Of a DNA stretch of 57,964 bases, positions 1 through 57,964 are shown one piece after another. How positions within the stretch are numbered: the first letter of the stretch is position 1; each line of letters starts with the position of its first letter. The stretch comes from Candidatus Firestoneibacteriota bacterium. Lineage in GTDB: Bacteria > Oederibacteriota > D2-FULL-39-29 > JBBTED01. Location: positions 1 through 57,964 of the forward strand of contig JBBTED010000081.1 of NCBI GenBank assembly GCA_038042445.1, written 5' to 3'. The notes beneath the pieces are model-generated. The model searched no databases. It saw only the letters and a program-made list of their open reading frames with translations, and had not been told where the DNA came from. The position numbers were made by a program, and so were the translations under genes.

Positions 1-1763
1 CCTATTCTACGAGGCTGATAAAACCAAAAATCTGCATCACAAAAAATATCTTCACCTTTTAAGGTAAACAATAATTTAGTCTGTACACCCCAAGCAGTCT
101 CATGAAATATCTGTAGCTGTGGTCCAAATAACGTTTCTCTTACCTGAATATGCCCTTGAGAAAAATCAGGTGTAATACACTCAGCAGGAGAAACTCCTGT
201 AGGGTCTTTCAATTTAAACTCCGGGATACTTAATTTTGCTGATATTTTACCTTTTTGTAGTTTTATATATGAACCTTCAATACTAACTGAATAAAAATTA
301 TTAGTAATCTTTTTCCCTAAGTTCCAAAATAATTCAGATATAAATGAATCTTTTTTAAAACCTAATAATGTCCACCCATAATCAGGAAATGCAACTAAGG
401 CTTTGACAATATATCCCATATCCTGTGCATATATATTACACGGCAATTCTTCACCTAATGGGCTTAGTAATTTCCCAGGATAGAGCGTTCTAATCACAAT
501 CTCAGATTTTCTGGCACGAGTTGAATTAAAAGCAAGAAAAAATCTATCTGCCTCTTTCAAGGTATCCGGCACAACTATATCACTCGCTATGCTATCCAAC
601 GCTTTCATCATTATCTCATTACCTAATATCCGTGCCCGTTCAAGTTCACCAATACGATGTTGCAAACGTGGCTCCCATGATGCCCAACCAATAGCATCCG
701 AATTGGTACCAATAAGAATATGATGATAAGCACAAGAAAGCGCTGTACTTTTATTCTGCCGATATAGATACTTTTTCTCATCTTCTGCAAATTCCCGTGT
801 ATGTTCAAACATAGTATCCCATGGATTATCAACTGCTGGTGAAACAATTTGTTCTATAGGTAAATCTATTTCAACTTTTTTAGGATTTAATACTCCAGTA
901 ATAAGTTCAGCACGACGTAATGATACCATAGCCGAAAGTATGTGCTGTCGCATTTTAATATCTAATGGCTTAAGTAACCATCGCGAAAAACTTTCCCTCT
1001 CTAAAGGTTGCTCAAACCCACTTCCTATAGGCATATAATCAATCACTTTCTCTGGAATTCCCCTTTCAGCTAACCACCTGGGGAAAGTACTGAAGCATAA
1101 CTCTACATTCTGTGTATCATTAATCTCCTGAACCTTTTTTTCCAAAACACCTAAATCTGTAGGAGTTTCAAAATCACTACCAATAAGTAAAAATGATCCA
1201 TCAGAAGCTTGTTCACAAAGTTGGCTTAAGTTTGAAACTTCTGCATTGTTTGCAATTGCATTTAGAGTAGTTCCATCTAAACCTCGCACTCTCACAGGCC
1301 AATGGCTACCATAATGGCTCATAAGTATAACCCATTCAACACCTAATTGGCGCAAAATCCATGGCAACTGGCAATGATATGAGAACTCCTGAGGAAAAAA
1401 TCCCTTTACCTGTGGTGATAAAGTTTCACGTAAGATTTCCAGACCTACTCTAATACTTTCAAAAGTCGTACGTTCATCAGTATTTATATTTACACTGCAT
1501 GCATACTGACAACCTGCTAATGCAATCTGACCACATTCGTTAAGGGTACGAAAATCATCCAGTATATCATTTGCATTACGTTGTAGCATTCTAATCGTCA
1601 CACCACTTAAATCTATATGAGCAGTAATATTAGGATGTTTCTTTAATTCTTCAATAACTTTACGATATCCTACAGGAAAATAACGTTGTATTACCTGTTT
1701 TGTATAGCGGTCATACGACATATTTGCATGTAATATTATAGATAGATAGATTTTCTTTTTCAT
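1..1763 (-). CDS. GH57-like glycoside hydrolase, 3' end outside window (not in ORF track)
   Basis: ATG at 1763; hand translation of several segments in one frame gives MKKKIYLSIILHANMSYD...KGFFPQEFSY...FLLIGSDFET...LIGTNSDAIGW, matching GH57 conserved regions (HxN, GFxxxE nucleophile, DxE acid, NSDxxGW). Not every codon was checked for stops. Confidence 0.75.
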   Translation of the reverse strand, partial: MKKKIYLSIILHANMSYDRYTKQVIQRYFPVGYRKVIEELKKHPNITAHIDLSGVTIRMLQRNANDILDDFRTLNECGQIALAGCQYACSVNINTDERTTFESIRVGLEILRETLSPQVKGFFPQEFSYHCQLPWILRQLGVEWVILMSHYGSHWPVRVRGLDGTTLNAIANNAEVSNLSQLCEQASDGSFLLIGSDFETPTDLGVLEKKVQEINDTQNVELCFSTFPRWLAERGIPEKVIDYMPIGSGFEQPLERESFSRWLLKPLDIKMRQHILSAMVSLRRAELITGVLNPKKVEIDLPIEQIVSPAVDNPWDTMFEHTREFAEDEKKYLYRQNKSTALSCAYHHILIGTNSDAIGWASWEPRLQHRIGELERARILGNEIMMKALDSIASDIVVPDTLKEADRFFLAFNSTRARKSEIVIRTLYPGKLLSPLGEELPCNIYAQDMGYIVKALVAFPDYGWTLLGFKKDSFISELFWNLGKKITNNFYSVSIEGSYIKLQKGKISAKLSIPEFKLKDPTGVSPAECITPDFSQGHIQVRETLFGPQLQIFHETAWGVQTKLLFTLKGEDIFCDADFWFYQPRRI

Positions 1764-1775
1764 AGTTATAACCTA

Positions 1776-4700
1776 CTACTTTTGTCCTATAAACTCAATA
1801 GCACCAATATCTCGTGATTTACCATAAACAGAATTCCCATAAAAATCCTTCAAAAATGGACCATCAAATTCCCATTTGTATAATTCTTTTATTGTCGTTT
1901 CTGCATCTTTTAATGTCCCGCGAGAAATACGCAAATAATCCAGTATACCATCAAGAAAATTACTGTTATCTTGAAACTTACCTACTATAAAATCTCCATC
2001 GTTTAATAGACTTTCTTTGCTATCCATTTCGCCTAACCAATCTTTATTTGAGAGATTACCATCTATAAAAAGATTTATAGATTTTTTTTCTCGGTCAACC
2101 TCTACCAATATGTGATGCCACTTTCCATCATTTACAGAGTTCAGGCTTTTGCGAAAGCAAGATATATTCCCAAAGTTTAGCTTCATATTTATTTTTCCAT
2201 CTGCTTCTACTGTCAATGAATAACCTATTTTATTACTACCACTCGACATCTTTGATACAATTACACCTTCCTTTACATTAGCAACAACTTCAATCAAAAA
2301 ACTGTTTGTATCCATATCAAGTCCTTTGCCATCTTTTATATAACAATACTGTGTTTTACCATCAAACTTGAGCGCACCATCTACCCAATCTTCAAGTATA
2401 CCTTTCTCGTAATTTTGTTCATTAATACCGATTCCAAGAAGATCATTTCTTATTCCCTTCCAGTTATCTGTCCAATAATGAAAACTTTCATCAATAATCT
2501 TTTCTGGATTACTATATATTTTATAAAATCCCCATTCACCTGTCACTTTATAAAGCGCCCAAGGCACAAAGATTTTCCTCGCGCTATCTATAGCTATAGA
2601 ATTCTCACTTAGTTCAAATTTGTGACTTTCTTTATCTACTACTTGTTTTGTTAATATCGATTCCCCTGTATCGTTTATCATAGCTTTTTTCTCTTTTAAC
2701 ATATCTTGCCATTGTTTAAGCGTATTGCAAGTAATACCACCTCCCCCTCCACCCAATATTCCAAATGATGCACTGAGTGAACCTTCAAAAAGATTATATC
2801 CGTATGCAAGCGTTTCATGCTCAATGCTTGAATTACGTGGTTCATGGAGAAAAAGCATGCTACCTGAATCAATAACCAGATTATTTAAATAATAACATCT
2901 ATTATGTTCTGTTTGCGATTTATGAAATCCTAATACTACATTGTAAATAGTATTATTAAATACATAATTTAAAAAACCATTTGCTTCCTGTATACCTGCT
3001 GCATTATAAATAGGATCATTTACTTTGTTATTCTTGCCCCAGAATATATTATTAAAGACATATCCCTTATATTGGTGATCCATATAAATACAAGGGGCCC
3101 AGCATCTTCTCCGAAACCAATCCATTATTTGAGTTCGTTTATGTTGAGCATATTTAACACCTACAGCATTTCCTGATATATTATTATAAATATAAGTAGG
3201 TCCATAGAACCATGCCTCAATTCCTCCGATATCATCCATATTTATAACACTATTTTTAACTATATTTCTATAAACAAGCGTCCTGTAGAATGGAGAAAAA
3301 CTTATATGGCGAGAAGGAGTATTTTCTCCAACGTCATAAAAATATTTTGATCGCACTTCTATTCCTGCAAGTGCTACATAATCTACAACATTATTTGATA
3401 TCTCTACTATCTCTCCCCCTATTACAGCAATTGCACCTACCATTGCTCCTGGAGTTCTTTGACGAAATTGACAATTATTTATCTTATTACCGGTAATCAA
3501 TATATGTTTTACTCGGCAATTTTTTAACTGATGTACATATAATTCCTTTTCCGGGATAGTTAGATAATATATATTAAACCCTGCTGTAGCATGAATAGCG
3601 CCATCATCTATGTTTCGAATAATATTATTCCGTATTTCAAAACCATCTAAAACCTGTCCATCTTTGTATGGAAAAATCATAATGCCCATACCTGCGTATT
3701 CAATCGTACAATTAGCAATAATAATATTCTTGCTTTCTCCCATTATTCTGAATACCGGAGCAAGGCATCGAGCATTTAAAGAAGCATGTTGTTTGGAAAG
3801 TTGTTCATCAGCATAATCAATAGTATTAAAAAATCGTATTTTTAACCCATCAACCATAATATGTTCCTTTCCATCAATATCAAGGAAAATGTAATACTTT
3901 GCCGCTTCAATAATTGAATCATTCGGATTGCGATCATCTTTAAGGCGGACATAAAGACGGTGTTTATTTTTATCATAATACCATTCATTCGGACTATCTA
4001 AAAGTATAGGAATATTTTCAATAAAATAACGGCAGTATTTACGAAATGATCTATCGGAAAATAATAGTTCATGTTTTTCAGGATTATAGCCTTTAACTAT
4101 CTCACATACAACGTTTGGGAAAGACTCACGTTCACCCCAAACAGTAGCCCCTAACCAATAACATGGATCATTTTGTGTTAAATGTACATCATCTTGCATA
4201 CGGTTATAAAACATTTCTCCTTTTCCTAAAAATTCTTTCCAATCTTTTGATTTATCCAAATAAGATAACCCTTCATTATCTTTTCTTGCGAACGCTTTGA
4301 TTAGTGTACTAACCTTACCATTAGTTATCACAGCCCCAGGAATAATTTCTAACTTTCTCCATACTTTTCCCTCAGGTATTACATTTTCTGGAGTTTTTGT
4401 CTCTTCTACAGCTAACCTTAACCAATTTGGACCTACCTCAAGGATTTGAACTCCCCCGCCGGCAAACCCTAAAATTGGCTCTGCCTCTGTCTCCCTTTTT
4501 TCACCTGTAGCATTTATAGAATCTCCTTCCTTAAAACCAGATATATCTTCTACACCTACTATACATTCCATGATACCTCTTGTCCATTCCCACCATCCCT
4601 CTTGAGGATCATCAGGATTTGTAATCTCCCAGTCAGGCTCCCTTGCAATGTCTATTTTGATAATACGTCCATCTCTAATTTCATATAACATCTTTGGAAG

Positions 4701-5156
4701 ATAATCCCCTTTTAATTCTTTATACCATGTCTTTGATCTGCCATTCGCTGGGATTTCAGAAGTTTCTTTATCTGTACATCTTTTCCAGTCTCCAGTAAAT
4801 CTTTCAGAACCATAAATTTCTGCTTCACCAGTTCCCCATAAAGGATCTACTGTTAATTGAATAGGATTAGCTTCATCTCCGGATTCCATAGCCTTTAAAC
4901 TTCCTCTGTAGATAACACCTTGCTTTAAATAGTAGGTATGTTTGCCTGCTATGGATGCTGCCGTACCTGTAGCTTCCATATCCCATGGATGATGTTTCCA
5001 CGGTTTTTCTTTTGTCCCAAAATTAGCATCATTTCCATTCTCAAAATCTATATAAAATTTACCAGGAGGTGCTATTTCCCTCGCACTCTCTGCCAAACTA
5101 TTAACATTTAAACCGAATAAACATAAAATTAAAAACCAATATCTTACCTTCATCAT
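1776..5156 (-). CDS. Secreted right-handed beta-helix (pectin-lyase fold) protein with C-terminal LamG/ConA-like domain
   Basis: Signal peptide; N-terminal YIDFENGNDANFGTKEKPWK motif; repeated I.NN.I / VFNN strands; LamG-like DGKWHHILV...LFIDG; C-terminal DIGAIE. Confidence 0.75.
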   Translation of the reverse strand: MMKVRYWFLILCLFGLNVNSLAESAREIAPPGKFYIDFENGNDANFGTKEKPWKHHPWDMEATGTAASIAGKHTYYLKQGVIYRGSLKAMESGDEANPIQLTVDPLWGTGEAEIYGSERFTGDWKRCTDKETSEIPANGRSKTWYKELKGDYLPKMLYEIRDGRIIKIDIAREPDWEITNPDDPQEGWWEWTRGIMECIVGVEDISGFKEGDSINATGEKRETEAEPILGFAGGGVQILEVGPNWLRLAVEETKTPENVIPEGKVWRKLEIIPGAVITNGKVSTLIKAFARKDNEGLSYLDKSKDWKEFLGKGEMFYNRMQDDVHLTQNDPCYWLGATVWGERESFPNVVCEIVKGYNPEKHELLFSDRSFRKYCRYFIENIPILLDSPNEWYYDKNKHRLYVRLKDDRNPNDSIIEAAKYYIFLDIDGKEHIMVDGLKIRFFNTIDYADEQLSKQHASLNARCLAPVFRIMGESKNIIIANCTIEYAGMGIMIFPYKDGQVLDGFEIRNNIIRNIDDGAIHATAGFNIYYLTIPEKELYVHQLKNCRVKHILITGNKINNCQFRQRTPGAMVGAIAVIGGEIVEISNNVVDYVALAGIEVRSKYFYDVGENTPSRHISFSPFYRTLVYRNIVKNSVINMDDIGGIEAWFYGPTYIYNNISGNAVGVKYAQHKRTQIMDWFRRRCWAPCIYMDHQYKGYVFNNIFWGKNNKVNDPIYNAAGIQEANGFLNYVFNNTIYNVVLGFHKSQTEHNRCYYLNNLVIDSGSMLFLHEPRNSSIEHETLAYGYNLFEGSLSASFGILGGGGGGITCNTLKQWQDMLKEKKAMINDTGESILTKQVVDKESHKFELSENSIAIDSARKIFVPWALYKVTGEWGFYKIYSNPEKIIDESFHYWTDNWKGIRNDLLGIGINEQNYEKGILEDWVDGALKFDGKTQYCYIKDGKGLDMDTNSFLIEVVANVKEGVIVSKMSSGSNKIGYSLTVEADGKINMKLNFGNISCFRKSLNSVNDGKWHHILVEVDREKKSINLFIDGNLSNKDWLGEMDSKESLLNDGDFIVGKFQDNSNFLDGILDYLRISRGTLKDAETTIKELYKWEFDGPFLKDFYGNSVYGKSRDIGAIEFIGQK

Positions 5157-5740
5157 TTTGTATCCACCTCGCTTTTATCTAAAACAATCTTAATATCCCT
5201 TATCTGAACATCTACTGGTTGATTTTGATATTGAAATTGGATAAAATCTATTTCTTCATGTTCCGCAAAATCAGAAATAGGTATATTTACTTTTTGCCAG
5301 GTAAAGGGATCATCATCTATAACTTTCGCGTCAATATACGATTCTAAAGGACAAGATTTATTAAGAAACTTTCTTATACCGTCAACTATCTGAGAAGGAC
5401 CCAAATATATAATAAGATAATGTCCACCCTGATGCTGGCCATAGATATTATTACCACCATTTATTAAAAAAGATAAATATGCATTTTTATCCTTAATTAT
5501 TATGGTAAATTTTTTGTCCCAAACTTTTAGTCCAAAACCAGGCCATTGTTTTGTACTTTCATTAACCGCTGTCCTTAAAATACCATTATCTATCTTTACC
5601 TCCAGCCCCCCCCAAACACTTGCTATGGTCCAGCCTTCCCGAAGCTCACTGGTTAAAATACCAATCTCTCTGTTTTCTGCAAAACAATTAACAATCAACC
5701 CCAACAAACATAAAATTAAAAACCGATATTCTATTTTTAT
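5153..5740 (-). CDS. Secreted CBM-like single-domain protein, probable ATA start at 5740 (ORF track starts at 5707)
   Basis: GGAGG 5 nt upstream of an in-frame ATA; signal peptide similar to that of the downstream gene; motifs LSFLINGG, QGG and IDDDPFTWQKVNIP shared with 15699..16379 and the N-terminus of 16470..20264. Confidence 0.65.
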   Translation of the reverse strand: MKIEYRFLILCLLGLIVNCFAENREIGILTSELREGWTIASVWGGLEVKIDNGILRTAVNESTKQWPGFGLKVWDKKFTIIIKDKNAYLSFLINGGNNIYGQHQGGHYLIIYLGPSQIVDGIRKFLNKSCPLESYIDAKVIDDDPFTWQKVNIPISDFAEHEEIDFIQFQYQNQPVDVQIRDIKIVLDKSEVDTK

Positions 5741-5814
5741 CTTTTCCTCCTATGCAATGTCTTTAAAGTTATTTGCATAATAATGTATTGATTTAACGCT
5801 TAACCACTATGCAG

Positions 5815-5843
5815 AGTATACTACAATTCCCAAATTTTGTCAA
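5815..5843 (-). promoter_or_regulatory. Sigma70-type promoter for the 5740-1 gene run
   Basis: TTGACA (5838-5843), 17 nt, TATACT (5815-5820) on minus strand. Confidence 0.65.
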
Positions 5844-5954
5844 GGCGAATTTGCAAATCTGTGAAATTCCCCATAATCGTATAACCTTAAATGTTAAAAA
5901 TTTGACCTTTCAAATCATTGACATTTTCGGTGTTTTATACATAATATTTATAAT

Positions 5955-7028
5955 ATGCAATTAACTTCAAAAGAACGGGCACTTATTTCTATTAATGGTA
6001 AAGAACCAGATAGAATACCTATTGATTACTGGGGAACAAAAGAAATAACAGAAAAACTGATAAACTATTTCAAGTTTTCTAATTATGACCAGCTTTTAGA
6101 AAAATTCAATGTTGACTTTAGATATATTTTCCCTGAGTATAACGGCCCTGAACTTGAAGTATATCCTGATGGAAGTTATAAAGACCTGTGGGGAATAATA
6201 AGAAAAAATCAGATTGTAAAAAATGGGTCTTATGAGGAAGTAATAAAAAGTCCTTTGGCTGATTTTACTTCTATAGATGATATTGAAAATTATAACTGGC
6301 CAAATCCAAACTGTTATAACTACGAAAATATTAACGCACAATTATCTAAATATAAAAACTATGCCACAATAGCTGTTGGAGACAGAACCAATAGAACATC
6401 AATTCTGCACGCTGGAATTTATTTAAGAGGAATGGAACAAATACTTCTTGATTTATATGAAAATGAAGAATTAGCTCAAAAACTATTTGAAAAAGTAACC
6501 AATTTTTATCTTGAAGTTAATAAACGAATATTTGAAGCAGGAAAAGGCAAAATTGACATTTTTATGATGGGTGATGATTTTGGAACACAAAATAGTTTAT
6601 TGATATCTCCAAAATTGTGGCATAAATTAATAAAACCTCACCTGATAAAACATATTAAACTTGCAAAAAATTATGGTTTGAAAGTTATGCTTCACTCCTG
6701 CGGTGCAATATTTGAGTTAATACCGGATTTAATAGAAATAGGAATAGATATTTTAAATCCTATTCAGGTGCGAGCTGATAAAATGATTCCACAAAAACTA
6801 AAAGAATCTTTTGGAAATAAATTATGTTTTCATGGTTCAATTGACATACAAAAAACTTTACCACTTGGAACAAAAGAAGATGTTATTGAAGAAGTAAAAG
6901 ACAGAATTAAAACTTTAGCCCCAAATGGAAAATTTATAATATGCACAACACATAATATTCAAGCTGACACACCTATTGAAAATATACTCACACTTTATGA
7001 TTCAATAATTCAATACGGAAAATATTAA
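5955..7028 (+). CDS. Uroporphyrinogen decarboxylase / MtaA-CmuA superfamily protein
   Basis: TSKER...EPDRIP start, GDDFGTQ, HSCG, GSIDIQ, LPLGT, HNIQ motifs. Confidence 0.85.
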   Translation: MQLTSKERALISINGKEPDRIPIDYWGTKEITEKLINYFKFSNYDQLLEKFNVDFRYIFPEYNGPELEVYPDGSYKDLWGIIRKNQIVKNGSYEEVIKSPLADFTSIDDIENYNWPNPNCYNYENINAQLSKYKNYATIAVGDRTNRTSILHAGIYLRGMEQILLDLYENEELAQKLFEKVTNFYLEVNKRIFEAGKGKIDIFMMGDDFGTQNSLLISPKLWHKLIKPHLIKHIKLAKNYGLKVMLHSCGAIFELIPDLIEIGIDILNPIQVRADKMIPQKLKESFGNKLCFHGSIDIQKTLPLGTKEDVIEEVKDRIKTLAPNGKFIICTTHNIQADTPIENILTLYDSIIQYGKY

Positions 7029-7032
7029 AACG

Positions 7033-7061
7033 AGATTCTTCGGTTTCACCTCAGAATGACA
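7033..7061. repeat. REP-like half element, family E (AGATTCTTC...CAGAATGACA)
   Basis: Matches the right arms of 14003-14083 and 34557-34634. Confidence 0.75.
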
Positions 7062-7076
7062 TCTTTCAGTGAATAG

Positions 7077-7226
7077 TTATTTTTGCTGGCGCTTTTCTAT
7101 TTCTTGTTTTAGGCAATCTTGATAATTAGGACATTCATCACAACATACATCGGATTCGCCTCTTTCACCACGAACCCATTTTGTAATACAATTGTTAATT
7201 TGTAGACATCTATCGCAACATTTCAT
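7077..7226 (-). CDS. 49-aa Cys-rich small protein with two CCxxCx5C motifs (not in ORF track)
   Basis: MKCCDRCLQINNCITKWVRGERGESDVCCDECPNYQDCLKQEIEKRQQK*; ATG 2 nt after the flxA stop. Confidence 0.7.
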   Translation of the reverse strand: MKCCDRCLQINNCITKWVRGERGESDVCCDECPNYQDCLKQEIEKRQQK

Positions 7227-7228
7227 TT

Positions 7229-8062
7229 TTAATATTCATCCGGTAAAGCGAGCATTTGCTTGTATGTAAAAACAGGTCCGTCTTTGCATACGTAAATGCT
7301 GCCTATATTACATCTTCCACATTTTCCAAGACCGCATTTCATTTTTAATTCAAGAGTAGTAACAATATCATCATCTGAAAAACCTAAATCTTTTAATGCT
7401 ACAACAGTAAATTTAATCATTACTGGCGGGCCACAAGTAATTGCAATAGTATCTAATGGTGTTGGGTTTAATTCTTTTAGAACAGTTGGAATTAATCCCA
7501 CTTTTTGCTTCCACTCATTATCTCCTTTATCTACAGTTAGAAAAACATCCATCTCACCTTCTTTTTGCCAAACAGGTAGCGATTCTTTATAACATAAATC
7601 CTGTGGACTTCTTGCTCCATACAGCAAAAACCTGCTTTTAAAATCCTGTTTCATATCAATTGAATATTCAAGTAAAGATTTTAATGCAGCCAAACCTATT
7701 CCACCACCTATGAATAATAATTTCTTACCTTTTAGCTTGTCTACAGGAAAACAATTTCCATAAGGACCACGCAAACCAACTGTATCCCCTATTTCAATAT
7801 CGTGTATTGCCTCTGAAACTTTGCCGACTTTCTTTATACTGCACTCTATATAACCTTTTCTTGTTGGAGAATTTGCAAATGTAAATACTGCTTCGCCTAC
7901 TCCAAATACAGACAATATCAGAAATTGCCCTGCAGAAAAAGAAAATTTTTGCCCTGCTTCAGTATCCTGAAAAATAAATCTGAAAGTCTTAACATCAGGA
8001 GTTTCCTGTTTTATATAATCTACAGTCATTAAATGCGGTTTGTATATATCTTTTTCCTTCAT
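7229..8062 (-). CDS. flxA: FlxA-like FAD/NAD-binding oxidoreductase subunit (AsrB/PyrK family)
   Basis: GQF, RGPYG, GGGIG, CGPPVM, KMKCGLGKCGRC...VCKDGPVF; likely start MKEKD at 8062 overlapping the upstream stop. Confidence 0.85.
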   Translation of the reverse strand: MKEKDIYKPHLMTVDYIKQETPDVKTFRFIFQDTEAGQKFSFSAGQFLILSVFGVGEAVFTFANSPTRKGYIECSIKKVGKVSEAIHDIEIGDTVGLRGPYGNCFPVDKLKGKKLLFIGGGIGLAALKSLLEYSIDMKQDFKSRFLLYGARSPQDLCYKESLPVWQKEGEMDVFLTVDKGDNEWKQKVGLIPTVLKELNPTPLDTIAITCGPPVMIKFTVVALKDLGFSDDDIVTTLELKMKCGLGKCGRCNIGSIYVCKDGPVFTYKQMLALPDEY

Positions 8063-9075
8063 TGGGCCTCCGTTAATACTTTTCGTATGTCTATGCCTAC
8101 AGGACAACTTTTTATACACCTGCCACAACCTGTACAAAGGGGCTCCCCCATATTTTCTACAAAATATTTAAATTTGTGATTAAATCTCTGCCTGAATCTT
8201 CTTTTTGGATCAATTCTTGGATTTACTCCACCACCCATTTTTGTAAAATTAGCAAACATACAAGAATCCCATGTTTTAACACGTTCTCCTGAAGTTTTAG
8301 CTAAATTATCCGCTATATCAAAACAATAGCAAGTAGGACAAACATAAGTGCAAGCACCACAATTCACACACGGAAAACTTGCTTCATCCCAATATTTGCT
8401 TTCAAATGAAACATCTAATTTTGATTTAATCTCTTTTGTATTTATTTTTCTCTTAATTTTGTTTTCTGCTTCTTTTGCCAATTTTTCTATCTCTTTTTCA
8501 ACATCAGCAGATGCAGGTTTTAAAACAGATTTTATTTCGTTTAAAAACTCCTCGCCTTTTTTAGTTATTTGTTGAATATAATACCCATCTTGGACTTCAG
8601 TTAATAATAAATCTGAACCCTGTTTGGAAAATGGATGTCCCTTTTCAATTGAAGTGCAAAAACAACTATCTGGTGGATTAATACATGAGAAACTTATAAT
8701 TGTCGCTTTATCCCGTTTATTAAAATAAAATTCATCTTTGTAATTTGCCCAATTAAAAAGTTTATCTAATATTTCAAAAGCAACAGCATCACATGCTCTT
8801 GCTCCCCATATAAGTATTTTTTTGTTAGATTCCTCGAGTTCTTTTAAATCAACTTTGTTTTTTGCCAAATTAAATTTAAGCAACACTTCAGTTTGTGGGA
8901 ATACAACACCTTTAGGTGAATTAACAGTATAAACATCACTTAAAACTTTGTCAGTTTCAGTAATATGCTCAAACACAGGTAAACCATTATGCAATACAGG
9001 CGCAAATATTTCATAACCTGCAGAAATTTTGTCCAATAATGTTTTTACCTGATTTTTTTCAATTATATAGTTCAT
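8059..9075 (-). CDS. flxB: FlxB-like 4Fe-4S dicluster protein (AsrA family)
   Basis: RACD, CFCTS, CVNCGACTYVCPTCYCF, WDSC, CTGCGRCIKSCP. Confidence 0.85.
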   Translation of the reverse strand: MNYIIEKNQVKTLLDKISAGYEIFAPVLHNGLPVFEHITETDKVLSDVYTVNSPKGVVFPQTEVLLKFNLAKNKVDLKELEESNKKILIWGARACDAVAFEILDKLFNWANYKDEFYFNKRDKATIISFSCINPPDSCFCTSIEKGHPFSKQGSDLLLTEVQDGYYIQQITKKGEEFLNEIKSVLKPASADVEKEIEKLAKEAENKIKRKINTKEIKSKLDVSFESKYWDEASFPCVNCGACTYVCPTCYCFDIADNLAKTSGERVKTWDSCMFANFTKMGGGVNPRIDPKRRFRQRFNHKFKYFVENMGEPLCTGCGRCIKSCPVGIDIRKVLTEAQ

Positions 9076-9944
9076 AACATTTTGTCAAATTCTTCTCCTG
9101 GCTTAAATGTTTCAAGTGGAGGCAAAGTTGTTATATCTGCACCAGGGACATAATCAAATAATTCTTTTGCCATTTTTAGTGAATTTGCTGTAATTAAACT
9201 CAAAGGTATACCAACAGGACAGGCAAGTTCACAAGCACGGCAATCTGTGCATCTGCCAAATACATGTTGTGTTCTTATAAGATGAAACATTATATTTTCC
9301 ATAGGACTAACATTAGTATTTATCCATTTGGGCTGTGTGCACTCTGCAAAACATTCAGGGCAATAGCAAGCAGGACACACTTCCCTACAAGCGTAACACC
9401 TTATACATTTTTCAAACTGTTTTTTCCAGAATTCAAGACGCTTTCCGGGAGTCAATTTTTCCAATTCTTCAAGTTTTGCAAGTAATTCTTTGTCTGCAAG
9501 TTCTTCTTGTGTTATCTGCTTAATTTTCTCGTTACCTATTATATAATCCACATCTTCTTTGGGAATTTTAACCCCACAGTGTTTACATTTAGCTGCTAAT
9601 TTGTCTTCATTTTGCTTAACAGCTTGTCTGTCTTTTATACCATCACAGGTAAGTGCTATTATGATTAAATCCTCCCTGTTTACCTGATGTTCTTTTATGA
9701 TTTCCCGCAAAGAAAACAAATCACAACCTTTTACAAATATACCTATTTTTTTACCTCTTACTTTTAATACATACTTTGAAAGATTATGAAAACAATTACT
9801 ATTGAATATCAGTTTTTTTACAGAATCAGGAGAAAAAATTATACAAGGCATAGGATGAACATCATCAAATCCCTGTTCGTATCCTATTATACAATCCACT
9901 TTTTTCTCAGTTAATAAATTTTGTGCTGTTTCTTGTATAGTCAT
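9072..9944 (-). CDS. flxC: FlxC-like 4Fe-4S protein (FdhB/FrhB C-terminal like)
   Basis: KGCD, CIRCYACREVCPACYC, CTDCRACELACP; position in the hdr-flx operon. Confidence 0.8.
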   Translation of the reverse strand: MTIQETAQNLLTEKKVDCIIGYEQGFDDVHPMPCIIFSPDSVKKLIFNSNCFHNLSKYVLKVRGKKIGIFVKGCDLFSLREIIKEHQVNREDLIIIALTCDGIKDRQAVKQNEDKLAAKCKHCGVKIPKEDVDYIIGNEKIKQITQEELADKELLAKLEELEKLTPGKRLEFWKKQFEKCIRCYACREVCPACYCPECFAECTQPKWINTNVSPMENIMFHLIRTQHVFGRCTDCRACELACPVGIPLSLITANSLKMAKELFDYVPGADITTLPPLETFKPGEEFDKML

Positions 9945-9979
9945 AAATTATTAAAGTGGATCTTTTTTACCCAAAAACT

Positions 9980-10081
9980 TGTCATGCCGAACTTGTTTCG
10001 GCATCTCATTAGATCCTGAAACAAGTTCAGGATGACAAAAAATAAGTTCAGAGCTTGTCCTGAATTTATTTCAGGAATGAC
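9980..10081. repeat. REPIN-like element, family D, plus an extra hairpin, between flxD and flxC
   Basis: TGTCATGCCGAACTTGTTTCGGCATCT...AGATCCTGAAACAAGTTCAGGATGACA; related copies at 26855 and 28928. Confidence 0.8.
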
Positions 10082-10089
10082 CTTTCAGG

Positions 10090-10494
10090 TCATTTTGTCA
10101 ATGGTCCTAATTCTCTTATTTTTTCTGTTACATTTTTTACTACTTCTGAAAATTTTACTCCTTCAGATGCAGATACCCAGCTTGCAAAAAACCTGTTTTT
10201 ATCAATTCCAAAATTATTCAGAAGTTCACTTACAACTAAAAACCGTCTCTGCCAATAAAGATTGCCTTTGTTATAATGGCAATCCCCAGGATGACATCCT
10301 GATACTAAAACACCGTCTGCACCAAGTTTAAAAGCTTCAATTATAAACATTGGATCCATTCTTCCAGTGCAGGGAAGTTTTATTATCTTTATATTTGCCG
10401 GATATTCCTTTCTGGATAAACCAGTAAGATCAGCCCCAGCATAACTACACCAATTACACAAAAATCCAACTATATTAGGTTCCCAATTATTCAT
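10090..10494 (-). CDS. flxD: MvhD/FlxD [2Fe-2S] subunit
   Basis: FLCNWCSYAGAD, PCTGR, GCHPGDCHY, WVSASEG. Confidence 0.9.
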   Translation of the reverse strand: MNNWEPNIVGFLCNWCSYAGADLTGLSRKEYPANIKIIKLPCTGRMDPMFIIEAFKLGADGVLVSGCHPGDCHYNKGNLYWQRRFLVVSELLNNFGIDKNRFFASWVSASEGVKFSEVVKNVTEKIRELGPLTK

Positions 10495-10500
10495 ATTATT

Positions 10501-12477
10501 TTATTCTATACATACGGCTTCTAATTCTGCCATTATTTGTTTATCTCTGAAACCTCTTAAATCTATGGCTTTGCAATAACAAGATCCAACACAGGTTCCA
10601 CATCCTCTGCATACTGATTCTATAACATTTGCTATTGAACGCTTTACGCCTCTTCTGATTTCTCTTTCCCGCATTTCAATTGCATTAAATGGACACACTA
10701 ATTTACAGGTCTCACATCCTGAACAAAGCGAGAAATTAACCTGAGCTATTGTTGGCTCGATTTCTATATTGTCTTTTGAAAATAAAGCACAGACTTTTGC
10801 AGCAGCAGCTCCAGCTTGTGCTACTGTATCCGGAATATCTTTTGGACCAGAACAAGCGCCTGCTAAAAATATTCCAGATGTAACTGTTTCAACAGGAGCA
10901 AGTTTTGGATGAAGCTCTGTAAAAAAACGATAAGTATCATACGGTATTCCAAGTGTCTGTGCAACTTTAACTGAATCATACTTTGGAACCATAGCATCTG
11001 CTAAAATTACCATATCAGCATCTATTTCTACTTGTCCGCCTGCTAATGTATCAGTTCCTAATACTCTTAGTTTTTTGCCCTTTTCATATATACGTGAAAC
11101 TCTGCCACGTAAATATGTTACCTGATAATCAACCTGCGCACGTCTAACAAACTCTTCATAGCCTTTTCCAAAAGCTCTTATATCAATATAAAATATATAC
11201 GCTCTGGAATTAGGCAAATGTTCTTTTAAAAGTATAGCCTGCTTTGCTGTCCACATACAGCAAACTCTTGCGCAATAATCCTGTCCCTTTGAAGGATCTC
11301 TGGCTCCAACGCATTGAATAAATACTACATCTTTTGGTTCTTCCTGATCAGATGGCCTTAAAATATGGCCATCTGTTGGACCAGATGAGCTAACCATTCT
11401 CTCAAATTGCAAACCGCTTAGTACATTTTTATATTTTCCATAACCATATTCACCATAATTTGAATGGTCATAAATATCTATGCCAGTAGCTACAACAATT
11501 GCCCCAAATTTTTCTTCAACAACTTCATCTTCCTGATTGTAAATTATTGCATTTGATGGACAAAATTTCTCACAAACTTTACATTTTCCTTTAAGAAAAT
11601 ATATACAATTATTTTTATCTATTACAGGAACATTTGGCACAGCCTGAGGAAACGGAGTATAAATTGCTTTTCTGTCTCCAGTTTTTTCATTAAATTCACT
11701 GGAAGTTTTTGCCGGACATTTTTGTGTGCAAACACCACAACCTGTGCATTTAACCATATCAACATAGCGAGCTTTTTTTCTTATTTTAACAGTAAAATTT
11801 CCAACATATCCTTGAACTTCTTCAACTTCAGCATAAGTATAAATTTTTATATTTTTATTTTGTGCAACTGCAACCATTTTAGGAGAAAGTATACACTGTG
11901 AACAATCTAATGTTGGAAATGTTTTGTCCAGCTGCGACATTCTTCCGCCTATTGAAGACTCTCTTTCTACAATAACAGTTTCATGACCCGCATCACCTAA
12001 ATCAAGACTCGCCTGTATTCCTGCTATTCCACCGCCTATTACAAGCGCCCTTTTTATTACAGGTGAATAAAGAGGAAAAAGTGGCTCATTGCGAAGCACT
12101 TTCGCAACTGCTATTTCCGTAAGCTTCATTGCTTTTTTAGTTGCAGCTTCTTTATCTTTCTGATGCACCCATGAACATTGCTCACGGATATTTGCCATTT
12201 CAAAATAATACGGATTTATTTTTCCTTTATTAACACAAATTCTAAATGTCAGCTCATGCATTCTTGGTGAACAGGAAGAAACTACAATTCTATCAAGTTT
12301 ATATTCTTTTATAGTATCAAGTATTAAGTTTTGTCCGGGATCAGAACACATATACTTGTATTCTTTTGCTATTGCAACTTTTTGCAATGTCATAGCATAT
12401 TCCACAACTTTTGGAACATCAACTGTAGACGCAATATTCACTCCACAATCACAAATAAACACACCAACTCTAGCCAT
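10501..12477 (-). CDS. hdrA: Heterodisulfide reductase subunit A
   Basis: GVFICDCG, CSPRMHE, NIREQCSW, GGGIAG, DKTFPTLDC, FIQCVG, CCM, ferredoxin motifs. Confidence 0.95.
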   Translation of the reverse strand: MARVGVFICDCGVNIASTVDVPKVVEYAMTLQKVAIAKEYKYMCSDPGQNLILDTIKEYKLDRIVVSSCSPRMHELTFRICVNKGKINPYYFEMANIREQCSWVHQKDKEAATKKAMKLTEIAVAKVLRNEPLFPLYSPVIKRALVIGGGIAGIQASLDLGDAGHETVIVERESSIGGRMSQLDKTFPTLDCSQCILSPKMVAVAQNKNIKIYTYAEVEEVQGYVGNFTVKIRKKARYVDMVKCTGCGVCTQKCPAKTSSEFNEKTGDRKAIYTPFPQAVPNVPVIDKNNCIYFLKGKCKVCEKFCPSNAIIYNQEDEVVEEKFGAIVVATGIDIYDHSNYGEYGYGKYKNVLSGLQFERMVSSSGPTDGHILRPSDQEEPKDVVFIQCVGARDPSKGQDYCARVCCMWTAKQAILLKEHLPNSRAYIFYIDIRAFGKGYEEFVRRAQVDYQVTYLRGRVSRIYEKGKKLRVLGTDTLAGGQVEIDADMVILADAMVPKYDSVKVAQTLGIPYDTYRFFTELHPKLAPVETVTSGIFLAGACSGPKDIPDTVAQAGAAAAKVCALFSKDNIEIEPTIAQVNFSLCSGCETCKLVCPFNAIEMREREIRRGVKRSIANVIESVCRGCGTCVGSCYCKAIDLRGFRDKQIMAELEAVCIE

Positions 12478-12480
12478 AGT

Positions 12481-13350
12481 TTATATTAATCCTTTTGAGG
12501 ATAACAATTTTTCAGCAGATACCATATGCCTTTTCAAGCCCAATCCTCTTATATCTGCTCCCATACTCAAACCTATAAGCTGTGTGAAATAAAAAACAGG
12601 TAAATTATATTTAACTTTATACTTTTTCTCAACTTCTTTCTGTCTTAAATCTAAATTTGAATGACAAAGCGGACAAGCAACCATAATACAATCCGCTTTT
12701 TCATCATAAGCATTTTGTAATATATCATTTGTTAATTTTAAAACCAACTCTTTTTTAGAAAGCGAAAAAGTAGCTCCACAACATTCTGTTTTATATGCCC
12801 AATTCACAGATTCAGCTCCCAAAGATAAAACAAGATTATCTAAAAACTGTGGGTCTTCAATTCGGTCAAATGTTGCAACCTTAGGCGGGCGTGTTAACAA
12901 ACATCCATAATAAGAAGCGATTTTTAAACCTGACAATTTTTTTGCAACTTTTTTTTCAATTTCTTTTAACCCTATTTTTTCAATTATAACCTGGGGCAGA
13001 TGGTAAATATCTACATTGCCTTCATAAGTTTCGCCCAAAACTTCAGAAACGTTTTTCTTTAGTTCTTCATTTTCTGCAACTTCAAGATTTGCTAATTTTA
13101 GTCTAGAAAAACATTCACTACAAGGAGCAGCAACAGGTAAATTTTCAGTTTGAGCCCATAGAAGATTTTTGGCAGGCAGTGCAATACTTGCAAGTGCATT
13201 AGTTCTATGAATTGGTGTTGCTCCACAGCAAACCCAATTTGGAATTTCCACAAGTTCAATGCCTAATCTGCCACATACAAATTTGGTGGAAGCATCATAT
13301 TCCTTTGCAGTTGAATGCAAAGAACATCCGGGAAAATATGCAAATTTCAC
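12481..13350 (-). CDS. hdrB: Heterodisulfide reductase subunit B
   Basis: YFPGC, CCG, YYGC, ECCG, CPLC (two CCG domains). Confidence 0.95.
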   Translation of the reverse strand: MKFAYFPGCSLHSTAKEYDASTKFVCGRLGIELVEIPNWVCCGATPIHRTNALASIALPAKNLLWAQTENLPVAAPCSECFSRLKLANLEVAENEELKKNVSEVLGETYEGNVDIYHLPQVIIEKIGLKEIEKKVAKKLSGLKIASYYGCLLTRPPKVATFDRIEDPQFLDNLVLSLGAESVNWAYKTECCGATFSLSKKELVLKLTNDILQNAYDEKADCIMVACPLCHSNLDLRQKEVEKKYKVKYNLPVFYFTQLIGLSMGADIRGLGLKRHMVSAEKLLSSKGLI

Positions 13351-13364
13351 TTAAATATTCCTTT

Positions 13365-13913
13365 CTAACGGGATTTCGATTTCTCAAAAATTTGTTGGAC
13401 AGCTTTACTATTGACACGTGAAAAAGATATAGGCAATTTGCCTTTAATAAACATCTTTGGAAAAAGCAAAACATCTTTAAACAAATTAAAAGTCAGTGCA
13501 TTATTTAATGCTCCAAGTAAAAATTCTGGAGGCCTGCCAAAAACTTCAACTAATTTTGTAAAAATTTTATCAAATATAGCTATTCTTAATTCTCTTGGTT
13601 TAAACTCGCCATTTTGAGAAACAATTCTGGTAGCATCCATTAACTTTGCGATATCTATTTCTCTTGGGCATCTTGTAGTACAGGTTTCACAGGAAATACA
13701 AAACCAAGGTGTATTGCTTTTTTTTATCTCTTCTGTTACTCCTAATTGCAAAATTCTAATAAAACGGGTAGGCCCCAAATCCATAGCATAAGCCAAAGGA
13801 CAACCTGCTGTGCATTTGCCACATTGATAACAATTTGCAACAACTTGGCCACTGATTTTTTCAACTTCTCCAGTTATTTTTTTATCCGTATCTTTGAGTA
13901 TAATCCATTTCAT
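13365..13913 (-). CDS. hdrC: Heterodisulfide reductase subunit C
   Basis: CYQCGKCTAGCP, WFCISCETCTTRCP. Confidence 0.93.
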   Translation of the reverse strand: MKWIILKDTDKKITGEVEKISGQVVANCYQCGKCTAGCPLAYAMDLGPTRFIRILQLGVTEEIKKSNTPWFCISCETCTTRCPREIDIAKLMDATRIVSQNGEFKPRELRIAIFDKIFTKLVEVFGRPPEFLLGALNNALTFNLFKDVLLFPKMFIKGKLPISFSRVNSKAVQQIFEKSKSR

Positions 13914-13925
13914 AATAGTGCTTTA

Positions 13926-13954
13926 ATTTTATTTGAAAATTATGTTTGTGTCAA
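13926..13954 (-). promoter_or_regulatory. Sigma70-type promoter of hdrC
   Basis: TTGACA, 17 nt, TAAAAT, 12 nt before the ATG. Confidence 0.65.
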
Positions 13955-14002
13955 TAGCAAATCATGTGGAGTTTCCCCATTTTTAAAACTTACCTGTTGT
14001 TT

Positions 14003-14083
14003 TGTCATTCTGAGGCTTTAGCCGAAGAATCTATCTTTAAAAGTCCTTTTAAAACAAGATTCTTCACTTCGTTCAGAATGACA
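14003..14083. repeat. REPIN-like element, family E
   Basis: TGTCATTCTGA...GAAGAATCT spacer AGATTCTTC...TCAGAATGACA inverted arms. Confidence 0.85.
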
Positions 14084-14212
14084 TAAAAAAACAATCTACC
14101 ATTTTATCGATTTCTTCTTTCCACTTCTTATTTCTTGTTTTTACTTGATTTTAAAGAGCTTACATCATTTCGCAATCAAATTTTGGGGAATCTCCTCCAA
14201 ATCATAAAACCA

Positions 14213-15688
14213 TTATAATCCCATAAGTTTATGAGAAAAATCTGCAAAAGGATTTTTGCTGGTTTTCATTTCCTGATAAAGATGTAGTTTCAATTCTTTT
14301 AAGATTTTTGTATACTTTGGATTATCTATTAAATTGTTTAACTCATAAGGATCATTATTTAAATCATATAATTCATCAATATCAGATGGAGTAAAAATAT
14401 ATTTATAATTTTCAAATCTTATCATATTTTGAAAGTGCATACCGCGAATGTCAAATCCATAGAATTGGCCTGTTACATTTTTTCTGGCTTTCTCCTGCCT
14501 GCCTTCAATTACTGGAAGCAAACTACAAGAATCAATATCATTCGGCTTAGAAACCTCACAAATATCCAATATTGTAGAAAATATATCCATATTACTTGCA
14601 AAAGATGAACATCTGTTTTGGACAATATTTTCACCTGCTCTGATTATCAATGGAACTTTATATGTTTCTTCATACATATACGGTCCTTTATCCCATAAAC
14701 CATTATGACATCCAAGTGTATCACCATGATCAGATGTAAAAATTACTATTGTATTCTTATCAAGTCCAAGATTTTTTAATTCATTAAGTATCTTCCCTAT
14801 CTGAAAATCTATCATAGACATAAAATCAAAATGTGCTGCAATTATTTTCTGCCATAATTTCCATCCTTTTGCAGATAAACTTTTATGTAAATATTTTATG
14901 TATCTTTTTTGTATATGTGGTTTATTAGAAAGATCATCACGAAAATTTTTCCATTCCTGTATATTTTCAGGATTGTGCATTCCTGCAAATTCAGGTGAAG
15001 GAAAAGCAGGATGATGCGGCCCCCAAAATGCTGCTGTTATAAAAAATGGCTTGTCTTTATATTTTTTAAGCAATTCTATGGTTCTGGCAGCAACAAAACC
15101 AGATTCTGTAAGATTTGTTGGTAAATCTATCACTCCTGAATATAGGTTACCACAATTTACTTCTTTTGTCAGTTCAGGTAACAGCCACGTAGTTTTTTGA
15201 GAAAAATCTGTTTCTCCTATTGGATTTTTTATTTGTATTGTATCCCATCCAAAATGCCCTTGTTCTTTTAAAAATTCATCGTAATCTTCAACAAAATCAG
15301 GTAATCCATAACCAGCATGCTTTGTCCCTTCAAAACCATATTCACGCGGCCCTTTATTTACTCCTATATGCCATTTACCTACATATCCACATTTATAACC
15401 TGCATTTAAAAGATAATGCGTTATAACACTTTTCTCATCATCTATTTCACTCTTGCCATACGGTTGTGTTGTAGTATTATATAAAATGCCATGTCTGTGT
15501 GGAAGCTTGCCTGTAAAAATAGATGCTCTTGCAGGAGAACAAATAGATAACGGAGTATACGCATTATCAAAAGTTACTCCCTCTTTGGATAAATTATCTG
15601 TATTAGGTGTCTGACAAATTCCAGCATAAGAACCAAGAGTATTTGCTATTACCTGATCCACCATTATAAACAAAACATTTTTTTTCAT
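14213..15688 (-). CDS. Cys-type formylglycine sulfatase, no signal peptide
   Basis: NVLFIMVDQ, CSPARASIFTG (CxPxR), GKWH, FTSDHGD, ELYDLNNDPYE. Confidence 0.92.
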   Translation of the reverse strand: MKKNVLFIMVDQVIANTLGSYAGICQTPNTDNLSKEGVTFDNAYTPLSICSPARASIFTGKLPHRHGILYNTTTQPYGKSEIDDEKSVITHYLLNAGYKCGYVGKWHIGVNKGPREYGFEGTKHAGYGLPDFVEDYDEFLKEQGHFGWDTIQIKNPIGETDFSQKTTWLLPELTKEVNCGNLYSGVIDLPTNLTESGFVAARTIELLKKYKDKPFFITAAFWGPHHPAFPSPEFAGMHNPENIQEWKNFRDDLSNKPHIQKRYIKYLHKSLSAKGWKLWQKIIAAHFDFMSMIDFQIGKILNELKNLGLDKNTIVIFTSDHGDTLGCHNGLWDKGPYMYEETYKVPLIIRAGENIVQNRCSSFASNMDIFSTILDICEVSKPNDIDSCSLLPVIEGRQEKARKNVTGQFYGFDIRGMHFQNMIRFENYKYIFTPSDIDELYDLNNDPYELNNLIDNPKYTKILKELKLHLYQEMKTSKNPFADFSHKLMGL

Positions 15689-15698
15689 ACCTAATAAT

Positions 15699-16379
15699 TT
15701 ATTTTCCGGAAGATATCATAACATCAGTAATGTAAATACCGGATTGGGGTTTGTCGTACATAAATTGAAAACTAAGACTTACTATACCAATTATTTCTTC
15801 TAAAGGTGGACGCAATGCATCAAAAATTACTTCTAATGGAATAGCTACTTTCTGCCAGGTATTAGGATCACTATCTATAGTTCCTTCATCTAAATATTTG
15901 TCCATTGCTATATAGTTGGAATATTGACCTGTTTTATCTTTAGGTGTATATTTTGTATTGTCACGTTTAAGAAATTCACACATTATCATAAATTTCTGTC
16001 CTCCTTGAAAACGACCTGATATATCTTTTCCACCATTTATATAAAAACTTAAAACTCCATCTTCTAACTGAGACTTTTTAAGCATTATTGCATTTGAAAA
16101 TTCTTTAGTATCTTTATCAAAAAAATTTGAACCACAAAAAGGCCTTCCTGTCTCAGGATGAATATCAATTAAAAAAGATACAACTGTTCCTTTTTTTACT
16201 ACTTCCTTGTTTTCAGTCGTAATAGTTCCCCAGAATTTCGGAGATGAAAATGCCCAGCCAGAAGCAAGCCCTGTTTCCCCAGAAATAATATAAACCTGTT
16301 CCTGAGCCAATATATTCCTTGCTATAAAAAAACCAAAAACTACTACTATTCCCATTACTACTTTTACTTTTGTAGACAT
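15699..16379 (-). CDS. Secreted CBM-like single-domain protein, paralogue of the N-terminus of the upstream GH42-like gene
   Basis: Start MSTKVK at 16379 with GAGGTGG RBS; hydrophobic signal; YIISGETGLASGWAFSSPKFWGTITTEN identical to the neighbour. Confidence 0.75.
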   Translation of the reverse strand: MSTKVKVVMGIVVVFGFFIARNILAQEQVYIISGETGLASGWAFSSPKFWGTITTENKEVVKKGTVVSFLIDIHPETGRPFCGSNFFDKDTKEFSNAIMLKKSQLEDGVLSFYINGGKDISGRFQGGQKFMIMCEFLKRDNTKYTPKDKTGQYSNYIAMDKYLDEGTIDSDPNTWQKVAIPLEVIFDALRPPLEEIIGIVSLSFQFMYDKPQSGIYITDVMISSGK

Positions 16380-16405
16380 ATAAGTCCACCTCCTATATAG
16401 TAAAT

Positions 16406-16461
16406 TGTAGTCGTCCGCATAGGCGGACAAAATTAAAACTGCTGATAAATCAGCAACTACA
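16406..16461. repeat. GTAG REP doublet, family B variant
   Basis: TGTAGTCGTCCGCATAGGCGGAC...GCTGATAAATCAGCAACTACA. Confidence 0.75.
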
Positions 16462-16469
16462 ATATTATT

Positions 16470-19400
16470 TTATAATTTTTCTCCAGTAATTGCTACTATT
16501 ATTGGAATTATTTGACCTGTATATGATTCTATATCAATACTTGTAATAACTTTTTCTGGATTTGGATTTGTCCATTCATAAATATATAATCCTCTATCTT
16601 TGCTGTTTTTCCATCCTACACGAACTTTATCATTCAAATCTTTTGGCTTCCACCAATCAGCTATTTGCGCATTTTCTGGCTTTTTGAAATTTGCTAAAAT
16701 ATCCTGTTCTATCTTCGTTCCATCAGAATAATTTATTATATATTTGTGTGAATTTCCATCAGCAGTCCACGCAGATACATGTAAAAAAAACAACTTCTTT
16801 GCCTGTCTGTTTACTGGTATGCCTGCAACTTTCTCTATACCGCCTTTCATTGATTTTGAACTCATCACTATACAAGATGTATCCTTATTCATATCAGGCC
16901 TAATTATATCAAATGGTACATTTAAAAATGTCTGCATTCCATTTCCTATTTCTTCTAAACTATTTTGCCTTCCCTGGTCAGTCCAACCTCCTTTTGCATC
17001 TCCTTCCACCTGGTCCATAAATTCACGATTCGTCCATCCCCTTATATCTACAGTCCAACAATTATTAGGATTAACTGTAAAGTTTCGCTTCTTCTCTTCT
17101 TCTGTCTCAACTGTCTTTCGTTCTTCTTCTTTATTTTTTTCTTCCATTGCTATTTTTTCATATTCCTTTACTATTAAATTCTGTGTAACCTCATTAAGCT
17201 TTGTTTTATTCCATTGGTTCTTAGAAAATACTATTACCACTCTATTTTGCGGTTGAAGTATTGTCCATATTCCTTCTTGTAATTCTTTACTACTCCATTG
17301 TTTTGAACCGCTTGGGCTTAGAGCCAATTTGCCTTCTAATGGTTCTAACACATAAACACTGCCTTTTATGAAATTACCGGGAATTATTACTTTGCCTGAC
17401 TTTGTATACAAATCCCAATTCCATAGAAATACTGCTTTTGTATCGCCTCTATCTACTAATACCATCTCTACATTTGGCACTAATTTGTTTTCTTTATCTA
17501 CTACCTGAACTGGTGTATTGATTTTTTCTTTTTCTAATATACTTACAAGTATTGACATTAAATGATAATCTCTAAATAATCCTCCTATATAATAAATCTT
17601 ACCTTTTCCCTGTGTCTTCATTGTAATAACAGATTTATCTGATGCCTTTCCTATAACTTCTGCTGTTTGAACATCTACATCTCTGTTTAATAATCCACGT
17701 ATTTTACCTTCTATTAAATTTGTCTGAGGTATTTGCAATGTTATGTCTTCTACTTTAGATTGTTTGCTTACTCCAACTTTTACTCCTGCCCACCCTACAC
17801 CACTCACTTCGTTCGGGTATAGGACATGCCCGTATTCGTCATTTGCTATTGTATCCAGGCCTAAGATTAAAATTCCGCCGTCTTGGACAAAATTCTCAAG
17901 ATTTTCCCGTACTTTTGGCTCTACATAATTTATACCACCTGCAACTATTACTTTATACTTCTTCTGGATATTCTCATCTCTGATTTGTTCATCAAGTATT
18001 GTATCAAAAGGATAATGACTATATTCCAATGCAGCATAATAATTCATCATCTCTTCCACCATTGTTGGCTCTTTGGAAATATAAGAAAATCTTCTGGATG
18101 AGTATGAATGTAAATATGCTATTTCTGCTTGGACTCCTTTGGGTCTTGGAACTACTATATCATCTACTAACAACATCTCTTTCTTGAAATCTAAAATGCC
18201 AGGCAATGACGAAGTCGGATATGCATAAGGAATTAATATCATATATGGAAAACGTCTAGCTAAATCTATACCTGCTTCAACAGTTTTTGGATTCCAGTCC
18301 CATGCTCTTCTTGTCCATACAAAAAGATACCCTGCATTTTCTCCTCGCATCATAACGTTCCAAAATGCATTTCTCATCCCTTCTCGTGTAGGTAACGGAT
18401 ATGACATCTCTCCATCTACTATTGGCTTATTTGGAGCAATGCTTCTTAATATACTCATTGTTAAGCTACTACTTATTGCTCCTGAATTTTGCATAGGGAC
18501 ATCAATAAGTTCTTTTGTTGGTCCTTTTAAACCCATTCCATAACGCTCTGGGCCTGCACCTGTAGGAGTCTGTATTGTCGTAAAAATTTTACTCATTTTA
18601 TAGTAGTTATATGATGATGTATGTGCATTTATTGCTTCGCCACCCATTGGCTGACATGTAACCTGAACATCTTTTCTTGTATCTATTGCTTTTATCGTTT
18701 CTATACCCTCTTTGTTTATTTGGACAAATCTATCCTCTAAAAATTTTGTGTAGTCAACATATAATCCTATATTTTCAAGTTTACTCTTAAATTTACTAAC
18801 TTCTTCATAAGATGAATATTTTGTATTCCACATTTTATTTAGCTCTTCTATATTTTTATATTTCGCATCTAACCATACAGCAAATTTTTTGCGATTTTCA
18901 TCACATTCACAAAAATATGATGGCTCATTAAACAATTCATAAAAAAGTGGCTTTGCTCCAAATTCTACAATCTTTTTTGTCCCGTATTCCCATTTTGATT
19001 TATAAACTTTCATTCCATCTTCGTTATCCGGATCATAAGACAACCAATGTTGTCCTAATTTTAAATCTGATTTAGCTTTCTCAGGTATTAAATTAGTCGT
19101 AGATAATCTTCCACCTCCCCATGAAGGCATTGAAAAATCAACATAAATAGGCAATTTGATTTCTTTAATAAATCTATCTTGTCTGGGATCACTCTCCTTA
19201 TACTCTCTACTTTCCCAAAATGTGAGTTTAGTATCATACTTTTCCATCCAGCCATTTGAAGAGAAAAAACCTAATGTATCAAAACCTAATCTTTGTGCTT
19301 CTTCATATCCCATCACTTTTTCATATATCCACTTGTGTTTTTCTGCATATCCCGGTGTTGTTGGCGACTCAATGCTTGATGCTATCTGCCCTGAATATTG

Positions 19401-20264
19401 TGCCCCTGTAAGAAACCTTGGCTTACCAGAAACAATATAATTAGCTCCTTCTATTTTTATTTCAGTAGGCATAAGAATATTTTTATCTAAATCTTTGAAT
19501 TCAGAAAAATATGCATCTTCTTCTAATTTACTATATACTTTTTTTCCTTTGGATTTAACATCCTGTTGTTCTCTAAAAGAAATTTTGACATCAGTAATAT
19601 AAATACCTGATTGGGGAGTAGAACCACCATAAAACTGAAAAGAAAAACTTACAATCCCTATAATTTCATCAATATTAACTTTGTCCAAATATAACTTTAA
19701 AGGAATATTCACTTCCTGCCATGTATCAGGATCATTATCTATACTTTCTCCTTCTAAATATTTGTCTATTGCTATATATTTAGAATATTCACCTGATCTA
19801 GGTAGATATTTTGTATTGTCACGTTTAAGAAATTCATAAACCACCATGACTTTCTGTCCCCCTTGAAACCGTCCTACTATATCTTTCCCGCCATTTATAT
19901 AAAAACTTAATACTCCATTTTCTAAATAAGACTTCGCAAGCTGTATTGCATTTGAAAATCCTTTAGTGTCTTTATCATAAAAAGTTGAGCCACTAAAAGC
20001 TTTCCCAGTCTCAGGATGAATATCAATTAAAAAAGATACAGCTGTCCCTTTTTTTACTATTTCCCTGTTTTCAGTTGTAATAGTTCCCCAGAATTTTGGG
20101 CTTGAAAATGCCCAACCAGAAGCAAGCCCTGTTTCTCCGGAAATAATATATATATCTTTTTGCGTTTCAACTTCCTGTGCATTGACAAATCCCAATGTAA
20201 CGACTGAAAAAAGCAGTGTAACCATAAAAATAGAACTAATCATAACTTTTAGTCTATCATTCAT
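16470..20264 (-). CDS. Secreted multidomain GH42-like (clan GH-A) glycoside hydrolase
   Basis: Signal peptide; ELFNEPSY acid/base motif; FAVWLDAKYKNIEELNKMWNT GH42-like signature; trimerisation-like domain (FVQDGG); extra N- and C-terminal domains. Confidence 0.8.
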   Translation of the reverse strand: MNDRLKVMISSIFMVTLLFSVVTLGFVNAQEVETQKDIYIISGETGLASGWAFSSPKFWGTITTENREIVKKGTAVSFLIDIHPETGKAFSGSTFYDKDTKGFSNAIQLAKSYLENGVLSFYINGGKDIVGRFQGGQKVMVVYEFLKRDNTKYLPRSGEYSKYIAIDKYLEGESIDNDPDTWQEVNIPLKLYLDKVNIDEIIGIVSFSFQFYGGSTPQSGIYITDVKISFREQQDVKSKGKKVYSKLEEDAYFSEFKDLDKNILMPTEIKIEGANYIVSGKPRFLTGAQYSGQIASSIESPTTPGYAEKHKWIYEKVMGYEEAQRLGFDTLGFFSSNGWMEKYDTKLTFWESREYKESDPRQDRFIKEIKLPIYVDFSMPSWGGGRLSTTNLIPEKAKSDLKLGQHWLSYDPDNEDGMKVYKSKWEYGTKKIVEFGAKPLFYELFNEPSYFCECDENRKKFAVWLDAKYKNIEELNKMWNTKYSSYEEVSKFKSKLENIGLYVDYTKFLEDRFVQINKEGIETIKAIDTRKDVQVTCQPMGGEAINAHTSSYNYYKMSKIFTTIQTPTGAGPERYGMGLKGPTKELIDVPMQNSGAISSSLTMSILRSIAPNKPIVDGEMSYPLPTREGMRNAFWNVMMRGENAGYLFVWTRRAWDWNPKTVEAGIDLARRFPYMILIPYAYPTSSLPGILDFKKEMLLVDDIVVPRPKGVQAEIAYLHSYSSRRFSYISKEPTMVEEMMNYYAALEYSHYPFDTILDEQIRDENIQKKYKVIVAGGINYVEPKVRENLENFVQDGGILILGLDTIANDEYGHVLYPNEVSGVGWAGVKVGVSKQSKVEDITLQIPQTNLIEGKIRGLLNRDVDVQTAEVIGKASDKSVITMKTQGKGKIYYIGGLFRDYHLMSILVSILEKEKINTPVQVVDKENKLVPNVEMVLVDRGDTKAVFLWNWDLYTKSGKVIIPGNFIKGSVYVLEPLEGKLALSPSGSKQWSSKELQEGIWTILQPQNRVVIVFSKNQWNKTKLNEVTQNLIVKEYEKIAMEEKNKEEERKTVETEEEKKRNFTVNPNNCWTVDIRGWTNREFMDQVEGDAKGGWTDQGRQNSLEEIGNGMQTFLNVPFDIIRPDMNKDTSCIVMSSKSMKGGIEKVAGIPVNRQAKKLFFLHVSAWTADGNSHKYIINYSDGTKIEQDILANFKKPENAQIADWWKPKDLNDKVRVGWKNSKDRGLYIYEWTNPNPEKVITSIDIESYTGQIIPIIVAITGEKL

Positions 20265-20292
20265 ACTTTGTCTACCTCCAGCTTATGGTATT

Positions 20293-20336
20293 AAATCTCC
20301 CCTACCCCTCTTTTCCAAAGAGGGAGAACTCACTAA
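20293..20336. repeat. Palindromic repeat family F (CCCCT/AAAGAGGG)
   Basis: AAATCTCCCCTACCCCTCTTTTCCAAAGAGGGAGAA, near-identical to 56891-56927. Confidence 0.75.
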
Positions 20337-21772
20337 CCATAAAAATTTATGGGTTTGAATTTATTATTTTGAAGTTGAAATACAAAATTTAATTCTTTCT
20401 CTAATTGTTTACACTCTTTTGTTATATCAAAGTTTTTATTTTTATGGAGATTCATAAAAAAATTATAGATGATATTTTCTATTTGTTTGTTTCCAGCTAA
20501 TGAAGACATCTTACTGTATTTGAGTTCTTTAGAAAAAATTTCATCAACATCTGGTTTTAGTACAGTTTCATCTGCTACAAAAAATCTACCAAGATTCGAA
20601 AGCCGTAACTGGCTATCAGAATTTGTCAGTGTTTTAACAAAATCAAATGCTATTTTGGGGTGTTTGGTAAATTTGCTTATACAATATACTTCTATGCTAA
20701 ATAAAGTTACTTTTTTCTTCTTTTGTGGAAGCGGTAATATACCTATTTTTTTATCTGGTGCTTTATTTTTTAGATAACATAAAAATGAACTTGTCCAAGG
20801 AAACATTGCAAACTCACCTTGTATGAATTTGTCAAACAATTCAAACATCCCCCATCTTTCATTTGGAAGGACAGGTGAAATATTAAAAATATCAATAAAA
20901 AACTTCATAGCCTCTACGCCATCTGGAGTAATTGTGCCATCTTCTGCAACAAAATTGGTATTGTTTTGCCACAAAAAAGGCAGTAAATTCACCATATATG
21001 GCAACATAGCACAGCCATATTTCCCTTTTTTAACATTTGTCAACTTTATAGTGTAATCCATAAATGTATTCCAATTCCAATTTTGTGAAGGATATTTTAT
21101 TTTCTCTTCATCAAATCGCTTTTTATTATAAAACATAACTAATGGAGAATACACTCTTGGAACACCATAGATTTTTCCATCAATTTTCATTGCATTCCAG
21201 ATTTTCGGACTAAACCTTTTTATATTGAGTTCGTTTTCTATAAATTTAGTGCTATATATATCATTTAATGGTAAAAAATCCTGGACATTATTTTTATCAA
21301 ATATTCTGGCGTATTGAACTACATCTACATCACTATAATCAACTCTATCATAAGGTAAGCCCTCTGCAGAAATAATTTTAATATTATTATATTTTTTCTG
21401 AAATTGTTCAACTACCTCATTGTGAAAAATTTTGTCGGGTGTATAATGCATTCCTAAATGCACCCTAAAAATTTTCCCCTGAACTGGAATTTTACTATTG
21501 CAAACAAAAGTCCCAAGTCCATGACGTCTTATAACTACACCTTCCTGTTCCAGCAAAGAAATTGTTTTTCGCACAGTTGTAATACTTACTTTGTATTTAT
21601 CAATCAATCCTCTTTCCCCTGGGATTTTATATCCTTTTTTTTTATCCTTAATATCTTCCAAAATAGCTTTTTTAAGTTGCATATAAAGTGGTTCTGTATC
21701 TGTGAATATTTTAGGGTTATAATGAGAATCTAATTTATTTTTTTTGAATAATTTCTTAGTGCGTGCACTCAT
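20333..21772 (-). CDS. GntR-family regulator fused to a sugar-binding-protein-like domain
   Basis: PLYMQLK...IPGERGL...VSITTVRK...RRHGLGTFV HTH; DGKIYGVP, FYNKKRFD, WNWNTF family-1 SBP motifs; start likely 21772. Confidence 0.85.
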   Translation of the reverse strand: MSARTKKLFKKNKLDSHYNPKIFTDTEPLYMQLKKAILEDIKDKKKGYKIPGERGLIDKYKVSITTVRKTISLLEQEGVVIRRHGLGTFVCNSKIPVQGKIFRVHLGMHYTPDKIFHNEVVEQFQKKYNNIKIISAEGLPYDRVDYSDVDVVQYARIFDKNNVQDFLPLNDIYSTKFIENELNIKRFSPKIWNAMKIDGKIYGVPRVYSPLVMFYNKKRFDEEKIKYPSQNWNWNTFMDYTIKLTNVKKGKYGCAMLPYMVNLLPFLWQNNTNFVAEDGTITPDGVEAMKFFIDIFNISPVLPNERWGMFELFDKFIQGEFAMFPWTSSFLCYLKNKAPDKKIGILPLPQKKKKVTLFSIEVYCISKFTKHPKIAFDFVKTLTNSDSQLRLSNLGRFFVADETVLKPDVDEIFSKELKYSKMSSLAGNKQIENIIYNFFMNLHKNKNFDITKECKQLEKELNFVFQLQNNKFKPINFYG

Positions 21773-21778
21773 AACCAT

Positions 21779-21807
21779 AATATACTACAAAACATTAAAA
21801 ATGTCAA
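21779..21807 (-). promoter_or_regulatory. Sigma70-type promoter, probably leaderless
   Basis: TTGACA, 17 nt, TATATT, 6 nt, ATG(21772). Confidence 0.65.
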
Positions 21808-21899
21808 GTTTTTTCGTAAGGTGGATTTTGGATTTATTTATAGGCTAACGTATTAGTGCAACAATTTAGTAGTTGTAAGTCATTGATAAACATATGAAT

Positions 21900-21989
21900 T
21901 GTCATTCCTGCGACAGCAGGAATCCAGTGTCTTTAAAATATTTGTAAAACAAGACTCTGGATTCCCGCTTAATACATGCGGGAATGACA
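21900..21989. repeat. REPIN-like element, family C
   Basis: TGTCATTCCTGCGACAGCAGGAATCCAG...CTGGATTCCCGC...GCGGGAATGACA. Confidence 0.85.
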
Positions 21990-22022
21990 TGCATTCTTTT
22001 ACCATCACTGAATTATTACGTA

Positions 22023-22958
22023 TTATTTTAGAACTTCTAATACGGCTTTTTGGATAAAAGGTGAAGTCAAACCAAATTCCTGCAGAAGTTCTGCTGGTTT
22101 GCCTGATTCTCCAAATCTGTCTTGTGTACCAACTAACCGCATCTTCACAGGTTTGTTCTGCACTACAACTTCTGCTACTGCACTGCCAAACCCACCCATT
22201 ACAGTATGCTCTTCCACTGTAACTATACCTTTTGTTTCTTCACAAGCTTTAATTATTGCTTCTTTATCTATAGGTTTAACACTATACATATTTATTATCC
22301 GAACACTTATATTTTTCTTTGCAAGTTCATCTGCAGCTAACATTGCTTCATAAAGCATAAGAGAACCAATACCGATAATTGTAACATCTTTGCCTTCTCT
22401 TAAAACAGTTGATTTGCCAATTACAAATGGAGTAGAAGCAGATGTTATAACCGGTACTTTTTCTCTTCCGAATCTTATAGCAACAGGACCTACATATTCT
22501 ACGATAGCAGCCATACATTTTTCCATTTCAACAGCATCTGCCGGTACTAAAACTGTCATATTCGGCAAACATCTTAACAAAGATATATCTTCAAGTGCCT
22601 GATGAGTAGCACCATCTGGTCCTACAGAAACTCCACCATGAGCAACAGCTATTTTGACATTTAAATTAGCATAGCATATTGAAATTCGAACCTGATCCCA
22701 GCATCTTCCTGGAAGAAACACACCATAAGTTGCTATAAATGGTATTTTGCCAGCAAGTGCCAAACCTGCTGCTGTTGCAGTCATATCTTGTTCTGCTATC
22801 CCCATATCAAAAAATCTTTCTTGGAATTCCTTTGCAAACTTCCACGTCATTGTAGACTTAGATAAATCAGCATCCATTACTACTATATTATTATTTGTTT
22901 TTCCAAGTTTAACTAACATATCTCCAAAAGCTTCTCTTGCTAATCTCATTTCCATCAT
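22023..22958 (-). CDS. Transketolase C-terminal subunit (split type)
   Basis: ADLSKST, GIAEQ, GPDGATHQALED, TVEEH. Confidence 0.93.
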   Translation of the reverse strand: MMEMRLAREAFGDMLVKLGKTNNNIVVMDADLSKSTMTWKFAKEFQERFFDMGIAEQDMTATAAGLALAGKIPFIATYGVFLPGRCWDQVRISICYANLNVKIAVAHGGVSVGPDGATHQALEDISLLRCLPNMTVLVPADAVEMEKCMAAIVEYVGPVAIRFGREKVPVITSASTPFVIGKSTVLREGKDVTIIGIGSLMLYEAMLAADELAKKNISVRIINMYSVKPIDKEAIIKACEETKGIVTVEEHTVMGGFGSAVAEVVVQNKPVKMRLVGTQDRFGESGKPAELLQEFGLTSPFIQKAVLEVLK

Positions 22959-22990
22959 AATTTTTCTCCTTTAAAAAATATTTTATTTTT

Positions 22991-23074
22991 GGTAGCCGCA
23001 GGCTTTAGCCTGCGTTTTCTACAAGCGGACTCCTGTAGCTACCATTTCTGCGCAGGCTAAAGCCTGCGACTACC
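22991..23074. repeat. GTAG REP doublet, family A
   Basis: GGTAGCCGCAGGCTTTAGCCTGCG...CGCAGGCTAAAGCCTGCGACTACC. Confidence 0.9.
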
Positions 23075-23078
23075 TTCT

Positions 23079-23912
23079 TTAAGAAAGGACAACTTCAAGT
23101 TCCTTTAATGCAAGTTCAGTTTGTTCTTTTGTAGGTACTACTCCATGCCATTCAGGTTTATTCTCCATAAAAGATACGCCTTTACCTTTTATAGTATGTG
23201 CAATAAGAATAGACGGTTTACCTTTTGTTTCTCTTGCTTTTTTAAATGCATCTATAAGTTCTGGAATTGAATGGCCATTTACTTCTATTGCATTCCAATT
23301 AAATGCACGCCATTTATCTGCTAATGGTGCAATACCTTTTACTTTTTCAACATGTCCGTCTATCTGCAACTGATTATAATCAATTATAGCACAAATATTA
23401 TCTAATTTATAATGTGCAGCAGCCATTGCAGCTTCCCATACAGAACCTTCCTGAACCTCTCCACAACCCATAAGACAATATGCTCTATACGACTTTTGGT
23501 CAAGTTTAGATGCAAGAGCTAATCCATTTGCCACAGACAAACCCTGTCCCAAAGAACCAGAAGACATATCTATTCCAGGTGTTTTTAATCTATGTGGATG
23601 TCCTTGAAGCCTGCTTCCTAATTTTCTAAGTGTTTTTAATTCTTCTACAGGAAAATATCCGGATTCTGCAAGTGCTGCATATAAAACAGGACAAGCATGA
23701 CCTTTAGAAAGTATAAATCTATCTCTATCTTGCCATTGTGGATTTTCCGGTTTATGATTCATCTCAAAAAAATAAAGGACTGTCATTATTTCTGTTGAAG
23801 AAAGAGACCCACCAGGATGCCCTGAACCTGCTTCTGTAAGCATAGCTAAAATATCTCTTCTTATTTTTTTTGCCATTTGTTCCAATTTTTTCAAATCAAA
23901 TTCTTTTGCCAT
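23079..23912 (-). CDS. Transketolase N-terminal subunit (split type)
   Basis: SGHPGGSLS, DRFILSKGH, LQGHP, GSLGQG, GCGEVQEG TPP region. Confidence 0.93.
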   Translation of the reverse strand: MAKEFDLKKLEQMAKKIRRDILAMLTEAGSGHPGGSLSSTEIMTVLYFFEMNHKPENPQWQDRDRFILSKGHACPVLYAALAESGYFPVEELKTLRKLGSRLQGHPHRLKTPGIDMSSGSLGQGLSVANGLALASKLDQKSYRAYCLMGCGEVQEGSVWEAAMAAAHYKLDNICAIIDYNQLQIDGHVEKVKGIAPLADKWRAFNWNAIEVNGHSIPELIDAFKKARETKGKPSILIAHTIKGKGVSFMENKPEWHGVVPTKEQTELALKELEVVLS

Positions 23913-23938
23913 TTGTTTCCCCCTTTAAATTCAATAGT

Positions 23939-24013
23939 GGTAGTCGCAAGCTTTAGCTTGCGGTCTTTTCTGGTTTTTAGCTTTTTCCCCGCAGGCTAAA
24001 GCCTGCGACTACC
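23939..24013. repeat. GTAG REP doublet, family A
   Basis: Same arms; left stem variant CAAGC/GCTTG (compensatory). Confidence 0.9.
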
Positions 24014-24074
24014 TTTACGTAATAATTTCTTCCAAATAAATAATAAATTAACAGTCTATGGTCTATTGTCTAAA

Positions 24075-25001
24075 TTATACTCTTGCCCATGCTTCCTGCC
24101 ATGTTCGTTTGGTATTTGCAATAACCACTTTTGCAGATTCATCAGTCAATGGTCTAACCTCAAAACTTATTATTGGAGGATTTTCCATTGCTTTATTTTT
24201 CAAAAAACCTATTTCAAAAAGTAATTTTATAAATTCAGCAAGTTCCTTAACTGAATTTTCTCCTCCAACAATTCCAAATCTTGGATGACAATCTCCATAA
24301 GCAGGATGTGTCCTATCTTTAAGTATACAATTACCTACATGAATATGGTAAAGATGTTTTTTAACAGTTTCAAGTGTATACTTAGATTTTTCATTTAGAA
24401 GTGGAAGATGCGACAAATCAACTGTCAAACCGAAATTTTTATATTTTTTCTTAACAACATCAGCAATTTCAACTGCAAAAGAAGTAGGACCTACCAAACA
24501 TTTCTTGTCTATTTTATCATCAAATGTTTCAAGAGAAACAGCAAGATTAGAATTTTTGGTTTGAGCGTATTGGCATATCTCATTTAATGATTCAATAAGC
24601 AATTTTTTTGCAATATTTTTTTTATCTTCACTAACTGCAGACCCACTTAATATTATCACTGCTTTTGCATTTAAAAAATTCGCGGCATCTATTGACTGCT
24701 TGACATCAGCAACTGCCTTTTCTCTTTCCTCTTTTACTTCACTATTTAAATTGAGTTTACCTACTAAAAGTGGAGGCTGACCTGCAATAATAACATCTAT
24801 ATTTGCAGATTCTAAAAGTTTCTTCATTTGCTCTAACACATTTTGGTCATTAGGACGCCTCACTTCTACAGCACTAAAAAAATCATCTTCAACAATAGAG
24901 CTAAGTGTTTCAAGTATAGGACCATCGCCTTTAAGAACTTGAGGATATATCATAGGATGAATTATCCCAAGCCTTACCTTGCCATACCAGGATTCTTTCA
25001 T
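24075..25001 (-). CDS. Sugar phosphate isomerase/epimerase (xylose-isomerase-like TIM barrel)
   Basis: LET, VDLSH, HIHVGN, HPRFG, SFEV metal-binding residues. Confidence 0.8.
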   Translation of the reverse strand: MKESWYGKVRLGIIHPMIYPQVLKGDGPILETLSSIVEDDFFSAVEVRRPNDQNVLEQMKKLLESANIDVIIAGQPPLLVGKLNLNSEVKEEREKAVADVKQSIDAANFLNAKAVIILSGSAVSEDKKNIAKKLLIESLNEICQYAQTKNSNLAVSLETFDDKIDKKCLVGPTSFAVEIADVVKKKYKNFGLTVDLSHLPLLNEKSKYTLETVKKHLYHIHVGNCILKDRTHPAYGDCHPRFGIVGGENSVKELAEFIKLLFEIGFLKNKAMENPPIISFEVRPLTDESAKVVIANTKRTWQEAWARV

Positions 25002-25061
25002 AACAACTCCTTTCTTTTAAATTATATAATTTTTATAAGTTAAGTTAAAGCAAAATTTACT

Positions 25062-25418
25062 TCATTTTTCAAATAACATTTTTATTCCTATTATTATAAA
25101 AAATATAGCGAAAATTCTTTTTAAACTAATATCAGATATTTGATTAGTTAAAACTGCACCTATATAGGCACCGCCAATTGCACCAACTGAAACTGGAATA
25201 GCCTTTAACCAATCTACATTACCAAGCTGATAATGTTTCATAGAGCCGATAAATACCGTAGGCAATATACATATTAATGAAGTCCCTATTGCCTGGTGAA
25301 ATGACATTCCCAAAAAACTAAGAAACGGTACAAGAATAACCCCTCCACCCACCCCTAAAAGCCCGCTCAAAATACCTGCTACAAATCCGCCTACTATCAA
25401 AATCATATTGATTCCCAT
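25062..25418 (-). CDS. TauE/SafE (TSUP) family exporter, half-length
   Basis: GLLGVGGGVILVP, AIGTSL; four hydrophobic segments. Confidence 0.8.
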   Translation of the reverse strand: MGINMILIVGGFVAGILSGLLGVGGGVILVPFLSFLGMSFHQAIGTSLICILPTVFIGSMKHYQLGNVDWLKAIPVSVGAIGGAYIGAVLTNQISDISLKRIFAIFFIIIGIKMLFEK

Positions 25419-25420
25419 TT

Positions 25421-26725
25421 TTAACCCTCCAGCATAATTTGAAACCCATTTATAATAACAGTTTTAATTTTGCAAATATATTTTTTGTCTTTTTTGATAT
25501 TCATTATCACAATATCGGCAGATTTATCTGGTTCTATACTTCCTATGGATTTATCAAATCCATAAACTTGTGCCGGGTAACACGATAAAAGTTTGCTTGC
25601 CTCAATAATTGCTTTATCAAAACTTAAATCTTTATCAAACAAATTTCCAACCAGATAACCCCATTGGTTACTGATAAAAAGATTGAGAAAATTTTCAAAT
25701 GCTTTGTCCATAGTCAGACAGCTTCCAAATAAAGTATTAGATGAATCTTTTACTTTAAGTACTCCATTATTGACAATACCAGTTTTACTTCCCATTTTAA
25801 ATTCTTTAATTTTTTCCAAAAAACCTACAACAAACATTGCATCAGTAATTCCAATAATATTAAATCTAAAATTCTTTATGAAACTTACAAGCCATCTTGG
25901 ATGGATATGACAATAATCACATATCAATTCTGCCCATACTTTATCTTGTAAATAAAAAAGTGCGTCTATTACTCCTCCGCCTTTAAAATTTTGGCTCATA
26001 GGTCCATTACCACAATGCACCACCACTTTAGTTCCCAAATCATAAGCCTTCATAACTTCATCATAAGTAGCACCACTATGTCCTACACAAGACACTATTT
26101 TATTTTTAGTTAAATATTTTATCAGGTCATACCCTGCTTTTCCCCATTCAGGAGCAACTAAAACTTTTTTTATTGTATTATTGGACAATATTGTAAGTTT
26201 ATTAAAATATTTTATATCTGGCTTTTTAAAAAACTCCGGGCTTTGTGCACCGGCATATTTAGGATTTTTCAAAAATACACCTTCTAAATCCAGTCCTAAA
26301 AGTTTGGTGGAACCCGGAATATGTTTTTTTGTATAGTCCCCACCATATTTCGTAAAATTGTGCATATTCATTTCTGGCATTGCACTTGCTGTCAAAAACA
26401 TAGAAGTTGTCCCGAAACCCGCATGAATTTTTAAAGCATCGAAAATACCGCTTTCATAATCATTCTCTTTTGCAGAGAATTTTTTGTTTTTTAAGATATA
26501 TTTGCCAGAAGATGTATCAAACAAACCACCGCCATGGCAATGTGTATCAAAAAATCCGGGTAAAACATAATTATTTTTTGCATCTATTACTTTATCTGCT
26601 TTGACTCTGCTACGGGAATTAGAATTTTGAATTTCTTTTATATGCTCATCTTCTATAATCAATACAGCATTATGCTTTATCCCATAAGGAGTGCAGATAT
26701 TCCCATTTATTATCGCAGTTTTCAT
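25421..26725 (-). CDS. NagA-like N-acetylhexosamine-phosphate deacetylase (divergent)
   Basis: PGFFDTHCHG, LEG, APE, GHS, ITDAM, GSCLTMD, GSIEPDKSAD. Confidence 0.75.
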   Translation of the reverse strand: MKTAIINGNICTPYGIKHNAVLIIEDEHIKEIQNSNSRSRVKADKVIDAKNNYVLPGFFDTHCHGGGLFDTSSGKYILKNKKFSAKENDYESGIFDALKIHAGFGTTSMFLTASAMPEMNMHNFTKYGGDYTKKHIPGSTKLLGLDLEGVFLKNPKYAGAQSPEFFKKPDIKYFNKLTILSNNTIKKVLVAPEWGKAGYDLIKYLTKNKIVSCVGHSGATYDEVMKAYDLGTKVVVHCGNGPMSQNFKGGGVIDALFYLQDKVWAELICDYCHIHPRWLVSFIKNFRFNIIGITDAMFVVGFLEKIKEFKMGSKTGIVNNGVLKVKDSSNTLFGSCLTMDKAFENFLNLFISNQWGYLVGNLFDKDLSFDKAIIEASKLLSCYPAQVYGFDKSIGSIEPDKSADIVIMNIKKDKKYICKIKTVIINGFQIMLEG

Positions 26726-26747
26726 ATTTTTTTGACTACGAACGCGT

Positions 26748-26881
26748 TGTCATGCCCGAGTGTATTAATCGGGCATCCAGAGTCTTGTTTTATCAATATT
26801 TTAAAGACACTGGATTCCCGCTTACTACTGCGGGAATGACAAACTGATTTTATTAGATCCCGAAACAAGTTCGGGATGACA
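26748..26881. repeat. Family C REPIN (26748-26841) followed by a family D half element (26855-26881)
   Basis: Inverted arms; spacer is the near reverse complement of the spacer in 21900-21989. Confidence 0.85.
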
Positions 26882-26919
26882 CATGTTTGCTTTTTTTTAC
26901 CAAACCTTAATTTTTTAAC

Positions 26920-27669
26920 CTATGTTTTCTGCTTCTTTTTTAACAGCATTGCTGAATTTTTATCTAAATACAAATAGATATTTTTATGTTTTCTTAATAT
27001 GGAAGCTGGAAATTTTGGAGAAACTTTTCCTTTTAAACAATTCTTAACTGCCTCTGCCTTTCTCTTGTCCGGAACAACACATATTATATTTTTTGATTTC
27101 ATTATTTGTTTTACTGACATACTTATTGCCTTTTTAGGTACATCTTCAAGTGTCTTAAACCAACCTTCACCCAATTGCTGTTTTTGACATTGTACATCAA
27201 GTTTTGCAATAATATAAGGTTTTTTTGTTTTAAAATCTGCAGGTGGGTCATTAAAAGCCAAATGTCCATTCTCGCCTATACCTACAAATGCCACATCCAC
27301 TTTATATTTAGAAATGATTTTATTCAGTTTTTTACACTCCACCTCAGGACGAAAAGTATTTCCATTGATTAAATACACTTTTTTTGGATGAACTTTATTA
27401 ATTAACCTCTCTTTTAAATATTTCCTAAAACTTGCAGGATGCGTTTCAGAAACACCTATATATTCATCTAAATGAAACATAGTTGTTTTAGACCAATCAA
27501 TACTTGCCTTTTTAGTCAGTGCATTTAAAAAATCAAATTGGGACATACCTGTAGCTGCAATAAAAACTGCTTTATTTTTGACTTTAATTGCTTTTTGTAA
27601 AATCTCGCAAGCTTTGTCTGCAGCTGCTTTTCCCAATTCTTTTTTTGTGTTAAATATTTTTATTTTCAT
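26920..27669 (-). CDS. nagB: Glucosamine-6-phosphate deaminase family
   Basis: ATG.S, FHLDEY, HPASFR, GIGENGHLAFNDP, PASIL. Confidence 0.85.
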   Translation of the reverse strand: MKIKIFNTKKELGKAAADKACEILQKAIKVKNKAVFIAATGMSQFDFLNALTKKASIDWSKTTMFHLDEYIGVSETHPASFRKYLKERLINKVHPKKVYLINGNTFRPEVECKKLNKIISKYKVDVAFVGIGENGHLAFNDPPADFKTKKPYIIAKLDVQCQKQQLGEGWFKTLEDVPKKAISMSVKQIMKSKNIICVVPDKRKAEAVKNCLKGKVSPKFPASILRKHKNIYLYLDKNSAMLLKKKQKT

Positions 27670-27686
27670 TTTCGCTCCTATAAAAA

Positions 27687-28904
27687 TTAAACTAATTTAG
27701 GTATAAATATTTTTTCCAATCGCGCATATTTGGGAAGTGGTTCTCCAATAAGAGGTTTTGCATAATTCAAAAATGCCTCAGATACAAAATTACCTTCTGA
27801 ATTAATAAATTCTTTTGGAACTTTTTTCTCTTTATTTGCCACGTCTTCAAGTTTTGCTAAAGAAGTTGTACATTTATATATTGCACCCGCTTCTCTTTTT
27901 AGTATCACCATATAATCTGTCTTTCCTGATATTGCTTCCTGAACTGCAACACTGCCAACTTCATAAGCCTCTCTTGCATCAACTTTTGAAACACAAACCT
28001 GTGATACTCTTTGTATTGTTGCAGGTTTATCACAACGTGCTTTTATTTTTAAGTTTGATGCTATTGTCCCTACAAGAAATTCTCCCACTCCACCTAATTG
28101 TTTGTGCCCAAATTTATCTGTATCTATATCACGTTTTGAAGAAGTTACGTATTCACCATTTTCATCCTTTAAACCCTCACAACAGGTTATTACCAAGTAT
28201 CCAAGTTTTTTATATACACGTTCAACATCTGCAAGAAATTTTTCTTTATTCCATGGAACTTCCGGTAAATAAATTAAATGTGGAGCGGCATCTTCATATT
28301 CTTTTGCCAATCCAGTAGAAGCTGTTATCCATCCTGCATTACGACCCATTGTCTCAATAACTTTTATTGTATCACTGGTATAAATTGCCTCAGTATCCAA
28401 ACCCGCATCTCTGACTGCTATAGCAAGCCATCTTGAAACAGAACCATATCCAGGACAATGGTCAGTTACAGGCAAATCATTATCCACTGTTTTTGGTATA
28501 CCCATTACCCGCATTTCATATTTTTTTTCAATAGCCATTTTAGAAATCTTCATTGCAGTATCCATTGAATCATTTCCACCAGCTACAAAAAAATATCGTA
28601 TATTATGCACTTTTAAAACTTCTAAAATTCTGTCATAATCTTCCGGCTTTAATTTGTATCTACAGGAACCAAGTGCAGAAGACGGAGTCACTTTCAAAAG
28701 CTCTATATTTACTGGGTCTTCTTTGCGTATATCAACTAAATTTTCTTTTAGCACCCCAAGTATTCCATTTATTGCTCCATAAATTTCTTTAATTTCGCTA
28801 TACTTCATTGCTTCCTGTATAGCACCACACACACTACTATTTATAACTGCTGTTGGTCCACCAGATTGAGCAATTATCATATTACCTGTTAATTTGCTTG
28901 TCAT
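27687..28904 (-). CDS. 6-phosphofructokinase, probably PPi-dependent
   Basis: QSGGPTAVIN, GGNDSMDT, PKTVDND, ETMGR; Asp in GGND and Lys in PKT are the PPi-type residues; start likely 28904. Confidence 0.88.
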   Translation of the reverse strand: MTSKLTGNMIIAQSGGPTAVINSSVCGAIQEAMKYSEIKEIYGAINGILGVLKENLVDIRKEDPVNIELLKVTPSSALGSCRYKLKPEDYDRILEVLKVHNIRYFFVAGGNDSMDTAMKISKMAIEKKYEMRVMGIPKTVDNDLPVTDHCPGYGSVSRWLAIAVRDAGLDTEAIYTSDTIKVIETMGRNAGWITASTGLAKEYEDAAPHLIYLPEVPWNKEKFLADVERVYKKLGYLVITCCEGLKDENGEYVTSSKRDIDTDKFGHKQLGGVGEFLVGTIASNLKIKARCDKPATIQRVSQVCVSKVDAREAYEVGSVAVQEAISGKTDYMVILKREAGAIYKCTTSLAKLEDVANKEKKVPKEFINSEGNFVSEAFLNYAKPLIGEPLPKYARLEKIFIPKLV

Positions 28905-28927
28905 ATTTCCTCTCCTCTTGCTCATTT

Positions 28928-28986
28928 TGTCATGCTGAACTTATTTCAGCATCTCTTTCAGACCCTGAAACAAGTTCAGGGTGACA
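28928..28986. repeat. REPIN-like element, family D
   Basis: TGTCATGCTGAACTTATTTCAGCATCT...AGACCCTGAAACAAGTTCAGGGTGACA. Confidence 0.85.
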
Positions 28987-29003
28987 ATACTCTTATCTAA
29001 TTA

Positions 29004-30047
29004 CTACTTAATATATTTAGCAAGCACGTCTATTCCTTTGCCACGATTCTTCATTAAAAATTCTACTGCAGAATCATAAGATAATCCACTGTGAACTATA
29101 TTGTTGACAGCTAATGCAACTGTAGCAGGATCATCTTTTCCTGGATATAAAATATTTCTTCCAACTAAAGCACCACGGACATTTTTCCCGGCTTTTAGTC
29201 CATTTATAAATTCCATCATTGTGCCTGTTGGGTCACCTTTTGATTCTCCACCCAAAAGTAATATCGGACAGGTTGTTGCTTTTGCAACCGTTTCAAAATT
29301 TTCAGCATAAGGGATTTTAAGCCATGTATTTCGCGAGGAATCACCAAGTGCAGATGCAACCCCAATCACTTTCACTAATTCATTTGTAGTTTTTACAACT
29401 TTATATCCCTCTTTTGAAACATAAAGCGGCTCTATGAATGAAGGAATTTCATATTTATTTAATTCAGTGACAACATTTGCCATATAAAGAAGTGTCTTGG
29501 CAGAATCATAATTTCCGGGTTCTAATCTCACCATTACTTTTGCTCCATCAAGCCCTAATTTTCTTATGCTATCAACTGTCCAGCAGGTCATAGTATCGTC
29601 CATTTCAAAAATCGCACCTGCAAGCCCACCACGATTCATTGACCCAAGAATAACTTTTTCATCCAGAAAACTTGGACCACCTGCTTTTTTTACAAGATAA
29701 TTTACGATAAATAAATCTTCTATAATATCCGTAGTTCCCATTACTCCATCTACAGATTCTCCTGCTGTAATGACTCTTAAAACCCTGCCTAAATATTCCT
29801 GCCGATTTCCCATTGCTATTGGCTCATCACCTGATTTTGTAACCATTCTCGCTGGATGATCAGCCGCAAGAATTGTAAGCTTGCCATCTTTAGTTAATGT
29901 TTTTCTTTTTTTGCGGCTCTCTGCTTCCTTCAGTATTATCTGAGGATTATTAACCCTTATATCTGTGATTTTCTCAAATATATTATCCGGAAAAAATTCT
30001 TTTAACTTAAATTCATAATTTCCTAATTCATATTTTACACTTGCCAT
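29004..30047 (-). CDS. Class I aldolase-like TIM barrel (Cgl0159/DeoC-LacD type)
   Basis: ILAADHPAR, GSMNRGGLAG, WLKIPY Schiff-base Lys, LLLGG, LVGRN. Confidence 0.75.
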   Translation of the reverse strand: MASVKYELGNYEFKLKEFFPDNIFEKITDIRVNNPQIILKEAESRKKRKTLTKDGKLTILAADHPARMVTKSGDEPIAMGNRQEYLGRVLRVITAGESVDGVMGTTDIIEDLFIVNYLVKKAGGPSFLDEKVILGSMNRGGLAGAIFEMDDTMTCWTVDSIRKLGLDGAKVMVRLEPGNYDSAKTLLYMANVVTELNKYEIPSFIEPLYVSKEGYKVVKTTNELVKVIGVASALGDSSRNTWLKIPYAENFETVAKATTCPILLLGGESKGDPTGTMMEFINGLKAGKNVRGALVGRNILYPGKDDPATVALAVNNIVHSGLSYDSAVEFLMKNRGKGIDVLAKYIK

Positions 30048-30101
30048 TTATTTCCTCCTTTTATATATTCCCATATTGTGAAAAGTTTTTAATGCTTTGT
30101 T

Positions 30102-30180
30102 GGTAGTCGCAGGCTTTAGCCTGCGTTCTTTCATAGTAACCAAAATACATTTTTTTCGCAGGCTAAAGCCTGCGGCTACC
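30102..30180. repeat. GTAG REP doublet, family A
   Basis: Arms match 22991-23074. Confidence 0.9.
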
Positions 30181-30188
30181 TATTTTCT

Positions 30189-31427
30189 CTATTTTACCGG
30201 CGATTTTTTTAATAAATCTTTTACATTTATTGGCTTACCAAGTGCTATTGAATAATTTGCTGAAATACCTGTAAGAATTGACATCGCACCTGCACGGGTT
30301 CCAGCCATATGTCCCAACGGGTCTTTTAAATCTCCTACAAATAACATACGAAGTAAACGTTCATCACCTCCACCATGTCCTCCTTTAGATTTTGGAACAA
30401 TAATTTCTTTTATTTGTCCTTTCCTATCATAGAACATTATTTTCTGATTTTTACCAGAAGCTTTATGTCCACTCTCAAATATTTCGGCTTCTAATCTTCC
30501 ATTTGTACCATTAATAGCCATACGCCAACCTTCATACGGTGAATGTGCAATAAGTGAATAAGTCATAACTGCTCCTTTGTCATATTTCACACATAATGCC
30601 ATTGTATCTTCAATATCTATTTCAACTGCAAAAACACATTTATCACGATAATAACCATCGCATTTTTCTGCTTCTAAATATAATTTTTTGAACTCTTTAC
30701 AGGAAATATCCATATAAAATTCACAACTTGATTTATATTTGCAGGTTAAACATCTTTGTCCTCTTTGTTTTCGTTTTGGACCATAAAAATTTAATCCACC
30801 AAATGCAAAAACTGTTTCAGGCTCCTGATTTATTAACCAATTCACAAGATCAAAATGATGTGTTGCTTTATGAACCAACAATCCACCTGAATTTGCTTTA
30901 TTTCTATGCCATCTTCTAAAATAATCTGCACCATGGCGGGCATCAAGAATCCACTCAAAATCAACAGATAGTATTTTTCCAATCGCCCCCTTAGAAATCA
31001 GTTCTTTTATCTTTGAAACATAAGGTGTAAATCTATAATTAAATGTTACAGTAACTTTTTTCCCTGTTCGTTTCTGGGCATTCAGAATTGCTCTGCATTT
31101 TTCATCATCTATAGTCATAGGTTTTTCTGTTATTACATCAGCCCCAAATTCCAAAGCTTCAATAATATATTTGTGATGAAATTTATCTATTGTAGTTACT
31201 ATTACAGTATCTGGTTTAGTAACTTTCAACATCTCTGAAAAATTTTTAAAAGATGCTATATCTCTTTTTACTCTTTTTTTAAGCACCCCCATTCTCTGCA
31301 AATTTACATCAGATATTCCAACCAATTCTGCAACATCTGAAAATTTCTTAACTATAGGAACAGCAAACATTTCAATACCGCGGTTACCACATCCAACAAT
31401 AACATATTTCTTCGTATATGATTTCAT
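30189..31427 (-). CDS. Gfo/Idh/MocA family oxidoreductase
   Basis: VGCGNRG, TEKPM, FNYR, HGADYFRRWH, HKATHHFDL, GHGGGD. Confidence 0.9.
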   Translation of the reverse strand: MKSYTKKYVIVGCGNRGIEMFAVPIVKKFSDVAELVGISDVNLQRMGVLKKRVKRDIASFKNFSEMLKVTKPDTVIVTTIDKFHHKYIIEALEFGADVITEKPMTIDDEKCRAILNAQKRTGKKVTVTFNYRFTPYVSKIKELISKGAIGKILSVDFEWILDARHGADYFRRWHRNKANSGGLLVHKATHHFDLVNWLINQEPETVFAFGGLNFYGPKRKQRGQRCLTCKYKSSCEFYMDISCKEFKKLYLEAEKCDGYYRDKCVFAVEIDIEDTMALCVKYDKGAVMTYSLIAHSPYEGWRMAINGTNGRLEAEIFESGHKASGKNQKIMFYDRKGQIKEIIVPKSKGGHGGGDERLLRMLFVGDLKDPLGHMAGTRAGAMSILTGISANYSIALGKPINVKDLLKKSPVK

Positions 31428-31470
31428 ATCATCTCCTATTCTATTTATATATTACTATAATTTTAAAAAT

Positions 31471-31514
31471 CTGTATTTATAATTTTTTGATAACTTTTTA
31501 TACTTTTTTGACTA
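31471..31514 (-). promoter_or_regulatory. Putative AraC-family operator, copy 1
   Basis: TCAAAAAAGTATAAA and TCAAAAAATTATAAA direct repeats at 21-bp period; near-identical block at 33438-33481. Confidence 0.7.
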
Positions 31515-31550
31515 TAGCATACACCATACTTTTCGTCCAGTTTATCAACT

Positions 31551-31650
31551 TGTAGTTGCCGATTTATCGGCATAACATAATTTATAGTTATTGATTTATA
31601 TTTTAAAGATAAACTAACAAAAATTACTGCCGATAAATCGGCAACTACAT
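31551..31650. repeat. GTAG REP doublet, family B
   Basis: TGTAGTTGCCGATTTATCGGCA...TGCCGATAAATCGGCAACTACA. Confidence 0.9.
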
Positions 31651-31682
31651 ATTGCGTTTTACAAAGGCTATTCTGTTACTTT

Positions 31683-32498
31683 TTATTTAGTATTTAATGA
31701 ACGTGAATATTCTGTCGGAGATAAAGCAAATTTTTTCTTAAAACTATTGCTAAAATAATGAATATTGGGATACCCCAATTTTTCTGCAATCTGACTTACA
31801 TTAAGGCTGGATTTTCTCAATAAATATTTTGCTTCATTCATTTTTAAATTATTCAAATATTGTGAAATTGTAACACTTGTTTGTTTTTTAAAAACCCTGC
31901 AAAGATGTCCTAAACTTACTCCAAATTTCTTATTCAAGTCAGAAGAACTTAAATTCTTGTAAAAATTTTTATCCAAATATTTTTTTATTTTTGAGATTAA
32001 ATCATTATTCCAATTTTCATGCGTTAAAACAGGCAAAAATTCAGGATGTCTATTTTCCCTCGTATGTCTTGCCAGTTTTATTAACAACTCAATCAGTTTC
32101 GCCTTGAGCATAAATTGATTTCCTGTTTTCTTAAATTTTGCCTCTATCAGTAAATCTTTTAAAATAGAATGTACATCTAATGAAATTTTAATTTTTCTGT
32201 TTTTTATAACAGAAATCAGCATAGAAATATTCTCGTCATCCGGAATCTCAAAAGAAATATTTATTATATTCGGTGGCTCTTTTAAATTACCTTCCATAGA
32301 ATGAAACTGACCTTCGCCAAATAAAAATAAATCTCCCTGCTGGGCTTTAAAATTTTTGTCGTCTAAATGAACAATTACTTTTCCCTTGTCTATATAATAT
32401 ATTTCCAAACCATTATGTGAATGGACTCCCCATTCATAGAATTTTGACTTTTCCTTATATTTTACCTCTATATTTGAAATATTGATATTATCCTGCAT
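31683..32498 (-). CDS. AraC-family regulator with cupin sensor domain
   Basis: HSHNGLEIYY cupin; HLCRVFKK, IAEKLGYPNIHYFSNSFKK double HTH. Confidence 0.92.
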   Translation of the reverse strand: MQDNINISNIEVKYKEKSKFYEWGVHSHNGLEIYYIDKGKVIVHLDDKNFKAQQGDLFLFGEGQFHSMEGNLKEPPNIINISFEIPDDENISMLISVIKNRKIKISLDVHSILKDLLIEAKFKKTGNQFMLKAKLIELLIKLARHTRENRHPEFLPVLTHENWNNDLISKIKKYLDKNFYKNLSSSDLNKKFGVSLGHLCRVFKKQTSVTISQYLNNLKMNEAKYLLRKSSLNVSQIAEKLGYPNIHYFSNSFKKKFALSPTEYSRSLNTK

Positions 32499-32514
32499 TT
32501 TTTAAAGTTTCTTT

Positions 32515-32583
32515 GTAGCCGCAGGCTTTAGCCTGCGGTATTTTTTTACCATTTTTTCTCGCAGGCTAAAGCCTGCGGCTACC
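32515..32583. repeat. GTAG REP doublet, family A
   Basis: Arms match 22991-23074. Confidence 0.9.
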
Positions 32584-32642
32584 TTGTATAACACAGTCTG
32601 TTAATTAATAGAGAGAGATTTTCTCCCTTATTGCATGTCACA

Positions 32643-33377
32643 TTATTCTTTAATCCAACTATGTTTAGGATCATCACACGGAACAAGCAAACGCTTTTTG
32701 CCAGCTAATATCCACAAATAATAAAGTTTATATCCCGGAGCTGCAACAACAGGATGATATCCATAGGAAATTGGCACAATTGTATTGTCAAATAAAACAT
32801 AAGTTTTATCCAAATTATGTTTAGGTGAATATATTCTCTGTATACCAAATCCCTGTTTAGGAGATACCTTAAAAAGATACAACTCTTCCTGTTTGGATTC
32901 TACTGGTAGATTTTCAACATCGTGTTTGTGTGGCGGACTTGATGACCAATTACCTGGCGGATTCATTGTTTCCCCAACTAAAATTCTATGTGCAGACACA
33001 TTTTTATCTACAATATCATATACTCTCCGCTTCCAATTTCCCTTTCCAACAACTCTAACTTTTACATCTTTTGGTTCAATAATTCCTGCAGTAAATTTTT
33101 TATGAGCAAGCGCTTTACAAATCGCGATTTCAACTTTAGTTACTGCCTTTATTTTATATGCGGAGTTTATTGGAATATAGAGGCCATACGCCTTTCCTGA
33201 AAAAACATCCTTTCTTTTGCCAATTACTCCAAAATTTTTATTGTCAATTTCAATTTTGCACTTTCCGGATAATACCACTAAAACAGTTTCATAACTTTTT
33301 GTATTCTCCCTCCAGAATTTATCTCTATTCAGATTCAAAACTTTAAACTTTATATATTTCAATTTATTCTTATTCAT
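32643..33377 (-). CDS. iolB: 5-deoxy-glucuronate isomerase (IolB/KduI family)
   Basis: RKDVFSG, GNWSSSPPHKHD, EELY, GYHPVVAAPGY.LYYLW. Confidence 0.85.
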   Translation of the reverse strand: MNKNKLKYIKFKVLNLNRDKFWRENTKSYETVLVVLSGKCKIEIDNKNFGVIGKRKDVFSGKAYGLYIPINSAYKIKAVTKVEIAICKALAHKKFTAGIIEPKDVKVRVVGKGNWKRRVYDIVDKNVSAHRILVGETMNPPGNWSSSPPHKHDVENLPVESKQEELYLFKVSPKQGFGIQRIYSPKHNLDKTYVLFDNTIVPISYGYHPVVAAPGYKLYYLWILAGKKRLLVPCDDPKHSWIKE

Positions 33378-33437
33378 TTTTTTCCCTATTATGTTGTCAT
33401 AAAAAGACTATAAATATAATAACACAATTAGTAATAC

Positions 33438-33481
33438 CTGTCTTTATAATTTATTGATAACTTCTTATATTTTTTTGACTA
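33438..33481 (-). promoter_or_regulatory. Putative AraC-family operator, copy 2
   Basis: 40/44 identity by eye to 31471-31514, same 21-bp period. Confidence 0.7.
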
Positions 33482-33508
33482 GGGTTTTTTAGAAATAAAA
33501 TTTTAATT

Positions 33509-33588
33509 TGTAGTTGCCGATTTATCGGCATTTTTAAAATTGCCTACAAATACGCAACTATAAATTATGCCGATAAATCGGCAACTAC
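33509..33588. repeat. GTAG REP doublet, family B; supplies the stop codon of the RNase H gene
   Basis: Arms match 31551-31650; CTA at 33585-33587 lies within GCAACTACA. Confidence 0.88.
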
Positions 33589-34523
33589 AAATAACTCAGT
33601 TTTTTGGCTTTGCCTTTTTTACCTTCTATTTGGCGGATTGTTGAAAATGATTTTTTTATAAACCAAGGCCAGGGTTTTTTAGAAGAATACCATATTTTAA
33701 GCCAGTTTATTGTTTCTTTATCTCCTGCATTTCCAGAGCCTATTGATAAACCACTTAATATATATTCCGGATTTTCATTAATGGATTTTACTATTTTCTC
33801 TCTTTCTCTTTTTGCAATAAGTGAAGCTAATTTAGCCTCAAGATATTTGTCATCAGATTTTGGAGCAACAATAATTTCAGCGTTTTGCAAAGCAAGTGAA
33901 TCAAGAAATTTTTTAAGGGTATCGCCTATCCCATAATTATCAATTGTAATTCGACATTTTGATACATCAATATTTTTAACTAAAGATACTAATGCTTTTT
34001 GATATGTTACATCCATGATTTTATTTAGATTGTATTTATCTGCATCAGATGGTGAAATTTTTTCCTCAACAAACTTTAATCCATCTTTTAAAAAGAATGA
34101 AATTTTATTAAACAAATTATTCCAGTAATCATAAGTATGTGTTTTTTTAGTGTCTGCAATACCAACCAAATCTTTTAAAGATTGAAAAAGAATGCTCGGG
34201 ATTAGAACTCCAACAATATGTATATTTCCGACAACTTCTCCTTTGCCTGTTTCATCAAGCCCTATTAAAAATTCTTTTGATGGCTCAACAAAAACACTAC
34301 CAGCAATTTCATCAATATGATTTATTATTGGATTTTTTGAATCAGAACAAGTGGTATATAAAGTGCCATTTTTATAACAGGTTATTTTTCCATTCAAAAT
34401 TTTAATTCTGTAAATTTCACTTGCTGAATAAACAGTTTCTTCTATTCCACCTGCTTGTATCAAATATTTTTTTATTCCTTCTATTTTTTCGCTATTTAAA
34501 TTTATCCATTTTCTACCAATCAT
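33585..34523 (-). CDS. Type 2 ribonuclease H (HII/HIII family) with N-terminal extension
   Basis: IGLDETGKG, DTKK, IDNY, KSD, ASLIAK..R. Confidence 0.8.
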   Translation of the reverse strand: MIGRKWINLNSEKIEGIKKYLIQAGGIEETVYSASEIYRIKILNGKITCYKNGTLYTTCSDSKNPIINHIDEIAGSVFVEPSKEFLIGLDETGKGEVVGNIHIVGVLIPSILFQSLKDLVGIADTKKTHTYDYWNNLFNKISFFLKDGLKFVEEKISPSDADKYNLNKIMDVTYQKALVSLVKNIDVSKCRITIDNYGIGDTLKKFLDSLALQNAEIIVAPKSDDKYLEAKLASLIAKREREKIVKSINENPEYILSGLSIGSGNAGDKETINWLKIWYSSKKPWPWFIKKSFSTIRQIEGKKGKAKKLSYL

Positions 34524-34556
34524 ATATATTTAAAGTAATAAGTTGTTGGTTCTAAA

Positions 34557-34634
34557 TGTCATTCTGACACTGAACGAAGTGAAATGGAAGAATCTTGTTT
34601 TTTAGAGATTCTTCGGCTTCGCCTCAGAATGACA
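34557..34634. repeat. REPIN-like element, family E
   Basis: TGTCATTCTGA...GAAGAATCT / AGATTCTTC...TCAGAATGACA. Confidence 0.85.
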
Positions 34635-34677
34635 TATTAAGCATAAGTATTCCATTGCGATTTAAAAAATAACACCT

Positions 34678-35928
34678 TCAGTGATTCCGTAGATAATAAC
34701 CCAATACCTTATGCAAAATTAAAGCTATATCATCTATATCTTTCTTTGTGTATTTATCAGTAAAAATCCATCTTAATGTTTTCCCTATTAACTTTTTTGC
34801 GTTTGGTGTATTCTGAACACTATATTTTATTTTCCTTTTTCCCAAATGGCAATTAAAAGGACAATCAGTATTTCCGTATAAATGGAATCTATCTTTTAAA
34901 TAAGTGTGGCTATCCGGTACAAAATAATATGGTGCAGGACTTATTCCTTTTAAACCTTCTGCATTCATAGCTTTACTGATTGTCCATAAATCAGTCTTGA
35001 AATACGATAAATCCAAAAAAATTGCATATAACCAATATATATGGTCACATCCTTCAGGTATATATAATGGAATAACACCGGGAATATTTTTGATTTTCTG
35101 ATTTAAAATAGCTCCTAATTTTCTTCTGTGTTCATTTTGATGTGATAAAACTTCAAGTTGTGCTAATCCTACTGCTGAAGAAAGTGAATTAAACCTGTAA
35201 TTCAATCCAAAACTTGTGTGAACTCTTCCATAGTTTTGCTTTTCTTCACTACCGCGTTTAATTGCAAATTTTCTTACTTTATCAGCTAATTTTTTAGAAT
35301 TTGTTATCACCATTCCACCATGTTCTGTGCAAAGATGCTTTATACCTTCAAATGAAAAACAACCGATATCTCCCATAGAACCTGACATTCTTCCTTTATA
35401 AGTTGCAAGTGGAGTAAGACAGCTATCTTCTATTAAAGCTATGCTTTTTTGTTTTGTCAGCTTTAATATAGGCTCCATATCGCACATCAATCCCCACCAA
35501 TGTGGCAAAACAATTGCTTTTGTATAAGGTGTTATAACTTTTTTTATATTTTCTGCAGTAATGTTTCCATTGCGTAAATCAACATCTGCAAAAACAGGCA
35601 AAGCATTTTGCGCCAGAATACCAGCAATTGAACCATAATCAGTTATAGGACTTGTTACCACTTCATCACCGGGTCCTATATCTAAAGCAGCCAATGCACT
35701 ATGCACTGCTGCAGTGCAATTAGCTACTGCAATAGCATATTTTGTATTGCAAGCTTTTGCAAATGCTAATTCAAATTTCTCCTGCACTTTAGAAGTAAAT
35801 CCTGAATCTAAAACTTCTTTAACATATTTATAAGCATTATCTGGAATTTCTCTTGGAAAAATTTCAGGCAAAGGATTATTTTCCCCCCGAACAGATTTTC
35901 CACCATTAATAGCTAATTTTTCTTTCAT
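34678..35928 (-). CDS. DegT/DnrJ/EryC1/StrS PLP aminotransferase
   Basis: NCTAAVH, GPGDEV, PVFADVD, IEDSC, FSFEGIKHL, GLNYR. Confidence 0.9.
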   Translation of the reverse strand: MKEKLAINGGKSVRGENNPLPEIFPREIPDNAYKYVKEVLDSGFTSKVQEKFELAFAKACNTKYAIAVANCTAAVHSALAALDIGPGDEVVTSPITDYGSIAGILAQNALPVFADVDLRNGNITAENIKKVITPYTKAIVLPHWWGLMCDMEPILKLTKQKSIALIEDSCLTPLATYKGRMSGSMGDIGCFSFEGIKHLCTEHGGMVITNSKKLADKVRKFAIKRGSEEKQNYGRVHTSFGLNYRFNSLSSAVGLAQLEVLSHQNEHRRKLGAILNQKIKNIPGVIPLYIPEGCDHIYWLYAIFLDLSYFKTDLWTISKAMNAEGLKGISPAPYYFVPDSHTYLKDRFHLYGNTDCPFNCHLGKRKIKYSVQNTPNAKKLIGKTLRWIFTDKYTKKDIDDIALILHKVLGYYLRNH

Positions 35929-36085
35929 ATTATTTGTTAGTTTAACATATAGTAATAAAAAAGAACAATCCTATTCAAGACAATTTTGCAGTGTAAAAGC
36001 AAGATTGTCTTGACGTCAATATCTGTTTATAGTATAAATCAAAAAAGTCATTATTATAGTATCCCATAAATAAGTTTACATATTT

Positions 36086-36152
36086 TGTCATTCCTGCGAA
36101 AGCAGGAATCCAGAAAAATAAATACTGGATACCGCATCAAGTGCGGTATGAC
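36086..36152. repeat. REPIN-like element, family C
   Basis: TGTCATTCCTGCGAAAGCAGGAATCCAG...CTGGATACCGCATCAAGTGCGGTATGAC. Confidence 0.85.
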
Positions 36153-36196
36153 TGCTAAAAATATTATAAAGAAACGTTAAGGGCAATTAATATTAT

Positions 36197-36895
36197 ATGT
36201 CAAAATTGATTCAATTAAACACAGAGCAAAAAACAATTTTTATTGGAGATATTCATGGGGATTTAGAAACTTTGAACAAAATTTTAGAATTATATAATCC
36301 CATAGAAAATAGATTAGTGTTTTTAGGAGATTATGTAGACAGAGGAAATAAATCAAAGGAAGTACTTGATATTTTATTTGAATTAAAAAATCGTTATGCG
36401 AATAATATTATTATGCTTATGGGAAATCATGAAGCATATCCTGTTATTTTTTTTAAACCTACTAATTTCTGGGAAGCTACAGAAAAAGATGAAGCAATGT
36501 ATAAATATTACAGCCAAAATTTAGTGAGTCTGCCTTTAGCTGTTTCTATTGGTAATATTATAGCACTTCATGCCGCTCTTCCTGATATTGCAAATATAGA
36601 AGAGATAAGCAACATACCTATTGATGCTTATAATCAAAATTTTATACGAATGATATGGGCTGATTTTGCAGACAATGTTACTGGCAAAGAAAGAAGACCT
36701 ACATTTGACCAAAACTATTTCACAAAAATAATGGATAGTATCGGAAAAAAAATATTAATACGAAGCCATGACCCTAAAGCAAATGTTTCAATGTTTAATG
36801 AAAGATGTATTACTTTAATGACTTCAAGATTTTATTCACAGGGAAAAAGAATTGCAATAGTTTCAGGAGAAGATATAAAAATAGAATATATATAA
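36197..36895 (+). CDS. PPP-family metallophosphoesterase (Ser/Thr phosphatase-like)
   Basis: GDIHG, GDYVDRG, GNHE, LPLA, IRSHD. Confidence 0.88.
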   Translation: MSKLIQLNTEQKTIFIGDIHGDLETLNKILELYNPIENRLVFLGDYVDRGNKSKEVLDILFELKNRYANNIIMLMGNHEAYPVIFFKPTNFWEATEKDEAMYKYYSQNLVSLPLAVSIGNIIALHAALPDIANIEEISNIPIDAYNQNFIRMIWADFADNVTGKERRPTFDQNYFTKIMDSIGKKILIRSHDPKANVSMFNERCITLMTSRFYSQGKRIAIVSGEDIKIEYI

Positions 36896-36912
36896 GTAAT
36901 TATATTATAACA

Positions 36913-36970
36913 GATAGCAGGACAAGAATGTCCTGCCTATCGATAAGTTGGGTTTTCTAACCCAACCTAT
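36913..36970. repeat. Two tandem ATAG-ended hairpins (family G) between convergent genes; may act as terminator
   Basis: GATAGCAGGACAAGAATGTCCTGCCTATC and ATAAGTTGGGTTTTCTAACCCAACCTAT. Confidence 0.6.
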
Positions 36971-37653
36971 ATTACTTTTTCAAATTTGTCTTTTCCTACA
37001 CCGCATACAGGACAAACCCAATTATCTGGTAATTGCTCAAAAGAAGTTCCGGGTTGTATATTTGCATCAGGATCCCCATTTTCTGGTTCATAAATATATC
37101 CGCAAACAGTACATCTGTATTTATCCATTTTTGGAACCTCCTTTATTTTTTCTTTCATATAAGTTGGAGCATTTTCTGGAGTTGTGCCATGCTTTATTTC
37201 GTGATAATAGGAATAAGTCATTGCTTCTGCTTCTTTTAATATATCTGCCTCTATTATTTTCCCAATAAAAACTATATGCGTCCCAGCATCTACCTCGTTG
37301 ATAACTTCTGCTTCAATATATCCTATAGCATTAGTTAAAACTATAGGACACTTTAAACGTCCAATATTATAATCTAAATCAACAAATTTATTAATTTCTC
37401 TGCCTGATTTAAATCCAAATTGCCCAATAAATTTAAGTGGAGTATCTTTTGATAGAATTGACAATGTAAACACTTTGCTTTCTTTAATATATTCATACGT
37501 AAGATTTTTTTTGTTGATACTTACAGCAATTGTTGGTGGTTCTGATGTAATTTGAAAAACAGTATTTACAATCTGGCCATTAATTTTATCGCCTTTTTTG
37601 GAGCAAACCACATACATTCCATAACTAATTTTATTCAAAACCTGCAGGTTCAT
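36967..37653 (-). CDS. hrb: Flavin reductase-rubredoxin fusion (high-molecular-weight rubredoxin)
   Basis: ISYGMY, FGFKSGR..NKF, GTH; C-terminal CTVCGYIY...WVCPVCG. Confidence 0.9.
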
Positions 37654-37692
37654 ATTTTTTGTAAATCCTCAGTGAACACCATTCCATTTCTT

Positions 37693-37809
37693 TGTCATTC
37701 CCGCATATCCCCTGTTTACTACATACAGGGGTAAAATCCAGCGGGAATCCATACAAAATGCTTCTGGATTCCTGCTGGAGTTTATCCGCCGTGGCGAGCA
37801 AGAATGACA
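37693..37809. repeat. Family C REPIN with nested hairpins
   Basis: TGTCATTCCCGC...GCGGGAATCCA / TGGATTCCTGCT...AGCAAGAATGACA; flanked by 11-bp direct repeats at 37648 and 37811. Confidence 0.8.
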
Positions 37810-37830
37810 CGTTCATATTTTACCCTAAAA

Positions 37831-38456
37831 TTATTTAAAAATTACTCCTGTTTCATTACTCCAAAGCAATAAATCTATATGGCTCATTGGTATTTTAATT
37901 TTATTGGAAAATTTTTTCATTTTCTCTTCTATTTCATAGTATTTTTGTTTGGTCAAATGTTTTGGAACTTCTTTAATTACCTTTAACAATACTAAATTTT
38001 TTAATATATGTCTATCAAGAATTGCAATATTTTCACCGAATCCAATGTTTCTAAGAAAATGGCTTGCTTCTTTAAATCCAATTCCTTTTACATTTTCAAC
38101 AATCCATTCTCGTGTAGCAAAAATATTGTTAAATTGCTTAATCTTAGATTTAATATCTATCGTATTCTTATCTACAAACAGTTTTCTTGCTTCAATAATA
38201 TAATTTGATTTTTTATATTTAAATCGGACACCAATTAAATTTTTGAGAATCTGACTATATTTTCCGATTATTAATAGGTTGTTTTTTAATATTTTTGTAA
38301 TTGCCTGCAGCATAATTTCGCTTTAGATTGAGGTGTTAATATACAAAAAGATAATTCAGCAAATATATCTTTTTCACTACCTTTATTCCATATATATTTA
38401 AACTCTTCAAGTCGTAAACATATTTCTTTTTTCTTTTGCAAATATATGCTTTTTAT
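37831..38456 (-). pseudogene. ogg: Frameshifted 8-oxoguanine glycosylase/AP lyase (Ogg) copy
   Basis: Split over two ORFs; 1-nt deletion near 38307 (GCCTGCAGCA vs GCCTGCCAGCA in the intact copy); no clear start codon. Confidence 0.85.
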
Positions 38457-39679
38457 TTGATTCTCTTTATTTGGACACTCCAATCTTTTGGACCTTTTTC
38501 TATATATTCCCATTCGTATTTTCCTTTTTGCTCTGCTTCAAATTGATAGTGTAATGGTTTAGGGTCATGGTCATTTATGATTTTTAAAGTATATCCCGAT
38601 TTTAAATTGTCCCATATATTAAAAATTTTCTCGTGCCTTTCAAAAGGTGGCATTTGCCTTAAATCAAGCTCAACAATTTTGCTGTTTTCTTGATCTGCAG
38701 GAGTAAAACAGCAATATCCAATTTTGTCGCATCCTTTTTTAACTTCACCCCATTCTTCTTTAGTTAAAATTTGTAGTGCTATCTGATAGAGAATATTATC
38801 CTCTTTAAAAATATGACTTTCAAGTTCTTTTGTCAAGTACTCACCTAATCCTATAATCTTTTTCTTGAAATCTGTAAATTCATATTGCTCAGAATTATTT
38901 GCGATTTTGAACAGCTCCTGTTTTCTCTTTCTGAATTCCAAATGATCTAATTTCATAATATTAGGTGGCTCAACTACATTATGTTTCTCAAGTGATGGAA
39001 ACAAAACATCTTCTTCTCTTTGGTGATGATTTTCTGCCTCAACCAAGTGATGCGCAATATCTTTTAACTTTTCCATATCATCAGCCATATCTTTAAAATT
39101 ATTCTTATTTTTTAGTCTTTCTATTAACCCCTTTAATTCACTCAAACTATTAAGGATAACTTTATGCTCCTCCATAAGAGTATTTACAGGATGCGGTGCA
39201 GACACTTCTATTCTTTTTGAAACCAACGTATCTCTTAAAACATCAAGGTGTATGTCACATAAACTTTTCCTAATCTCATCATGCGAAACACCTTCTTTTA
39301 TTAATTCCTGCTCTATAAATCCTAATGTTGTAACATCAACTGACTGTAGAATTTTCTTTGCCTTTTCTTTTGTTGCTTCGGATATTTTATCCTCTTTTAA
39401 CTCCTTTAATAATTCTTTAAAAGCTTCTTTCTTGTTCTCTTTTGAAGCAACTTTTTTAATATTTAAAATCCATTCATCCGGACCTTCTTTTTCATAAGCA
39501 ATATCAAACCCTCCCTTTGCATTTAACATATAAACCAAAGGCATAGGATTAAATTCAAAAATAACCCTTAAAGTTTCCTGTTCTTTAAGTTCATCAATAC
39601 TCGGAAAAATCAAGCTTTCCCTTTTGCTATGCTCCAACCCTCTAACATCAATTATTTTTACTGTATTCATTTTACTCAC
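38453..39679 (-). CDS. DUF2249-DUF438-hemerythrin-DUF2249 protein
   Basis: IDVRGL and LDLRQMPPFERH..IF..NDHDPKPL termini; LCDIH; HPV..LMEEH, HHQREE..LFP, H, HIFKE hemerythrin motifs. Confidence 0.8.
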   Translation of the reverse strand: MSKMNTVKIIDVRGLEHSKRESLIFPSIDELKEQETLRVIFEFNPMPLVYMLNAKGGFDIAYEKEGPDEWILNIKKVASKENKKEAFKELLKELKEDKISEATKEKAKKILQSVDVTTLGFIEQELIKEGVSHDEIRKSLCDIHLDVLRDTLVSKRIEVSAPHPVNTLMEEHKVILNSLSELKGLIERLKNKNNFKDMADDMEKLKDIAHHLVEAENHHQREEDVLFPSLEKHNVVEPPNIMKLDHLEFRKRKQELFKIANNSEQYEFTDFKKKIIGLGEYLTKELESHIFKEDNILYQIALQILTKEEWGEVKKGCDKIGYCCFTPADQENSKIVELDLRQMPPFERHEKIFNIWDNLKSGYTLKIINDHDPKPLHYQFEAEQKGKYEWEYIEKGPKDWSVQIKRIK

Positions 39680-40341
39680 CTCTCTTCTATTTTTAACCAG
39701 TTATTAATTTCTTTTCTTTCTATAAGCATATTTTTTACTTTTTCCATCCAGAGATTCTGAAATTCTTTTTTTTCTTCTTCTTTTGCTGCTTCCCATATAA
39801 CTTTTTCTAAAAGTTCTCCTAATTTTTCTTTTTTTTCGTCAGGAAATGGAATTGCCCATGGATAAAATTTGACTAAAACTGTTTTATTGTTATCTAATCT
39901 TTTAAATTCAAAGTATACAGCTTCTGAATCTGGTTTATTTGGATTAAATTTAAGCAAATCTTTCCTCTTAAATTTATGACCCAATCCTTTAAAACCCGTA
40001 TTTGTAGCTGCCCCAGTTAAAAAGCTAAATACTTGTCCCATAACTCCGTACACACCTTCATCTTGCTCGCCATATACAGTAACAGCAATTTCTCCTCTTA
40101 CTGGAATCTCATCATTATAAAGTCTATCCATCGCCTCCTGACAACACAAATACGCACCTGCTACAGTAGGACAAGAATGTCCAGCCATTTTTACTACATC
40201 GGCAAATGTAAACTCTAAAACTCCGCTATCCTTAAACGCACCCAAAATTTCTGCCAATGGCTCTTTAAATTTGATTGGCTTAACTTCTTTAAAAAAATCT
40301 CTAAAATTATTATCCATGTTTACACCATTCCTTTCAGTCAT
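39676..40341 (-). CDS. FmdE-like protein
   Basis: GHSCPTVAGAY, GVMGQV..LTGA, GFKGLG; true start may be MDNN. Confidence 0.7.
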   Translation of the reverse strand: MTERNGVNMDNNFRDFFKEVKPIKFKEPLAEILGAFKDSGVLEFTFADVVKMAGHSCPTVAGAYLCCQEAMDRLYNDEIPVRGEIAVTVYGEQDEGVYGVMGQVFSFLTGAATNTGFKGLGHKFKRKDLLKFNPNKPDSEAVYFEFKRLDNNKTVLVKFYPWAIPFPDEKKEKLGELLEKVIWEAAKEEEKKEFQNLWMEKVKNMLIERKEINNWLKIEER

Positions 40342-40940
40342 AAATACACCTTTTTTGCTATTTTTTTCCCGGCACCTGTAAGAAATACTTTATTTATAAT
40401 CTTTTCTAATTTTAACTTATTTTCCATATTCACCACACTAAAAAACTCCGCATTAAAAAGCACGAATGAACCAAATAAAGGTTTGACTATCCAATTAGAA
40501 AAGCTAAATACTAATGCCACAACTTTTCGAATTGGATTTACTTTATACTTTAAGTTAACAATATAATCCGCATCATATAAAACTTTAAAATTTAAAGTCT
40601 CAATTCTTTTAGGGCTATGGTGATGTGCAATTATTTCACAGATTTCATCAATATCCTCTTTTTTAATTTCATTTTTAAGTAAAATTTCTCTTGCAAGTTT
40701 GCTTCCTTCTTTTTCCTGACGATGTGCAGTTGTAAGAAAATATTTTTCTTTTACAACTTTTGTTCCAACATCATGTAATATACTTGCAGGAATAATAATA
40801 TCCCAGTCTCCATTTTCTTCTTTTAATATTTTTTCTGCAAAACCCATCACTTCTTTTAAATGATTTATCATACTGATATCATCTCCAAGATAATTTTCCA
40901 AATCATTTAAAAGTTTTTGTTTTATATTTTCATTTTTCAT
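40338..40940 (-). CDS. HD-domain phosphohydrolase with an internal palindromic insertion
   Basis: H..V, LHDVG, HHH, DAD. Confidence 0.8.
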   Translation of the reverse strand: MKNENIKQKLLNDLENYLGDDISMINHLKEVMGFAEKILKEENGDWDIIIPASILHDVGTKVVKEKYFLTTAHRQEKEGSKLAREILLKNEIKKEDIDEICEIIAHHHSPKRIETLNFKVLYDADYIVNLKYKVNPIRKVVALVFSFSNWIVKPLFGSFVLFNAEFFSVVNMENKLKLEKIINKVFLTGAGKKIAKKVYL

Positions 40941-41164
40941 ACTGCTTCTACTTTTTTTATCTCAGGTATCTGTTCTTTTAGAGAACGTTCTATACCCTGT
41001 TTTAAAGTCATTTGAGACATAGGACAACTGCCACACGCACCTGTTAATCTTACTTTCACTACTCCATCAATAACATCCACTAATTCCACATTTCCACCAT
41101 CTGCTTCTAAAGCCGGCCTTATTTTTTCCAATGCTGTTTCTACTTTTTCTTTCATAGTTTTCAC
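40937..41164 (-). CDS. NifU/Nfu-type Fe-S carrier
   Basis: IRPALEADGG, LTGACGSCPMS. Confidence 0.92.
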   Translation of the reverse strand: MKTMKEKVETALEKIRPALEADGGNVELVDVIDGVVKVRLTGACGSCPMSQMTLKQGIERSLKEQIPEIKKVEAV

Positions 41165-41169
41165 CTCCC

Positions 41170-42366
41170 TTATTCTTCTGCTGTTTTTACTTTATCCAAT
41201 AAACTTTTTTTACGATTTTTCAAACGAATTACTAAAGTTTTAAGATGACTTATATATTTCAATACATATATTAATGGTCCTGATTTTGTCTTCATTGCAC
41301 CAATAGGACAAACTTCTAAACAACAAAAACAATCAATACATTTTTTATAATTTATATTAGCTATTTTGTTTTTAATATCAATTGCTGCAAGTGGACAATT
41401 TTCAACACATATTCTACAAGCAGTACATTTTGTTTTATCAACTTTTGGTCTAAATTCTGCAGATTTTTTTAAGATTTTCAATAGTAGTTCAGGCGCATTC
41501 TTAAGAATATATTTTGGTGGAAGTTTAAAATCAGCCCCTAAAAACTTCTCTATCTTATCTCCTTTTATTTCTATATTTTTCAAATCTGTTATCCCAAGAT
41601 TTTTAAGTTTGCCTATTTTATTTGTAGAAATATCTTCTGGATTAAGCCCGATTATTTTTGCCAAAATACTGTCTAAAGCTAATGCATCGCTTGAAGCTGC
41701 AATTAAACCTATATTTTTTGGTATTCCATTATGCGCAGGACCATTTCCTTCTAATGCTATTATGCCATCTACAAAAGAAATAGTTGGCTTGCATTTTTTA
41801 TATATCTCCAGTAACAAAACAGCAAAATCATCAGGCTTGATAAAATCCCTATGAAGATTAACTCTATATAGTCTTGGAATAAGCCCAAACATATTTTTAA
41901 CTGCACCGGTAAGAATCATCTGGCTATGAGTTTTTAATTTTGGCAGTGAAACAATATGGTCAAATTCTTTCATCCAACTACTAAATATTATGCCATCTTC
42001 TTGGACAAATTTTGTTTCAGTTAATAGATGAACATTTTCTTTTTTAGCTACATCTGCCATTCCTGTAATACTATATACTTTATCTAAATTCTTTTCTAAC
42101 CTGTGCCCTGCCGGTATATCTGCAATTGCTATTTTAAGACCCATATTTTTAAAAACTCTAACAACTGCCTGAACAAAAATAGGATGAGTAGTTATTGCAT
42201 ATTCTGGAGCTGCATCTGTAAGAAGATTAGGTTTTAGTAACACTTTTTCTCCTTTTTTAAAAGGGATAGATTCACCATATAATAATATCAATATTTCCTT
42301 AAAAACATTCTCAAGTTTATCTAAGTCGTACGTATCACAATATTTAATTGCTACTTTAGATTTCAT
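41170..42366 (-). CDS. DUF362 protein with two C-terminal 4Fe-4S motifs
   Basis: LLKPNLL, TTHP, PKLKTH, TGAVKNMFG, EGNGP; CTACRIC..CP, CIDCFCCLEVCP. Confidence 0.88.
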   Translation of the reverse strand: MKSKVAIKYCDTYDLDKLENVFKEILILLYGESIPFKKGEKVLLKPNLLTDAAPEYAITTHPIFVQAVVRVFKNMGLKIAIADIPAGHRLEKNLDKVYSITGMADVAKKENVHLLTETKFVQEDGIIFSSWMKEFDHIVSLPKLKTHSQMILTGAVKNMFGLIPRLYRVNLHRDFIKPDDFAVLLLEIYKKCKPTISFVDGIIALEGNGPAHNGIPKNIGLIAASSDALALDSILAKIIGLNPEDISTNKIGKLKNLGITDLKNIEIKGDKIEKFLGADFKLPPKYILKNAPELLLKILKKSAEFRPKVDKTKCTACRICVENCPLAAIDIKNKIANINYKKCIDCFCCLEVCPIGAMKTKSGPLIYVLKYISHLKTLVIRLKNRKKSLLDKVKTAEE

Positions 42367-42370
42367 ATTT

Positions 42371-42772
42371 TCACTTCTCCAACAAAGATTTAATTGTAAT
42401 AGATTTTAATTCACTCGCTATGTAATTTTCTATTTTTTTCAGTTTCCCCTTTAGTATACATTTCTTCATATCAGGACAAAGTTTAGTACGAACAGCACAA
42501 TCCACAATATTAATAGGACCTTGAAATATTTTTATTAAATCAATAAAAAGTATTTTGTCTTCCTGTAGAGTTAGCTTAAAACCACCATTTTTACCTTTAT
42601 ATGAAGCAATTATTTTTTCTTTATTAAGCATTTGAAATATTTTTCTCAAAAAAGCTTTTGGTATTTTTAGGTCTTTTGCTAATTTTAAAACTGTCCACAT
42701 TTTATCCTTTTTTTTTGCCATAAATAATAATGCCCTGATTGCATAATCCGTATTTTTCGTTATCAGTTTCAT
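42371..42772 (-). CDS. Rrf2-family regulator with three Cys
   Basis: TDYAIRAL, FLRKIFQML, GKNGGF, C-x6-C-x5-C. Confidence 0.9.
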   Translation of the reverse strand: MKLITKNTDYAIRALLFMAKKKDKMWTVLKLAKDLKIPKAFLRKIFQMLNKEKIIASYKGKNGGFKLTLQEDKILFIDLIKIFQGPINIVDCAVRTKLCPDMKKCILKGKLKKIENYIASELKSITIKSLLEK

Positions 42773-42780
42773 ATCTATAT

Positions 42781-42811
42781 AAATGATACTACATTTGTAT
42801 CATTTTGTCAA
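42781..42811 (-). promoter_or_regulatory. rrf2 promoter with overlapping 9-7-9 palindrome
   Basis: TTGACA, 17 nt, TATCAT; AAATGATAC-N7-GTATCATTT at 42781-42805. Confidence 0.7.
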
Positions 42812-42868
42812 GTAAAAAATTAAAGATTGTTTTTAATTAAGTAAAGTTGTAAAATAATTTTTAGGAAA

Positions 42869-43648
42869 ATGAAATCACTATACGAAATGAATCCAAGCGA
42901 AATATTAACAGCAAAGAAATATTCTGGCTGTGTATTTATCCCTATATCCCCATGTTATGAATGGCATAGCTTTCACTTGCCTGTTGGAACAGATGCTCTT
43001 ATTTCTGAACGAATTTGTGAACTTGTTGCAGAAAAAATTGGTGGCGTTTATTTTAAAGCATTATCTTTAGGTGTGGATGCAATTAGATCTGAAAGCCAAC
43101 TTTTACAATGGGGGTTTAAAAAAAATGCTAAGATTTTTGGAATGAATTTTCCTGAAATCTCTTTTTTTAGTGAATATTGCACTAAAAAAGAAATGGTTAT
43201 AATAATAAACAATCGGCTTAGAGCTGTTAAAGAAACAGGGTTTAAAATAGCATTTATTGTTAATAACCATGGAGGTGTTGGTCAGCAACAAATACTTGAA
43301 AAAATTTGTAGTAAATGGAATTCTAAAAATTTTAAAGTGGAGTATATATCTACAGGAAAATTTTGCACTATAAATAATTGTTCGCTAAATATTGGTGGTC
43401 ATGCCGGATTATCAGAAACACATCGGCTTATGGCATTTCGCCCTGATTTAGTTGATATTGTAAAACTTCCGAAAAATAATTTAAAAGTGTGCAAAACAGG
43501 AATTCTTCACAATAAACCAATGATTGAAGAACAGTATCATCCAAAGAATGTTTCTAAAACACTATCAGCCAACTTAAGAGAAAATATTATTAATAATTTT
43601 GTTACCTATATTCAGAAAAACTATTTCCACCAAAAGAAAGCTATTTAA
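42869..43648 (+). CDS. Creatininase family amidohydrolase
   Basis: EWHSFHLPVGTD, NNHGG, GGHAGLSET. Confidence 0.85.
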   Translation: MKSLYEMNPSEILTAKKYSGCVFIPISPCYEWHSFHLPVGTDALISERICELVAEKIGGVYFKALSLGVDAIRSESQLLQWGFKKNAKIFGMNFPEISFFSEYCTKKEMVIIINNRLRAVKETGFKIAFIVNNHGGVGQQQILEKICSKWNSKNFKVEYISTGKFCTINNCSLNIGGHAGLSETHRLMAFRPDLVDIVKLPKNNLKVCKTGILHNKPMIEEQYHPKNVSKTLSANLRENIINNFVTYIQKNYFHQKKAI

Positions 43649-43720
43649 AAATATATTAGTATTAATAAATACATAAGAAAAATCATTTTTCCACAACGCA
43701 ATAATACAGTAAAAAATGAA

Positions 43721-43802
43721 TTGACAATTTAATGTAATTATTCTATAAATACTATAATAGAGGGAAAACTTAAAAGAGTGGGCAACAAACCCACTCTTTT
43801 AA
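43721..43802 (+). promoter_or_regulatory. rimP promoter and leader hairpin, copy A
   Basis: TTGACA-17-TATAAA; stem AAAAGAGTGGG/CCCACTCTTTT, conserved in copy B. Confidence 0.75.
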
Positions 43803-43884
43803 GTTAGTGGCAAAAAAAACAATGGTTTGGTGGAAAAACATGGTGTTACCATTCCCTTTGGTCACAGACCATAGTTAAAGAATT

Positions 43885-44328
43885 ATGAGTATAGCTGAAA
43901 AAGTTAAAGATATTATTAAACCTATTATGACAGAAGTTGAATTAGTTGATGTAGAGTATAAAAAAGAAGGTTCTGACTGGATTCTTAGGGTTTATATAGA
44001 TAAGCCCTGTGGTGTAACTTTAGATGACTGTAAAGCTATAAGTGATACAATTGAGCCAATAATTGATGCAGAAAATATTTTGCAAAATAAATATTTTCTG
44101 GAAGTATCATCTCCAGGCTTAAGCAGACCATTTAAAACTAAAGAGGGTTTTAAGCGAAATATTGGAAAACTTGTTGATTTAAGTCTATATAATTCAATAC
44201 ATGAACAAAAACATTTAAGTGGAATAATTAAAGAAATAAAAGAAGAAGGAATTATATTAGAACTTACAGATAAAAGTGTTCAGGAAATATTGTTAAGCAA
44301 TGTAGCTAAAGCTACACTTGTAATATAA
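43885..44328 (+). CDS. rimP: Ribosome maturation factor RimP, copy A
   Basis: ELVDVEY, LRVYIDK, DDC, LEVSSPG. Confidence 0.92.
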   Translation: MSIAEKVKDIIKPIMTEVELVDVEYKKEGSDWILRVYIDKPCGVTLDDCKAISDTIEPIIDAENILQNKYFLEVSSPGLSRPFKTKEGFKRNIGKLVDLSLYNSIHEQKHLSGIIKEIKEEGIILELTDKSVQEILLSNVAKATLVI

Positions 44329-44362
44329 AAGCGTAAAATTAAAAGCGCAAAGCAAAAAACTA

Positions 44363-44818
44363 ATGAACAGACAATTTATAGAAGCACTTGAACAAATAGG
44401 CAGAAGTAAAAATATTGAAAAAACTGTGCTTATATCTGCTTTGCAAGAAGCTCTTATTTCTGCATCTAAAAAAACCTTTGGAACAGGACTTAATATAAGT
44501 ATAGACTTCACTGAAAAAACTGGTGATTTCAAAATATATCTAAATAAAAAAGTCGTAGAGACAGTTTCTGATCCTAATATTGAAATTTCATTAGAAAACG
44601 CAAAATTACAAAAAAGCACAATTTCTATTGATGATACTTTGCAAGTGAAAATACCACAGGAAATGCTTAATAAAATTGCAGTCAGAACAGCAAAATCAGT
44701 TATAGTTCAAAAAGTAAGAGAAGCAGAACGCAATCATATATTTGAAGAATTCAACAATCAAATTGGAAACATAATAAATAGTACTGTAATACAAAAAGGC
44801 GGCTCTGATGTAATTTGA
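44363..44818 (+). pseudogene. nusA: Truncated nusA (about 145 N-terminal codons, then junction-derived tail GGSDVI)
   Basis: Near-identical to 47536.. until CAAAAA at 44797, then reads into antisense hrb. Confidence 0.9.
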
Positions 44819-44916
44819 AAAACAGTATTTACAATCTGGCCATTAATTTTATCGCCTTTTCTGGAACACACCACATACATTCCATAACTAATTTTATTTA
44901 AAACCTGCAGGTTCAT
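44798..44916 (-). pseudogene. hrb: 5' fragment (about 40 codons) of hrb
   Basis: [40 protein letters not shown] matches the start of 36967..37653. Confidence 0.9.
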
Positions 44917-44936
44917 TTTTTTGTTTTATCCTAAAA

Positions 44937-45566
44937 TTATTTAAAAATCTCTCCTGTTTCTTTACTCCAAAATAATAAATCTAAATGACTAATTGGTATT
45001 TTAATTTTACTTGAAAACTTTTTCATTTTTTCTTCTATTTCATAATATTTTTGTTTTGTCAAATTTTCAGGAATTCCTTTAATTACTTTTAACAATACTA
45101 AATTTTTTAATATATGCCTATCAAGAATTGCAATATTTTCACCAAACCCAATATTTCTAAGAAAATGGCTTGCTTCTTTAAATCCAATCCCCTTTACGCT
45201 TTTAACAAGCCATTCTCTTTTGTCAAAAACATTGTTAATTTTCTTAATCTTAGATTTAATATCCATCTTATCCCTGTCTACAAACAGCTTTCTTGCTTCA
45301 ATAATATAACTTGCTTTTTTATATTTAAATCGGACGCCAACTAAGTTTTTAAGGATTTGATTATATTTCCCGGTTATCAATAAATTATCTTTTACTATTT
45401 TTATAATTGCCTGCCAGCATACTTTTGCCTTAGACTGAGGTGTTAATATGCAAAATAATAACTCAGCAAATATATCTTTTTCACTACCTTTATTCCATAC
45501 ACATTTAAATTCTTCAAGCCTCGAATTAATTTCTTCTCTTTTTTTAAAATATATATTTCTTATCAA
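44937..45566 (-). CDS. ogg: 8-oxoguanine DNA glycosylase/AP lyase (archaeal/Thermotoga-type Ogg)
   Basis: ELLFCILTPQS, GIGFKEASHFLRNIG, AILDRHI, DLLFW...GEIFK; TTG start uncertain. Confidence 0.88.
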   Translation of the reverse strand: MIRNIYFKKREEINSRLEEFKCVWNKGSEKDIFAELLFCILTPQSKAKVCWQAIIKIVKDNLLITGKYNQILKNLVGVRFKYKKASYIIEARKLFVDRDKMDIKSKIKKINNVFDKREWLVKSVKGIGFKEASHFLRNIGFGENIAILDRHILKNLVLLKVIKGIPENLTKQKYYEIEEKMKKFSSKIKIPISHLDLLFWSKETGEIFK

Positions 45567-45575
45567 TTTTATCTA

Positions 45576-46877
45576 TTACTTTGTTTTTATATTCAGATTG
45601 TATAATTCTATTGGATTATCCCAAAACCATTTTTTTGCCATATCTAATGCTTGTGTTTCAGTGAATTGTCCGTCTTTAATTCTATTTGCTAAAACTCTTG
45701 CTATATCTTCTCTTGCCATAACTAAATGACCATACACTTTTTCTACAGGCATAGAATAATCTCCTCCAAATGCAAGTATTTTATTTGTAGGTATTAAATC
45801 TATTGCTTCATCTAAGCCAGACATAGCAAATTTTTGTGAAATTATATGTGTCCAGCAAAAATTTAACCATACATTCGGAAAACCTTTACCAAGCATAAGT
45901 GTTTCTCTTACCCATGGATACCCTAAATGGTAAATATCAAAACGAACTTTTGGATGACGTTGCAATATTGGTATCATAAGAAGTGGATCTAATTGCCTAA
46001 AATCTTCCCAATATCCTGTATGCACTGCTATAACTAAATTCTGTTCTCCTGCGAATCTTATTAACTCATCAATAATATAATCACGAAGTGAATTTGTGCC
46101 AATAAAATGTGGAGGTTGTGGTGGTATTTTATTCATACTTCCTGCTTTTATCTTTTTAAATATTGAAATTGCTTCTTGTCTATTTGGAATCTCATAAGGA
46201 TGTGACATCATTTTCAATCCAACAGCACCTTCTGATTTTTTCTTCAATATATATTTTCTGCAAGCATCCAAATAACAATCAACTGAATTTATTACCAAAT
46301 CTGGATCAAATGAAGGACGTAATATATCTATTTCAATCCTATTTCGTAATGGCATACGCAGGACTGTAGTAAGCAAATCAGTAGAAGCTGGATCAATCTT
46401 TTCTATATTATTTCTTTTATCATCCCAATATATTCCCTGGTTAAGACACGTTTTTATATTGCAGGCTTTTCGCAAAACTTTTTCATAAATACCTGGTTTA
46501 TTTGCCTTTTTTATTGCTTCAGAAATAGGTTTGTATGTGCTTTCATTTACATCAGAAAATCCATAGAATTTTTCTGTAGATATAAGAACTGCCTTAGAAT
46601 AAGATGTCCACCTGATTTTTTTCCAATATGGCGCAAACATTTTCCATCGGATATCAAGAGAAATATCCTGATTAAAAAGACTCAAATATTGTTCTTCAGT
46701 CATACCTGCCATTATTAAATCTCTATAGGTATAATGTGAAAACAAAGTAAAAACATCTACTTTTTTATTTAGCCTATCTTTTTCTGATGGTAAATGCTCA
46801 TGACAATCAATAATTTCCCATTTGGACATAGCATCAAATAAATTCTTTTCTAAATTCGATAATTTATATGTATACAT
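45576..46877 (-). CDS. Amidohydrolase superfamily protein (uronate-isomerase-like)
   Basis: IIDCHEH, GLK, VHTG, IYH..YP, FGGD; start MYTY at 46877 with GGAGG RBS. Confidence 0.8.
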   Translation of the reverse strand: MYTYKLSNLEKNLFDAMSKWEIIDCHEHLPSEKDRLNKKVDVFTLFSHYTYRDLIMAGMTEEQYLSLFNQDISLDIRWKMFAPYWKKIRWTSYSKAVLISTEKFYGFSDVNESTYKPISEAIKKANKPGIYEKVLRKACNIKTCLNQGIYWDDKRNNIEKIDPASTDLLTTVLRMPLRNRIEIDILRPSFDPDLVINSVDCYLDACRKYILKKKSEGAVGLKMMSHPYEIPNRQEAISIFKKIKAGSMNKIPPQPPHFIGTNSLRDYIIDELIRFAGEQNLVIAVHTGYWEDFRQLDPLLMIPILQRHPKVRFDIYHLGYPWVRETLMLGKGFPNVWLNFCWTHIISQKFAMSGLDEAIDLIPTNKILAFGGDYSMPVEKVYGHLVMAREDIARVLANRIKDGQFTETQALDMAKKWFWDNPIELYNLNIKTK

Positions 46878-46952
46878 AATTACTCGCCTCCTATACTTGA
46901 ATATTAGCATATATTGTATTTTTTTTCGAGTATTTTAAAAGAATAAAAACAG

Positions 46953-47032
46953 TTGACAATTCAACATAATTATTCTATAAATAATATAGTTACGGGAAAG
47001 ACTAAAAGAGTGGGCACAAACCCACTCTTTTA
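46953..47032 (+). promoter_or_regulatory. rimP promoter and leader hairpin, copy B
   Basis: TTGACA-17-TATAAA; TAAAAGAGTGGGCACAAACCCACTCTTTTA. Confidence 0.75.
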
Positions 47033-47051
47033 CATTAGTGGTGAAAAAATA

Positions 47052-47495
47052 ATGAGTATTGCTGAAAAAGTTAAAGCTCTCATTAAACCTATGATAACAG
47101 AAGTAGAACTGGTTGATGTTGAGTATAAAAAAGAGGGTTCTGACTGGTTTCTCAGGGTTTATATAGATAAGCCCTGTGGTGTAACTGTAGATGACTGTAA
47201 AGCTATAAGTAATACAATTGAGCCACTAATTGATGTAGAAAATATTTTGCAAAATAAATATTTTCTGGAAGTGTCATCTCCAGGCTTAACCAGACCATTG
47301 AAAAGCAAAGAAGATTTTAAGCGAAATATCGGCAAGCTTGTTGACTTGAATTTATATGCTTCAACACTTGGACAAAAGCAGTTAAGTGGAATAATTAAAG
47401 AAATAAAAGAAGAAGGTATTATATTAGAATTTAAAGATAAAAATATTCAGGAAATATTATTAAGTAATGTAGCCAAAGCTACACTTGTAATATAA
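47052..47495 (+). CDS. rimP: Ribosome maturation factor RimP, copy B
   Basis: Same motifs as copy A; start MSIAEK at 47052. Confidence 0.93.
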   Translation: MSIAEKVKALIKPMITEVELVDVEYKKEGSDWFLRVYIDKPCGVTVDDCKAISNTIEPLIDVENILQNKYFLEVSSPGLTRPLKSKEDFKRNIGKLVDLNLYASTLGQKQLSGIIKEIKEEGIILEFKDKNIQEILLSNVAKATLVI

Positions 47496-47504
47496 ATTAA
47501 AAAC

Positions 47505-47528
47505 CGCAGGCTAAAGCCTGCGACTACC
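47505..47528. repeat. Single family A REP, 7 nt upstream of the nusA ATG
   Basis: CGCAGGCTAAAGCCTGCGACTACC; absent at the same site in copy A. Confidence 0.88.
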
Positions 47529-47535
47529 AAAAACT

Positions 47536-48786
47536 ATGAATAGACCATTTTTAGAAGCACTTGAACAAATAGGCAGAAGCAAAAATATTGAAAAAACTGT
47601 GCTTATATCTGCTTTGCAGGAAGCTCTTATTTCTGCATCTAAAAAAACTTTTGGAACAGGACTTAATATAAGTATAGACTTCACTGAAAAAACCGGTGAT
47701 TTTAAAATATATCTAAACAAAAAAGTTGTAGAAACAGTTTCTGACCCTAATATTGAAATTTCATTAGAAAACGCAAAAATACAAAAAAGCACAATTGCTA
47801 TTGATGATACTTTGCAAGTGGAAATACCACAGGAAATGCTTAATAAAATTGCAGTCAGAACAGCAAAATCAGTTATAGTTCAAAAAGTAAGAGAAGCAGA
47901 ACGCAATCATATATTTGAAGAATTCAACAATCAAATTGGAAACATAGTAGCTAGTACTGTAATACAAAAAGAAGGTGAAGATTTTATAATTGATGTAGGT
48001 GGAGTTGATGCAATTTTACTTCGCAAGGATCAGGTATACAAAGAAAACGTATACTCAGGAATGCGACTGAAATTTTACATACTTTCTGTTAAAAAATTTT
48101 CTAAAGGTCCACAGATTTTTCTATCAAGAGAGCATCCTAATTTTATCAAAAAACTTTTTGAATTAGAAGTACCTGAAATTACAGATAAAATAGTGAGTAT
48201 AAAAAATTTAGTGCGAGACCCCGGCTATAGGACCAAAATGTTAGTATATTCAGAAAATAAAAATGTAGATCCAGTAGGTGCCTGTGTAGGAATAAGGGGT
48301 TCACGCGTGCAGGCAATAGTTAAAGAACTCATGGGTGAAAAAATTGACATCATACAGTGGGATGCTGATATAAAAACTTTAATAATTAATGCCTTTAATC
48401 CTGCCAAAATAATTTCTGTGGAAATCAATGAACAGCAAAAATCCGCCCGTGTAATTGTGCCAGATGACCAGATTATATTAGTGATAGGTAAAAAAGGCCA
48501 GAATATACGTCTAACTGAAAGACTTATAGGTTTAAATATTCGTATATCATCAGAAACTGAAGCTAAAAAAGAAAATATATTGCCAAAAGACGAATTAAAA
48601 ATAAACTCTATAGAACAAATAGATGGGATAAGCAAAAAACTTGCAGAAAAAATAATGTCTTCCGGATTTAAAACATTAGAGGATTTAAGCAAATTAGATA
48701 TCCAAGCTCTTTGTAAAATTCCTGGAATTGGAGAAAAGACTGCAGAGAAAATAATATCTAATATAAAAAAATCTATAGCAAAATGA
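47536..48786 (+). CDS. nusA: Transcription factor NusA
   Basis: NTD, S1, RDPGYRTK, DPVGACVGIRGSRV, IGKKGQN, C-terminal HhH. Confidence 0.96.
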   Translation: MNRPFLEALEQIGRSKNIEKTVLISALQEALISASKKTFGTGLNISIDFTEKTGDFKIYLNKKVVETVSDPNIEISLENAKIQKSTIAIDDTLQVEIPQEMLNKIAVRTAKSVIVQKVREAERNHIFEEFNNQIGNIVASTVIQKEGEDFIIDVGGVDAILLRKDQVYKENVYSGMRLKFYILSVKKFSKGPQIFLSREHPNFIKKLFELEVPEITDKIVSIKNLVRDPGYRTKMLVYSENKNVDPVGACVGIRGSRVQAIVKELMGEKIDIIQWDADIKTLIINAFNPAKIISVEINEQQKSARVIVPDDQIILVIGKKGQNIRLTERLIGLNIRISSETEAKKENILPKDELKINSIEQIDGISKKLAEKIMSSGFKTLEDLSKLDIQALCKIPGIGEKTAEKIISNIKKSIAK

Positions 48787-50840
48787 AAAAAAAAGTTTTT
48801 ACATTGGCAAAAGAAATTGGAATTACCAGTAAAGAGCTTTTAGTAAAACTCAACGAGTTAAATATACCTGCTAAAAGCCATATGGTTGTTCTTGATGAAA
48901 AAACAGTAGAACTTGTGTTGAGCAAATTAACTCCTGCTTCTACTTCTAAAAAAACAAAATCCCCCAAGATAGAAAAAATAACACCTGTGCCAGTTAAAGA
49001 AAAAGCTGTTAAAACGCCGATAAATCGGCAACTACATGAAAAACCTATTGCAGAAAAACAGGAGCCACAAAAACCAATAATAGTTGCACGACCTAAAATA
49101 AAAATAAATGAAACATTGACAATAATGCAGCTTGCAGACAAATTAAATGTAAAAGCTATAGATTTAATAAAAAAATTGCTGTCCCGCGGAATAATGGCAA
49201 CTATAAATCATCGTATAGATACAAAAATGGCAGAATTAATTGCAAATGAGTATGGATACGATATGGAAATCATATCTGTATATAGTGAAGCACTTTTTGA
49301 AGAAGATAATTTAGTAGAAGAAAAATTAGTCCATAGAGCTCCAGTAGTAACTATAATGGGACATGTAGACCATGGAAAAACTTCATTACTTGATGCAATA
49401 AGAAATACAAATGTTATTTCAACAGAATCTGGTGGAATTACTCAGCACATCGGTGCATATAAAGTAAAACTACCGAAAGGTGAAGTAGTATTTCTTGATA
49501 CTCCTGGACATGCAGCATTTACTGCTATGCGTGCCCGTGGTGCACAAGTTACTGATATAGTAGTATTAGTAGTTGCTGCAGACGATGGTGTAATGCCGCA
49601 AACAATAGAAGCTATAGACCACGCTAACGCTGCTAAAGTTTCAATAGTAGTTGCAATAAATAAAATTGATACACCTGGTGCTAATCCTGATAAAGTAAAA
49701 CAGGAATTGGCAAAATATAGTCTTGTCCCGGAAGAATGGGGAGGCAAAACAATATTTGCAAATGTATCTGCAAAAAAAGGCACTGGATTGGAAAATTTAC
49801 TTGAATTGCTTTTGTTGGAAGCTGAAATGCTTGAGTTAAAGGCAAATCCAGACAGACCAGCTAAAGGCGCAATAGTAGAAGCAAGATTAGATAAAGGCCG
49901 CGGACCTGTAGCCACAGTTCTTGTGCAAAATGGAACATTAAAACTTGGCGACTCTTTTGTAGCTGGAATAGTCTCAGGAAAAGTAAGAGCATTAATAACA
50001 GACAAAGGAGAAAGAATAAAAATTGCCGGACCTTCTACACCTGTTGAAATTATTGGTTTTTCAGAACTTCCACAAGCAGGAGATACTTTTCATGTTCTTA
50101 GAGATGACCATTTAGCACGCGAAATAAGTTTAAGACGCCAGGAATTACAAAAAGAAACAAAAATAAAACACGTTTCTCATATAACACTTGAAGATTTATA
50201 CAAAGAAATACAAAAAGGTGAAATAAAAGACTTAAAAATAATAATCAAAGCTGATGTTCAGGGTTCTGTTGAAGCATTGGTTGACAGTATGGAACGTTTA
50301 AGCACAGAAACTGTAAAACTAACAGTAATTCACGGCGGAGTTGGGCATATAAATGAATCCGATATAATGCTCGCTTCAGCTTCAAATGCAATAATTATAG
50401 GATTTCATGTTGAAATATCTACTGAAATATCTGACTTAGCAAAAAAAGAAGAAGTAGATTTTAGCATTTATCAAATAATATACGAAGCTGTAAATAATGT
50501 AAAACTTGCAATGGAAGGTCTGCTTGCTCCTAAATTAGTTGAAGTAATTACAGGCAAAGCAGAAGTAAGACAGATTTTTAAAACATCAAAAACAGCTGCT
50601 ATATCGGGCTCTTATGTTTCTGAAGGAAAAATTACAAGAGGGAATATTATCCGTGTATTAAGAAGTGGTGAAATTGTACACAAAGGCAAAATAGATTCTC
50701 TTAGAAGATTCAAGGAAGATGTAAAAGAAGTGACAACTGGATATGAATGTGGAATACAAATTACAGATTTTCCAAATATGCAGTCTGGAGATATAATTGA
50801 AGCATACGAAATTCAAAAAGTGTTGCAAAAACTAAAATAA
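48783..50840 (+). CDS. infB: Translation initiation factor IF-2
   Basis: MGHVDHGKTSLLD, GGITQHIG, DTPGHAAF, NKID, KADVQGS. Confidence 0.97.
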   Translation: MKKKVFTLAKEIGITSKELLVKLNELNIPAKSHMVVLDEKTVELVLSKLTPASTSKKTKSPKIEKITPVPVKEKAVKTPINRQLHEKPIAEKQEPQKPIIVARPKIKINETLTIMQLADKLNVKAIDLIKKLLSRGIMATINHRIDTKMAELIANEYGYDMEIISVYSEALFEEDNLVEEKLVHRAPVVTIMGHVDHGKTSLLDAIRNTNVISTESGGITQHIGAYKVKLPKGEVVFLDTPGHAAFTAMRARGAQVTDIVVLVVAADDGVMPQTIEAIDHANAAKVSIVVAINKIDTPGANPDKVKQELAKYSLVPEEWGGKTIFANVSAKKGTGLENLLELLLLEAEMLELKANPDRPAKGAIVEARLDKGRGPVATVLVQNGTLKLGDSFVAGIVSGKVRALITDKGERIKIAGPSTPVEIIGFSELPQAGDTFHVLRDDHLAREISLRRQELQKETKIKHVSHITLEDLYKEIQKGEIKDLKIIIKADVQGSVEALVDSMERLSTETVKLTVIHGGVGHINESDIMLASASNAIIIGFHVEISTEISDLAKKEEVDFSIYQIIYEAVNNVKLAMEGLLAPKLVEVITGKAEVRQIFKTSKTAAISGSYVSEGKITRGNIIRVLRSGEIVHKGKIDSLRRFKEDVKEVTTGYECGIQITDFPNMQSGDIIEAYEIQKVLQKLK
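49016..49037. repeat. Family B REP embedded in frame in infB
   Basis: GCCGATAAATCGGCAACTACAT, 22/22 identical to 31629-31650. Confidence 0.9.
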
Positions 50841-50847
50841 ATTTATT

Positions 50848-51195
50848 ATGAAAAGCCACAGAGTAGAAAAAGCTTGTAAACTTATATGGCGACATATAAC
50901 AGAATTAATACACCGTGAAATAAAAGACCCACGTATTGGATTTGTAACAATCACAGCTGTAGAATCAACTCCTGATTTACGAAGTATAAAAGTATTTTTT
51001 AGCGTCCTTGGAGATAATAAATCAAAAAAATCGGCAACACTTGGTCTTAAAAGCGCTACAGGATATATAAGAAGGGAAATAGGCCAAAGAGTCCGTCTAA
51101 GATTTACTCCTGAAATACAATTCAAATTGGATGAGTCTATAGAAAGAGGTGTAAAAATTTCTTCCTTACTGGATTCCATAAAAGAAAATGTGTGA
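50848..51195 (+). CDS. rbfA: Ribosome-binding factor A
   Basis: IKDPRIGFVTIT, DLR, LRFTPEIQFKLDES. Confidence 0.95.
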   Translation: MKSHRVEKACKLIWRHITELIHREIKDPRIGFVTITAVESTPDLRSIKVFFSVLGDNKSKKSATLGLKSATGYIRREIGQRVRLRFTPEIQFKLDESIERGVKISSLLDSIKENV

Positions 51196-52150
51196 TATTG
51201 GAACCTTAGCCAATGTATTTGAAAAAGAAAATAACTTTTTGATATCTGCACACGTTAATCCAGATGGTGATGCTATTGGGTCACAACTTGCATTAGCAAT
51301 AGCATTAAGAAAATTAGGAAAAACAGTAGCACTTGCAAACGCCCATCCTGTACCGAATATTTATCATTTTTTACCACAATGGGATACCATAAAAATCAAG
51401 CCGGAACACCTAATACCCTCAGATGTATTTGTAGCAATAGAATGTCCTACCTTAGATAGATTAGGTTATATGAATGAACATACAAAGATGTCCAAAATAA
51501 TTGTTAATATTGACCATCACTTATCAAATGCAAGATTTGGGAAGTATAATTATGTAAAAACTTCTGCTGCTGCTGTAGGCGAACAGATATATGATATTTT
51601 AAGATTTATGAGATTTAAATTTACTCTTGATATTGCAATTTGCATATACACATCAATTCTTACTGATACAGGTTCATTTACTTATGCAAATACAACACAT
51701 ACAACACATAGAATAGCTTCAGAACTCATAAAACTTGGAGCCAACCCTACAGAAATTTCACAATATATTTATGAAAATAATTCGCTGAGTAAATTACATT
51801 TACTTGCACTTACATTACAAACACTGCAAATATGCTCTGATGGAAAAATAGCATGGGCTACATTAACAAAAGAAATGTATGAAAAAACTAAAACTCATTT
51901 TGATGAAACTGATGGATTCATAAATTATGTCCGTTCACTTGCAGGTATTAAAGTAGCAATTTTATTTAGGGAAGAACACGACAAGATAAAAGTAAGCTTT
52001 CGTTCTAAAGACAGAACTATAGATGTAAATAAAATAGCTTCTAAGTTTGGTGGAGGCGGACATTATCAAGCAGCAGGATGCACAATAATAGGCAAAATAA
52101 ATGATGTCAAAAACAACATACTTGCCGAAGTTGCCCGCAATTTATCTTAA
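51188..52150 (+). CDS. nrnA: DHH/DHHA1 oligoribonuclease / pAp phosphatase
   Basis: HVNPDGDAIGS, IDHH, TDTG, SFRS, GGGGH. Confidence 0.9.
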   Translation: MCDIGTLANVFEKENNFLISAHVNPDGDAIGSQLALAIALRKLGKTVALANAHPVPNIYHFLPQWDTIKIKPEHLIPSDVFVAIECPTLDRLGYMNEHTKMSKIIVNIDHHLSNARFGKYNYVKTSAAAVGEQIYDILRFMRFKFTLDIAICIYTSILTDTGSFTYANTTHTTHRIASELIKLGANPTEISQYIYENNSLSKLHLLALTLQTLQICSDGKIAWATLTKEMYEKTKTHFDETDGFINYVRSLAGIKVAILFREEHDKIKVSFRSKDRTIDVNKIASKFGGGGHYQAAGCTIIGKINDVKNNILAEVARNLS

Positions 52151-52180
52151 ATCAGCAAGATTTTTATCTTAACTTTTTAA

Positions 52181-53104
52181 ATGAAATTACTTAAAAAAAA
52201 TTTCGGTTATAAAAATACTGTATGTGCTTTAGGTGCATTCGACGGTATACATATTGGGCATAAAAAAATTATCAGAGAAACAATAAAAATTGCGCATAAG
52301 TTACAGGCGAAAAGTATAATTTTAACTTTTGAACCACATCCCAAAAAAGCGCTTGCCAAAAATAATTTTCCATTATTGCTTACTCCATATTATAAAAAAA
52401 TTGACTTAATAAAAAATCTATCTCCAGATTTAGTGCTAAGTGTAGACTTCAATACAAGTTTTGCAAATATGTCCGCCCAACATTTTATAGAATTTATTCT
52501 TGTTAAAAAATTAAATATAAGGGCTATAGTTATCGGACCTAATTTCCGTTTTGGGAAAGAAAGAATAGGGAATATACAATTACTTAAAAAATTCGGGAAA
52601 TTACACGATTTTAAAGTAGTTATTGTACAACCTGCAAAAATAAATGGACAAATTATAAGCAGCACAGTAATACGAAAGTTAATCACAACAGGCAAATTAG
52701 AAAAAGCAAATATTTTTTTAGGTAGAAAATATTCAATAATAGGAAATGTAATTAAAGGTATTGGCAGGGGAAGAAAATTAGGGTTTCCAACCGCAAATGT
52801 ATCTATTCACCATGAAATTCTACCACCTTGTGGAGTCTATGCAGTCCAAGTAATTTTTAAAAATAATCTTTATAACGGTATATGCAATATTGGATTTAAT
52901 CCCACATTTATAAAGAAAAAACCAGAAAACCCAATAGTAGAAGTCCATATCATTAACAAAGTTTTTTCCAAGCCCTTATACGGCAAAATTTTAGAGATAA
53001 TATTCATAAAAAAACTCCGCAATGAAAAAACCTTTGCCAACGTCAGTGATTTAACTAAACAAATAGCAAAAGATAAAACATCCGCTTTAAAATATTTGGT
53101 CTAA
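52181..53104 (+). CDS. ribF: Bifunctional riboflavin kinase / FAD synthetase
   Basis: GAFDGIHIGH, TFEPHP, ISST, GRKLGFPTAN, GVY, EVH. Confidence 0.95.
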   Translation: MKLLKKNFGYKNTVCALGAFDGIHIGHKKIIRETIKIAHKLQAKSIILTFEPHPKKALAKNNFPLLLTPYYKKIDLIKNLSPDLVLSVDFNTSFANMSAQHFIEFILVKKLNIRAIVIGPNFRFGKERIGNIQLLKKFGKLHDFKVVIVQPAKINGQIISSTVIRKLITTGKLEKANIFLGRKYSIIGNVIKGIGRGRKLGFPTANVSIHHEILPPCGVYAVQVIFKNNLYNGICNIGFNPTFIKKKPENPIVEVHIINKVFSKPLYGKILEIIFIKKLRNEKTFANVSDLTKQIAKDKTSALKYLV

Positions 53105-53169
53105 TTGTTGTTGTATAATTGCTTTTAAAATAGTAGAATTCGGTTAGTATTTTATGAACTAAGCTTAGC

Positions 53170-53202
53170 ATAACTTCGTATAATATATAATTTATATTAA
53201 GA
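53170..53202. other. dif-like tyrosine-recombinase site
   Basis: ACTTCGTATAA-TATATAAT-TTATATTAAGA; XerC-like and XerD-like arms, 8-nt spacer. Confidence 0.5.
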
Positions 53203-53228
53203 AATGCAAAATATCCTGCTCAACGAAT

Positions 53229-54041
53229 ATGCAAAAACTATTTTACGAAAAACCGCGATTTAAGCTATACCAAGCAGATTGCTTAGAAATTTTAAATTCC
53301 CTGCCTGAAAACTTGGTGGATATGATTTTTGCTGATCCTCCTTATTTTTTATCTAGTGGGAGTTTTACTTGTCAAAATGGTAAAATGGTGAGTGTTAAAA
53401 AAGGCGACTGGGATTTGACTAATGGGACGGAAAAAAATTTTGAATTTCATAATAAATGGATAAAGGCGTGCAGACGAGTATTAAAGCCAAATGGAACAAT
53501 TTGGATTAGTGGAACTTATCACTCAATTTATCAATGCGGATTCGCCTTAGAAATAAATAATTACCATTTTTTAAACGATATTGCTTGGTTTAAACCAAAT
53601 GCTTCGCCAAATTTAAGCTGTCGATTTTTTACCGCAAGTCATGAAACTTTGCTTTGGGCGAGAAAAGAAAAAAAAGGCAAGCATACTTTTAATTATGAAC
53701 TAATAAAAAATGGTGATTGGTCAGAAGATCAATTAAAAAAGCCAGGATTACAAATGCGTTCTGTTTGGTCAATTAATACACCAAAACCTATTGAAAAAAA
53801 ATTTGGCAAACACCCAACCCAAAAATCTTTTGATTTGTTAAAAAGAATTGTTTTAGCAAGCACAAACAAGGGTGATGTAATTTTAGATCCTTTTACTGGA
53901 AGCTCAACAACAGGACTTGCGTCCTATCTTTATGGCAGAAACTTTATTGGAATTGACACAGAAAAACAGTATTTAGATTTATCAATCAAAAGATTCGAAG
54001 AATTGGACAAGAATTTAAAAAATAAACTTTCTAAAAAATAG
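53229..54041 (+). CDS. Beta-class amino-DNA methyltransferase, DpnA/M2.MboI-like
   Basis: MIFADPPYFLS, VSVKKGDWD, GTYH, HPTQK, LDPFTGSSTT. Confidence 0.9.
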   Translation: MQKLFYEKPRFKLYQADCLEILNSLPENLVDMIFADPPYFLSSGSFTCQNGKMVSVKKGDWDLTNGTEKNFEFHNKWIKACRRVLKPNGTIWISGTYHSIYQCGFALEINNYHFLNDIAWFKPNASPNLSCRFFTASHETLLWARKEKKGKHTFNYELIKNGDWSEDQLKKPGLQMRSVWSINTPKPIEKKFGKHPTQKSFDLLKRIVLASTNKGDVILDPFTGSSTTGLASYLYGRNFIGIDTEKQYLDLSIKRFEELDKNLKNKLSKK

Positions 54042-54042
54042 T

Positions 54043-54687
54043 ATGAAAATAGTCACAAGGACAACAGCAATCAACAATTTGAAAAAGCATGTCGGACAAA
54101 ATTTGCGAAAACTTGCCTTGCAACATGGAATTACAACCTACGAAACAGGAAAGCAAAACAAAGGCTGGAAAGGTTTAGTTTTGGAAATATTGGCGGGATT
54201 GGAAAATAATGTTTCAAAAGCACCAAATGGGCTTTCTTATGAATTGAAATCAGTTAGTTTTCACAGTGTCAAAAATGAACTTGTGCCAAAGGAAACAATG
54301 GCAATCACAATGATCAATCCAGAAGAATTAAAAAAACACTCGTTTTTTGAAAGCCATTGTTGGGCGAAATTAAAGTCTATAGTTTTTTGTGCGATAATGT
54401 GGCACGGCACAAATTCCGAAAAAGCGGAATTGTTAAAAGTGACAAGTTTAGATTTTGCTGAAAATGATGAACTTATAAAAGAAATTAAAGCGGATTACGA
54501 TTTTATTCGTGAGAAACTAACCAAACATGGTTTTGAAAGTTTGACTGGCAAAGACGGGAAATGGATACAGGCGAGGACAAAAGGAACTGGCGGAATAAAT
54601 CCAAAAACAGGAAAACGTCGACCAATTACTCGTGCGTTTTACGCAAGAACAGGTTTAGTTAAAAAGATTTTTAAAACCGCAAGCTAA
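54043..54687 (+). CDS. MutH/Sau3AI-family endonuclease, single domain
   Basis: NKGWKG..LE, ELKSV, PKETMAIT, IKADYDFIR, QARTKG, RAFY. Confidence 0.75.
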   Translation: MKIVTRTTAINNLKKHVGQNLRKLALQHGITTYETGKQNKGWKGLVLEILAGLENNVSKAPNGLSYELKSVSFHSVKNELVPKETMAITMINPEELKKHSFFESHCWAKLKSIVFCAIMWHGTNSEKAELLKVTSLDFAENDELIKEIKADYDFIREKLTKHGFESLTGKDGKWIQARTKGTGGINPKTGKRRPITRAFYARTGLVKKIFKTAS

Positions 54688-54837
54688 TATTTTAATTATT
54701 TTAAAAATATAAGCAAAAAAAATTCAATGCTTCTTTAAAAATCAAAAAGCAAGATGGTATAAAATTATTTGGAAACCCCGATGCAAAGCGTGGTTTATGT
54801 TTTAAAGATAAACCAATAAATTGTTTACTACAATTAA

Positions 54838-54860
54838 TGCCTATAAATCGGTAACTACAT
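54838..54860. repeat. Degenerate family B REP
   Basis: TGCCTATAAATCGGTAACTACAT. Confidence 0.6.
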
Positions 54861-54870
54861 ACTGAAAATT

Positions 54871-55053
54871 ATGGAAATAGAAATTTGTAATGAATGTGGA
54901 AAAAGTGTTCAATGGGGAACAGGATTCTTTGTAAACAGAGTAGCAGACCTTAATGAAACTGAATATAGGGTTGAAATGGGAAAACCTTTTCCAGAAGGTA
55001 ATTTTATTTGTATAGAATGCGATGAAAAAATTAGAAATATGATATGGACATAA
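54871..55053 (+). CDS. Small CxxC...CxxC zinc-ribbon-like protein
   Basis: CNECG...CIECD in 60 aa. Confidence 0.65.
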   Translation: MEIEICNECGKSVQWGTGFFVNRVADLNETEYRVEMGKPFPEGNFICIECDEKIRNMIWT

Positions 55054-55180
55054 ACAAGAAAAATTATAATGTTAAAAGTAAGAGTTTCATCTACTGCAAC
55101 AGCACCCTACCGAACACCTAAAACACTTCAATTGGGGGATACCATCTACCTTCCCTTTTCCACACAAAATTATTTTAGTA

Positions 55181-55209
55181 TTGATAATAGGTACATAATA
55201 TGGTACTAT
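55181..55209 (+). promoter_or_regulatory. yefM-yoeB promoter with two GTAC cores 12 bp apart
   Basis: TTGATA-17-TACTAT; GTAC at 55191 and 55203. Confidence 0.6.
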
Positions 55210-55229
55210 ATTGTTGGAGGTAAAAGAAT

Positions 55230-55472
55230 ATGACAACATTAACAGTAAGCGAGGCAAGGACAAAACTTTTCAGATTATTGGATGAAACTGCATTATCCCA
55301 TAACCCTATTCAAATTAAAGGGAAAAGGACAAGTGCAGTTTTGATTTCTGAAGAAGATTGGCGTAATATAGAAGAAACGCTTTATATTCTTTCAATCCCC
55401 AAAATGCGAGAATTTATTCAAAAAGGTCTAAAAACACCTATTTCAAAATGTGTTAAGAATTTGAAATGGTAA
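55230..55472 (+). CDS. yefM: Phd/YefM antitoxin
   Basis: SEARTKLFRLLD, AVLISEEDW..IEETLY. Confidence 0.9.
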   Translation: MTTLTVSEARTKLFRLLDETALSHNPIQIKGKRTSAVLISEEDWRNIEETLYILSIPKMREFIQKGLKTPISKCVKNLKW

Positions 55473-55732
55473 TATGGCAACTTATATTCACTAAACAAGC
55501 TTTAAAAGATTCGAAAAAAATAAAAACATTTGGACTTAAATCTAAAGTAGAAGAACTTTTAAAAATTTTACAAAAAAATCCTTTTCAAAATCCGCCCAGA
55601 TTTGAAAAATTAGTTGGAGATTTAGCTGGTGCATATTCCCGTCGGATAAATATTCAACACCGTTTAGTATATCAAATTTTAACAGAACGCAAAACAGTTA
55701 AAATAATCAGCATGTGGACTCATTATGAATAA
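55466..55732 (+). CDS. yoeB: Txe/YoeB toxin
   Basis: EKLVGDLAGAYSRRINIQHRLVY, WTHYE. Confidence 0.92.
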   Translation: MVIWQLIFTKQALKDSKKIKTFGLKSKVEELLKILQKNPFQNPPRFEKLVGDLAGAYSRRINIQHRLVYQILTERKTVKIISMWTHYE

Positions 55733-55829
55733 AATTTTTAGTACAGATTTCAAAATTACTATAAAATAATATTGGCAATGTAACTACATTATGGTAACAT
55801 TGTAATATAGGATAAAAAAGAGGAACTTA

Positions 55830-56108
55830 ATGAACATCCATGAATTTGATTGGGATGAAAAAAATGAAAATCATATTGCAAAACACAACATTAGTACTTC
55901 CGAGGTTGAAGAGACGCTTTTATTTCGTAAGCCCTTCTATCAGAAAACTAGAGAAGGCAAATATATTGCTTATGCGATTACAGAAAATGGTAGATATATC
56001 TTTATAGTTTTTGCTATCAAAAGTGGTGGTCGCATAAGAATAATTAGTGCCAGGAATATGACTGAAAAGGAAAAACGTTATTACAAAAATAGGAAGGGGA
56101 TAAAATAA
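55830..56108 (+). CDS. brnT: BrnT-family toxin
   Basis: FDWDEKNENHIAKH, RIRIISAR..TEKE. Confidence 0.85.
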   Translation: MNIHEFDWDEKNENHIAKHNISTSEVEETLLFRKPFYQKTREGKYIAYAITENGRYIFIVFAIKSGGRIRIISARNMTEKEKRYYKNRKGIK

Positions 56109-56109
56109 T

Positions 56110-56445
56110 ATGAAAAAGATACCTAAATTTAAAACTGAAGAAGAAGAATCGCTATTTTGGGATATTCACAGTCCACTCGATTATTCTGGTGAATTTATGG
56201 ATGTGAAAGAACCTTTTGAATTTGCTCCTAATCTCTTAAAAAAAGCTGCTGAAAGACGTGAGGTGAGAAAACGCTCTCTCACCTTAAGAATGGGACAAAG
56301 ACAAATTGATTTAGCTAAGGTTATTGCTAAATACAGAGGACTTGGTTACCAGACTTTAATGAGAATATGGGTCATTGAAGGAATCCGCCAAGAGATTAAG
56401 ACACATCCAGAGATAGGAAAACTCCTTGCCACAAAGTACAGATAA
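56110..56445 (+). CDS. BrnA/CopG-like antitoxin
   Basis: IPKFKTEEEE..FWD, LTLR, GLGYQTLMR. Confidence 0.8.
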   Translation: MKKIPKFKTEEEESLFWDIHSPLDYSGEFMDVKEPFEFAPNLLKKAAERREVRKRSLTLRMGQRQIDLAKVIAKYRGLGYQTLMRIWVIEGIRQEIKTHPEIGKLLATKYR

Positions 56446-56484
56446 ACGCTGACAAAAAATTGCAAAATAAAAACTAATGCGTAA

Positions 56485-57591
56485 ATGTTAATTAAGCATA
56501 TACACGGTGGCGATGTAAAGAAAACTTTATCATGCACTTCGAAAAGGTGGGTCTGTGATTTTAGTGCTAATATTAATCCGTTGGGAATGCCTAAATCTGT
56601 AGAATTGGCTTTAAAAAAGCATATTTCTTCTTTGGTTAATTATCCTGAAATTGGGTCTAAAGAACTTTGCCGGGAAATTGCAAAATATCATAATATAAAA
56701 CCTAAAAACATAATTGTTGGAAATGGTTCGGGTGAACTTATTTATTTGTTTGCAAGAGCTTTTAAACCTAAATCAGCTATTATTCCAGTACCAACATTTA
56801 GTGAATATGAAATGGCTTTAAAAACTCAAAACACTAAGATGTTTTTTCTGAAGCTTTCTCAAAAAGATGAGTTTAAATTGTCGATTGATAAAATCTCCCC
56901 TAGCCCCTCTTTTACAAAGAGGGGGAATCCACTAAAATTCCAGAATACCAAAAAAACTGATGTGTTTTTTATATGTAATCCAAATAATCCTACTGGAGTA
57001 CTAACAGAAAAAGAAGTGCTTTTAAAATTAGTGAGTATGAATAAATTTTTATTTATTGACGAGGTTTTTATGGATTTTGTTGACAAACAAGAAAAATTCA
57101 CTATGTTAGATGTAGCTATAAGACAAAAAAATATATTTATTTTGAAATCACTTACAAAATTATTTGCTTTGCCGGGACTTCGAATTGGCTATGGAGTAGC
57201 TCATCCTGAAATTATAGAAAGACTAAAATGTATGCAGGAGCCATGGAATGTAAATACTTTAGCGCAAATATCTGGGATATATGCTTTAAAAGACAAAACT
57301 TATATTAAAAATAGTATTCTTCAAAATAAAGTAGCAAGAGAACATTTATATAATGAATTAACTAAAATAAATGGACTAACACCTTACTATCCATACGCTA
57401 ATTTTATTTTTATTGAATTAATAAGTAAAAATGCGAACTCTAAAGATATAGCTTTAAAAATGTTAAGATTAGGATTACCTATACGCGACTGCTCCTCATT
57501 TAGAAGTCTTGGCAGTAAATTTATTAGAATTGCTGTTAAATCCAGACAAGAAAATAATCGGTTAGTAAAAACACTTAAAAATGTGGTTTGA
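56485..57591 (+). CDS. cobD: L-threonine-O-3-phosphate decarboxylase
   Basis: HGG, DFSANINPLG, GNGSGELI, PTFSEY, CNPNNPTG, DEVF.DF, SLTKLFALPGLRIGY. Confidence 0.9.
   Translation: MLIKHIHGGDVKKTLSCTSKRWVCDFSANINPLGMPKSVELALKKHISSLVNYPEIGSKELCREIAKYHNIKPKNIIVGNGSGELIYLFARAFKPKSAIIPVPTFSEYEMALKTQNTKMFFLKLSQKDEFKLSIDKISPSPSFTKRGNPLKFQNTKKTDVFFICNPNNPTGVLTEKEVLLKLVSMNKFLFIDEVFMDFVDKQEKFTMLDVAIRQKNIFILKSLTKLFALPGLRIGYGVAHPEIIERLKCMQEPWNVNTLAQISGIYALKDKTYIKNSILQNKVAREHLYNELTKINGLTPYYPYANFIFIELISKNANSKDIALKMLRLGLPIRDCSSFRSLGSKFIRIAVKSRQENNRLVKTLKNVV
56891..56935. repeat. Family F palindrome embedded in frame in cobD
   Basis: AAATCTCCCCTAGCCCCTCTTTTACAAAGAGGGGGAA matches intergenic 20293-20328. Confidence 0.85.
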
Positions 57592-57964
57592 TACTGTTCC
57601 TGTTTTTTTTGGGCTTATTCTTGATTTAATATTTGGTGACCCTCATTATTTTTTTCATCCTGTCCGAATAATTGGTTGGTTTATATATAAGCTTGAAATA
57701 TTTTTGCGAAAAATATTTCCTGAAACTTTTGCTTGGGAAAAATTGGCAGGCACACTACTTGCTTTAATAATTGTTGGAGGAACATTTGTATTAACATCGG
57801 TAGTATTAAATATATTTTTAAGTATAAATTATCTATTTGCAATAATTTTATCTTCTGTAATGGTTTATATAGGTATTTCAGTTAAAGATATGAAAGTTTC
57901 TGCAATGCGGATTTATAATGCTTTATTAAACTCTGATATTGAAAAAGCCCGTATTGAAACAGCT
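57581..57964 (+). CDS. cbiB: Adenosylcobinamide-phosphate synthase CbiB, 3' end outside window (not in ORF track)
   Basis: MWFDTVPVFFGLILDLIFGDPHYFFHPVRIIG (GDP...HPV); follows cobD. Confidence 0.88.
   Translation, partial: MWFDTVPVFFGLILDLIFGDPHYFFHPVRIIGWFIYKLEIFLRKIFPETFAWEKLAGTLLALIIVGGTFVLTSVVLNIFLSINYLFAIILSSVMVYIGISVKDMKVSAMRIYNALLNSDIEKARIETA

Follow-up and report, generated by a model that had tools for sequence, protein, structure and literature searches.

A conserved eight-cysteine domain encoded by a 49-codon gene at the end of a bacterial hdr-flx operon

The open reading frame (ORF) at positions 7077-7226 of the window (the whole stretch of DNA analyzed, 57,964 nucleotides from a Candidatus Firestoneibacteriota bacterium) is a genuine gene that is conserved and under purifying selection. 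Its 49-residue product is built around an eight-cysteine domain of about 40 residues, for which Pfam, NCBIfam, PHROGs, and PADLOC hold no model. With moderate confidence, we consider the gene to have been acquired laterally and to encode, in stand-alone form, an undescribed metal-binding module (zinc or iron-sulfur) that would serve in docking or sensing. The gene would be co-transcribed with the flx-hdr genes that it follows.

Position and Sequence of the Small Gene

The seven ORFs upstream of the small gene have the order and the domains of FlxABCD-HdrABC as judged by Pfam and NCBIfam searches (Table 1), several of the NCBIfam scores for these hdr and flx genes falling under the curated cut-offs. 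The gene order bears out the original prediction that the small ORF closes the hdr-flx operon. Its 49 codons run from an ATG at 7226-7224 to a TAA at 7077-7079, and two bases (7227-7228) separate the ATG from the flxA stop codon (TAA, 7229-7231), so that the claimed start 2 nt past flxA can be read directly from the coordinates. Given this 2-nt gap and a simple scan that predicted no terminator between flxA and the small ORF, co-transcription of the two is likely, and their translation may also be coupled. The longest flxA frame has a TTG as its first codon and shares 79 nt with flxB. The flxA orthologues align from residue 28-30 on, and a GGAGG precedes the ATG of Met-26 at 8062, which is probably the true flxA start.

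Table 1. Features of the window around the hdr-flx operon
Feature	Position	Strand	Description
Secreted-looking protein (1126 aa)	1776..5156	-	One operon flank; identity read from the translation alone
Short ORF	5153..5707	-	Same flank; identity read from the translation alone
URO-D/MtaA-like methyltransferase gene	5955..7028	+	Converges on the operon end
REP-like hairpin and U-rich tract	7031..7058	-	19 nt past the small-ORF stop
49-aa eight-Cys gene	7077..7226	-	Unnamed domain CCxxCx5C-xxKWxRGE-x6-CCxxCx5C and short basic tail
flxA	7229..8137	-	Pfam NAD_binding_1, FAD_binding_6, DHODB_Fe-S_bind; FAD/NAD-binding plus 2Fe-2S domain
flxB	8059..9075	-	Fer4_22, AsrA/HydB-like; Pfam, NCBIfam
flxC	9072..9944	-	4Fe-4S dicluster protein; Pfam
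flxD	10090..10494	-	MvhD/FlpD-like; PF02662, E 2.7e-50
hdrA	10501..12477	-	NF040770 HdrA2, E 4.9e-243, under curated cut-off
hdrB	12481..13350	-	Two CCG domains: PF02754, 2 stretches; TIGR03288, E 1.8e-60
hdrC	13365..13913	-	Pfam, NCBIfam
Promoter-like TTGACA-17-TAAAAT	13926..13954	-	12 nt upstream of hdrC ATG; near-consensus match alone
REP-like copy	about 14006..14040	+	
Sulfatase-like gene	14213..15688	-	Other operon flank; identity read from the translation alone
REP-like copy	34604..34631	-	

The hairpin past the small ORF folds with -11.1 kcal/mol at a z-score of -0.33, which is not exceptional, and it was not called by the simple terminator scan; it may possibly mark the end of the operon transcript. 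Rfam returned nothing relevant in positions 6800-7400. The hairpin belongs to a REP-like repeat of the form GTCATTCTGAGG-loop-CCGAAGAATCTC that is present in at least 35 copies across the genome, in many cases with a T-rich tract behind it. Copies of the repeat bracket the hdr-flx operon, two of them inverted upstream of hdrC and one past the small ORF. Many public contigs map to the repeat, and their depth peaks at 7032-7075.

A second FlxA/HydG-like paralogue (40% identity) was observed on another contig of the same genome (C27, about 9334-10209; locus L029). The match crosses two stop codons (one TGA and one TAG) and may be broken, and the gene that follows looks like a small subunit of the NiFe sulfhydrogenase type. 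Similar copies of the paralogue are found in genomes G001, G007, and G011.

The cysteines of the 49-residue protein fall at residues 3, 4, 7, and 13 and at residues 28, 29, 32, and 38. They make up a pair of CCxxCx5C motifs with the same spacing, as had been predicted from the translation. Fourteen residues lie between the motifs, the linker reads KWVRGE, and the C-terminal tail is weakly basic. A six-frame search of the 2.81-Mb genome yielded 34 single motifs and one twin motif, that of this ORF, where about 2e-4 twin occurrences would be expected by chance from the six-frame Cys frequency. The original contention that the repeat is improbable in AT-rich DNA was therefore correct. The G+C content of the ORF (34%) does not differ from that of the genome (31.9%). 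At least eight cysteines are present in 18 of the 3162 Met-to-stop ORFs of 40-70 residues in this genome, so that little can be concluded from the number of cysteines by itself, and the repeated spacing carries more weight. The protein had also been described as hidden, a term that holds only in part, as public protein collections already contain the identical sequence (P0001, 4 contigs).

Conservation and Identity of the Eight-cysteine Family

A word-indexed search with the single protein matched only the protein itself and one relative, P0002, and a full HMMER scan was needed to reveal the family. A phmmer search of 1.84e9 representatives recovered 28 proteins at E ≤ 1e-3, the query included, with E values of 1.8e-11 to 5e-4 for the other 27, and the family profile matched the window genome at 1.8e-21. 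Scanning species genomes with a degenerate pattern recovered 81 relatives (80 loci retained), and a metagenome scan recovered 261 (80 retained); a metagenome scan with the single protein found no close relative. About 190 relatives were recovered over all searches. The full twin motif lies in an open frame at 79 of the 80 genome loci and at every one of the 80 metagenome loci.

In alignments of 23 and 98 sequences, Cys-3, Cys-4, Cys-7, Cys-13, Trp-17, Cys-28, Cys-29, and Cys-32 are invariant. When the alignment is extended to 134 sequences, the seven cysteines remain invariant and Trp-17 is retained at 90% or more. Conservation of at least 90% was likewise found for Lys-16, Arg-19, Gly-20, Glu-21, and Cys-38. 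Both halves of the domain share the pattern CCxxCxx(Y/F)xxC, suggesting an internal duplication. Among 160 core sequences the median pS was 0.95 (saturated) versus a median pN of 0.17, and the median dN/dS of the 253 less-diverged pairs was 0.17.

A contig from an independent study (run X4) covers positions 7050-7226 and is roughly 90% identical, with 15 substitutions in the ORF. These substitutions comprise five synonymous codons, one of which is Cys-32 (TGT to TGC), and eight mostly conservative replacements. None of the cysteines is changed, nor is Lys-16, Trp-17, Arg-19, Gly-20, or Glu-21. The ORF contains no insertions or deletions, and 22 inserted letters fall within 7063-7075, just after the stop codon. 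This contig has a depth of 2.4, and an individual difference could therefore be an error. Past the ORF start, its remaining 64 letters did not match flxA at 80% or above. The relative P0002 (77% identity) has no Cys-38, is scrambled over two short stretches, and continues past the stop codon, which reflects either errors in assembly or a copy in decay. On this account, constraint may not extend to every relative.

The short length of the ORF is what might be expected of a chance frame encoding no protein, but the family-wide conservation, the dN/dS of about 0.17, and the avoidance of the ORF by insertions and deletions reduce this explanation to a negligible likelihood. The original prediction had made its case dependent on homologues and purifying selection. 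Both are present, as seen in the HMMER family, the dN/dS ratio, and the X4 variant.

The 49-residue protein has no match in Pfam or NCBIfam at E ≤ 0.1. Pfam matched the 134 family members only once, in a chance hit to GATA (E 0.0099), and for four members PADLOC gave no match and PHROGs a single one at chance level (E 0.08). In the databases the members bear only the name "hypothetical protein," and in the ESM Atlas the closest clusters consist of unnamed proteins from Omnitrophota. The 49-residue protein itself has the eight cysteines at the family spacing, the KWxRGE linker, and significant matches to the family. AlphaFold models built from the 98- and 134-sequence alignments had a mean pLDDT of 61.9 and 65.2, respectively, both of which denote low confidence. 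In the better model, a Cys-rich loop leads into a helix and this arrangement then recurs, the Cys motifs lying mostly in loops. This loop-helix repeat is tentative because both models are of low confidence. Foldseek returned no PDB match at E ≤ 0.001, and the best Z-score in the wide VIA-align search was 2.2, giving no significant structural neighbor.

When the family profile was searched against all PDB sequences, the only match was to the twin-Cx9C protein TRIAP1, at a nonsignificant E of 0.19. The likeness to the twin-Cx9C (CHCH) proteins TRIAP1/Mdm35 and UPF0203 lies in the C3-x9-C13 and C28-x9-C38 pairs of the 49-residue protein, in an aromatic residue that precedes the last Cys by three positions, and in a Trp after the second Cys. 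Nevertheless, the UPF0203 model PF05254 matches the homologue P0003 only at E 0.075 (13.7 bits against a cut-off of 27), which is not significant. Four additional invariant cysteines set the eight-cysteine family apart. The CHCH proteins are eukaryotic and stabilized by disulfides, and each of their Cx9C motifs lies inside a helix of a helix-turn-helix hairpin; the low-confidence models of the family tentatively place its Cys motifs mostly in loops.

The 2x[4Fe-4S] ferredoxins resemble the family in having about 50 residues with eight cysteines in two groups, in their occurrence in anaerobes, and in having redox complexes as neighbors. However, the spacing in the 49-residue protein is CCxxCx5C rather than CxxCxxCxxxCP, and no Fer4 match was found. 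The WhiB-like proteins and endonuclease III/MutY have [4Fe-4S] sites with CxxCx5C spacing, a spacing found within each half of the eight-cysteine domain that offers a lead, and a cluster-based sensor would suit the sensor-kinase fusions described below. In this case too there is no Pfam match, and the fourth ligand would have to be the adjacent Cys, which is unusual. Taken by its sequence features, the family appears to belong, as an unnamed variant, with other small, metal-binding proteins rich in Cys, and there is no indication of an unusual mechanism. No description of the family was found in literature searches on Omnitrophota Rnf/cysteine-rich proteins, which returned no paper, or on bacterial twin Cx9C/CHCH proteins, for which the papers listed all concern mitochondrial proteins. 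Since the motif is not text-searchable, these results point only weakly to an absence of the family from print.

Distribution, Neighborhoods, and Fusions

The titled genome loci are mostly from Omnitrophota, with single loci from WOR-3, Edwardsbacteria, Brocadiaceae, Deltaproteobacteria, and Thermodesulfobacteriota. Named protein matches add Desantisbacteria and Dehalococcoidia. Titles and run labels together point to uncultured lineages of groundwater or sediment. Of 301 Omnitrophota genomes sampled evenly, 60 carry the family, nearly always in a single copy, and the sequence is very highly conserved across genera.

Gene neighborhoods were classified at the 159 loci with the full motif, with neighbors identified by Pfam. 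An rnfC gene upstream combined with an MFS-type gene downstream is the commonest arrangement (67 loci), followed by the MFS gene alone (38 loci); rnf alone accounts for 7 loci. The remaining classes are a NifU_N/disulfide oxidoreductase cluster (12 loci), gas-vesicle clusters (6 loci), and a position between an inositol-monophosphatase-family (suhB-like) gene and def (6 loci, plus one counted in the NifU group), and 23 loci belong to none of these classes. Some family loci lie after uvrB.

A conserved co-directional cluster containing the eight-cysteine gene is seen at L194:2259-7123, at L185, and at about 10 more metagenome loci. The order in the L194 type is DUF2099, NifU_N, metallo-beta-lactamase, the eight-cysteine gene, CoA_binding_2, pyridine-nucleotide disulfide oxidoreductase, and radical SAM; DsbD_TM is present in the L185 cluster. 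The L194-type cluster thus constitutes a thiol/Fe-S flavored context for the family. At L044:4308-10200 and at L127 the eight-cysteine gene directly follows GvpK, GvpA, and an unassigned gene of 227 residues, and is itself followed by genes for an ABC substrate-binding protein and a CHASE/PAS sensor.

Adjacency to rnfC at 74 of the 159 loci, together with Flx-Hdr in the window, raises the idea of a very small Fe-S electron carrier that would take the place of ferredoxin in serving ferredoxin/NADH-linked complexes (Rnf in the Omnitrophota and Flx-Hdr here). Eight cysteines in a 2x4 arrangement within about 40 residues would be appropriate to such a carrier, as would the 12 loci with NifU_N/pyridine-nucleotide disulfide oxidoreductase/DsbD_TM clusters and the groundwater and sediment provenance of the matches. 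However, the eight-cysteine gene is always on the strand opposite to that of rnfC (74 of 74 loci), as it is to that of the MFS gene (105 of 105), and rnfC is therefore not co-transcribed with it. Moreover, RnfC is no commoner in the Omnitrophota genomes that carry the family (46 of 60; 77%) than in the background (232 of 301; 77%). Since rnfC is invariably divergent and is not enriched at the genome level, its adjacency looks like clade synteny rather than dependence. The window genome has no RnfC, RnfD, or RnfG detectable by tblastn, no Fer4-type match was found, and the gas-vesicle, def, and uvrB neighborhoods and the kinase fusions fit a carrier poorly. We consider this explanation unlikely.

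Stand-alone copies occur in at least five different neighborhoods, and most have a Lys/Arg-rich tail. Such tails, with the positions between the suhB-like gene and def or after uvrB and the very high conservation across Omnitrophota genera, would accord with a structural zinc-binding housekeeping mini-protein whose basic tail binds nucleic acid or a large complex, in which case the adjacency to flxA would be meaningless. The distribution is too patchy for a core factor, with 60 of the 301 Omnitrophota genomes and a single one of 99 genomes of the window's phylum being positive, and the tail of the window protein is only weakly basic. We give a housekeeping role a low probability.

The domain also occurs as a part of larger proteins. 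It forms the N terminus of TPR/HATPase_c proteins of about 1480-1520 residues (L109, P0050, and P0052), and these kinase fusions come from Deltaproteobacteria/Thermodesulfobacteriota metagenome-assembled genomes. At L109 the kinase gene (5971-10416, + strand) is followed, with an overlap of a few bases, by a sigma-54 activator gene (10416-11894, + strand). By its position in these proteins, the eight-cysteine domain is a candidate new sensory input domain. In P0027 the domain is joined to Jag_N, and in two truncated proteins it stands after the apparent end of an ExeA-type ATPase, as read from the sequences alone. Proteins of 270-324 residues contain two or three copies of the domain in tandem.

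This modular use bears on the idea that the small gene encodes the precursor of a ribosomally made, cysteine-cross-linked peptide (RiPP), for which the small size, the richness in Cys, and a radical SAM gene about 2 kb downstream at 4 loci of one context group could be cited. The domain is conserved as a whole, KWxRGE included, with no split into leader and core, and it is fused within large kinases and repeated in tandem. In the window there is no adjacent maturase, the neighbors being flxA and the URO-D/MtaA-like gene. A RiPP precursor is accordingly very improbable.

Relationship to Flx-Hdr and Probable Function

The original prediction drew on the Flx-Hdr complex of Desulfovibrio, for which DsrC was reportedly proposed as the thiol/disulfide partner of FlxABCD-HdrABC by Ramos et al. 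in 2015, and it cast the peptide as a candidate metal/Fe-S carrier or HdrB disulfide substrate. In line with its statement that no dsrC is seen, PF04358 had no match in the window genome, which is 90% complete.

The link to Flx-Hdr itself was not upheld. The flanks of the homologous loci, up to 6 kb or 5 kb in length, were searched with all seven Hdr and Flx proteins of the window (tblastn, E ≤ 1e-8), and no homologue was found at any of the 80 genome loci or the 80 metagenome loci; the metagenome loci are often short, with at least 1.5 kb upstream in 49 of the 80. Homologues of the small gene are thus unlinked to hdr-flx at all 160 loci. Conservation downstream of flxA in other genomes was also looked for. 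Twelve genomes of the same class have an orthologous flxA (55-63% identity), which is followed by fhs in eight and by a T2SSE-type ATPase gene in four; a small Cys-rich ORF after flxA was found in none of these 12 flx-hdr operons. Because fhs follows flxA in these relatives, the 3' end of the operon appears to have been rearranged in the lineage of the window. With the family profile, no member was detected in 40 relatives or among the other 98 genomes of the phylum, which leaves one carrier of the family in 99 genomes. DsrC above the cut-off was also lacking in all 13 relatives searched. Flx-Hdr in the same-class genomes therefore works without either protein. These results show that the small gene is neither a general Flx-Hdr companion nor a conserved eighth member of the operon.

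DsrC/TusE (PF04358), which is put forward in PMC6470260 as the proposed thiol/disulfide partner of FlxABCD-HdrABC in Desulfovibrio, resembles the 49-residue protein in that both are small, Cys-containing proteins proposed to act with Hdr-type enzymes. There is no sequence relation between the two, the 49 residues compare with a DsrC model of 107 positions, the window protein has eight invariant cysteines, and its homologues are never found beside hdr or flx. DsrC instead possesses a C-terminal redox Cys pair. As a replacement for DsrC, the peptide would be a thiol/disulfide (or persulfide) partner of HdrB that is oxidized elsewhere and re-reduced by Flx-Hdr. The location of the gene 2 nt after flxA within the operon, the lack of DsrC in the genome, and the abundant paired cysteines speak for such a role. 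Against it, hdr or flx accompanies none of the 160 homologue loci, and all 12 related flx-hdr operons are without the gene in genomes that are also without DsrC above the cut-off, so that the enzyme must have another acceptor in this class. In addition, all eight cysteines are equally invariant beside unrelated neighbors, which fits a structural metal site better than a redox pair. A stand-in for DsrC is therefore improbable, and on the sequence evidence it is unlikely that the 49-residue protein is a dedicated Flx-Hdr partner.

The tight coupling of the small gene to flxA leaves room for a role specific to this lineage, in which a new small Fe-S or thiolate-metal redox module would have been captured as an eighth Flx-Hdr subunit or as an acceptor. 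We regard such a capture as doubtful. A complex prediction for FlxA and the 49-residue protein gave no answer (score 0.00) and speaks neither for nor against binding.

We return to the reading that we favor, that of a laterally acquired metal module. The gene would have been inserted at the 3' end of hdrCBA-flxDCBA after lateral acquisition, as suggested by its being the only family copy found in 99 genomes of the phylum; the G+C content of the ORF, which matches that of the genome, gives no sign of such an origin. The eight invariant thiols of the protein may hold two four-cysteine metal centers, either zinc or Fe-S, and a metal-binding role is plausible. In the low-confidence model, each repeat would lead from a Cys-rich loop into a helix, the two being joined by the KWxRGE segment. 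The folded module might then act in metal- or redox-dependent docking or sensing rather than as a thiol/disulfide substrate, as suggested by its position at the head of TPR histidine kinases and by its unrelated gene neighborhoods. Sensing or docking thus seems the most likely function of the 49-residue protein.

For Flx-Hdr the outcome is mainly a correction, in that the small gene is a local addition to the operon and not the missing equivalent of DsrC. Should the protein nevertheless prove to be a captured Flx-Hdr subunit or acceptor, in a lineage without DsrC and Rnf, it would provide a handle on the physiological acceptor of bacterial Flx-Hdr outside the sulfate reducers. Small cysteine-rich proteins are easily overlooked, and here an eight-cysteine domain has been conserved yet has remained unmodeled in four libraries. 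It is found in 60 of 301 Omnitrophota genomes and in scattered uncultivated lineages, and it has been taken up into sensor kinases as an N-terminal module. Were the domain to contain a redox-active metal site, Fe-S or other, it would represent a new compact sensor or carrier module.

What the first reader, a model, noticed from the sequence alone, without database searches (positions are those of the whole stretch)
49016..49037. Intergenic REP sits in frame inside the essential gene infB
An exact 22-nt copy of the family B REP (identical to 31629-31650) lies in the IF2 N-terminal linker and encodes (T)PINRQLH. With the cobD and HD cases, different palindrome families are entering coding sequences and becoming peptide. 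This parallels Rickettsia palindromic elements but involves GTAG-type REPs. It may be an active route to new protein sequence, or place a regulatory hairpin in the mRNA.
Basis: seen in the sequence. Interest (0 to 1): 0.75.

Follow-up and report, generated by a model that had tools for sequence, protein, structure and literature searches.

The report
Palindromic repeat copy translated inside infB
A short palindromic repeat that normally sits between genes has landed, in frame, in the floppy linker of translation initiation factor IF2, where it most likely adds a few harmless amino acids; the sighting is real, but this kind of event is already described.

Summary
Window 49016-49037 is an exact 22/22 copy of the intergenic repeat at 31629-31650. 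It lies in frame in infB (48783-50840, 685 aa) and encodes T78-H85 (TPINRQLH).

- **What the repeat is.** It is a GTAG-tagged REP, with GTAGTTGCCGATTTATCGGC on the minus strand. The window holds 7 copies. Four form two inverted doublets, and only the infB copy lies deep inside a gene.
- **Where it sits.** It is in the middle of the IF2 inter-domain linker. That linker is 25-86 aa long in 38 aligned IF2s and has AlphaFold pLDDT below 50 for residues 52-100.
- **What it probably does.** The mRNA hairpin is weak (-7.5 kcal/mol). No partner arm, promoter, terminator or Rfam match accompanies it. My best reading is a single REP unit of about 27 nt (9 codons), tolerated as a near-neutral passenger.
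- **What could not be tested.** The nearest IF2 found is only about 58-60% identical, so the presence/absence test in close relatives could not be run.
- **Independent support.** The same REP sits in a PmbA/TldD loop of a groundwater MAG and its 99% twin, but in none of 119 other homologs.
- **Novelty.** Intragenic GTAG REPs in flexible linkers were described by Di Nocera et al. 2013, so this is a new member of a known kind.
- **Side result.** The same 20-mer occurs in 18 assemblies whose titles name several phyla.

The parts
49016..49037 (-). Exact 22-nt REP copy. The GTAG tag and hairpin read GTAGTTGCCGATTTATCGGC on the minus strand. On the coding strand it reads GCCGATAAATCGGCAACTACAT.
   Evidence: 22/22 with 31629-31650; 0 matches in 100 shuffles. 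(GTAG followed by a 5-bp stem and 4-nt loop).
49011..49037 (+). Inferred full REP-derived stretch, about 27 nt, equal to codons 77-85 (KTPINRQLH). It is the 22-mer plus the A-rich 5' flank AAAAC. The boundaries are fuzzy by a base or two.
   Evidence: in 61 copies from other genomes the flanks have a consensus (-5 A 50/61, -4 A 37/61, -3 A 31/61, -1 C 41/61, +1 A 45/61). The infB copy matches at all five of these positions.
48783..50840 (+). infB, translation initiation factor IF2, 685 aa.
   Evidence: TIGR00487, E 7e-244; Pfam domains; thousands of IF2 homologs; among the 120 best listed, identity tops out near 58-60%.
48936..49082 (+). IF2 inter-domain linker (residues 52-100), predicted disordered and hypervariable. 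The REP sits in its middle.
   Evidence: pLDDT below 50 for 52-100, no secondary structure. (linker 25-86 aa in 38 IF2s; mean column identity 0.30, against 0.59 and 0.62 in the flanking domains). (similarity to solved IF2 begins at residue 92).
31550..31650 (.). Intergenic inverted REP doublet (arms 31550-31571 and 31629-31650), REPIN/BIME-like. Its right arm is the exact twin of the infB copy.
   Evidence: (I12). (121 nt including the doublet folds at -41.7 kcal/mol, z -8.1).
33508..33590 (.). Second intergenic inverted REP doublet. The CTA at 33585-33587 of its right arm supplies the TAG stop codon of the minus-strand RNase HII-like gene 33585-34523.
   Evidence: (I11). (-45.5 kcal/mol, z -12.9). 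for the ORF end and the sequence.
16441..16462 (+). Family copy with a compensatory stem change (GCTGAT...ATCAGC). It is paired with a different GTAG hairpin at 16407-16428. Intergenic.
54839..54860 (+). Decayed intergenic singleton with 2 mismatches that break the stem.
47536..48786 (+). nusA, directly upstream. Its stop overlaps the infB start. Gene order is rimP-nusA-infB-rbfA.

Best explanation
A single unit of a GTAG-tagged REP was copied into the DNA that encodes the disordered linker between the two IF2_N domains of IF2. The unit is about 27 nt: the 20-nt core plus short conserved flanks. Because it spans nine whole codons and entered in one of the four stop-free reading phases, the gene stayed open. 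The repeat is read through as KTPINRQLH. It persists because this linker tolerates almost any length and sequence, so it is a near-neutral passenger rather than a regulatory or adaptive device.

Shown: the identity of the repeat, its frame, its position in a hypervariable predicted-disordered linker, the weakness of its hairpin, and the fact that the same family sits in a protein loop of another genome but not in that protein's relatives.

Inferred: that it arrived by insertion, by which enzyme (a RAYT-type HUH transposase acting on single-stranded DNA, or recombination between copies), and that it is neutral.
For: - **Not chance.** The match is an exact 22/22 with an intergenic copy. There are 7 family copies in the window and 0 matches in 100 shuffles.
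- **REP anatomy.** The family has a GTAG tag, a short G+C-rich hairpin and inverted doublets. Of 16 perfect GTAG hairpins in the window, 14 are intergenic or touch a gene edge, 1 lies in the first 8 codons of a maximal ORF, and only the infB copy is deep inside a gene.
- **Tolerant site.** Linker length is 25-86 aa (median 55; 54 here, 46 without the 8 residues of the exact 22-mer) in 38 IF2s. Mean column identity is 0.23 at residues 78-85, against 0.59-0.62 in the flanking domains. pLDDT is below 50 for residues 52-100.
- **Peptide is not ancestral IF2 sequence.** None of 120 IF2 homologs carries any REP-frame pentapeptide.
- **Frame arithmetic.** The conserved flanks extend the unit to 49011-49037, which is 27 nt and exactly codons 77-85. 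Reading the 20-mer directly, two of its six frames contain stops (TAA, TAG).
- **Weak structure.** The hairpin is -7.5 kcal/mol, against -41.7 and -45.5 for the stretches holding the intergenic doublets. The 102-nt mRNA context has z -2.0.
- **Independent parallel.** In locus L046 the same 20-mer encodes ADKSATT in a loop of a PmbA/TldD protease. It is present in L046 and its 99% twin P0122 and absent from the other 119 homologs, including those at 85-87% identity. That loop carries various other inserts.
- **Literature.** Di Nocera 2013 lists intragenic GTAG REPs and proposes that they are neutral in flexible linkers.
Against: - No close relative of this IF2 was found: best identity is about 58-60%, and searches added only two near-identical fragments that do not cover the site. 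No presence/absence polymorphism at this site is therefore shown. Against the nearest homologs the alignment shows no clear indel.
- No RAYT/Y1 transposase was found among the 56 window ORFs scanned, nor among the 139 ORFs of 110-330 aa (out of 205 open frames of at least 110 aa) scanned from the 63 loci. The mobilising enzyme is unidentified.
- No remnant of a second arm lies within 100 nt upstream. The upstream score is lower than in 99.8% of control windows. If REPINs (doublets) are the mobile unit, a singleton needs a further explanation.
- The copy is undecayed (20/20 core). In locus L057 two REP copies are 23/23 identical inside domain repeats whose flanks match at only 167 of 326 aligned columns. 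This hints at an active maintaining process rather than pure neutrality.
- Neutrality itself is untested.
Confidence: 0.7

Rival explanations
1. The REP is kept in infB because the nucleic-acid hairpin does something. As RNA it could act as a processing, stability or pause element within the rimP-nusA-infB-rbfA transcript. As DNA it could be a binding site for a REP-binding protein.
For: The hairpin folds better than shuffles on its own (z -3.7, 1 of 200 shuffles as good). The core is undecayed. In L057, REP copies inside a gene are far better conserved than their flanks. REPs are reported to act in mRNA stabilisation and protein binding (abstracts of PMC3733652 and PMC2817692, listing).
Against: The stem is only 5 bp at -7.5 kcal/mol, weaker than the local intergenic single copy (-8.6) and far weaker than the stretches holding the doublets (-41.7 and -45.5). 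No terminator-like site was found, and 3 promoter-like sites against 3.6 expected. There is no Rfam match. The 102-nt context is unremarkable (9 of 200 shuffles fold as well). None of the 63 loci with this REP is an infB locus, so there is no recurrent association with infB.
Confidence: 0.12
2. The inserted peptide is an adaptive gain of protein sequence. It would change a property of the IF2 N-terminal disordered region, such as partner binding or condensate behaviour.
For: INRQLH is compositionally unlike the K/E/P/V-rich linkers of the other 37 IF2s. Abstracts seen in the listing report that the IF2 N-terminal disordered region matters in cold stress (10.1101/2025.02.02.631968) and that IF2 interacts with NusA (PMC12297416).
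Against: The peptide is dictated entirely by the repeat's DNA sequence. The same frame (PINRQL) occurs in unrelated contexts. The residues lie in a pLDDT<50 segment. No relative shares it (0 of 120).
Confidence: 0.06
3. The insert is an assembly or sequencing artefact, a short repeat wrongly joined into infB.
For: Reads were not available. Short repeats can mislead assemblers. In one MAG this repeat sits at contig ends (L007, L028, L043).
Against: The ORF stays open, and its flanks are unique, continuous IF2 sequence. A separately predicted 52-aa protein fragment, P0258, lies on an 89-kb contig. It begins MKNLLQK, which is the out-of-frame reading from the ATG formed by the last two bases of the REP plus the next G, and then continues with IF2 residues identical to the window. 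The junction at the REP's 3' end therefore exists in another predicted record. Whether that record is independent of the window's source is unknown.
Confidence: 0.04

Closest known systems
Intragenic GTAG-tagged REPs (Di Nocera, De Gregorio, Rocco 2013, BMC Genomics 14:522; most numerous in Opitutus terrae)
   Same: The element has a GTAG tetranucleotide and a short palindrome. The family is mostly intergenic, with single units and inverted dimers. The GTAG end supplies a TAG stop to a neighbouring gene (seen here at 33585-33587). Occasional copies lie wholly inside known genes and encode 6-9 residues. The authors propose that these are neutral in flexible linkers or loops.
   Different: The host gene differs. 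Supplementary file 3 of that paper lists SUI1 and IF1 but has no hit for infB or IF-2. The organism is an unidentified low-G+C (about 31%) lineage. This particular core is shared by assemblies whose titles name several phyla.
REPIN-RAYT systems (Bertels and Rainey 2011; Nunvar 2010; Ton-Hoang 2012; Corneloup 2021)
   Same: Inverted REP doublets fold into long hairpins. The GTAG plus hairpin is the kind of substrate that HUH Y1 transposases recognise on single-stranded DNA (abstract of PMC8266576).
   Different: No RAYT gene was found in the window or in the 63 loci. The infB copy is a singleton without a partner arm. REPIN-RAYT systems are described as mostly vertically inherited (abstract in the listing), whereas this core occurs under titles from several phyla.
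Rickettsia palindromic elements (RPE; Ogata et al. 2000; that paper is recalled and was seen here only as cited in PMC3733652)
   Same: These are palindromic repeats inserted in frame into protein-coding genes, including essential ones, and translated.
   Different: As I recall, RPE-1 elements are about 100-150 bp and encode tens of residues. The short RPE-4 and RPE-6 are assigned to the CGTC-tagged class, not the GTAG class, in PMC3733652. The unit here is about 27 nt and GTAG-tagged.
E. coli REP/BIME
   Same: Short imperfect palindromes, often in alternating orientation in intergenic regions.
   Different: They are described in the abstracts as extragenic. Their sequence is unrelated, and no Rfam or other match ties them to this family.

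Membership tests
GTAG-tagged REP superfamily (Di Nocera 2013) | Short (20-40 bp) palindrome able to form a stem-loop | tested here: met
   (5-6 bp perfect stem, 4-nt loop). (-7.5 kcal/mol in infB, -8.6 for the twin at 31629).
GTAG-tagged REP superfamily (Di Nocera 2013) | GTAG tetranucleotide at one end of the palindrome | tested here: met
   The minus strand reads GTAGTTGCCGATTTATCGGC.
GTAG-tagged REP superfamily (Di Nocera 2013) | Many dispersed copies, predominantly intergenic | tested here: met
   There are 7 copies in 58 kb. Six of the 7 lie outside genes or touch only a stop codon. A genome-wide count was not possible because the window's genome was not among the rows.
GTAG-tagged REP superfamily (Di Nocera 2013) | Units often close together in opposite orientation (dimers) | tested here: met
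   Doublets at 31550/31629 and 33508/33569. The infB copy itself is a singleton.
REPIN-RAYT system | A cognate RAYT (Y1 HUH transposase, Pfam Y1_Tnp) gene flanked by the REPs | tested here: inconclusive
   No Y1_Tnp hit in 25 + 31 window ORFs. None in the 139 ORFs of 110-330 aa scanned, out of 205 open frames of at least 110 aa, from the 63 loci. The whole genome was not available.
REPIN-RAYT system | The mobile unit is the inverted doublet (REPIN) | tested here: not met
   For the infB copy, no second arm lies within 100 nt on either side. The upstream score of 9 is lower than in 99.8% of 1142 control windows.
Rickettsia palindromic elements (RPE-1 type) | Element of about 100-150 bp encoding tens of residues (size recalled) | tested here: not met
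   The REP-derived stretch is 22-27 nt, or 8-9 residues.
MITE (TIR element made by a DDE transposase) | Target-site duplication flanking the insert | tested here: not met
   There are no direct repeats abutting 49011-49037. The flanks read GCTGTT and GAAAAACC.
Described structured RNA families (Rfam 15) | A match at the family's gathering score | tested here: not met
   No matches in the whole window.

The most novel reading that the evidence does not exclude
This REP core is not a lineage-bound passenger. It would be part of a horizontally spreading, still active repeat system shared across phyla. The identical 20-mer occurs in 18 assemblies titled Elusimicrobiota, Deltaproteobacteria/Thermodesulfobacteriota, Ignavibacteria and others. 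The system would repeatedly write itself into the same kind of site in coding DNA, namely disordered linkers and surface loops: the IF2 linker, a PmbA loop, and RHS, fn3 and Ig-like surface proteins. It would also keep its copies homogeneous even inside genes, as suggested by the 23/23 identity of two copies in L057 whose flanks match at only about half of the aligned columns. That would be a site-selective or gene-conversion-like process that continually feeds fixed short peptides into proteins, essential ones included.
Probability: 0.2. Interest if true: 0.6.

Novelty: new member of a known kind. Interest (0 to 1): 0.3.

Why it matters
This is a clean example of a selfish or semi-domesticated repeat entering a universally essential translation factor without breaking it, because it landed in a disordered linker. 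It adds IF2 to the published list of REP-decorated proteins and supports the published view that such inserts survive where structure is unconstrained. It is not a new mechanism.

The side results are more useful for follow-up:
- One 20-nt REP core is shared under assembly titles from several phyla.
- A PmbA/TldD loop carries different palindromic inserts in different relatives.
- Two intragenic copies are much better conserved than the coding sequence around them.

Each of these bears on the open question of how REPs spread and are maintained.

Tried and rejected
- **Second REP arm near the infB copy.** Local alignment of the 100 nt on either side against both arm types found nothing. The upstream score of 9 is lower than in 99.8% of 1142 control windows. 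Alignment to the whole doublets adds only one point beyond the 22-mer.
- **Indel test against relatives.** Among the 120 best-listed IF2 homologs identity tops out near 58-60%. The linker is not alignable and no clear gap appears.
- **Exhaustive search with residues 1-180.** Nothing closer was found, except two short fragments predicted from frame-shifted sequence: P0245 (100%) and P0258 (91%).
- **Word search with residues 45-125.** Only P0258 was returned.
- **Cluster look-up of P0258, P0245 and IF2.** It could not be made because the database was switched off.
- **Rfam over the whole window.** 0 matches.
- **Promoter and terminator scan of 48600-49400.** 3 promoter-like sites against 3.6 expected, and 0 terminators.
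- **RAYT search.** No Y1_Tnp among the window ORFs, nor among the 139 ORFs of 110-330 aa scanned from the 63 loci. The other 66 of 205 open frames were not scanned.
- **Paralogous rimP-nusA spacers as a natural with/without-REP pair.** This was not clean. The duplicate carries about 30 nt of unrelated sequence at the REP position.
- **infB among the 63 REP loci.** tblastn found none.
- **Chance identity.** Rejected.
- **Mis-called start that would make the REP extragenic.** Rejected, because the N-terminal IF2_N domain upstream is conserved and in frame.

Full report
**Observation.** The 22 bases at 49016-49037 (GCCGATAAATCGGCAACTACAT) are identical to 31629-31650. A search allowing three mismatches finds seven copies in the window: 16441, 31550(-), 31629, 33508(-), 33569, 49016 and 54839. 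None of 100 dinucleotide-preserving shuffles gave any match. The ORF 48783-50840 is IF2. It matches NCBIfam TIGR00487 at E 7e-244 over residues 105-682. Pfam finds IF2_N twice, GTP_EFTU, EF-G_D2 and IF-2. The translation reads ...KEKAVK-TPINRQLH-EKPIAEK..., which places the repeat at codons 78-85. The gene starts on the nusA stop codon. Its first 50 residues form an IF2_N domain that is conserved in homologs. The repeat is therefore internal to the protein and not a mis-annotated leader.

**What the repeat is.** On the minus strand the element reads GTAG-TT-GCCGA-TTTA-TCGGC, a GTAG tag followed by a short G+C-rich hairpin.
- Four of the seven copies form two inverted doublets in intergenic DNA (31550/31629 and 33508/33569). 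The stretches holding them fold into long hairpins of -41.7 and -45.5 kcal/mol, with z -8.1 and -12.9.
- One copy is paired with a different GTAG hairpin (16407/16441). One is a decayed singleton (54839).
- A second GTAG family (GTAG[C/T]CGCAGGCTTTAGCCTGCG) has nine copies (eight with a perfect stem, plus 23940-23962 with a variant stem), all intergenic.
- Of 16 perfect GTAG hairpins in the window, 14 are intergenic or touch a gene edge. One lies within the first eight codons of a maximal ORF and is probably upstream of the true start. Only the infB copy is deep inside a gene.
- At 33585-33587 the tag supplies the TAG stop of the RNase HII-like gene. This behaviour is described for GTAG REPs.
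- No Rfam family matches anything in the window.

**Extent of the insert.** No trace of a second arm lies within 100 nt upstream or downstream. However, 61 copies from other genomes show conserved flanks: A at -5 (50/61), -4 (37/61) and -3 (31/61), C at -1 (41/61) and A at +1 (45/61). The infB copy matches at all five positions. The REP-derived stretch is therefore most likely 49011-49037. That is 27 nt and falls exactly on codons 77-85 (KTPINRQLH). I mark this as inference, and the boundaries are fuzzy by a base or two. A unit of nine codons preserves the frame. Read directly, two of the six frames of the core contain stops (TAA, TAG), so four orientation-and-phase combinations can survive in a gene.

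**The site.** In an alignment of 38 IF2s the segment between the two IF2_N domains is 25-86 residues long (median 55; 54 here). It is K/E/P/V-rich and poorly conserved. Mean column identity is 0.30 for the linker and 0.23 at residues 78-85, against 0.59 and 0.62 in the flanking domains. An AlphaFold2 model built on that alignment (mean pLDDT 76.9) gives pLDDT below 50 and no secondary structure for residues 52-100, between confident domains. Similarity to solved IF2 structures starts only at residue 92. None of 120 IF2 homologs contains any pentapeptide from any open frame of the repeat.

**Hairpin and signals.** In the mRNA the repeat forms a 5-bp stem with a UAAA loop at -7.5 kcal/mol. The 102-nt context is unremarkable (z -2.0; 9 of 200 shuffles fold as well). 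No terminator-like site was found, and promoter-like sites do not exceed expectation.

**Relatives.**
- The best-listed IF2s in the 5.8-billion-protein collection are only about 58-60% identical, and their linkers cannot be aligned residue for residue.
- An exhaustive HMMER search of 1.84 billion representatives with residues 1-180 found nothing closer, apart from two short fragments predicted from frame-shifted sequence of the same or a near-identical organism (P0245, P0258).
- P0258 starts MKNLLQK. That is the out-of-frame reading from the ATG formed by the last two bases of the REP plus the next G. It then continues with residues identical to the window's IF2. The 3' junction of the repeat therefore exists in another predicted record, on an 89-kb contig. 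I could not establish whether that record is independent of the window's source.
- The cluster look-up that might have shown more could not be made.

- By record title, seven assemblies are Elusimicrobiota, including Endomicrobiia (38 loci). Seven are Deltaproteobacteria or Thermodesulfobacteriota (19 loci). One is Ignavibacteria (3 loci). There is also one locus each from a Patescibacteria assembly, an Anaerotignum assembly and an unclassified 'bacterium'. I did not verify the taxonomy.
- About four chance hits would be expected in 596 Gb for this pattern (my estimate). The Anaerotignum hit, inside an S-layer-type protein, is probably one of them.
- The window's own genome was not among the rows.
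- In many loci the partner arm is a variant (GTAGTTGCCCATTTATGGGC), so the doublets are imperfect.
- Flanking genes are ordinary and diverse. In related MAGs the repeat sits at orthologous positions: downstream of a pseudouridine synthase gene in L015, L023, L024 and L047, and upstream of ksgA in L021 and L032.
- No Y1_Tnp/RAYT domain was found among the 139 ORFs of 110-330 aa scanned from these loci. The other 66 of 205 open frames were not scanned. None was found among the 56 window ORFs scanned either. The mobilising enzyme is therefore unidentified.

**Intragenic copies elsewhere.** Seven of the 64 matches, in six loci, lie deep inside long open frames.
- Five of these loci have Pfam support: L046 (PmbA/TldD protease), L013 (DUF2341/Ig/fn3 surface protein), L030 (RHS-repeat protein), L057 (fn3/Big protein, two copies) and L039 (SLH protein, probably chance). 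L031 has no Pfam match.
- L046 provides the presence/absence evidence that infB lacks. The heptapeptide ADKSATT, coded by the 20-mer, is present in L046 and its 99% twin P0122. It is absent from the other 119 homologs, including those at 85-87% identity.
- It lies in a loop where distant homologs have nothing and close relatives carry other inserts, such as ...PLTLILSPKGRGKGEG....
- In L057 the two copies, with 23 identical bases, sit at equivalent positions in two tandem domain repeats. The flanking 300 nt of those repeats match at only 167 of 326 aligned columns. That suggests repeated insertion at one kind of site, or homogenisation.

**Interpretation.** The simplest account is that one REP unit was copied into the linker-coding DNA of infB in an open phase and is carried as a near-neutral passenger. 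I put this at about 0.7. A role for the hairpin as RNA or DNA (about 0.12), an adaptive peptide (about 0.06) and an assembly artefact (about 0.04) are not excluded, but they have little support. The arrival mechanism is inferred, not shown. It could be single-strand HUH transposition of the kind reported for TnpA-REP/RAYT (abstract of PMC8266576), or recombination between copies.

**Comparison with what is known.** Di Nocera et al. 2013 (PMC3733652; passages and supplementary file 3 read) define GTAG- and CGTC-tagged REP superfamilies.
- They report REPs wholly inside known genes in several species, most numerous for the GTAG class in Opitutus terrae.
- They note that single units encode a few residues, and they identify the short Rickettsia RPE-4 and RPE-6 as CGTC repeats.
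- They argue that such inserts may be neutral because they lie in flexible linkers or loops.
- Their table lists SUI1 and IF1. My search of it for 'initiation factor', 'IF-2', 'infB' and 'elongation factor' found no IF2 entry.
- A full-text search for palindromic elements together with infB gave no report of a repeat in infB among the 12 papers listed.

The present case is thus a new member of a known kind: a new host gene in an unidentified low-G+C lineage.

The claim that other palindrome families in this window also enter genes holds for cobD. A 44-nt copy (56890-56933) of the intergenic repeat at 20292-20335 encodes ...ISPSPSFTKRGNPLK..., and it coincides with a 13-residue gap in the alignment to solved CobD 1LC5. 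The 'HD case' is doubtful.

**Verdict.** The finding is real and correctly described, but ordinary in kind. Interest is 0.3. The more promising threads are the multi-phylum distribution of one REP core and the hints of site preference or homogenisation inside genes.

Noticed in passing
loci L001-L063: The identical 20-nt REP core occurs in 18 assemblies whose titles name Elusimicrobiota/Endomicrobiia, Deltaproteobacteria/Thermodesulfobacteriota, Ignavibacteria, Patescibacteria and others. It is often paired with a variant arm, GTAGTTGCCCATTTATGGGC.
   Followed up: partly
L046:1088-2440 (-), residues about 138-150: A loop of a PmbA/TldD protease is an insertion hot spot. Distant homologs have no insert. 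Close relatives carry different short inserts (for example PLTLILSPKGRGKGEG and SGLRTPNSKLK). L046 and its 99% twin carry the REP-coded ADKSATT.
   Followed up: partly
L057:2001-2020 and 2334-2353: Two REP copies at equivalent positions of two tandem domain repeats in a large fn3/Big protein are 23/23 identical. The flanking 300 nt match at only 167 of 326 aligned columns. This suggests repeated insertion at one site or gene conversion.
   Followed up: partly
window 56890-56933 (in cobD 56485-57591) and 20292-20335: A different palindromic repeat (hairpin CCCCTCTTTTACAAAGAGGGG) lies inside cobD and encodes ISPSPSFTKRGNPLK. The alignment to solved CobD 1LC5 shows a 13-residue gap there, so it is an insertion.
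   Followed up: partly
window 40165-40186 (ORF 39676-40341, minus strand) vs 36916-36937: There is a 20/22 match between an intergenic hairpin and a coding stretch that encodes GHSCPT. It lies in the ORF next to the HD-domain gene, not in that gene. It may be a conserved motif or chance rather than a repeat insertion.
   Followed up: partly
window 43708-44818 vs 46940-47828; 37535-38456 vs 44798-45563: Segmental duplications. There is a second rimP plus a truncated nusA (151 aa), 77-94% identical to the operon copy. There is also a duplicated ogg region (160-aa fragment versus the 209-aa gene). At the rimP-nusA spacer the operon copy has a GTAG REP (47505-47527), while the duplicate has about 30 nt of unrelated sequence.
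   Followed up: partly
window about 42800-47000: Gene orientation switches from almost all minus to all plus here, and cumulative GC skew reaches its minimum. This may be a replication origin or simply a strand switch. No dnaA was seen.
   Followed up: no
window 33585-33587: The GTAG tag of the REP at 33569-33590 supplies the TAG stop codon of the minus-strand RNase HII-like gene 33585-34523.
   Followed up: yes
window 36085-36152 and L028:743-807: Another pair of small hairpin repeats (ATTCCTGCGAAAGCAGGAAT and ATACCGCATCAAGTGCGGTAT) matches a locus of an Endomicrobiia MAG at 82% over 68 nt. More than one repeat family is therefore shared with that group.
   Followed up: no
window 53229-54687: A CcrM-like adenine methyltransferase lies next to a MutH/Sau3AI-like endonuclease, a probable type II restriction-modification pair. 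A CopG-like antitoxin ORF follows at 56110-56445.
   Followed up: no
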